Below, one piece after another: positions 1 to 25,387 of a DNA stretch of 25,387 nt; positions within the stretch are counted from its first letter, which is position 1, and each line of letters starts with the position of its first letter. Position numbers and translations under genes: made by a program. The notes beneath the pieces are model-generated. The model searched no databases, was not told where the DNA came from, and worked only from the letters and a program-made list of their open reading frames with translations. The stretch is from a virus (taxonomy: Duplodnaviria > Caudoviricetes). The stretch spans positions 1 to 25,387 of IMG/VR virus record IMGVR_UViG_3300049205_000073. One strand, 5' to 3'.

Positions 1-20
1 TGCCATACCTCGTAACATTT

Positions 21-749
21 TCATGCTGATCTCCTCTTTCGAATTGGTTGAATTGGAATCTCTGGCACGCCGTCCAATGGTATTCCAACGTTCTGGTCGC
101 AGGTGCGGCACAGCACGTAAGGCGAAGTCTCCAGCTCATCGACCTTGTCATCGATGTGACCGAACACTCCAACACCGCTGGCGTCGAACGCGCAACGGCT
201 CAAACGCCCGTCCGCGAACATGAACGCTTTGCCGCCCTTGACCCAGGAACATGGGCGACCTTTCTGAACACTCACGTGGTAATCCACCTGCCCTGCCCAG
301 TTGGTAGAGGCAAGCGCTGGATCCGCAGAGACGCCGGCAATGAGGCCGTACTTCTTGAGCACCTCGACTGCCGGGCCTGCCTTCTCTGGCCGATGGAGGG
401 ACACGTACACATGCGGTCGAGCGGGTGCAATAGCACGCGCCAACTCGTCTGTCATGAGCAACCCGTTCGTCGCGAACACCAGATCGAAGTCGTTGCCCAC
501 AGCCTCGCGTGCGAGGTGCACGTAGCGTACGAAGTCGGGATGCAGCGTTGACTCCCCGATGCCGGCGAGGTTCACTTCATGCTGCTGCCCGCGCTCCTTG
601 AACACGCGCACCCAAGCTAGTGCCTTGCGGTACAGCTCGTCGGTCATGTCGACCTTGGGCCGTGGCAAGCGATAACTTGGGCAATACTCGCACTTGAGGT
701 TGCACCTGCTCGTAATCTCGATCTGATGCAGTTCTCGAACGGGAAACAT
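21..749 (-). CDS. Radical SAM protein with C-terminal SPASM/twitch-like Cys cluster
   Basis: CxxxCxxC motif (EITSRCNLKCEYC), GIGESTLHP, ATNG; C-terminal C..C..CxxC (PCSW..RC..LCRTCD); SD GAGGAGG 6 nt before ATG. Confidence 0.9.
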   Translation of the reverse strand: MFPVRELHQIEITSRCNLKCEYCPSYRLPRPKVDMTDELYRKALAWVRVFKERGQQHEVNLAGIGESTLHPDFVRYVHLAREAVGNDFDLVFATNGLLMTDELARAIAPARPHVYVSLHRPEKAGPAVEVLKKYGLIAGVSADPALASTNWAGQVDYHVSVQKGRPCSWVKGGKAFMFADGRLSRCAFDASGVGVFGHIDDKVDELETSPYVLCRTCDQNVGIPLDGVPEIPIQPIRKRRSA

Positions 750-768
750 GACAATCCTCCTCAGTGAC

Positions 769-1287
769 TCAGGTTGAATGCGCTACGTCGTGGCTGCCGA
801 CTCGGATGCGTGCCGTGAGATTCAGCAGATCCGAATTGGCCAGGGTGACGCCCATGCCGTTGACGCGGTTGGCGAGCAGCGCCGTTGCGAGCGACGACGT
901 ACCGATCGTGATGCCGGCAGAATCCAGCGCCACGCTCGTGATGCCGTCGGCAGACCCGCCCCACGTTGCCGTGAGGAAGATCCACTCGCGCGACTGGGCA
1001 GACGCGCCGAGCCCGATGGAAGCCTTGCGGCCCACCTCGCCCAGCGACGACTGCGAGTCCGTCAGCGCGGGAGCCGCCGTGGCTGTCCCGATGGCCAGCG
1101 CGTTGAACACGCCAGCCGCCGAGTTCACGGCGCAACTCGCTATACGGTTCAACCCCGGCACCGTCACCGTGTTGATCAGTCGCTTGCGTTCGACCTTGCC
1201 GTCCCATCGCGTCACCGTGACTTCCCATTCACCGTAGACGGGAATGGCGTCGCCCATCGGGATCGTGTCAGAGATATTCCGATTCAT
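769..1287 (-). CDS. Putative virion structural protein (Ser/Thr/Ala/Gly-rich)
   Basis: NTVTVPGLNRIA...ALAIGTATAAPALTD resembles motifs common in phage structural proteins; lies in the late operon; SD GAGGAGG upstream. Start could instead be the ATG at 1257. Confidence 0.6.
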   Translation of the reverse strand: MNRNISDTIPMGDAIPVYGEWEVTVTRWDGKVERKRLINTVTVPGLNRIASCAVNSAAGVFNALAIGTATAAPALTDSQSSLGEVGRKASIGLGASAQSREWIFLTATWGGSADGITSVALDSAGITIGTSSLATALLANRVNGMGVTLANSDLLNLTARIRVGSHDVAHST

Positions 1288-4200
1288 AATGTTTCGTTGC
1301 CTCCTCTTGCAGGCGGGTAAGTAGTTTCTGGAAATGCGCTCGAGAGTAGAACCTGCCTTCCACGGTCAGGTCCACCTTGAGGTCCGGGGCTTCTTCCTTA
1401 GCAATCTTCATCGACGTATACGCGTCGAACCCCACGCCCAAGACCGACACGCACACGGAGTAGTACTTCATGGCGTCGACGATCATGCGTACAGGCTCGT
1501 TCTCGAGCAGCTTCTCGAACAGCTCGATGCCGCGCTTGGCTCTGGCCGGATGGTCCTCCAGCGTGCCGCCCACTTGCTCCTGCTCGAACACGATGCCCTG
1601 CGCCAAGTCTCGGAGCAGCAAGAAGTTGTTGAGCTTGCGATTCGGATATTTCTCCACATCCTTGAACACGAGGGGCAGGTTGCGATGGTAGCGCTCACGC
1701 CGGGTCTTCTCGTCCACGTATCCGCAGTGTAAGAACTGCACGTCGTGACGGATGGTGGCGTGCTTGATTGCCGCGCCCGGCGCTGTCTCCGGATGCTCGT
1801 GGACCAATCCGTAGAACTTGATCCCGCGATTGTTGCGGAACAAGCGGCATGGGAAGTCGGTCGTGAGCACGCCAGCAGGGGCCACCGAGTAGTGGATCTG
1901 CGGGAAGCCGACAGCCGGCAGCATCGATGGTCGCAGATACTGCCACAGATTCCACGGCTGCTGAATCTCCTCGTCCGCGTCGACCCACAGAATCCAGTCG
2001 CCGGATGCGCCTTCGATGCTGCGGTTGCGCGCTGCGTCGAAGCCATCCTTAAGCGCTTCGAGCCCGTACTCGTAGATCACCGGCTTGAGCGGGTAGTCTT
2101 TGGCGATCTGCGCGCAGATCTCATGCGTACGGTCCTTCGTCGACGGGTCGATCATGATGATGACCTCGTCCACATATTCGATGAAAGACTCGATGCAGCG
2201 CTTGAGAGTACGCTCACCATTGCGCACGATGAGGCACGCGGACACGGTCTCACGCGGCATCAGCTCGTACAGCTTACGCTTCATGTCGACACGCCCAAGC
2301 CCGTTGCGCTCGGGCTGCACGGACCATACCCACGAGCCTAGCGTCTGTCCGGTCTCGTCGTGTGACGCCGGTGCGTACAGGATCTGGCTCGGGTTGCCGT
2401 TGCAGATCTCGACGACGTCCTGGCGATCGAAGTGTACGAGGTGCTCACGCCCGGTCTTGAAGGCTGTGTGTCCCGTCCATTCCCAGCGCCCGACTGGTGT
2501 GGTGATGACGAGCGTACCATCGACGTTCAACACTCCGGTGAACTTCTGCAGCAGCTCGTTGTAATTGATCACGTGCTCCAGCACTTCGCCTGCGAGCACT
2601 GCGTCAAACAACTTGCGCGCTGGCTGCTGCCCGGCCTCCATCGCTTGGATGTCGAGCACGTTGGGCTTGGATAGTGGGCACAGAAAGTCCAGCGAGATAT
2701 CGTCTTCCGTGCCGACGATGAAGCTCACGTTATCGAGCCCTTCCTGTTGCGCCCACTTTACGGCGGCGGCGATGGCTCGTGCGCTCACATCCATGCCGAC
2801 GAACTGCACGTGCGGGAAGCGCTTGGCCAGCGGAATGATGTAGTGCCCGTGTGCGCACCCGTAGTCCAGCACGCGCATGTCCGGGCGCGTGAGGAGCTGC
2901 GCCATCATCGAGTCGACGCCCTTGAACCGCGTGGACCCCGTGACGTCCTCGCCGATCACCCTGTCTTCGAAGTTGTCGTAGTACTCGCCCTGATGGTGAG
3001 CGTAGTGTTCCTTGTACTTCTCGATGGACTCGGTGAACTCGTAGAGCTTACGCTCACGTCCGAGCACGTAGTCCCCGATATTGTCGCCACCCATCTCTTT
3101 GCCGCGACCGAGAGGTTGCAGCACAGAGATGTCGCTGAACTCCATGGCATAGCGCGCGACGGATCCTGGCGACTTCGGCGTGTTGAACTGCTTGTAGATA
3201 TGCTGCTCGAGGGTGTCTACAGCGTAGCCCCAGTTCTTCGTGCGCGATGCCTTGCGCTGGTCGACAGCCAGCTTTTCCAACTTCGCCGCGTTAAGGTGCA
3301 CGATGTTGTTCACGTACTCTTCGAGGCACACTGTGCCGTCGGTGTTCAACCCGATGAATACGACGCCGGCGTTCTGCAGCGTTTCGGGCAGTGCGCCGAC
3401 AGGTGACGTCATGATTGGTAGCCCGGCATGCGTCGCTTCCATCGCGGTGATGCACGACACTTCCTTGAACGTGGTCGGGTAGACCAGGAGGTCGCACTGC
3501 TTCTGCACGATGGCCAGCTGCTGCTTCGTGAGCGCACCGAGATTTGTCACGTTGGGCAAGCGCGCTGCCCACGCGTCCAGCTGCGCATAGTAGCCGCGCA
3601 TCTGTGGCACGGTGTTCTCATATCCGCAGTAGACTAGATGCGCCAGCGGCCGACTGATGAGCAGCTTCTCCATGATGCCGCCCGGCTTCAAGAGATTTTC
3701 CAGCCCGCGCTCCGGACGCGACTGATACAACATGAGCAGCTTGTCGTCATGCTGCAAGAATACGTCCGCGAGCTTCTGGCCCAGCAGGTCGTCAGCCTTG
3801 TCGCTCGAAGCGTCGAGGTAGAGCTGCTGGTCGACGCCGTTCGGCACGACCTTCACGAAGTTCGGGTCGAAGCCGTAGACCTCGCACACTTGCTTCTTAT
3901 GGTAGTCGCTCACGACCGTGACGAAGTTCATCTGCCACGTGCCGTGATTCGCGACGCCCGCCGTGCGATACAGTGCCAAGTCGTGCAGCTGCCAGATGCA
4001 GATCTTCGAAGCGAAGCGCTTGTGGAACGCCAGCGGATGACGTTGCACAATCAGCACGTCGTGCGGGGTGAAGCGTGCCCAGTACTCGAAGCGCTCTCCA
4101 AGTGGGTACTGTTGATTGACGTTGCCGACGTTCTGGTACGTGACGCCGTCCCAGATTCCCGGCTTGTCGGTGTTGTTCCAGATCGTAACGCGATGACCAC

Positions 4201-4315
4201 GCGCGGCAAGTTCGCGAGCCTGATAGTAGGCTGCACTCTCGCTGCCGCCGAGCGACTGCTTCGCAATCGTCTCACCGTTGAAGGGCATGCCCATCGCATG
4301 AATGGCGATATCCAT
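1268..4315 (-). CDS. Multidomain glycosyltransferase: GT4 (GT-B) + class I SAM methyltransferase + GT2 (GT-A)
   Basis: GT4: LGGSESA, YQSRPERGLE, EVSCITAME (Ex7E). MTase: VLDYGCAHG, GEVLEHV, LVITTP. GT2: SACLIVRN, FDAARN, WVDADE, GLVHEHP. Start moved from the TTG at 4339 to the ATG at 4315 because of a GGAG SD. Confidence 0.9.
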   Translation of the reverse strand: MDIAIHAMGMPFNGETIAKQSLGGSESAAYYQARELAARGHRVTIWNNTDKPGIWDGVTYQNVGNVNQQYPLGERFEYWARFTPHDVLIVQRHPLAFHKRFASKICIWQLHDLALYRTAGVANHGTWQMNFVTVVSDYHKKQVCEVYGFDPNFVKVVPNGVDQQLYLDASSDKADDLLGQKLADVFLQHDDKLLMLYQSRPERGLENLLKPGGIMEKLLISRPLAHLVYCGYENTVPQMRGYYAQLDAWAARLPNVTNLGALTKQQLAIVQKQCDLLVYPTTFKEVSCITAMEATHAGLPIMTSPVGALPETLQNAGVVFIGLNTDGTVCLEEYVNNIVHLNAAKLEKLAVDQRKASRTKNWGYAVDTLEQHIYKQFNTPKSPGSVARYAMEFSDISVLQPLGRGKEMGGDNIGDYVLGRERKLYEFTESIEKYKEHYAHHQGEYYDNFEDRVIGEDVTGSTRFKGVDSMMAQLLTRPDMRVLDYGCAHGHYIIPLAKRFPHVQFVGMDVSARAIAAAVKWAQQEGLDNVSFIVGTEDDISLDFLCPLSKPNVLDIQAMEAGQQPARKLFDAVLAGEVLEHVINYNELLQKFTGVLNVDGTLVITTPVGRWEWTGHTAFKTGREHLVHFDRQDVVEICNGNPSQILYAPASHDETGQTLGSWVWSVQPERNGLGRVDMKRKLYELMPRETVSACLIVRNGERTLKRCIESFIEYVDEVIIMIDPSTKDRTHEICAQIAKDYPLKPVIYEYGLEALKDGFDAARNRSIEGASGDWILWVDADEEIQQPWNLWQYLRPSMLPAVGFPQIHYSVAPAGVLTTDFPCRLFRNNRGIKFYGLVHEHPETAPGAAIKHATIRHDVQFLHCGYVDEKTRRERYHRNLPLVFKDVEKYPNRKLNNFLLLRDLAQGIVFEQEQVGGTLEDHPARAKRGIELFEKLLENEPVRMIVDAMKYYSVCVSVLGVGFDAYTSMKIAKEEAPDLKVDLTVEGRFYSRAHFQKLLTRLQEEATKHYESEYL

Positions 4316-4341
4316 TTGAAGTTCTCCGATGTTACTCAAGG

Positions 4342-4373
4342 TTTAAAGAGGGCGGGGCCATTACAGCCCCGCC
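4342..4373 (-). terminator. Hairpin after the major capsid gene; weak intrinsic terminator/attenuator
   Basis: GGCGGGGC-7nt-GCCCCGCC (4351-4373), followed on the minus strand by CUCUUUAAA. Confidence 0.6.
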
Positions 4374-4387
4374 AATGGGGAGTCAGA

Positions 4388-5377
4388 TCAGATGCCGAGA
4401 CCGGCCGCGCCCGACGCCGCTGTGGTGATGAGCCGCAGCGCGTAGTCGGGACCGACCAGCTTCTCGTCCTGGTACAAGTCGATCTCGATCGTCTCCATGC
4501 GCTTCTTCGTGTCGTACGGGTGACGGAAGACCGTCAGCGGAGCCGGCAAGCGAGGATCCTGCCAGCGGAACGTGTAGAACCACGACGGGTCGTCGCGCGA
4601 CGGAGACAGCGGCGCGTAGTACGCGATGAGCTGATCTTCCATCGGGTTGCTCAGCGGGTAGCTGTTGGTCATCGCCTCGTTCTGCGTGTGGTACAGCGCT
4701 TCGCTGACGATCAGGCGATCGACTTCGAAGTTCTGACGCGCCGTTTCCCGCGTGACGAGACCCTTGCCGTTGTTGACGCCGTTGAAGAAGTTGCGCACAT
4801 GGTAGTTCCGCGAGAAGCGGTTCCACGCCTTCCAGCCGAACCAGAGGGAGTTGAACTTCTGGCCGGTGTTGCCGAAGCCGTACTCCAACATCTGGAAGAT
4901 CGACTGGATAGGGTCGCCGGCATTTGCGCCTGCGATGGCCCAGCTGGAGTTCATGACGAACACCGAGCCGACGCTCACCGTTTGCACGGCGAGGTCATGC
5001 ACGCGCTTTTCCCACGCGAGGCCGAACTTCCGTTGCAAGAAGTTCGATGCGCCGACGTCCATTTCGAAACGCAACGCCGCGTCCATGTTGGCCACGTCTT
5101 CGATCGGCACGTCGTATCCCAGCGCGTGGTTGCGCGCCTGATACTGGCCCGAGCTGACCGAGCGCGTGATCTTCCGAGCTTCCGTACGCGGTGCACGCAC
5201 CGTGTCTTCGATGGCGAATGCCTCGAAGCGGCTGAACACCGGATACGAATCCGACTGCTTGGCCACCGGAATGACCGGTGCGATCATGTCTGCGATCAAC
5301 GTCTGCGGGCGATGGTTGATCGCCAAGTTCGTCAGATGGTTGTCGATGTGCAGGTCTTTGCCTGTCGAGAGTCCCAT
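4388..5377 (-). CDS. Major capsid protein
   Basis: 329 aa; follows protease and decoration genes; N-terminus LHIDNHLTNLAINHR..LIADMIAPVIPVAKQSDSY resembles HK97-fold capsid proteins; followed by a terminator-like hairpin. Confidence 0.8.
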   Translation of the reverse strand: MGLSTGKDLHIDNHLTNLAINHRPQTLIADMIAPVIPVAKQSDSYPVFSRFEAFAIEDTVRAPRTEARKITRSVSSGQYQARNHALGYDVPIEDVANMDAALRFEMDVGASNFLQRKFGLAWEKRVHDLAVQTVSVGSVFVMNSSWAIAGANAGDPIQSIFQMLEYGFGNTGQKFNSLWFGWKAWNRFSRNYHVRNFFNGVNNGKGLVTRETARQNFEVDRLIVSEALYHTQNEAMTNSYPLSNPMEDQLIAYYAPLSPSRDDPSWFYTFRWQDPRLPAPLTVFRHPYDTKKRMETIEIDLYQDEKLVGPDYALRLITTAASGAAGLGI

Positions 5378-5429
5378 AGCTTTTCAAGCCTCCGAGTTGT
5401 TGAGTTGAGTCCGCTGAGCCTAGGCTTGA

Positions 5430-5798
5430 TCAGCCAGGGTTGTAGCCGAGGTTGTTGAAGTCGAACAGAGCGAAGCCGATCTGTCCGGAGAGCACGGCCG
5501 TCGCACCGAGGCGACCGCACGTCGAATTGCCAGAGCCTGCGGCAATGACGAAGCCCGACGTGGTGATCGTCAGCGGCCAGCCCGGCGTTGCGACTGCGCC
5601 ACCGAAGTACGCCTTCGTGAGGCCCTGGTAGATCGCCGTTGCGTGCTGGCCGGACGAGGTGCTGGTCTTGCTGATGCCGATGGCCTCGCGCACGGTCTGC
5701 GCGATCGTGCCGTTGATCGAAAGAACTTTGAAGACAGAGCCTTGCAAGTTCTCGGCTGCAACGACTTGCAGCGTCTCTTCTTTGATGTGTGTCGTCAT
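5430..5798 (-). CDS. Head decoration / capsid cement protein
   Basis: 122 aa, Gly/Ala/Thr-rich, located between protease and MCP; SD AGGAG. Confidence 0.65.
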   Translation of the reverse strand: MTTHIKEETLQVVAAENLQGSVFKVLSINGTIAQTVREAIGISKTSTSSGQHATAIYQGLTKAYFGGAVATPGWPLTITTSGFVIAAGSGNSTCGRLGATAVLSGQIGFALFDFNNLGYNPG

Positions 5799-5839
5799 GG
5801 TATCTCAGAACTCCTGTGTGACGAGTGTGAAGTTGGGGA

Positions 5840-6409
5840 TCAGGCCGCGTCTTCCGACGTCGACCCTTCCGGGGTGTCGAAGTACTTCGCAGCCAATTCC
5901 TTGTCGGTGCGCAGAACGTACTGCGTCGCCTTGACCATCTGGTCGTGGTCATCGGCCTTGTGGCCCGTGGCGACGACGCGCTCCATCGCACGACGCTCGA
6001 CTTCGCCCGCCCACGTGGAAGCCTTGACTTCCGCCTGCGAGCCGGCCGCGCCGGACTGTGCAGCACCGCGCTCCGGTGCCTTCTTGTTGTCTTCGAGCCA
6101 GCTGTCGATCGTCTTGTCTTCGATCTTCAGCACGCGATCGTCGTCATCGACGCCGGCCGTCGCGAAGAAGGAATCGCGGTGCTTGGGCAGCAGCACCGTA
6201 CGCTTGACGGCGTCTTCGAAGCGATCCTTGATCGTCTTGCGACGAGCTTCGATCTTCTCCTTACGCGCGTCCTCGAGCGCTTTCTTCTGCGCCGCCTCGT
6301 TGTCGGTGATGGTCTTGCGCAGGGCCGCGTTCTCCTCCTCCGACTTCTTCTGTGCAGCAGTCAGCTTGTCGAGCTGGTCCTGCATCGCCTTGGCTTGTGC
6401 CTCGTCCAT
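5840..6409 (-). CDS. Scaffolding protein translated from an internal in-frame start
   Basis: GGAGG-ATTCAAA-ATG at 6409 (MDEAQAKAMQDQL...), at the protease/coiled-coil boundary. Confidence 0.6.
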   Translation of the reverse strand: MDEAQAKAMQDQLDKLTAAQKKSEEENAALRKTITDNEAAQKKALEDARKEKIEARRKTIKDRFEDAVKRTVLLPKHRDSFFATAGVDDDDRVLKIEDKTIDSWLEDNKKAPERGAAQSGAAGSQAEVKASTWAGEVERRAMERVVATGHKADDHDQMVKATQYVLRTDKELAAKYFDTPEGSTSEDAA

Positions 6410-6913
6410 TTTGAATCCTCCAGACTGGTTGGTGAATGCCCGCTTGAAAAGTAACCGCGTCCCACCGGAAATGGGCTTCCGCCGAGATGCCATGAGTGCT
6501 GATAATTCTGCCAGATTACCGATCGCGGGTTGATCGGCACCCAGCAACGCAACCGCGTCCAGCACCCATGGAATCACGCGGTTGTGAGCCTTAACGTTCT
6601 TGAGCAGCTCCACGCTCACGAACTTGTACAGCTTGTTCTTGATCGCATTGGCGACGACCTCTGGTACGTCGGTCCAGTCCGACAGCAGCTTGCCGCCCTC
6701 GCGATACACTTTATCTACCCAACCGAGGGCTGGTTGCCCATCGGTCATCGGCTGGTCGTCGTTGTGCCCGAACTTCAACGGTACGCGACCGCGCAGTCCG
6801 AGCGCTTGGAATGACGCCACGATCCCATCCAGATCATCGGGCGTTAGCTTCAGCTCCTGCGACGCTGGCCATACGCCAACGCTCGCAATCTCCTGTCTCT
6901 TGAGTGTTGCCAT
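5840..6913 (-). CDS. Mu gpI-like prohead protease fused to a coiled-coil scaffold
   Basis: KFGH..PALGWV..YKFVSVEL..LDAVALLGADQPAI pattern of Mu-like proteases; charged helical C-terminal half. Confidence 0.8.
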   Translation of the reverse strand: MATLKRQEIASVGVWPASQELKLTPDDLDGIVASFQALGLRGRVPLKFGHNDDQPMTDGQPALGWVDKVYREGGKLLSDWTDVPEVVANAIKNKLYKFVSVELLKNVKAHNRVIPWVLDAVALLGADQPAIGNLAELSALMASRRKPISGGTRLLFKRAFTNQSGGFKMDEAQAKAMQDQLDKLTAAQKKSEEENAALRKTITDNEAAQKKALEDARKEKIEARRKTIKDRFEDAVKRTVLLPKHRDSFFATAGVDDDDRVLKIEDKTIDSWLEDNKKAPERGAAQSGAAGSQAEVKASTWAGEVERRAMERVVATGHKADDHDQMVKATQYVLRTDKELAAKYFDTPEGSTSEDAA

Positions 6914-7203
6914 CAGCCTGCCTCGCTTCGAGTTTCGATTGATTCACTGGCCACGACCGTGATGACACGACTGCCATCGCCGCTCACGGCCTCGTCCTTC
7001 TGTACGCCGCTCGCCTTGCCAAGCTCCTCGGCCATTACGCCGGAGCGCGTGAGCAATGCCAGCAGCCACGACACCTCGCTCAACGGCACGAGCTTCGCCG
7101 ATCCCATGGCTAGCCAGTTGCGTGCGCGCTTGAGAGCTTGCTCAACGATCATCTTGTCGTTGTGCTTCTTCGTCTGCGACGCGACGAGATCACGGAGCAT
7201 CAT
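6913..7203 (-). CDS. Hypothetical protein (head module)
   Basis: Fills the gap exactly, with 1-nt stop/start overlaps with both neighbours. Confidence 0.65.
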   Translation of the reverse strand: MMLRDLVASQTKKHNDKMIVEQALKRARNWLAMGSAKLVPLSEVSWLLALLTRSGVMAEELGKASGVQKDEAVSGDGSRVITVVASESIETRSEAG

Positions 7204-9710
7204 TACGCAAACCCCTTCTGTGCTTCCACTGTGGGAGGATCATCCTCCTGACCATCCCAGCCGTCGACAGCCGTAATAGCGATGAGTATCGAGCGACAGT
7301 TGAAGTGGTTCGGCGGTCGATACTCGTTCCAGACCGGGGAGTCGGCAGCGTACGTCTTGCCGTTGAGATGCTCACAGATGTCCGTGGTCGAGGAGTCGAG
7401 TACTGCGGCGTATTCGAAAGCAACAACGAAACCAGCCATGTCGGGATCGGTGAACGCATCGTACCGTGCCTCGTTCAATGCTTCGAACGTGTTAGTGCGC
7501 ACGAGTGTATTGAGATACGACGGCACCGATTCCTCGTCGATCCAAAGCTCGTTAAGCGCCTTCTCCACAGCCTCGTCGGTTTCCATGCCTCGCGCTGCGT
7601 CCCTCGAAGTGAGGCCTCGCGCGACGAGGCGATCCCAGATTGTCGCGCGCACCTCGCTTGCGGGCTTGCCGTACTTGATACCATTCTGCAACTCCTGCTG
7701 AATGATACGCCGAGAGTTGTCGGTGATATCTTCAGCCATGCGATGGCCTCTTGCTTCGAAGAAGCCAGCCGCTTTGTCTTTCAACGAAGCCGCCACGATC
7801 CTGCGAGCTCCGGCCTTCGTGCTGTCGAGCGAATTGAGCTCACTCATTGCCGTGCTCGTGCCGAGGTCATACGACTGGCGTAGGAGCATCTTGATTTCAT
7901 CACGTATGCGCGCGGTGTCCAAGCTGCTGAATTCCAGCGCTGCGACATCTGCTTGGTTCTCGTCGAGCAGCGCGGACATCACGTCGTTGTCGCCGAGCAT
8001 GCGCGACGTGCCGCGCGCGATGAGGTTGGCAAGGTGCCCAACGCTGTAGCGCGACACGTCGTCGGTGCGGCGCTCGATGACGCTGAAGTGCACGCGGCTC
8101 GCAGCGCTTTGGAACTGCAGCATCGTCGCCGTGCGCAGCTCGCCGTGCGGAACAGCATCGTCCGGAACCGTCCCTGAACCGGTCGCCTCCGGTGCCGGTG
8201 CCTGACCACGCACTGGCCCTCCGGACGATGCTGCATGCTGGCCGAATATCGAAATGAGCATGGGCAGCACTTTCGCAGATACGATCTCTGCGATGCCCTC
8301 TGCCACCGTCGCGTCGAGCTTCTTGTCGCCGACCGTCGGTTTCTTCTCCGGAGCAGGAGGCAGCGATGCGCCCTTGCCTCCAGGAGTCTGCAGCGGTTTG
8401 CCGTCTGGCCCGAGGCCCACGGGGTCCGGCGCGAGCTTCTGCTTGACCTGTGCAAGTAGCTCGTCGCCCTCTTCGCGCGACGGCATGTTGAGCAGCTCGC
8501 GAAGGAACGCCTCGTCCTTCTCAGTCGGCAGCACCGCTTCTGCGCCGATCATGTCCTTCCAGGTCGTGATGACCCACTTGACATGCTCTTGACTCGCGGG
8601 CTTGAAGGCGAAGACAGGATACTTGCCATCACCCCAGTTCTGATCGCCCAGGTCTCGGAAGAGCTGCTCGTTCACACACTCCGCGACACGGCACGCGTCG
8701 CTGCCGAGCGTCCAGAAGAAGACTTCGAGCTGCGTCTGCGACTGGGCGTACGCGCCTGTTTGACCAGTATGGCTAAGGCCCAAGAGGTTCGGAACGAGGC
8801 GGCTCTTTGCGATCGCGAGATCACAAAACGCGATTGCCTTTTCAAATGCGTCTCCTGATCCCGAGGTCGGGAACACCATTTCCATCTCCACGCCAGGAGG
8901 CAGGATGATGGCGCTGAGTGACTTGATGTTGCGGAGCGCGAGCTCCAGCGACTGGTACTCGGGAGTGTTGGGCTTCGGCGCTGCATCCGTTACTCGCGAG
9001 GCTTTGGCGAATCCGCCAGCCATGCGCTCGGTGAACAAGAGCCAGAGCTTCAGGAGCTGCTCCTTCGCATACCACCAACGATACGCGGCGCGTAGATCGC
9101 TGCGCCCGTACACTACGTCCCACATGGGCTTGTGCACGTAGTGAATCATGCGGTCCATCTCGATGACGACCTCACGACCGCCGGCGCTCAGCTCCTGCTT
9201 GACCTGCTGCAGCTCACCGTACTCATCGGTCCAGAAGCGGAAGGTCACAGGGTCGCGGGTCAGCAGCTTGTTGATACCGACCTGCGACTTACCGTCGACC
9301 TCGATGGTGCCGTAGACCTTCTCGGTCATCGAGAACCCGTACTCTGCGCCGATGGCGATGCCCTCGATGCCGTCGCTGAAGGAGCCCTTGAGCTTCTTGC
9401 AGACACTCTCGAAAACCTTGATGCGAGCCTTTTGCTCCTCCTCGCTGAGGGACGTATCGCCCTTCTCATACGTGAAATGCCAACCTCGGCTCAGCATGGC
9501 GTCGCGCTTGAACTGCGACACTGCCTTGACCTGCTCATCGTTGAGCATGCGCGCGTAGATGCGCAGGCCCTTCATGCCGACGAGGTCATCGGGGTTGTAG
9601 CGCTCGCCACGCCCGACGGTACTGAACAAGTCAGTCGTGTCGAACGTCGTGATCTGGTCCTGCGGCTGCTTCGCGAACGGAGTGTTCAGCGGTTGAACGT
9701 TTGAGGTCAC
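7203..9710 (-). CDS. Portal protein (DUF935/Mu gp29-like) fused to a Mu gpF-like head morphogenesis domain
   Basis: Follows TerL. YGRSDLRAAYRWWYAKE, W.LFTERMAG and GAYAQSQTQ are portal-like. A Pro/Gly linker precedes the C-terminal RTNTFEALNEAR..AVLDSSTTDICEHLNG..PPNHFNCRS (gpF). Confidence 0.85.
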   Translation of the reverse strand: MTSNVQPLNTPFAKQPQDQITTFDTTDLFSTVGRGERYNPDDLVGMKGLRIYARMLNDEQVKAVSQFKRDAMLSRGWHFTYEKGDTSLSEEEQKARIKVFESVCKKLKGSFSDGIEGIAIGAEYGFSMTEKVYGTIEVDGKSQVGINKLLTRDPVTFRFWTDEYGELQQVKQELSAGGREVVIEMDRMIHYVHKPMWDVVYGRSDLRAAYRWWYAKEQLLKLWLLFTERMAGGFAKASRVTDAAPKPNTPEYQSLELALRNIKSLSAIILPPGVEMEMVFPTSGSGDAFEKAIAFCDLAIAKSRLVPNLLGLSHTGQTGAYAQSQTQLEVFFWTLGSDACRVAECVNEQLFRDLGDQNWGDGKYPVFAFKPASQEHVKWVITTWKDMIGAEAVLPTEKDEAFLRELLNMPSREEGDELLAQVKQKLAPDPVGLGPDGKPLQTPGGKGASLPPAPEKKPTVGDKKLDATVAEGIAEIVSAKVLPMLISIFGQHAASSGGPVRGQAPAPEATGSGTVPDDAVPHGELRTATMLQFQSAASRVHFSVIERRTDDVSRYSVGHLANLIARGTSRMLGDNDVMSALLDENQADVAALEFSSLDTARIRDEIKMLLRQSYDLGTSTAMSELNSLDSTKAGARRIVAASLKDKAAGFFEARGHRMAEDITDNSRRIIQQELQNGIKYGKPASEVRATIWDRLVARGLTSRDAARGMETDEAVEKALNELWIDEESVPSYLNTLVRTNTFEALNEARYDAFTDPDMAGFVVAFEYAAVLDSSTTDICEHLNGKTYAADSPVWNEYRPPNHFNCRSILIAITAVDGWDGQEDDPPTVEAQKGFA

Positions 9711-11293
9711 GATAGCATCTCCAGCTCAGAAGTAATGTCGGAGTATATCGGCAAGACGGGAGCGGGCGGAGACACAACGCTCCCCGGCTCGATACTCTGC
9801 ACGATCCCTGCGAACTGCATCACGAAGCTTTCCGCGATGTCGGGCGACGCAATGCCTTCCTTGATCATCGTCGCTTTGGGAATGAGGTCGTCAACGCGCT
9901 CACCGTCGAGACGCGTCTTGATCGAACAGCACTGAGCGTAGAACTCGGTCCACGCTTCGAGCGGGGCAGGGTCGTCGATGAACAAGTCCTCATCGAAGAC
10001 TACCATCTTGTCTCGCAATGCATCACGTGCATTGAAGTGGGATTGCGCGCGCATGTTGCGCCAGCGCTTCGAGTCCGTAGACGCGTCGCCGCCCTTGTGC
10101 ATGAGGACCTTGTGGTTCCTCGCACGAAGCGTTCCGGCTGTGCCGGAGCCCACACCGATGGAGTCCACCACGAAGTCATCCTGACCGGGTCGACCCTGAA
10201 ACTCTACAAATGCCTTCTCGGCTGCATCAGCTGCAAGAATTGGAGCGTCGCCGGCGGGGAAAGAGAAGCGGCGAATACGGAGTACGCGTACGAATGTGTC
10301 GTAGTGTCGGGCGACTGTTACGACCGTTTCACACTCGCCACCGTCGGCGACGTCCACAGACACACGCAACGAGGGCAGCGAGCCATCCGCTGCTCGATCT
10401 CCATCAAGCCTCGCGCGTTCCAACCATTCCTGGTAGATCAGCTGATCTGCGCTGGACCCGGCAAACTCACCGAGGCAGCGCACTTTGAATACAGGACTGG
10501 ACTCGCCGTAGCGTCGGCGCATCTTGTCCACCCAAGCCTTCTCCACGCGAGTCGTCTTCTCGAGGGAGACGTGCACGCGATGATAGTCCTGTTCGAGCTC
10601 CGGCTTCAGGTGCGAGTCCGCAAAGGTGCCGGTCATCTGCGTCGGATTGGAGATCATCACCATGATGAGGATCTTGCCCGTCGACAGTGCGGCCATGATT
10701 ACAGGCCAGAGGGTCTCAGGAACACCGGAGGCCTCGTCCACGAGCACGAGGACATAAGGGTGATGCTTGCCGGCCATGTTTTCTGGATTGGCCGCAGAGT
10801 CCGGCATCAGGCACCAGTCCGGATCTTCGCTCCACTGCACTGAGGTCGCGTTGATCGTGAGCAGCTTGCGATACCACTCCTGCGAGCGCAGTGCGATCTT
10901 GCGGAACTCTGAGAAGAGAAGCGTCGTGGTCTGCTTCAGCTTAGGAGCCGTGGCGAAGATCTTCCCCGGCCAGCAGAAGTTGAAGTAGTGGCTGAGCGCT
11001 GCGATACCGAAGGTCTTGCCCGGACCGTGCATGGAGCGCATCGTGATCTGCGTCTTGCCCTTGTGGTTGACCTTGGTAGGCCAGCCATTGCGGTAGCGCC
11101 ACACGTCGGCCACCGCTTCTAAGAGCTCTGTCTGCCACAGATCTCGACGCCACACGGCATCGACGTCCGTCTCGAGCTGCTTCAGCTGGAGGATCTCAGA
11201 CATGAACCAATCAGGGTCACGCTGAGCCTTGCGCACGAGGGCCATCATGCCCTCCTGCTCCTTGCTGAGCTTCTTTTGCGCGACGGCTTTCAT
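9707..11293 (-). CDS. terL: Terminase large subunit
   Basis: Walker A RSMHGPGKT, Walker B VLVDEASGV, ISNP coupling motif, nuclease SVDVADGG, VVDSIGVG, SPDIAES. Start set at 11293 (TGATG overlap with the upstream gene). Confidence 0.93.
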   Translation of the reverse strand: MKAVAQKKLSKEQEGMMALVRKAQRDPDWFMSEILQLKQLETDVDAVWRRDLWQTELLEAVADVWRYRNGWPTKVNHKGKTQITMRSMHGPGKTFGIAALSHYFNFCWPGKIFATAPKLKQTTTLLFSEFRKIALRSQEWYRKLLTINATSVQWSEDPDWCLMPDSAANPENMAGKHHPYVLVLVDEASGVPETLWPVIMAALSTGKILIMVMISNPTQMTGTFADSHLKPELEQDYHRVHVSLEKTTRVEKAWVDKMRRRYGESSPVFKVRCLGEFAGSSADQLIYQEWLERARLDGDRAADGSLPSLRVSVDVADGGECETVVTVARHYDTFVRVLRIRRFSFPAGDAPILAADAAEKAFVEFQGRPGQDDFVVDSIGVGSGTAGTLRARNHKVLMHKGGDASTDSKRWRNMRAQSHFNARDALRDKMVVFDEDLFIDDPAPLEAWTEFYAQCCSIKTRLDGERVDDLIPKATMIKEGIASPDIAESFVMQFAGIVQSIEPGSVVSPPAPVLPIYSDITSELEMLS

Positions 11294-11598
11294 CAGAACC
11301 CTATAGCTGCGGGATCGATGCGGTTCGGCACGAGGATCCATCCGTGAGCGCGCAGCTCCACGCCGTTGATGGTCATGCGTGAGCGCACGCGATACGCGTA
11401 CTTGCTGAACTGGCTGCGCATCTGGAACACGAACGAAGCGTTGAGCAACGGAACGTCCTGCACCTCGACTATGCGATCAGTGTGGCGCACAGCTCCGAGC
11501 TGCGCAGTCGGCGGCAGATTCTCAAGAAGATGCACGTGGACGGGCGACTCTGGCGGGTTCGCCACGATGCGCATGAAGTTCTTCAGCCAGCGACTCAC
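11293..11598 (-). CDS. Hypothetical protein
   Basis: Translationally coupled on both sides (4-nt and 1-nt overlaps). Confidence 0.65.
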   Translation of the reverse strand: MSRWLKNFMRIVANPPESPVHVHLLENLPPTAQLGAVRHTDRIVEVQDVPLLNASFVFQMRSQFSKYAYRVRSRMTINGVELRAHGWILVPNRIDPAAIGF

Positions 11599-12029
11599 GG
11601 CGCTACGCTCGCTGCTGTGCTCATGAGCAGAGACTCGATGAAGTCCGTGATGAGCAGCTCGGTACTCTGCGGGTCGAGGCCCTGCTTGATCGCGTAGTCC
11701 TCGAGCGCGAGTGAGAACAGGGTCACGAGATCCCGCGCGTCCTGGCGGTCCAGATCGGAGAGCCCCTCAGCACCGTCGATCTCCTTGTACGCCACTTCCT
11801 TCAATGCTGCGAAGGTCACCGACTCTCCGGTCTCTGCAGCAACGCGGAGCTTGGCGAGAATGATCTGCGTGCGCTCGACGTCGTGCGTGCTTAGGAACCT
11901 GCGCATCGCGATGCGCGAGGTCGTTTGCAGCGCCGCTTGCGCTACCGGGCTACTCACTTGCGTGGAAGCGCAGCCGCTCAATCCGCCAAGAATCACGGCG
12001 GTCATCACAGTCGCGTACAAGCTCTTCAT
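11595..12029 (-). CDS. Putative lipoprotein
   Basis: MKSLYATVMTAVILGGLSG-C signal peptide with lipobox; SD GAGGAG; helical mature part. Confidence 0.7.
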   Translation of the reverse strand: MKSLYATVMTAVILGGLSGCASTQVSSPVAQAALQTTSRIAMRRFLSTHDVERTQIILAKLRVAAETGESVTFAALKEVAYKEIDGAEGLSDLDRQDARDLVTLFSLALEDYAIKQGLDPQSTELLITDFIESLLMSTAASVAP

Positions 12030-12039
12030 GTCATCTCCT

Positions 12040-12273
12040 CTACTTGAGAACCCAATCGCCCCAGATCCGCGCCTGCTTAAGCATCTGCTCCTCGAGCATC
12101 ACAGTACAGTCCGTCTTGATGCGGCGTTCCTTGGTTGGAGTAATCTCGGCTGCAGGCGTGCGGGCCGATACCTCCATCTGCGCTACGAACACAGTCACGC
12201 CATTGCGAGTGCGATAGTGCTCGCGCCGAGTGTGCGGCTTCTTCTCGAAGCGCTTTGCTTCACTTGGCTTCAT
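12040..12273 (-). CDS. Hypothetical protein
   Basis: SD GGGAG; overlaps the TerS end; fills the operon gap. Confidence 0.55.
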   Translation of the reverse strand: MKPSEAKRFEKKPHTRREHYRTRNGVTVFVAQMEVSARTPAAEITPTKERRIKTDCTVMLEEQMLKQARIWGDWVLK

Positions 12274-12874
12274 CGGCCACTCCCTTTACAGCAGCAGCGA
12301 AGGCAGCGGCAAGCGAGCCGTCGCTGTTGGTGAGGTTGAGATTCTCTCGGTACTTGCTTGGGCGCTCTGCACGCAGGAGCGTATTCATCAGCGTGTCGCT
12401 GTACTCCTTGAACGTGCTCACGACCTTGCCTTGGTACACGATAGGCTTGTCGATGCCGTCGCGAGCGCGGCGTACTGCCTCCTGCTCGAGGAGGTCGATG
12501 GCGTTCTCGCGCGCCTCCGCCTCCAGCTCCTTGAACAGCTCGTGCTCCTCCAGCTGCTCCTCGGTCCACTCGCGGAACTTACCTTCGCCGCGCCAGACCT
12601 TTACCATGTATGAGCGTGAGATGCGTGCGGCCCTGCACGATGCGCCGATGTTCCCGGTCTTGGCCATCGTGGTGAGGTAGATCGCTTTCTTCTTTGCGAT
12701 CTCTGCCGGAGTAAGCGGCTTGCCGCGCTGAGGGAGTCGAGTGATCGTCGGCTCCTTCGCGCGCGATCCCCCGCTTCCTGTGCGTCGGCTGGGGGATTTC
12801 TCGGAGTGACTCGGAGCTGAACGATCATCACGTCGTGATTTGATCTTCGATCGCTTCGCACTCTTCGACTTCAC
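12260..12874 (-). CDS. terS: Terminase small subunit
   Basis: HTH-like GNIGASCRAARISRS and conserved LEQEAVRRARDGIDKPIVYQG..EYSDTLM..LLRAERPSKYRE; GTG start with GGGAG SD 7 nt upstream. Confidence 0.85.
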   Translation of the reverse strand: MKSKSAKRSKIKSRRDDRSAPSHSEKSPSRRTGSGGSRAKEPTITRLPQRGKPLTPAEIAKKKAIYLTTMAKTGNIGASCRAARISRSYMVKVWRGEGKFREWTEEQLEEHELFKELEAEARENAIDLLEQEAVRRARDGIDKPIVYQGKVVSTFKEYSDTLMNTLLRAERPSKYRENLNLTNSDGSLAAAFAAAVKGVADEAK

Positions 12875-12935
12875 TCATTCGCTCCCGATTTGAACCCGCC
12901 GCTCTGCCCGTTGGCCGGGCTAGTAATTGGGCGGC

Positions 12936-12965
12936 ATGGTAAAGCGCATATATATAGGTGTGCAA
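12936..12965 (-). promoter_or_regulatory. Sigma70-like promoter for the packaging/structural operon
   Basis: TTGCAC-N18-TACCAT followed by GCCGCC on the minus strand, upstream of terS. Confidence 0.55.
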
Positions 12966-13054
12966 GCTTGGCTTACGTGCTGGCCGTAATGCTCGCACTT
13001 GTGAGCAGGGTATGAGCATTCCGCCTCAGGCAAAACATAGGCCCAAAAGAAGAA

Positions 13055-13078
13055 ATGCTCACATGCTCACATGCTCAG
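13055..13078. repeat. Tandem 8-mer ATGCTCAC x3 (third copy ATGCTCAG)
   Basis: atgctcac atgctcac atgctcag next to an AT-rich tract. Confidence 0.9.
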
Positions 13079-13155
13079 ATCATATTTAAGTATATACATG
13101 AGTGCGTACATGTGCGCGCTACGCACGCTCATCACGCATAACTTACCTAATATAA

Positions 13156-13176
13156 TGAAGTATGAAGCTTGAAGCT
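13156..13176. repeat. Tandem 7-mer TGAAG(TA/CT) x3
   Basis: tgaagta tgaagct tgaagct. Confidence 0.8.
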
Positions 13177-13462
13177 ACTGTCGCGATCGGATCGGATCAA
13201 CTTCACTCGCCACGACCCGCAGAGCCTGCGCCCTCCGCTCCCGCGCGCTCACGTGAGGGAGCATCCACATCACCGAGGCCCTTCGCACTCCACTCATGAG
13301 CCTGCCGAGGCGCTGCGAGTCCACGCGATTGAACACTTGGCACAGCGCACGTGTCGCCGCTTGCATGCTGCGCACGTTGCGCGCTGCAACTACACACGTA
13401 GGCGCTACAGCTGCGCACGCCAGGGCCGCAACCACGCTGCCGCTGCAGGAATATTGACCTTT

Positions 13463-13492
13463 TTGCAAAGCCCAGCGCAGCTATGGCACAAT
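13463..13492 (+). promoter_or_regulatory. Sigma70-like promoter upstream of the primase leader
   Basis: TTGCAA-N18-CACAAT followed by GCCGCC; same architecture as the promoters at 16516 and 12965. Confidence 0.55.
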
Positions 13493-13498
13493 GCCGCC

Positions 13499-13726
13499 GT
13501 GTTTTTGGTAGCGGCAACGGGCGCAGTGCAACGGCGCGGCGTTGCAAAGTTTGCGGTAAAGCCTCGGCGCATAGCGGTCGGGGCTTTTGCGTTTCTGGAG
13601 TTCGCGAAGTTTTGGATCGACGACGATCCGAGTCTTCATCAGTGATGCGACTGACGGACGTCTCACGACGTACGTCGTCGCTGCTGCACTCAGCGTTGAT
13701 CGTGGCCCTACCAAAAACACCACGAT
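13499..13726 (+). ncRNA. Candidate structured RNA / 5' leader of the primase-helicase gene
   Basis: 13-bp perfect long-range complement 13499-13511/13708-13720 enclosing several hairpins, some with G-U pairs. Confidence 0.4.
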
Positions 13727-13761
13727 GTTCGTTAGTCGCATCAACTGATGGGGACTCGGAG

Positions 13762-15828
13762 ATGAAAAAGTCGAAAGATCGTAGCAGCGGGAAACGGAAG
13801 TCAAAGGATCATGATGGGCTCATGGAGACGGCGCTTGAAGACCTCAAGCGATCCGGGCTCACGAGCAGGGACTTCGAGAAGCTGGGCCTGGAGCTTCTCA
13901 CTGCCGATGAAACAGATGACTACGTGGGCGAAGCGCGATCCTCCTATAGGATCCCGTACTTCGACCTGCACGGGAAGAAGATCTCGTACTCACGAGTGAG
14001 GTTTCTCGAAACGAAGAAGGGGAAGTTCTCGACTTCCACCGGATCCTTCAGGTACTCACAGCCGGCCAACTCTGCGCCGCACGCCTACTTCCCTCCGTAT
14101 CTGAAGTGGGACAAGATCGCCAAGGACGTGAGCGAGACCATACTCATCACGGAAGGCGAGAAGAAAGCGGCGCTCGCGGCGAAGGAGGGCATTGCATGCT
14201 TGGCCCTCGGTGGAGTCTACGCCTTCAAGAGTACGAAGCGGCTTTGGGATCTCATCCCCGAGCTGCAGCAGATCCAGTGGAAAGGACGCAAGGTCGAGAT
14301 CTGCTTCGACGCCGATGTGATGTGGAAGGCCGAAGTGCGGAACGCGTTGAGCATGCTCGCGTTCACGCTCATGCAGGAGCAAGGGCCGGAGGATATCAGC
14401 TTCGTGTTTCTAGATGCGGAGACAGCTGGCCCCAAGACCGGTCTGGATGACTTCATAAAAGCGAACGGAGTCGACGCGTTCCTCAAGCTGGAACGGCAGA
14501 GCTACATGGCCAGCGAGAAAGTGCAGATCCTCAACAGCAGGGTCTGCTACGTCGAGAACCAGATGCGGTTCTTCGATATACGAGTGGGGAAGTACTACAA
14601 GAACCTATTCCACGTTCGTGAGTCCTTCATGGGCCTCGGTGAGGCGATGGTCGACGGCAAGAAGACCATACCGATCGTGGACGTGTGGGCCAAGAGCGCG
14701 ACCCGCCGCAGCGTGCGGGACGTTGTGTATCAACCCGGTCAGCCCGAGATGATCGACGATCAGGACCTCAACATATGGCAACCTCCAAAGATACAGCCCA
14801 AGAAGGGCACGCCGAAGATGTGGCTCGACTTGTTATTCCACATCATGCGGGAGACCGAGCATGCACAGTGGTTCTTAAAGTGGTTGGCCTACCCTATCCA
14901 AAATCCTGGCGCGAAGTTGTTCCAGGCACCCTTCGTGTACTCGTCTATGCAGGGCACGGGCAAGACTTTCATCGTCGACCCTATTATGGAGTTGATATAC
15001 GGCTCGACGAATTTCTACCGTTTGTCGAACAAGGGGCTTGGCTCGAGTTTCAACGGGTATGCATCCAAACGGCAGTTCGTGGTTACGAACGAGGTCTTCC
15101 TTCCAGACTATCGGGACCGACGCGATGCGATGGGCATGCTGAAGGATATCATCACTCGGGAGACTGTTACGATCAATGAGAAGTTCCAGCCGGAGGTGGA
15201 GTACATCGACTGCTGTAACTACTACTTCACGTCCAACCATGCGGACGCGCTGGCTCTAGAGCCCAACGATCGCCGCTTCTTCGTGATTGAGGGGCCGAAC
15301 GAGCGGCTGAGCAAGTCCACATACGTGGCGATGGACGAGTGGGTACGTAGCGCCGGCGGCGCGGCGCAGATCCTGCACTATCTGCAGAACAACGTAGACG
15401 TGAAGGACTTCGTGCCGAAGGGCGACGCGCCGATGACCAAGTGGAAGAAGCAGATCATCGAGATGACACGGGATCCGCTGGGCGAGTACACCGAACGATT
15501 AATCGAAGACCCGGATCGCATCTTCATGGTCAACGGCGCGAAGCCGGACTTGAGCTTGTTCCGTGCCGAGGATCTGCTGAAGACCTTCGAGCACACGTAC
15601 CCCAAGTACTACATCAACGTGACGGTCAAGCGCTTGGCCGGGATGCTCGCGTCGGACCGACGCATTGAGAGGCGGCGCGTGCGACTGACCGAGGACTCGC
15701 CGCTGATCACGCTCTACGCCATCTTCGACCGCGACAAGTGGAAGGACGCACGGAACAAGGAATGGGCGCAGCATTACGTTGGCCTGTCGAAGCAGTTTGC
15801 GAAGTACCGTCGAGAGAAGTCACACTAG
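13762..15828 (+). CDS. DNA primase (Toprim, DUF3854-like) fused to SF3 helicase (D5/DUF5906-like)
   Basis: ILITEGEKKA, ICFDAD, KTGLDDFI (Toprim); QGTGKT Walker A, VVTNEV Walker B, FTSNH motif C, DRRFFV. Start placed at ATG 13762 rather than 13483. Confidence 0.9.
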   Translation: MKKSKDRSSGKRKSKDHDGLMETALEDLKRSGLTSRDFEKLGLELLTADETDDYVGEARSSYRIPYFDLHGKKISYSRVRFLETKKGKFSTSTGSFRYSQPANSAPHAYFPPYLKWDKIAKDVSETILITEGEKKAALAAKEGIACLALGGVYAFKSTKRLWDLIPELQQIQWKGRKVEICFDADVMWKAEVRNALSMLAFTLMQEQGPEDISFVFLDAETAGPKTGLDDFIKANGVDAFLKLERQSYMASEKVQILNSRVCYVENQMRFFDIRVGKYYKNLFHVRESFMGLGEAMVDGKKTIPIVDVWAKSATRRSVRDVVYQPGQPEMIDDQDLNIWQPPKIQPKKGTPKMWLDLLFHIMRETEHAQWFLKWLAYPIQNPGAKLFQAPFVYSSMQGTGKTFIVDPIMELIYGSTNFYRLSNKGLGSSFNGYASKRQFVVTNEVFLPDYRDRRDAMGMLKDIITRETVTINEKFQPEVEYIDCCNYYFTSNHADALALEPNDRRFFVIEGPNERLSKSTYVAMDEWVRSAGGAAQILHYLQNNVDVKDFVPKGDAPMTKWKKQIIEMTRDPLGEYTERLIEDPDRIFMVNGAKPDLSLFRAEDLLKTFEHTYPKYYINVTVKRLAGMLASDRRIERRRVRLTEDSPLITLYAIFDRDKWKDARNKEWAQHYVGLSKQFAKYRREKSH

Positions 15829-15837
15829 GAGACCGCC

Positions 15838-16056
15838 ATGACCGAGAAGTTACCAGAAGGGTTCGAGATAGTTGATGGAACGATCAAGTTCGACGCCGAA
15901 CGATTCGAAGTCGTGCGCGTCACGCAAGAGGGAGTAGGCGTTGCGGGAGTGAACGACTATGGAGACGTGTGCATGCCGAACACGACGTGGTTCGAAGTGC
16001 GTCAACGCGCAGATTGGAGACCGCGCCAGTTCGTGACAGCAGTTTATTCGGAATAG
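15838..16056 (+). CDS. Hypothetical protein
   Basis: SD AGGAG; follows the primase gene directly. Confidence 0.65.
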   Translation: MTEKLPEGFEIVDGTIKFDAERFEVVRVTQEGVGVAGVNDYGDVCMPNTTWFEVRQRADWRPRQFVTAVYSE

Positions 16057-16066
16057 GGAGATCGCC

Positions 16067-16432
16067 ATGCCAATCTCTAAAGAAGCTATTGAACAAGCCC
16101 GCAGCAACGGCAGGCCGATGAAAGAGGCCGAGCTGCGTGAGTACGCGCGCTGCGCGTGTTGCAATCGCCTCGTCGGCGAGTCCGGCGTGCCGCTGTTCTG
16201 GAAGGTAACTATCGAGCGGTACGGGATGGACGTGCAGGCCATGACGCGACAGAACGCGCTGGCCCGCATAGTTGGTAATCCGCGCATCGCAAACGCGCTA
16301 GGCCCGGATGAAGATATGGCGCACGCGATGATGCCGCCGCACGTTCTTGCGGTCTGCGAAACTTGCGGCGTTGGATCCAATCTGCCGATCGCGGTATTGT
16401 CAGAACTGCCAGGAGTCGTGCTCAAAAAGTAG
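16067..16432 (+). CDS. Hypothetical protein with two CxxC pairs (putative Zn-binding)
   Basis: CACC and CETC; SD GGGAG. Confidence 0.7.
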   Translation: MPISKEAIEQARSNGRPMKEAELREYARCACCNRLVGESGVPLFWKVTIERYGMDVQAMTRQNALARIVGNPRIANALGPDEDMAHAMMPPHVLAVCETCGVGSNLPIAVLSELPGVVLKK

Positions 16433-16439
16433 CCAAACT

Positions 16440-16458
16440 CTGCTCACTTTTTGAGCAG
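16440..16458. promoter_or_regulatory. Inverted repeat CTGCTCA-N5-TGAGCAG (operator-like)
   Basis: Perfect 7-bp arms; the TGCTCA half-site is also repeated at 12990-13078. Confidence 0.45.
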
Positions 16459-16515
16459 CGATTTCAGGCATCTGTAAGTTATTGTTTCGCAACGCAATTG
16501 GGTGCATAGCTGCCG

Positions 16516-16545
16516 TTGCAACGCGCCTAGTTGCGCAGGCATAAT
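16516..16545 (+). promoter_or_regulatory. Sigma70-like promoter
   Basis: TTGCAA-N18-CATAAT followed by AT-rich ATATAT. Confidence 0.6.
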
Positions 16546-16551
16546 ATATAT

Positions 16552-17066
16552 GTGTTGGAGACCGGGCCGCTGCAGCGGTACCGCCGGGAGCCGGGCAGGT
16601 AAGCCCAAGCCACGCTAGGTAGCGCCTAGCAGCCCTGCTGACAAGCGGGGCGCATGCGGTCAAGCAAAACACGTTTTGGTGACGTGGGCCATATACAGCA
16701 CCGATTAATGCACGCAGCTACAACCTGCGCGCGCCCAGCTGCCGGGCAAGGCAGTACAACGCAAGCTGCAACTAGCAGCGCACAGCAAACGGGCACACAC
16801 GCCGCAAGGCACGTTTAAAGCCCGCGCTAACACACACGCCGCAAGGCACGTTTAAAGTTAGGCCAGTAATGTGCGCCCAGCGAAAGCAGCAGGCTACATA
16901 GCAACGTGCGGCGGGCGAGAAAACCGCAGCTAGCAACAAACGCACGTTGTAGCGTTACAGCCCGGTTGTGTGAACCGGGCATGTAGCGCAGAGCGCATTC
17001 AATTCCGAGTGCGCTCTGTTCTGCATAGGTCGACAGTACACACACTAGGCTAAGGAAGATACAAGC
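16552..17066 (+). ncRNA. Candidate large structured ncRNA or long structured leader (~500 nt)
   Basis: No credible ORF; more than ten hairpins in series, G-U pairs, GCAA/GAAA tetraloops, duplicated motif with covarying stems. Confidence 0.55.
16794..16857 (+). repeat. 27-bp perfect direct repeat x2 (CACACACGCCGCAAGGCACGTTTAAAG), period 37
   Basis: Copies at 16794-16820 and 16831-16857. Confidence 0.95.
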
Positions 17067-17351
17067 ATGAACACTTTAGTAGCACCGTCGTTCGTCGCGT
17101 CGACGATCGACAGGATCCACGACCTTGTCGACGAATCGATGTTCCACAGCAAAGTGGACCGCACGCCAACGCGCTACGCCAACGAGCTGGCGACCAAAGC
17201 GTTGGGCCACATCGTCCTTAACGGCTCCGTTCCGACGGACGAGGAGCTGCGAGCGCTCGTCATGGCCGATTACGAAGCGATCCCGCTTTTGGGAGAGCGC
17301 GACGGGTTCACGGATCTCGACTACGCCATCCAGCTGATGGTCGTGCCATGA
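17067..17351 (+). CDS. Hypothetical protein
   Basis: SD TAAGGA; ATGA overlap with the next gene. Confidence 0.7.
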   Translation: MNTLVAPSFVASTIDRIHDLVDESMFHSKVDRTPTRYANELATKALGHIVLNGSVPTDEELRALVMADYEAIPLLGERDGFTDLDYAIQLMVVP

Positions 17352-17536
17352 ACTACGTCGTCTGGCTGATCTTCAGCATCGCTCCTGGCCACTACGACCA
17401 CGAGCGCACGACGTACGTGTGCACTAGCGACCGCACATGCGCCGCGCTGTGCGCCAACGTGCAAAAGGAAACCAGTGCGGTAGGCTGCTACTGGCAACCA
17501 CGCGACGAGCCGGAGAGACCGCCGCCTCCAGTGTGA
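17348..17536 (+). CDS. Small Cys-rich hypothetical protein with hydrophobic N-terminus
   Basis: ATGA coupling; four Cys; Pro-rich C-terminus. Confidence 0.55.
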   Translation: MNYVVWLIFSIAPGHYDHERTTYVCTSDRTCAALCANVQKETSAVGCYWQPRDEPERPPPPV

Positions 17537-17832
17537 GGATGCGCTAACCAGCTGCGCATCGGCACTGAACTCGAAAGCGCCAGCGAGGGCGTCATCGAAA
17601 TACTCGCGACCAGCAGAGGAGGACTCGCCATGCGTCCGCAGCGTTGAAAAGCGTTGCACTCTGCGCACTACCGAATTCCCACTCCCACCCAGCGGGACTT
17701 AGTGCGCAGACTGGAACGATCTTCGAAGGCAGCAGTTTAGTAGCGAGGGTCTGCTGCGCATCGTGAGGTGCGGCACAAAACTCTTGCATAGATTTACAAC
17801 CCAACCGATCTAACATGCCCATAGGAGACTTT
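17537..17832 (+). ncRNA. Candidate structured intergenic RNA element
   Basis: Hairpins with GAAA and GUGA tetraloops, an 11-bp stem 17660-17670/17700-17710 and a possible pseudoknot. Confidence 0.4.
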
Positions 17833-19044
17833 ATGGCCATCGGTAGCAGAACTCGCGGTGTCAACCGCAATGTATCCAAGGTAGAGAACGCAGACTTCAT
17901 CACGATGCCGCGCTGGCAACAGCGCGTCCTCGCCGAATGGATGGGATGCTTTCATGCGTGTGAGGAGACGAAGACGAAGGAGGCGTACGGGCAGGTACTT
18001 AAAGAGAAGTGCCTTGCAAACCTGCCGCGCGCCCAAATCGGCTACGAGATCATCATCCTGAAGCAGGAGCCGGCCGTCGCCGACGGCACGATGCCTGCAG
18101 ATCTCGAGAAGAAGATGTACGCCACGCTGACAAGCGTTATCAGTCAGCACGCCGACGCGCTGGGCGAGAAGGCGTTCAAAGCTGTCGACTCTTGCGTCGA
18201 GGCGATGAAGAAGCAGCTCGAAGCCTTCGCGAAGGAACAGGTGCGCGAAGCCGCTGAGAAGCGCGCGCCCATTACGGTCAGGTCGAAAGGTAAGACCAAG
18301 GTAGTCAAGGGCGTTCTGCCTCCAGAGTTCAAGCAAATGGTCGAGCTGGCCAGTGCCCGCGTTCCGATTCTGCTCGTCGGCCCTGCCGGTTGCGGCAAGA
18401 CGTTCTTGTGCGAGAAGCTCGCGGAGGCGCTGGACCTCGACTACGCCGACCAGTCGTGCAGCGAGGGCATGAGCGAGGCCGTTTTCAATGGCCGGCTGTT
18501 GCCCATCGGCGGTCGCGGCGAGTTCAAGCATGTGATGTCGCCGTTCCAGCAGCGTTACGAAAAAGGCGGCGTGTTCCTGCTCGACGAGATGGATGCTGGC
18601 GATCCTAACTTGTTCACGTACGCCAACAAGGCTATTGCGAACACGTCGTACACTTGCGAGCAGCGGTACGAGAAGCCTGTGTTGAAGAAGCACGAGGACT
18701 TCGTGCTGGTGGCTGCAGCCAACACGTTCGGCAACGGTGCGGACGCCATGTACGTCGGCCGCAACCAGCTGGACGCTGCAACGCTGGACCGGTTTAAAGT
18801 TGGCCTCATCACGATGGACTACAATCGCGACGTCGAAGCGAGCATCGCGACGCCTGAACTTTGCGAGTGGGCGTGGTCGGTGCGCGGCGCGATCTATGCG
18901 AAGAAGATTCGCCGCATCATGTCGACACGCGTGATCAAGGACCTCGCCACTATGACCGAGATGTACGGCTGGGGCAAGGAAGAGTGGAAGGGCGCGTTCT
19001 TTAAAGGCTGGACTGCAGCAGAGGTAGCACTGTGCAACAACTAA
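17833..19044 (+). CDS. MoxR/CobS/CbbQ-type AAA+ ATPase
   Basis: GPAGCGKT, FLLDEMD, AANT, LDAATLDRF; start set at ATG 17833 (AGGAG SD). Confidence 0.9.
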   Translation: MAIGSRTRGVNRNVSKVENADFITMPRWQQRVLAEWMGCFHACEETKTKEAYGQVLKEKCLANLPRAQIGYEIIILKQEPAVADGTMPADLEKKMYATLTSVISQHADALGEKAFKAVDSCVEAMKKQLEAFAKEQVREAAEKRAPITVRSKGKTKVVKGVLPPEFKQMVELASARVPILLVGPAGCGKTFLCEKLAEALDLDYADQSCSEGMSEAVFNGRLLPIGGRGEFKHVMSPFQQRYEKGGVFLLDEMDAGDPNLFTYANKAIANTSYTCEQRYEKPVLKKHEDFVLVAAANTFGNGADAMYVGRNQLDAATLDRFKVGLITMDYNRDVEASIATPELCEWAWSVRGAIYAKKIRRIMSTRVIKDLATMTEMYGWGKEEWKGAFFKGWTAAEVALCNN

Positions 19045-19982
19045 AACTTGACGAGAGCATGAACGTCGGAGTGCATCTGGATCCAGACGGTCGCGGCGTG
19101 TCGTATGAATGGGAAAGCTACGAAGACTTCCTGCCTGATCTTGCTAAGATCAAAGAGAAGCGACCCGCCGTGTTCAAGGGCACGCTGGAATGTGGTGGCG
19201 CGCGAGATCCCGAACGCTGGTTCGGTTGCAAGTCCTTCTACGATGTGCAGCACAAGACCGCGTACGGTTGGCCCGAGCTGCGCGAGCGCTGCATCAAGAT
19301 GCTGAACGGCATCGAGCTCGATCTGCCGCTGTTCCCCACGATGAGTCAGGTGCGCCGTCGCAAGCGCATTCGTGATGAGCAAGGCGACGCGCTGGACATA
19401 GGGCGCGTGTGGAATGGTCAGCTGGACACGGCATGGGAACGCCCGGTGCGCACGGAGCGCAATGCGATGAACACAAAGCGCATCACAGTCGCGTTCGATG
19501 TGACTGCAAATGCGTATGTCAGTAATGACATGGCAATGTGGCGCGCAGCGTTGTGTACGTTGCTTGTCGACAGCTTGGCGCGAGCGGGTCGCGTATTCGA
19601 GATATGGGTAGTGGACAGCACGGCGAGTCCATTCACCTGGGGGAGTCACATGCCCATGAAGTTGTGGTCCGCGTGGTGCGTTAAGCGCACCGGCGACCCT
19701 TTACTGCTGGACCGTGTGTGCGCAATGGTTAGCGTTGGGTTCATGCGTACGGCAGGCTTCATGGCTATGGGCGCAGGTACGTGGTCACCATCTACCGGCT
19801 TCGGAGCGGCGATGAACTACGGCCTACCGATGACGCTGCGCAAGCGGCAAGAATCTGGCGAGGTCGTCCTGCGAATCGGCGAGTGCTATGATCGCCGGTC
19901 TGTCATCAACGAGTACAAGCGTGCGTGGGAAGAAGTGGAACGCCAGCACGCAGGAGATCAACATGCGCAATGTGTGGGATGA
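19032..19982 (+). CDS. VWA-like / CobT-like partner of the AAA+ ATPase
   Basis: Adjacent to the MoxR-type ATPase; GDALDIGRVWNG and ITVAFDVTAN (degenerate MIDAS strand), LVDSLARAG. Start uncertain (19032 or 19059). Confidence 0.6.
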   Translation: MQQLKLDESMNVGVHLDPDGRGVSYEWESYEDFLPDLAKIKEKRPAVFKGTLECGGARDPERWFGCKSFYDVQHKTAYGWPELRERCIKMLNGIELDLPLFPTMSQVRRRKRIRDEQGDALDIGRVWNGQLDTAWERPVRTERNAMNTKRITVAFDVTANAYVSNDMAMWRAALCTLLVDSLARAGRVFEIWVVDSTASPFTWGSHMPMKLWSAWCVKRTGDPLLLDRVCAMVSVGFMRTAGFMAMGAGTWSPSTGFGAAMNYGLPMTLRKRQESGEVVLRIGECYDRRSVINEYKRAWEEVERQHAGDQHAQCVG

Positions 19983-20274
19983 TTTGTTCGATGAGGACCT
20001 GCTTGCAGGAATGAACGCCAAGCTCCGCGCAGCCCAGAAGCTCGCGGACCGACAGGCGTTCGGTATGCCGCGGCCTGAGCTGACCGTTCAGTTCCGCGAG
20101 CAGATGGATGGCGTACGTCAAGATATCGATCGATTGCTGGAGCGGGTGGCAGCCTGTGAGCCGCAAGAAACTACACTACTAAAGGGGAGACAGCTCGATG
20201 CGCACGAAGCTTTTGTGCATAATCTTAATAAGCATCTGTCCGACGTTAGTCGGCTGCACCGCACTCGGCGTTGA
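19963..20274 (+). CDS. Hypothetical protein
   Basis: AGGAG SD before ATG 19963 (MRNVWDDLF...). Confidence 0.55.
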   Translation: MRNVWDDLFDEDLLAGMNAKLRAAQKLADRQAFGMPRPELTVQFREQMDGVRQDIDRLLERVAACEPQETTLLKGRQLDAHEAFVHNLNKHLSDVSRLHRTRR

Positions 20275-20494
20275 GTACGGACACACCAGCCATCCATTCG
20301 CGGGGCCTCCATTTGGCCCTGACGGAATGGAGGACACTCTCGACGCCATCTATGTGAACGGCCGTTACGAATACGGCCGTTTCTATGTAGACTCGGCGGT
20401 CGGGTACAAGGTGACAGACGGCGGGCTAACCGGACCGAAGGTCGTTTGGTCTGGGCGCTTTGGCGTGATGCTGTACGACAGGAGACGACAATGA
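20198..20494 (+). CDS. Putative exported/lipoprotein with beta-strand-rich mature region
   Basis: Signal-like MRTKLLCIILISICPTLVG-C; alternating aromatic/Gly strands; SD GGGGAG; ATGA overlap with the ligase gene. Confidence 0.6.
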   Translation: MRTKLLCIILISICPTLVGCTALGVEYGHTSHPFAGPPFGPDGMEDTLDAIYVNGRYEYGRFYVDSAVGYKVTDGGLTGPKVVWSGRFGVMLYDRRRQ

Positions 20495-21348
20495 CCGACC
20501 TGGACTTCAAAGTGATGCTCGCCAAGACGTACGACCCCAAGCGTGTCCAGAACTGGAAGGAGGTTTGGGTCGAGCCGAAGCTGGATGGCGTGCGCGTCAT
20601 TGCGATGGTGAGTCGCAGTGGTCCGGTGCGGTACTACAGCCGCAATGGTCGAGAGCTTGGTATGTTCACGCACCTGGACGGGAGCTTGCGCAAGCTGCGT
20701 ATGCGTTTGCCGGCGACGGCGACGACGGTGTTCGACTGCGAAGCTGTCGGCATGACGTTCGGCGACGTGAGCGGGGCCATACACACGAAAGGCACAGTTG
20801 CCTTGACGTGCCGCTTGCACGTGTTCCACTACATGCCGCTACGAGCCTTCGAGCTTGGGCTCGACACGACGTCGCAGTTCGATCGCAACGATGACCTGCA
20901 GGTCGCGCTGAAGGCCGAGGCGATCAAGGGCCTCACAGTGTCCAAGCCCGCTCGAGTCTTTGACCATCGTCAGGTGTTGTACGCGCACGACCAGTACCGT
21001 GCGGCAGGCAAGGAAGGCACCATGGTCAAGAACTTGCAGAGCGCGTGGACGGCAACGCGTAGCTGGGCATGGATGAAGATCAAGGACGAGCAGACGACCG
21101 AAGTCATTGTGACCGGCATCAAGGAAGGCACTGGCAAGTACGCTGGCAATACAGGCGCGCTGATCTGTGAGCACAACGGGCGCGTCGTGCGCTGCTCCGG
21201 CATGAGCGATGAACAACGGCGCAAGTTTTGGGACAAGCCCAAGAGCATCATCGGCAAGATGATCGAAGTAACTTACCAGGAAGAAACGGAGGCAGGCTCG
21301 CTGCGACACATTCGATTCAAACGAGTTCGGGATGACAAACAGGAGTGA
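20491..21348 (+). CDS. lig: ATP-dependent DNA ligase (minimal adenylation + OB fold)
   Basis: EPKLDGVR (KxDG), [42 protein letters not shown]; ATG 20491 with AGGAG SD. Confidence 0.93.
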
Positions 21349-21350
21349 CC

Positions 21351-21533
21351 ATGTTGATTCTGACCAGACGGGTGGGAGAGACCATCATGATCGGCGACGA
21401 CATCATAGTCACGGTGCGCGAGATCCAAGGCAACAATGTTCGCCTTGGCATTAGCGCTCCGAAGGAAGTGCCGGTGCATCGCGAAGAGGTGTACCGCCGT
21501 AACAAGCTGCAGGAAAAGGCGGTGCGCACATGA
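21351..21533 (+). CDS. csrA: Carbon storage regulator CsrA/RsmA homolog
   Basis: [22 protein letters not shown]...[19 protein letters not shown], near-canonical CsrA. Confidence 0.96.
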
Positions 21534-21799
21534 GCAAGCATGCCGCAACGATGACAGCCGCTGTGTTGTCCGTTATCCTGCTCGCGCTCATGGCCACGCC
21601 GCGCATCGAAGCTGATGGCGGCGAGTACGTGCTGAAGGCGTACATGCAGGAGGCGTACGGACACGCTAAGTGGGAGCCTCTGCTGATCTTCAGTTCGCGC
21701 GACGCATGTCGTGATGTGCTGCACTCCAACATCAGCGAGCGCTATCGCTGGGGCGCAAGTTACGTGATCGCGACGTGCGAGCCGAGGGTCTCGCCATGA
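21530..21799 (+). CDS. Hypothetical exported/membrane protein
   Basis: N-terminal hydrophobic helix, two Cys; ATGA overlaps on both sides. Confidence 0.6.
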
Positions 21800-22173
21800 A
21801 GACCCTCGGCAAGCAGATCGACAGCTTATACACACTCGACGCCGAGATCAAAGCGCAGAACAAGGTCCTGAAGGATCTCAAGTCCAGGCGCTACAAGCTG
21901 GAAACGAAGTTGCTCAAGGACTTCGAGAAGAGCGACATCGACGGCTGCAAGGGTCAGCGCGGTGTAGCAAGAACCCGAAAGGCGACGTTCTACAACATCA
22001 AGGACCGTCGCAAGTTCGAGAAGTACGTGCTGAAGCACAAGGCGCTGGATCTGTTCCAGAATCGCCTCAGCGCAGAGGCATTGAAGGCGCGGCGAGACGA
22101 AGGCGAGCACGTTCCTGGCGTCGGGTCGTTCGACCGCACAAGCATAACCGTAACCAAGCGAGGAGCAAGGTAA
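21796..22173 (+). CDS. Conserved phage replication-module protein (basic, coiled-coil N-terminus)
   Basis: [12 protein letters not shown]...LDLFQNRLS...VPGV pattern of small proteins that precede SSB/PolA in siphoviruses; ATGA overlap at 21796. Confidence 0.7.
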   Translation: MKTLGKQIDSLYTLDAEIKAQNKVLKDLKSRRYKLETKLLKDFEKSDIDGCKGQRGVARTRKATFYNIKDRRKFEKYVLKHKALDLFQNRLSAEALKARRDEGEHVPGVGSFDRTSITVTKRGAR

Positions 22174-23289
<1,116 letters not shown>

Positions 23290-23333
23290 CCAGCACTGAT
23301 TGCGCTGTTCCTCGGTCAACGAGGATCCCTCTG

Positions 23334-23360
23334 TGCCCCACCTAAGACGTGGGGCGTTTT
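23334..23360 (+). terminator. Intrinsic terminator-like hairpin after the SSB-like gene
   Basis: GCCCCAC-7nt-GTGGGGC followed by GTTTT. Confidence 0.6.
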
Positions 23361-23376
23361 AAAGTTTGGAGGACAC

Positions 23377-23598
23377 ATGAAGATCCGTCCGAGATTTGCG
23401 CCCGACGTTGTGCTTGAATCATGGCGCACCGTTAATGAAGCGCTGACCAACATGACGGAGGACGAACTGTTCGCATCGATAGCCGAAGAGGTCAGCAAGC
23501 CTATCGCGCATCGTCGTGCAGACGTCGTGCATCGCTTGCATCGTAGATACTGCAAGCTACGCCAAGAGCGAGAACTCAACAAGTACCTAAGCGGGTGA
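23377..23598 (+). CDS. Conserved phage hypothetical protein
   Basis: SD GGAGG; SWRTVNEAL..RLHRRYCKLRQERE. Confidence 0.75.
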   Translation: MKIRPRFAPDVVLESWRTVNEALTNMTEDELFASIAEEVSKPIAHRRADVVHRLHRRYCKLRQERELNKYLSG

Positions 23599-23601
23599 CA
23601 C

Positions 23602-23784
23602 ATGGGATTCATGACCTGGGTTCGCGTGATGTGCGAAAAACATCCGACGCAAGTTGTAACCGTCGAACGTAGACAGCATCAGTCGGGCTACGATCGTGAG
23701 AACGAGATAGCGTACGACTTCACGCTCTTCGTGAAGCCGTGTCCGCTGTGCCAGCACGAAGCTTTGCACTCGGCGGGCGGCTGA
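23602..23784 (+). CDS. Small hypothetical protein (CxxH / CxxC)
   Basis: Fills the gap before polA; CEKH and CPLC. Confidence 0.5.
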   Translation: MGFMTWVRVMCEKHPTQVVTVERRQHQSGYDRENEIAYDFTLFVKPCPLCQHEALHSAGG

Positions 23785-23785
23785 T

Positions 23786-25387
23786 ATGATAAAGCTAGAA
23801 GACGCATCGATCGTCGACTTCGAAACGAAGGGCATAGCGTCGCGACCTGATTATCCGCCCGAGCCGGTAGGCTGTGCCGTTCAGTTGCCGGGACAGAAGC
23901 GCGAGTACCTTGCATGGGGACATCCAACAGGAAACAACACCGATGTGGGAACAGCTAGACGCAAACTTGTTCAAGCCTACCAAGCGCGGGCTACTGTCTT
24001 TCATCATAGCGCATTCGATCTTGACGTTGGTGCTGTGCACCTGGGGCTGCCCACGCCGCGCCGTGTGGAGGACACGCTTTACCTGTCGTTCCTTCACAAT
24101 CCGTATGAGCGTGACCTTGGGCTCAAGCCGCTGGGCGCGAAGTACCTTGACATTCAGCCTGATGCCCAGGACCGACTCAAAGAGTGGGTTCTTGCTAACG
24201 TTCCTGAAGCGAAGAAGAAGCCGTCGTCGTGGGGCGACCATATGTGGAAAGCTCCCGGTACCCTCATGGGTACGTACGCCAAGGACGATCTACGTATTAC
24301 GAGCGGCATCTACAAGAAGTTCGGACGCCATGTCCGTGATCGAAACATGGAGGAGGCTTACGAGCGCGAGCTTGAATGCACGCAAATATCAATGGACATG
24401 GAGCGTGGTGGAGTACGTGTCGATCGTAAACGGCTAGCCAAGTGCCGCGACGTGTTCCTTGAGATGGAGCACGACGTAGTGCGGCGCATCGCCAAGAAAC
24501 TGCGGGTCAACCCGAAGGACCTGAAGTCTGATTCGAACAAGAAAGGCTTCAACATCAACTCGGGCAAGCAGCTAGCCGACGCGCTCGTGCGTGCTGGGAA
24601 GCTCGATACGATTACCAAGACGAAGTCGGGCAAGCAGATCTCGACTAAGATGGCACACTTGGAAGAAGGGTGTAACGACAAGGAGCTCGTGCGGCTGCTG
24701 GGCATACGGTCGGTGACGCAGAAGTACATGACCAGCTTCATCGAGCCGTGGCTCGATAAGTCGCAGTATGGCGGGCGTATCCAACCGAACTTCAATCAGG
24801 TGCGCGGGTATGACGAAGGCGGCGGTGGCGCACGCAGCGGTCGCTTCAGCAGTAGCGACCCCAACTTGCAGAACGTGCCAGCCAACCCCGAAGAGTCGCA
24901 GAACAAGGACGTACTGATGGCGCTTGCGAAGACGCTGCAGGACGACTACAACTTCAAATTCTTGGGGCTGCGCGACTTCATCATCGCCGACGAGGGTCAG
25001 GTGATGATCTGCGTCGACTACAGCCAGCAGGAGCTGCGCATCCTTGCGCACTTCGAGCGTGGCGCGTTGATGCGTGCGTACTTGAAAGATCCCGAGCTGG
25101 ACATTCACGAGTACATCAGGCAACTGATTCTGCGCGAGACCGGGCTGGACTTTCCTCGCAAGCACATCAAGATCACGGTGTTCGGCATCATCTACGGCAT
25201 GGGCATTGGCAAGCTAGCTGATAGATTGGAGGTCGACAATCAGACGGCCAAGAGCATCAAGAACAGCTTGTTTAAGGTAGTGCCGGGAATTCCCAAGCTG
25301 ATGCGGCAGTTGGAAGACTTGGCCAATCATGACGAGCCGCTCAAGACCTGGGGCGGGCGCGAGTACTATTGCGAAGAGCCTAAGTAC
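23786..25387 (+). CDS. polA: DNA polymerase family A with 3'-5' exonuclease (partial, runs off the window; absent from the ORF track)
   Basis: Hand translation: MIKLEDASIVDFET (ExoI), YLAWGHPTGNN, FHHSAFD (ExoII), YAKDD (ExoIII), SGRFSSSDPNLQNVP, DYSQQELRILAHF (motif A), RKHIKITVFGIIYGMG (motif B). Confidence 0.95.
   Translation, partial: MIKLEDASIVDFETKGIASRPDYPPEPVGCAVQLPGQKREYLAWGHPTGNNTDVGTARRKLVQAYQARATVFHHSAFDLDVGAVHLGLPTPRRVEDTLYLSFLHNPYERDLGLKPLGAKYLDIQPDAQDRLKEWVLANVPEAKKKPSSWGDHMWKAPGTLMGTYAKDDLRITSGIYKKFGRHVRDRNMEEAYERELECTQISMDMERGGVRVDRKRLAKCRDVFLEMEHDVVRRIAKKLRVNPKDLKSDSNKKGFNINSGKQLADALVRAGKLDTITKTKSGKQISTKMAHLEEGCNDKELVRLLGIRSVTQKYMTSFIEPWLDKSQYGGRIQPNFNQVRGYDEGGGGARSGRFSSSDPNLQNVPANPEESQNKDVLMALAKTLQDDYNFKFLGLRDFIIADEGQVMICVDYSQQELRILAHFERGALMRAYLKDPELDIHEYIRQLILRETGLDFPRKHIKITVFGIIYGMGIGKLADRLEVDNQTAKSIKNSLFKVVPGIPKLMRQLEDLANHDEPLKTWGGREYYCEEPKY

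Follow-up and report, generated by a model that had tools for sequence, protein, structure and literature searches.

A conserved two-helix head and a modular body in a candidate family of large structured RNAs from tailed phages

A stretch of about 500 nt without a gene lies between two small plus-strand ORFs of a tailed phage, approximately 0.7 kb 3' of the primase gene, and raises the question of whether it encodes a structured RNA and what such an RNA might do. The DNA analysed (the window) is a 25-kb virus record of 25,387 nucleotides, whose minus strand encodes a terminase, a Mu-type portal, a protease and a capsid protein, and whose plus strand carries the primase-helicase gene, small ORFs and genes for an AAA ATPase, a DNA ligase and CsrA. 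The upstream primase-helicase gene (13762–15828, plus strand), containing DUF3854 and DUF5906 domains, was used as the query for relatives. The original prediction, made from the sequence, had placed an ORF-free and densely base-paired RNA of an undescribed type at 16552–17066, behind a promoter. A sigma70-type promoter, TTGCAA-18-CATAAT, was predicted at 16516–16545 on the plus strand; it is conserved in relatives and gives an inferred transcript start near 16552; a promoter scan found this one site against 0.4 expected. Upstream of the promoter are an inverted repeat, TGCTCA-N5-TGAGCA (16441–16457), which is likely to be an operator or an origin iteron, and an IHF-like site (16475–16487, plus strand) that matches 8 of the 9 defined consensus positions and lies 82 nt 5' of the conserved head described below. 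The inverted repeat is present just 5' of the promoter in one copy in the window, two in G001 and three in G002. IHF-like matches at 7–9 of 9 positions were found 77–105 nt upstream in seven of nine family members, each being the best match to the consensus within 450 nt and taken without a shuffle control. On the 3' side, the first small early ORF (17067–17351, plus strand) has its own ribosome-binding site and encodes a different gene in every relative read; the ORFs further downstream likewise have a ribosome-binding site each and differ between phages. The predicted extent of the RNA held as far as approximately 17026, but the remainder up to 17066 is spacer and the next ribosome-binding site. 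The stretch is ORF-free in substance: it has a 54-codon ATG frame (16654–16818), but nothing equivalent was seen in any of the six other full-length RNAs examined, and no conserved ORF or tmRNA-like tag was found in it.

The folding of the stretch was examined as RNA and as DNA. All seven stems listed originally are complementary at their positions, but in the predicted ensemble of 16552–17030 five were supported and two were not. Pairing probabilities of 0.87–1.0 were obtained for the stems at 16614–16630, 16902–16949 and 16960–16980 and for the inner 11 pairs of 16988–17019, and about 0.63 for the stem at 16593–16606, while the stems at 16632–16651 (0.02) and 16778–16784/16870–16876 (0.01) both compete with longer-range helices. 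The plus-strand RNA folded better than its shuffles, as had been expected, with a z-score of -3.51 and 1 of 100 shuffles as good; the minus-strand RNA gave -1.73, and the two strands folded as DNA gave -2.2 and -2.5. In a local test using 12 shuffles for each piece the element had a z-score of -5.3, but two of 12 coding pieces from the window reached -5.2 and -3.8, so that the folding score alone does not mark out the stretch. The 27-nt tandem motif reported originally was recovered exactly, at 16794–16820 and 16831–16857.

Homologues were collected by scanning with 5' patterns, by widening the primase search and by applying a covariance model built on the head, which together gave nine members: the window, L019, L020, L066, L143, L146/L152, L154, L159/L033 and L326. 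L019 and L020 have primases 78–82% identical to that of the window and share its promoter, first 35–50 nt and 3' stems, with a diverged middle. The eight members used for training the covariance model scored 55–71 bits and chance matches at most 39.9 bits; L326, which was outside the training set, scored 23 bits (E 2.8e-4 in one 60-kb record) and contains a full head. The full-length members (n = 7) measure 465–638 nt from the head to the next ribosome-binding region. Pattern scans returned mostly chance matches, with true members at 3 of 28, 4 of 30 and 2 of 89 viral loci and at 6 of 29 metagenome loci; chance matches were dropped where the inner stem or the promoter was missing. None of 35 pattern-matched loci in bacterial genomes was a member, and a scan anchored on hairpin P2 of the head alone gave no member with a different 5' end. 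Among cultured phages and plasmids, the window matched only chance pieces of 38–39 nt in coding genes and two of its relatives gave no match. The closest cultured primases, from PW916 and AXL3, are 32–33% identical, and both phages are without the head. Use of the tandem motif as a search pattern gave ten viral loci, none of them homologous.

Comparison with the Rfam 15 covariance models, among them those for ROOL, GOLLD, OLE, tmRNA, RNase P, introns, riboswitches and CsrB/Rsm RNAs, gave no match at the gathering score in the window, nor did ARAGORN call anything there, consistent with the earlier view that the stretch is not a tRNA, tmRNA, intron or riboswitch; between 16400 and 17850 Rfam returned only noise (E 3.8–9.6). 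Ten loci of relatives likewise gave no Rfam matches, and in five loci searched at E ≤ 0.05 only the hammerhead was found. No tRNA or tmRNA gene was called by ARAGORN in the window or in any of 11 related loci. A link to retrons, DRT or DGR was sought through reverse transcriptases, of which none was present among the 34 window ORFs; RVT_1 was absent from all five records examined for it, four of which are 40–72% complete.

The part shared by all nine distinct phages is a two-helix head of the form GGAGA-P1-P2, made up of the first 50 or so bases. Helix P1 (16557–16588, plus strand), the most conserved element of the RNA, was missing from the original list of stems, although P2 (16593–16606, plus strand) had been included. 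In the window P1 begins with an unpaired GGAGA (16557–16561), which is followed by an invariant stem (16562–16565/16584–16587), a G-U pair (16566/16579), a covarying stem (16567–16570/16575–16578) and a 4-nt bulge (16580–16583). The same order is kept across the members, with GGAGA, a CCGG/CCGG invariant stem, the G-U pair (G-A in L066), an inner stem of variable length, a 3' bulge of 4–5 nt with the sequence ACMG and, 3–7 nt later, the hairpin P2. GGA opens the head in all nine members. GGAGA is also the usual ribosome-binding motif of the window phage, and no start codon follows the 5' GGAGA of the head. The sequence GGAGACCGGG is present in all five members that were reached via neighbouring proteins (the window, L019, L020, L066 and L326); the other four were found by patterns demanding the invariant letters, so that their invariance is by selection, and the five are invariant as well.

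Compensatory change, which the original prediction had proposed as a check together with a search for homologues, was found in the 5' head and in the 3' domain. All three pairs of the inner stem covary: pairing is kept in every one of the 27 cells, and each pair has had both of its bases replaced in one phage or more. For the whole head 6 of 11 pairs were changed on both sides in an alignment fitted to the covariance model; its covariation score was reached by none of 500 shuffles, and all slid controls were lower. An unfitted alignment of eight members gave 5 of 11, again with none of 500 shuffles. Values of this kind can also arise from relatedness, and no signal comes from the invariant stem of P1. 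P2 is paired in 69% of cases because automatic alignments misregister it in three to four rows, and its stem flips from GGGC/GCCC to GCCC/GGGC in L146.

The head is found close to a probable 5' end. A -10-like hexamer lies 11–27 nt 5' of the head in seven of the nine members as measured by script, and 26 nt 5' of it in L326 as judged by reading. In the ninth member, L159/L033, the promoter-region motif is followed by a 78-codon ORF, a type I hammerhead motif and then the head. This motif scored 25.8 bits in Rfam (E 0.013), below the 34-bit cut-off, and its predicted cut would leave 9 nt before the head. The hexamer in eight members and the hammerhead motif in the ninth suggest that the head is kept near the 5' end by two means. 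Hammerhead motifs are known to punctuate phage polycistronic transcripts (PMC3088659). Similarly, in L020 and L146/L152 the small variable genes downstream have such motifs beside them, and one abuts the L159 head. The difference is that the unit released here would be a large non-coding RNA and not an mRNA. Hammerhead core motifs among the early genes were observed at L020:12497–12550, at two minus-strand sites of L146/L152 and at L159:3036–3087 (minus strand), three being type II and one type I and all below the Rfam gathering scores; the window itself has no hammerhead motif.

Behind the head is a variable, hairpin-rich body with A-rich linkers (16614–16899 in the window, plus strand), in which 43% of the unpaired bases are A and whose exact fold is not fixed by the data. 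The body is 400–570 nt long in the members, modular and poorly conserved; across six full-length distant members it was not alignable, with a mean column identity of 45%, and no motif of at least 7 nt was common to all full-length members outside the head. The tandem motif (16794–16857, plus strand) is a 27-nt unit, a GCAA hairpin with UUUAAA behind it, present in two exact copies. Single occurrences of a hairpin with UUUAAA or UGUAAA were seen in L019, L020, L159 and L061, making five of the 12 RNAs searched. Neither a long-range pairing nor a pseudoknot was seen to be conserved, the folding model being one without pseudoknots. Between L019 and L020, 17 of 141 predicted pairs were changed on both sides, and several G-C to G-U changes suit the plus strand as RNA.

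The body is followed by a 3' domain of long adjacent stems (16901–17026, plus strand), which is conserved, with compensatory changes, in L019 and L020. The three close relatives have in common a pair of neighbouring stems in this domain, and both bases were changed at 8 of their 45 pairs. A predicted helix of 13–26 pairs was present within the last 130 nt of all 11 full-length RNAs folded, a count made without a shuffle control. In L146 and L154 the better fold is that of the minus strand. From these predicted stems, the 3' domain is likely to act as a processing or exonuclease boundary. A long imperfect hairpin resembling the 3' stem of the RNA was observed at 17646–17724 of the window, in a second gene-free gap among the small early ORFs, and is a possible further processing site.

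The promoter profile also matched L056 (itself in the profile), L060, L058, L061 and, weakly, L105, where by eye 540–615 nt of hairpin-rich sequence precede the next gene; folding z-scores were -2.5 to -8.4 for three of these RNAs and -4.1 for L056. The conserved head was not found behind this promoter type in these five records. L061 shares a body block of 59 nt with L066 (86% identity, E 1e-14) and one of 28 nt with L159 (89%). Since headless relatives share body blocks with head-bearing members, the unit is built of modules, and those at the 5' end are exchangeable. Another conserved 5' module, 81% identical over 196 nt and without an Rfam match, was seen at L056:8070–8610 and L060:9015–9560; it is probably a sister RNA family. 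A third module, starting with GGACAC, was seen at L058:13950–14500 and L061:10262–10815, with body blocks common with L066, L159 and L105. At L105:11270–11345 a 26-pair 3' stem surrounds a three-arm junction with a tRNA-like T arm, which was not called by ARAGORN and could be a tRNA-mimic processing signal.

Part of the body, at 16707–16887, was matched by contigs from two metatranscriptome runs belonging to two studies. X1 covers 16707–16887 (181 nt) and X2 16708–16861 (154 nt), both with no differences. These contigs show presence in RNA libraries and not strand, ends or level, and may derive from DNA. In each run 5 of 30 bins had any depth, with short pieces in the bins 18090–18519, 21100–21529 and 21960–22389 and the flanking genes almost uncovered; this contrast was not counted as an expression level because the runs were chosen by this stretch and consist of contigs only. 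The shared contig start at 16707/16708 is at most a weak hint.

Taken together, the stretch is very probably a functional structured RNA. The proposal of an undescribed large structured phage RNA was borne out by the homologues, the compensatory changes, the absence of an Rfam family, the hammerhead motif and the RNA-library pieces. A description of this RNA was not found in the literature searched. The head motif and two contig identifiers were also absent from seven supplementary files of the largest screen of viral structured RNAs (PMC10690425), two large alignment files being outside this comparison. The RNA represents a family new among the large structured RNAs already known from phages, set apart by its design of a head on a modular body. 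Few such phage RNAs have been described and none has an established function (PMC12286853). The present family differs in design from these in its small conserved head, its exchangeable body and its first place in the early transcript.

The favoured reading, plausible but tentative when its whole chain is considered, is that of a processed and stable non-coding RNA of about 475 nt, made at the start of the early transcript and carrying a protein-docking head for which a CsrA-type dimer is the leading candidate. Host sigma70 polymerase, helped by IHF, would transcribe the RNA first, early in infection, and the 3' end would be set at the long stems, either by a nuclease that cuts double strands (RNase III, for example) or by a barrier to 3' exonucleases. 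A CsrA dimer would then span the P2 loop and the GGA left unpaired at the 5' end and keep RNase E away from that end, much as it does on flhDC mRNA; thus protected, the RNA could accumulate and serve as a stable scaffold or decoy. The motif bound by CsrA is GGA, preferably in the loop of a hairpin; the dimer bridges two sites, and CsrA protects the flhDC mRNA 5' end from RNase E (PMC7652899). Like the flhDC and glgC leaders and CsrB, the RNA has one or two GGA near the 5' end, one of them often in a loop (a GGA-containing P2 loop is present in six of nine members), and the genome encodes CsrA. It differs from these targets in having no start codon after GGAGA, too few GGA and, in the window, a loop without GGA.

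The csrA gene of the window (21351–21533, plus strand), whose product is the candidate partner of the head, lies 4.3 kb downstream on the same strand, and csrA was found in four of the six head-bearing virus records (G000, G001, G004 and G048) and not in the fragments G002 and G003, a count restricted to virus records that leaves out three members on short metagenome contigs. Among records related by primase or ATPase but without the head, csrA was present in one of 78 and in none of the 25 that are at least 90% complete. The co-occurrence of csrA and head gave a Fisher p of 4e-5 and extends to three of four lineages; a shared host type could explain it. Genes resembling csrA are already known from phages (PMC7546807 and annotations). 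No convincing head was found in nine cultured csrA-bearing phages, one of which gave a 15.6-bit match, nor in G037. The window CsrA is typical (88 bits), the proteins of G004 and G048 are divergent from it, and that of G048 scored 26.5 bits against a 27-bit cut-off. As the csrA genes lie 4–18 kb from the RNA and their products diverge, RNA and protein do not form one cassette. The P2 loops of two csrA-bearing phages are AGGUAA (window) and AAGAU (L159), neither with GGA, so that the phages most expected to have the second CsrA site lack it; the second GGA of the window RNA overlaps the end of P1. Predicted folds of the window capsid and protease leaders contained no clear hairpins with GGA loops. 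CsrA is the best-supported candidate for docking. A broader version, rather unlikely as a whole, supposes a family of large phage RNAs built from modules, whose 5' heads are interchangeable; the present head and phage CsrA would form a dedicated ribonucleoprotein, made first in infection and released by RNase III-type stems or hammerheads, that rewires translation or decoys host RNA-sensing defence.

The same head could instead act in cis on transcription. An antiterminator like put of phage HK022, in which the head would bind the transcribing host polymerase to allow read-through of the long early operon and the body would keep Rho off, is possible if somewhat doubtful. The put element is about 70 nt long, consists of two stem-loops, is placed just after PL or 270 nt after PR and acts tether-free (PMC9378689). 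The likeness is one of size and place, namely two stem-loops in approximately 60–70 nt directly after an early phage sigma70 promoter. The head is also always placed before a run of small variable genes, punctuated by hammerhead motifs in L020 and L146/L152, and its invariant bulged helix suits a conserved host surface. The further 400–570 nt of structure in the body is left unexplained, however, and no intrinsic-terminator-like site was seen on the plus strand between 16300 and 25387, Rho sites being invisible to such a scan; the five related records with other 5' modules behind the same promoter type also argue against this alternative. Confirmation of either proposal would be new, as a phage RNA-CsrA complex or as a put-like antiterminator outside the lambdoid phages, and since the genomes also encode a candidate partner and natural variants exist (hammerhead-released, or with other heads), the function of the head is directly testable in E. 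coli.

R-loop or primer RNAs are known from ColE1 RNA II and T4 origins. A replication or terminus element, acting as such an RNA or as single-stranded DNA hairpins at an origin or genome end, is an unlikely explanation here. It would fit the primase or helicase gene just upstream in the window, L019, L020, L152 and L159/L033, together with the repeated palindromes and the IHF-like site 5' of the promoter. The contigs of L033, L066 and L143 also end 137–156 nt past the head start, and X1 and X2 begin 150 nt past it. Seven members, however, have one contig running through this break zone, the plus-strand RNA fold is favoured over either DNA strand, and a hammerhead motif beside the head makes sense only in RNA. 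The phage moreover has its own primase, and the neighbour in L143 is a divergent small terminase gene.

A protein-free fold that self-assembles through palindromes (CCGG in P1, the UUUAAA linkers), as in ROOL or GOLLD, is quite unlikely. ROOL and GOLLD are phage-encoded, helix-dense non-coding RNAs of 500–800 nt, and in OLE and GOLLD loops with palindromic sequences make contacts (PMC12286853). The present RNA shares the large size, phage origin and helix density, GOLLD too has one conserved end and one variable part, and a hairpin with UUUAAA or UGUAAA recurs in five of the 12 RNAs searched. In contrast to ROOL and GOLLD, the window RNA has no Rfam match and no tRNA island nearby and heads the early operon, with conservation across the family limited to the 50-nt 5' head. 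The unalignable body, and the fact that no conserved long-range contact was found, also speak against this fold.

A CsrB/RsmZ-type sponge titrating CsrA with many GGA loops is highly improbable in spite of the nearby phage csrA, as GGA is depleted in the window RNA (2 in 474 nt, where base composition would give 11) and in L019, L020 and L159 (3–5 against 10–17), and L146 and L326, with 16 and 17, are only at expectation; for the window RNA a multi-site decoy of the CsrB type is excluded by this count. A neutral GC-rich spacer with chance hairpins is equally hard to credit, since the similar folding scores of window coding pieces are outweighed by a covarying head at a fixed promoter distance in nine phages of different gene context.

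Several further features were observed in these records. A single 835-aa frame of the window (7203–9710, minus strand) fuses a Mu-type portal to a Mu F-like head morphogenesis domain. At 1268–4339 on the same strand a 1023-aa protein combines two glycosyltransferase domains with a methyltransferase, adjoins the capsid gene and has a radical SAM gene nearby; this region is a possible virion or DNA modification module. A 371-aa protein with very long Asp/Glu tracts (22174–23289, plus strand) is perhaps a single-strand DNA-binding or nucleic-acid-mimic protein. In G003 the primase match (1948–3945, minus strand) is interrupted by one internal TGA.

What the first reader, a model, noticed from the sequence alone, without database searches (positions are those of the whole stretch)
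16790..16861. Tandem RNA motif with identical core and covarying closing stems
Seen: copy 1 is CGGGC-ACACAC-GCC(GCAA)GGC-ACGUUUAAA-GCCCG (16790-16824). Copy 2 is CUAAC-ACACAC-GCC(GCAA)GGC-ACGUUUAAA-GUUAG (16827-16861). The 25-nt cores are identical, while three of five closing base pairs differ yet stay Watson-Crick (GGG/CCC vs UAA/UUA). This is internal evidence of selection on structure: a GNRA hairpin on an asymmetric 6x9 internal loop, presented twice. Inference: a twin binding site for a dimeric protein or RNA polymerase, or a tertiary docking module.
Basis: seen in the sequence. Interest (0 to 1): 0.8.

Follow-up and report, generated by a model that had tools for sequence, protein, structure and literature searches.

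The report
Twin loops in undescribed phage RNA
Two identical sequence loops, each flanked by different but complementary arms, sit in a roughly 500-base gene-free stretch of an uncultured soil virus; part of that stretch turns up in root-zone RNA samples, it is likely an undescribed large folded RNA, and the twin loops likely form a double binding site that would soak up a host protein.

Summary
In detail: a 27-nt exact direct repeat (16794-16820, 16831-16857), the only one of 16 nt or more outside an acidic gene, with 5-bp flanks that differ at 3 pairs yet stay Watson-Crick. It is one module of something larger: a leader of about 480 nt behind a sigma-70-type promoter, between the primase-helicase and cobS-like genes of an uncultured soil phage. 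Seven related phage lineages have a comparable leader at the same place, with compensatory base changes in the pairs that could be aligned; none matches Rfam. Two rhizosphere metatranscriptomes hold exact contigs at 16707-16887 and 16708-16861, spanning both copies, and these explain all depth in 16108-17433. Against: no relative carries the twin unit, strand and true ends are not shown, and copy 2's stem is predicted open in the full-length RNA (0.02-0.05). Most likely a duplicated binding site on an abundant phage RNA acting as a protein decoy (0.4). ACACAC equals the DRT3 defence RNA template, but the surrounding fold differs, so a DRT3 decoy stays a long shot (0.07). New variant of the large phage RNA kind (GOLLD, ROOL); interest 0.6.

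The parts
16790..16824 (+). Unit 1: 5-bp stem, 6x9 internal loop, 3-bp GNRA hairpin
   Evidence: Sequence; stem probability 0.45-0.97 by context
16827..16861 (+). Unit 2: same core, stem with 3 of 5 pairs exchanged
   Evidence: stem probability 0.86 alone, 0.02-0.05 in the full leader
16794..16857 (+). 27-nt exact direct repeat, two copies, 37-nt period
16778..16876 (+). Possible 7-bp helix (16778-16784 with 16870-16876) enclosing both units
   Evidence: Probability 0.96 in 16778-16878, 0.11 in 16707-16887, 0.01 in the full leader
16707..16887 (.). Piece found as exact contigs in two rhizosphere RNA libraries (181 nt and 154 nt); strand not shown
16516..16545 (+). Sigma-70-type promoter-like site, conserved in relatives; start inferred near 16552
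16441..16457 (.). TGCTCA-N5-TGAGCA palindrome upstream of the promoter, likely a DNA site for a protein; 2 and 3 copies in the two closest relatives
16552..17025 (+). Predicted large structured leader RNA (about 480 nt, 14% U, no long + strand frame)
   Evidence: z -4.39 and -3.3; longest + frame 54 aa; no Rfam match
16557..16606 (+). 5' domain shared with L009, L010 and L149, with a variable hairpin inserted
16901..16950 (+). 10-bp helix kept through sequence change in L010 (10 of 10) and L009 (8 of 8)
   Evidence: helices matched by hand
16960..16980 (+). Hairpin with GUGUG loop, complementary to the ACACAC loops; 4 of 7 stem pairs covary in the 3-sequence alignment
16982..17025 (+). Long 3' hairpin just ahead of the first downstream ribosome-binding site; possible processing site (inferred)
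   Evidence: Nearly invariant in L009 and L010 with compensatory change; long 3' hairpins in all 8 leaders folded
17038..17045 (+). Third ACACAC run, in the linker before the ribosome-binding site
13483..15828 (+). Upstream landmark: primase-helicase gene (true start probably later than 13483)
   Evidence: PHROG 1156; database form is 668 aa
17815..19044 (+). Downstream landmark: cobS-like AAA ATPase gene
   Evidence: PHROG 249; synteny

Best explanation
The two identical loops are a duplicated module inside a gene-free leader that is likely transcribed as an abundant, folded phage RNA, and they likely form a two-fold binding site that would titrate an oligomeric host RNA-binding protein early in infection. 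Shown: the repeat, its complementary flanks, the promoter-like site, the syntenic leaders with compensatory changes, and RNA-library contigs over 16707-16887. Inferred: + strand transcription from about 16552, release from the downstream mRNA at the long 3' hairpin, trimming to a stable piece of about 155-180 nt in which the competing long-range helix is lost and both units can fold, and recognition of the whole 25-nt core by a protein. The different closing stems would keep the two copies from pairing out of register. The partner is not identified.
For: Whole core, loops included, identical while the three middle stem pairs differ at 6 of 6 positions and stay paired. Promoter-like site recovered in relatives by a profile built from 3 sequences: L139 E 7e-11, L143 2e-9, L149 9e-4. 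Leader lies between primase and cobS in the window and 7 lineages. Double-sided changes at 20 of 151 predicted pairs for L009/L010 and 25 of 105 for L139/L143, 8 of 45 in the 3' domain with the window. Exact RNA contigs in 2 of 2 RNA runs laid, starting at 16707 and 16708, with no loose end; their depth accounts for all signal in 16108-17433, and 22 and 21 of 30 bins are empty, which argues against DNA carry-over. + strand unpaired bases are 40-50% A in 11 of 11 leaders, with fewer G-U pairs than the - strand in 9 of 11. The RNA piece lacks the 16648-16674 strand that outcompetes unit 2.
Against: No relative has the unit: no exact core in IMG/VR, best model hit E 0.72 in 6 relatives, no descriptor hit in a leader other than the window's, so conservation of the unit itself is untested. 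Even in the detected piece both stems are only about 0.45. Contigs cannot show strand, ends or level, the two runs were chosen because they hold this stretch, and only 16 of 723 laid pieces were listed. Fold z is only moderately telling: 2 of 16 coding controls reach -3 or lower, and their unpaired A is 30-46%. Pairwise covariation counts come from structures fitted to the same alignments. No binding partner is indicated by any search; GGA sites for CsrA are not enriched (3 seen, 3.4 expected).
Confidence: 0.4

Rival explanations
1. RNA-only docking: the ACACAC loops would pair with the GUGUG hairpin loop at 16967-16972, within or between molecules, and the GNRA loops would make A-minor contacts, building a multimer as GOLLD and ROOL do, or a switch that competes with the third ACACAC next to the ribosome-binding site.
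For: The only loop-loop complementarity of 5 bp or more predicted in the window leader is ACACAC with that loop (6 bp, -7.9 kcal/mol). UGUGUG occurs in 1 of 9 leaders, the window's. In L010 the matching loop has a different sequence and a matching 3' linker (6 bp, -5.9). GOLLD and ROOL assemble by kissing loops and A-minor contacts (PMC12286853, passages).
Against: UGUGUG appears in 7% of shuffles and GUGUG in 41%. L009 has no such linker pairing. The GUGUG hairpin lies outside the piece seen in RNA. A 6-nt contact does not explain why all 25 core bases are identical.
Confidence: 0.2
2. Cis-acting leader element: the twin hairpins would modify the transcribing polymerase (as the put RNAs of phage HK022 do, recalled) or protect and control the downstream early mRNA.
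For: Position directly behind the only strong promoter-like site ahead of the cobS-ligase-polymerase gene run; always upstream of small early genes; twin-hairpin size of about 70 nt resembles put (recalled).
Against: No + strand intrinsic terminator was found between 14404 and 25387. RNA signal is confined to the leader piece with none over the next genes in the same bins. The unit is absent from relatives with the same promoter. The put literature was seen only as a search listing.
Confidence: 0.15
3. Tolerated duplication: 27 nt were copied into a variable part of the RNA, unit 2's apparent stem is partly chance, and its 3' arm really belongs to the long-range helix with 16658-16665.
For: Unit 2's stem is 0.01-0.05 when 16648-16674 is present and the long-range helices are 0.6-0.9. 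Leaders gain and lose whole hairpins between relatives. A recent copy explains the identical cores.
Against: Four further Watson-Crick pairs around the copy have a chance of about 0.4% at 0.255 per pair. The RNA piece that survives in two studies covers both units, and one contig ends at 16861, the last base of unit 2.
Confidence: 0.13
4. Specific decoy of the DRT3 anti-phage reverse transcriptase: the ACACAC loops would mimic the template of the DRT3 RNA and capture DRT3a.
For: ACACAC is the DRT3 template (10.64898/2026.05.04.722794, passages and section 5). The leader has 2 independent ACACAC runs against 0.31 expected (P 0.03). Class 2 templates lie between two helices (10.64898/2026.06.29.735271, passages). 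The best hit of the unit model outside the two units was a DRT3 RNA (E 0.14). No reverse transcriptase of its own in 0 of 5 related records.
Against: In 11 DRT3 RNAs folded, the template mostly follows the 3' strand of a closed hairpin and precedes the 3' strand of the closing helix; in the units it follows a 5' strand and runs straight into a 5' strand. Only 1 of 13 DRT3 loci gave a model hit at the template, not significant. ACACAC is absent from 10 of 10 other leaders, and one run arises in 28% of shuffles.
Confidence: 0.07
5. DNA-level repeat: two operator or origin boxes read as double-stranded DNA.
For: Exact direct repeat downstream of a primase-helicase gene.
Against: Flanks change as complementary pairs; a 37-bp period puts the copies on opposite helix faces (inference); the stretch is found in RNA libraries without the neighbouring genome; separate conserved TGCTCA boxes are better candidates for DNA sites.
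Confidence: 0.05

Closest known systems
GOLLD and ROOL large ornate RNAs (PMC12286853, passages)
   Same: Phage-encoded, 500-800 nt, multi-helix, A-rich loops, variable linkers, abundant, function unknown.
   Different: No Rfam match; no tRNA island in the window (one tRNA beside a distant leader); far less sequence conservation between relatives; sits at the head of an early gene run; only a 155-180 nt piece was seen in RNA; multimer formation untested.
Kayvirus phage K lnc001/lnc002 (PMC9241854, passages)
   Same: Long intergenic RNA from a phage early promoter with the highest read counts, function unknown.
   Different: Unrelated phage group and host range, tRNA-linked; no sequence comparison was run.
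DRT3 non-coding RNA (10.64898/2026.05.04.722794)
   Same: Unpaired ACACAC between helices.
   Different: Different helix topology around the motif, no adjacent drt3a/drt3b genes in the window, no significant model match.
RNA anti-CRISPRs, Racrs (PMC10651486, passages)
   Same: Works-like analogy: a phage RNA from its own promoter that mimics a host RNA and sequesters defence proteins; short hairpin with 5' and 3' tails.
   Different: No match to the type I-F repeat model at E up to 10 or to any Rfam repeat family; two copies 10 nt apart inside a long RNA, not a solitary repeat.
HK022 put RNA (recalled; search listing only)
   Same: About 70 nt, two adjacent hairpins, behind an early phage promoter.
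   Different: Here the two hairpins share an identical core; no downstream intrinsic terminators found.
CsrB/RsmZ-type protein sponges (recalled)
   Same: Repeated identical loops on variable stems in an abundant RNA; this phage encodes a CsrA-like protein.
   Different: The repeated loop has no GGA; GGA count equals shuffled expectation in the window and is not clearly raised in the other 10 leaders.

Membership tests
GOLLD / ROOL / OLE and other Rfam families | Match to the family covariance model | tested here: not met
   0 matches at gathering score in the window; 5 weak matches E 1.8-6.7, all far below gathering; 1 match, a tRNA, in 9 related loci
GOLLD / ROOL (works-like) | Large phage-encoded structured RNA that is abundant in vivo | tested here: inconclusive
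   Size, covariation and RNA contigs fit; contigs do not give level or full length
GOLLD / ROOL (works-like) | Forms RNA-only multimers | not testable with these tools
   Only a predicted 6-bp loop-loop contact
DRT3 ncRNA | Unpaired ACACAC template | tested here: met
   Unpaired in both units in the centroid folds; motif
DRT3 ncRNA | Template follows a closed hairpin and precedes the 3' strand of the closing helix | tested here: not met
   Folds of 11 DRT3 RNAs versus the units; in the alternative full-length fold unit 2's ACACAC does follow a closed hairpin but still runs into a 5' strand
DRT3 ncRNA | Encoded directly downstream of drt3a and drt3b | tested here: not met
   No RT family among 32 window proteins; RVT_1 in 0 of 5 related records, 2 of them complete; the window is about 35% of its genome
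Racr / CRISPR repeat mimic | Sequence and structure match to a CRISPR repeat | tested here: not met
   CRISPR-DR4 model: no match at E up to 10; other repeat families only through the less sensitive all-family scan
CsrB/RsmZ sponge | Many GGA motifs in hairpin loops | tested here: not met
   3 GGA against 3.4 in shuffles
put antiterminator RNA | Binds RNA polymerase in cis and suppresses termination | not testable with these tools
   Only indirect: no + strand terminators downstream
tRNA / tmRNA | ARAGORN call | tested here: not met
   0 genes in the window

The most novel reading that the evidence does not exclude
This phage clade carries a decoy-array RNA: a fixed promoter and scaffold into which each lineage swaps and duplicates short RNA mimics of its host's defence RNAs, and in this phage the twin ACACAC loops imitate the DRT3 template to trap the anti-phage reverse transcriptase. 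It would be an RNA counter-defence against reverse-transcriptase immunity.
Probability: 0.07. Interest if true: 0.9.

Novelty: new variant of a known kind. Interest (0 to 1): 0.6.

Why it matters
Large phage RNAs such as GOLLD and ROOL have solved structures but no known job. This family adds a different design, a constant promoter and 3' hairpin around a fast-changing middle, with field evidence of RNA from a natural sample. The twin unit gives a small, 72-nt handle with a built-in stem swap for pull-down and probing, which makes the question of what such RNAs bind directly testable. If the changing middle is a set of decoys, it would widen RNA counter-defence beyond CRISPR mimics.

Tried and rejected
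Cultured phages: 7 chance hits for the leader, none for 20 kb of the window or for the L139 and L010 leaders; best primase and cobS relatives are 33% and 42% identical, so the host is unknown. Exact core search in IMG/VR: 0. The 3' hairpin pattern found only the two closest lineages and one chance hit, L013. The TGCTCA palindrome scan gave 122 loci, nearly all unrelated. 80 loci from bacterial genomes were distant primases; none matched the leader or promoter profile below E 4.9. A GCA/TGC density scan was uninformative (L169 was a coding repeat). One constrained fold used a mis-registered enclosing helix; it is disregarded and was redone. L146, L172, L184 and L209 were picked by a filter for promoter and low U (16 of 243 sites), so their composition is not independent support, and homology of L172, L184 and L209 to this RNA is not shown. 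Natural variants of the twin unit in soil DNA runs were not obtained, so covariation of the unit among close strains stays open. The lack of RNA cover over the rest of the leader and genome is contig evidence only. Literature: searches listed no description of this RNA; a search of 6 supplementary files of PMC10690425 for 4 contig ids and 2 motifs found nothing, but files 1, 2 and 4 were not searched, so it may be among that paper's candidates. Earlier scan findings: nothing relevant.

Full report
1. Observation. The sequence is as reported: CGGGC-core-GCCCG at 16790-16824 and CTAAC-core-GTTAG at 16827-16861. The exact repeat is 27 nt with a 37-nt period and is the only exact repeat of 16 nt or more outside the acidic gene; 0 of 100 shuffles reproduce it. 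Three of five closing pairs change on both sides. At 0.255 per pair, four pairs outside the repeat in both copies has a chance near 2e-5 and the three changed pairs alone 0.017; these are post hoc, and the two-row shuffle is weak (60 of 500). The 72-mer is not unusually stable (z -0.49). Stem 1 has probability 0.45-0.97 by context; stem 2 has 0.86 alone, 0.47 in 16707-16887 and 0.01-0.05 once 16648-16674 is present, because a long-range helix about 5 kcal/mol better takes its 3' arm.

2. Setting. The window is a 25,387-base fragment, about 35% of an uncultured tailed phage, with head genes on the - strand and primase-helicase, cobS-like ATPase, ligase, CsrA-like regulator and DNA polymerase on the + strand. 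It has no close cultured relative. 24 soil and rhizosphere runs hold words of the region, 10 of them half or more, 2 possibly its source. The units lie in a 634-base gap (16433-17066) behind a sigma-70-type site at 16516-16545. The stretch 16540-17070 folds at z -4.39 (-3.3), has 14% U and no + frame over 54 aa. Coding controls reach z -3 or lower in 2 of 16 cases, so folding alone is moderate evidence. Rfam and ARAGORN find nothing.

3. Relatives. Primase and cobS searches gave two close lineages, L009 and L010, which share the promoter, a 5' domain and the 3' hairpins but not the middle. A profile of these three found L139, L143 and L149; L144 was seen by eye, L141 and L192 by a promoter profile (E 0.019 for L192), and L146, L172, L184, L209 by a filter that selects for the feature. 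The leader lies between primase and cobS in the window and in 7 lineages among the 13 loci tested (L137, L138, L139, L143, L144, L146, L192); L001 repeats L138, and L141, L149, L172, L184 and L209 show no cobS in the stretch held. Alignable pairs show double-sided changes at 20 of 151 and 25 of 105 predicted pairs, and 8 of 45 in the 3' domain with the window; the helix 16901-16950 is kept at 10 of 10 and 8 of 8 pairs in L010 and L009 through sequence change (matched by hand). All 11 leaders have negative z (-2.0 to -5.7) and A-rich unpaired bases on the + strand. All 8 folded end in a long hairpin close to the first ribosome-binding site. None of 9 related loci matches Rfam beyond one tRNA. 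The twin unit itself is unique to the window: no exact core in IMG/VR, no model hit better than E 0.72 in 6 relatives, no ACACAC and no internal repeat over 12 nt in the other leaders. A looser element, a hairpin followed by UUUAAA or a near variant, recurs in L009, L010, L143 and L144 and may be its source.

4. RNA evidence. Two rhizosphere metatranscriptomes from two studies were laid on 5500-25387. Each has one exact contig, 16707-16887 (depth 33) and 16708-16861 (depth 9.7), aligned over its whole length. These two account exactly for the depth in the bins 16108-17433; 22 and 21 of 30 bins are empty, and the strong signal at 22.7-23.4 kb comes from low-identity matches to the acidic gene. 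DNA carry-over at depth 33 would be expected to cover the genome (inference). Limits: contigs give no strand, true ends or level, the runs were selected for holding this gap, and 16 of 723 pieces were listed. The shared 5' edge, in an AU-rich linker 3 nt before a hairpin, is a weak hint of processing.

5. Mechanism. Shown: a duplicated 25-nt core on two different complementary stems, inside a conserved-position leader, present in RNA libraries. Inferred: early + strand transcription, cutting at the long 3' hairpin and near 16707, and folding of both units once the competing strand is gone. Identity of the whole core while the stems turn over points to recognition of the full loop by a partner; duplication would raise avidity for an oligomer, and unlike stems would prevent out-of-register pairing. 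I therefore favour a two-fold protein-binding decoy on an abundant RNA (0.4). RNA-only docking (0.2) rests on a 6-bp match between ACACAC and the GUGUG loop, the only such loop-loop match in the leader, with a parallel pairing in L010 but not L009 and a 7% chance rate. A cis-acting leader (0.15) fits the position, but no downstream terminators were found. A tolerated duplication (0.13) fits the weak second stem. A DNA repeat (0.05) fits poorly.

6. The DRT3 lead. ACACAC is the template of the DRT3 defence RNA (10.64898/2026.05.04.722794: passages, section 5 and one supplementary row), and class 2 templates sit between two helices (10.64898/2026.06.29.735271, passages). I collected DRT3 loci and folded 11 RNAs: the template mostly follows a closed hairpin and precedes a 3' strand, unlike the units. 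The unit model's best outside hit was one DRT3 RNA at E 0.14. Two independent ACACAC runs in the leader have P 0.03, but no other leader has one. Not a member; a mimic remains possible at 0.07. The phage clade shows no RVT_1 in 0 of 5 records. A type I-F CRISPR repeat model does not match, and GGA sites are not enriched.

7. Known kinds and novelty. It works like the large phage RNAs GOLLD and ROOL (PMC12286853, passages) and the abundant intergenic RNAs of phage K (PMC9241854, passages), and, if a decoy, like Racrs (PMC10651486, passages), but it belongs to none by model. Searches listed no description; 3 supplementary files of PMC10690425 could not be searched and may bear on novelty, as may closed bioRxiv supplements. 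Verdict: a real feature, a lineage-specific twin module in an apparently undescribed family of large phage leader RNAs; new variant of a known kind; interest 0.6.

Noticed in passing
window 12990-13078 and 16419-16457; L010 5218-5288, 5522-5557, 10814-10903; L009 8343-8381: TGCTCA boxes occur as an 8-bp-period triplet in the AT-rich divergent gap ahead of the primase (also in L010) and as palindromes ahead of the leader promoter: likely sites of one phage DNA-binding protein and a candidate origin or control region.
   Followed up: partly
L139 8211-8232; L143 9161-9182: A conserved stretch CCTGAACCCTAACCCTAGCA with a telomere-like repeat (likeness recalled) inside the leader RNA of two relatives; it may be partly paired with an upstream strand.
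   Followed up: partly
L192 11306-11322; L184 15783-15855: A tRNA T-arm-like hairpin inside the 3' hairpin of the L192 leader, and a tRNA gene directly behind the L184 leader.
   Followed up: no
window 17646-17724: A second long imperfect hairpin in the gap before cobS, possibly another processing site.
   Followed up: partly
window 21345-21533: Phage-encoded CsrA-like regulator, also in 1 of 5 related records; L009 and L010 have AUGGA in a hairpin loop near the first ribosome-binding site, where the window has GUGUG.
   Followed up: partly
window 16640-16645; L009 8670; L010 11253: A GC(U/C)GACAAG motif shared by the three closest leaders, in a hairpin loop in at least two; it recalls lambdoid boxB loops (recalled, untested).
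   Followed up: no
window 1268-4339: A 1023-aa protein joining two glycosyltransferase-like parts and a methyltransferase-like part, right behind the major head gene; a radical SAM gene follows at 21-749.
   Followed up: no
window 22174-23289: A 371-aa protein with long Asp/Glu tracts and a conserved N-terminal part (80% in L137), next to the DNA polymerase.
   Followed up: no
L009 8934-8947; L010 11527-11544: An RNA hairpin TGCTC-TTGT-GAGCA inside the leader that echoes the DNA palindrome ahead of the promoter; absent from the window.
   Followed up: no
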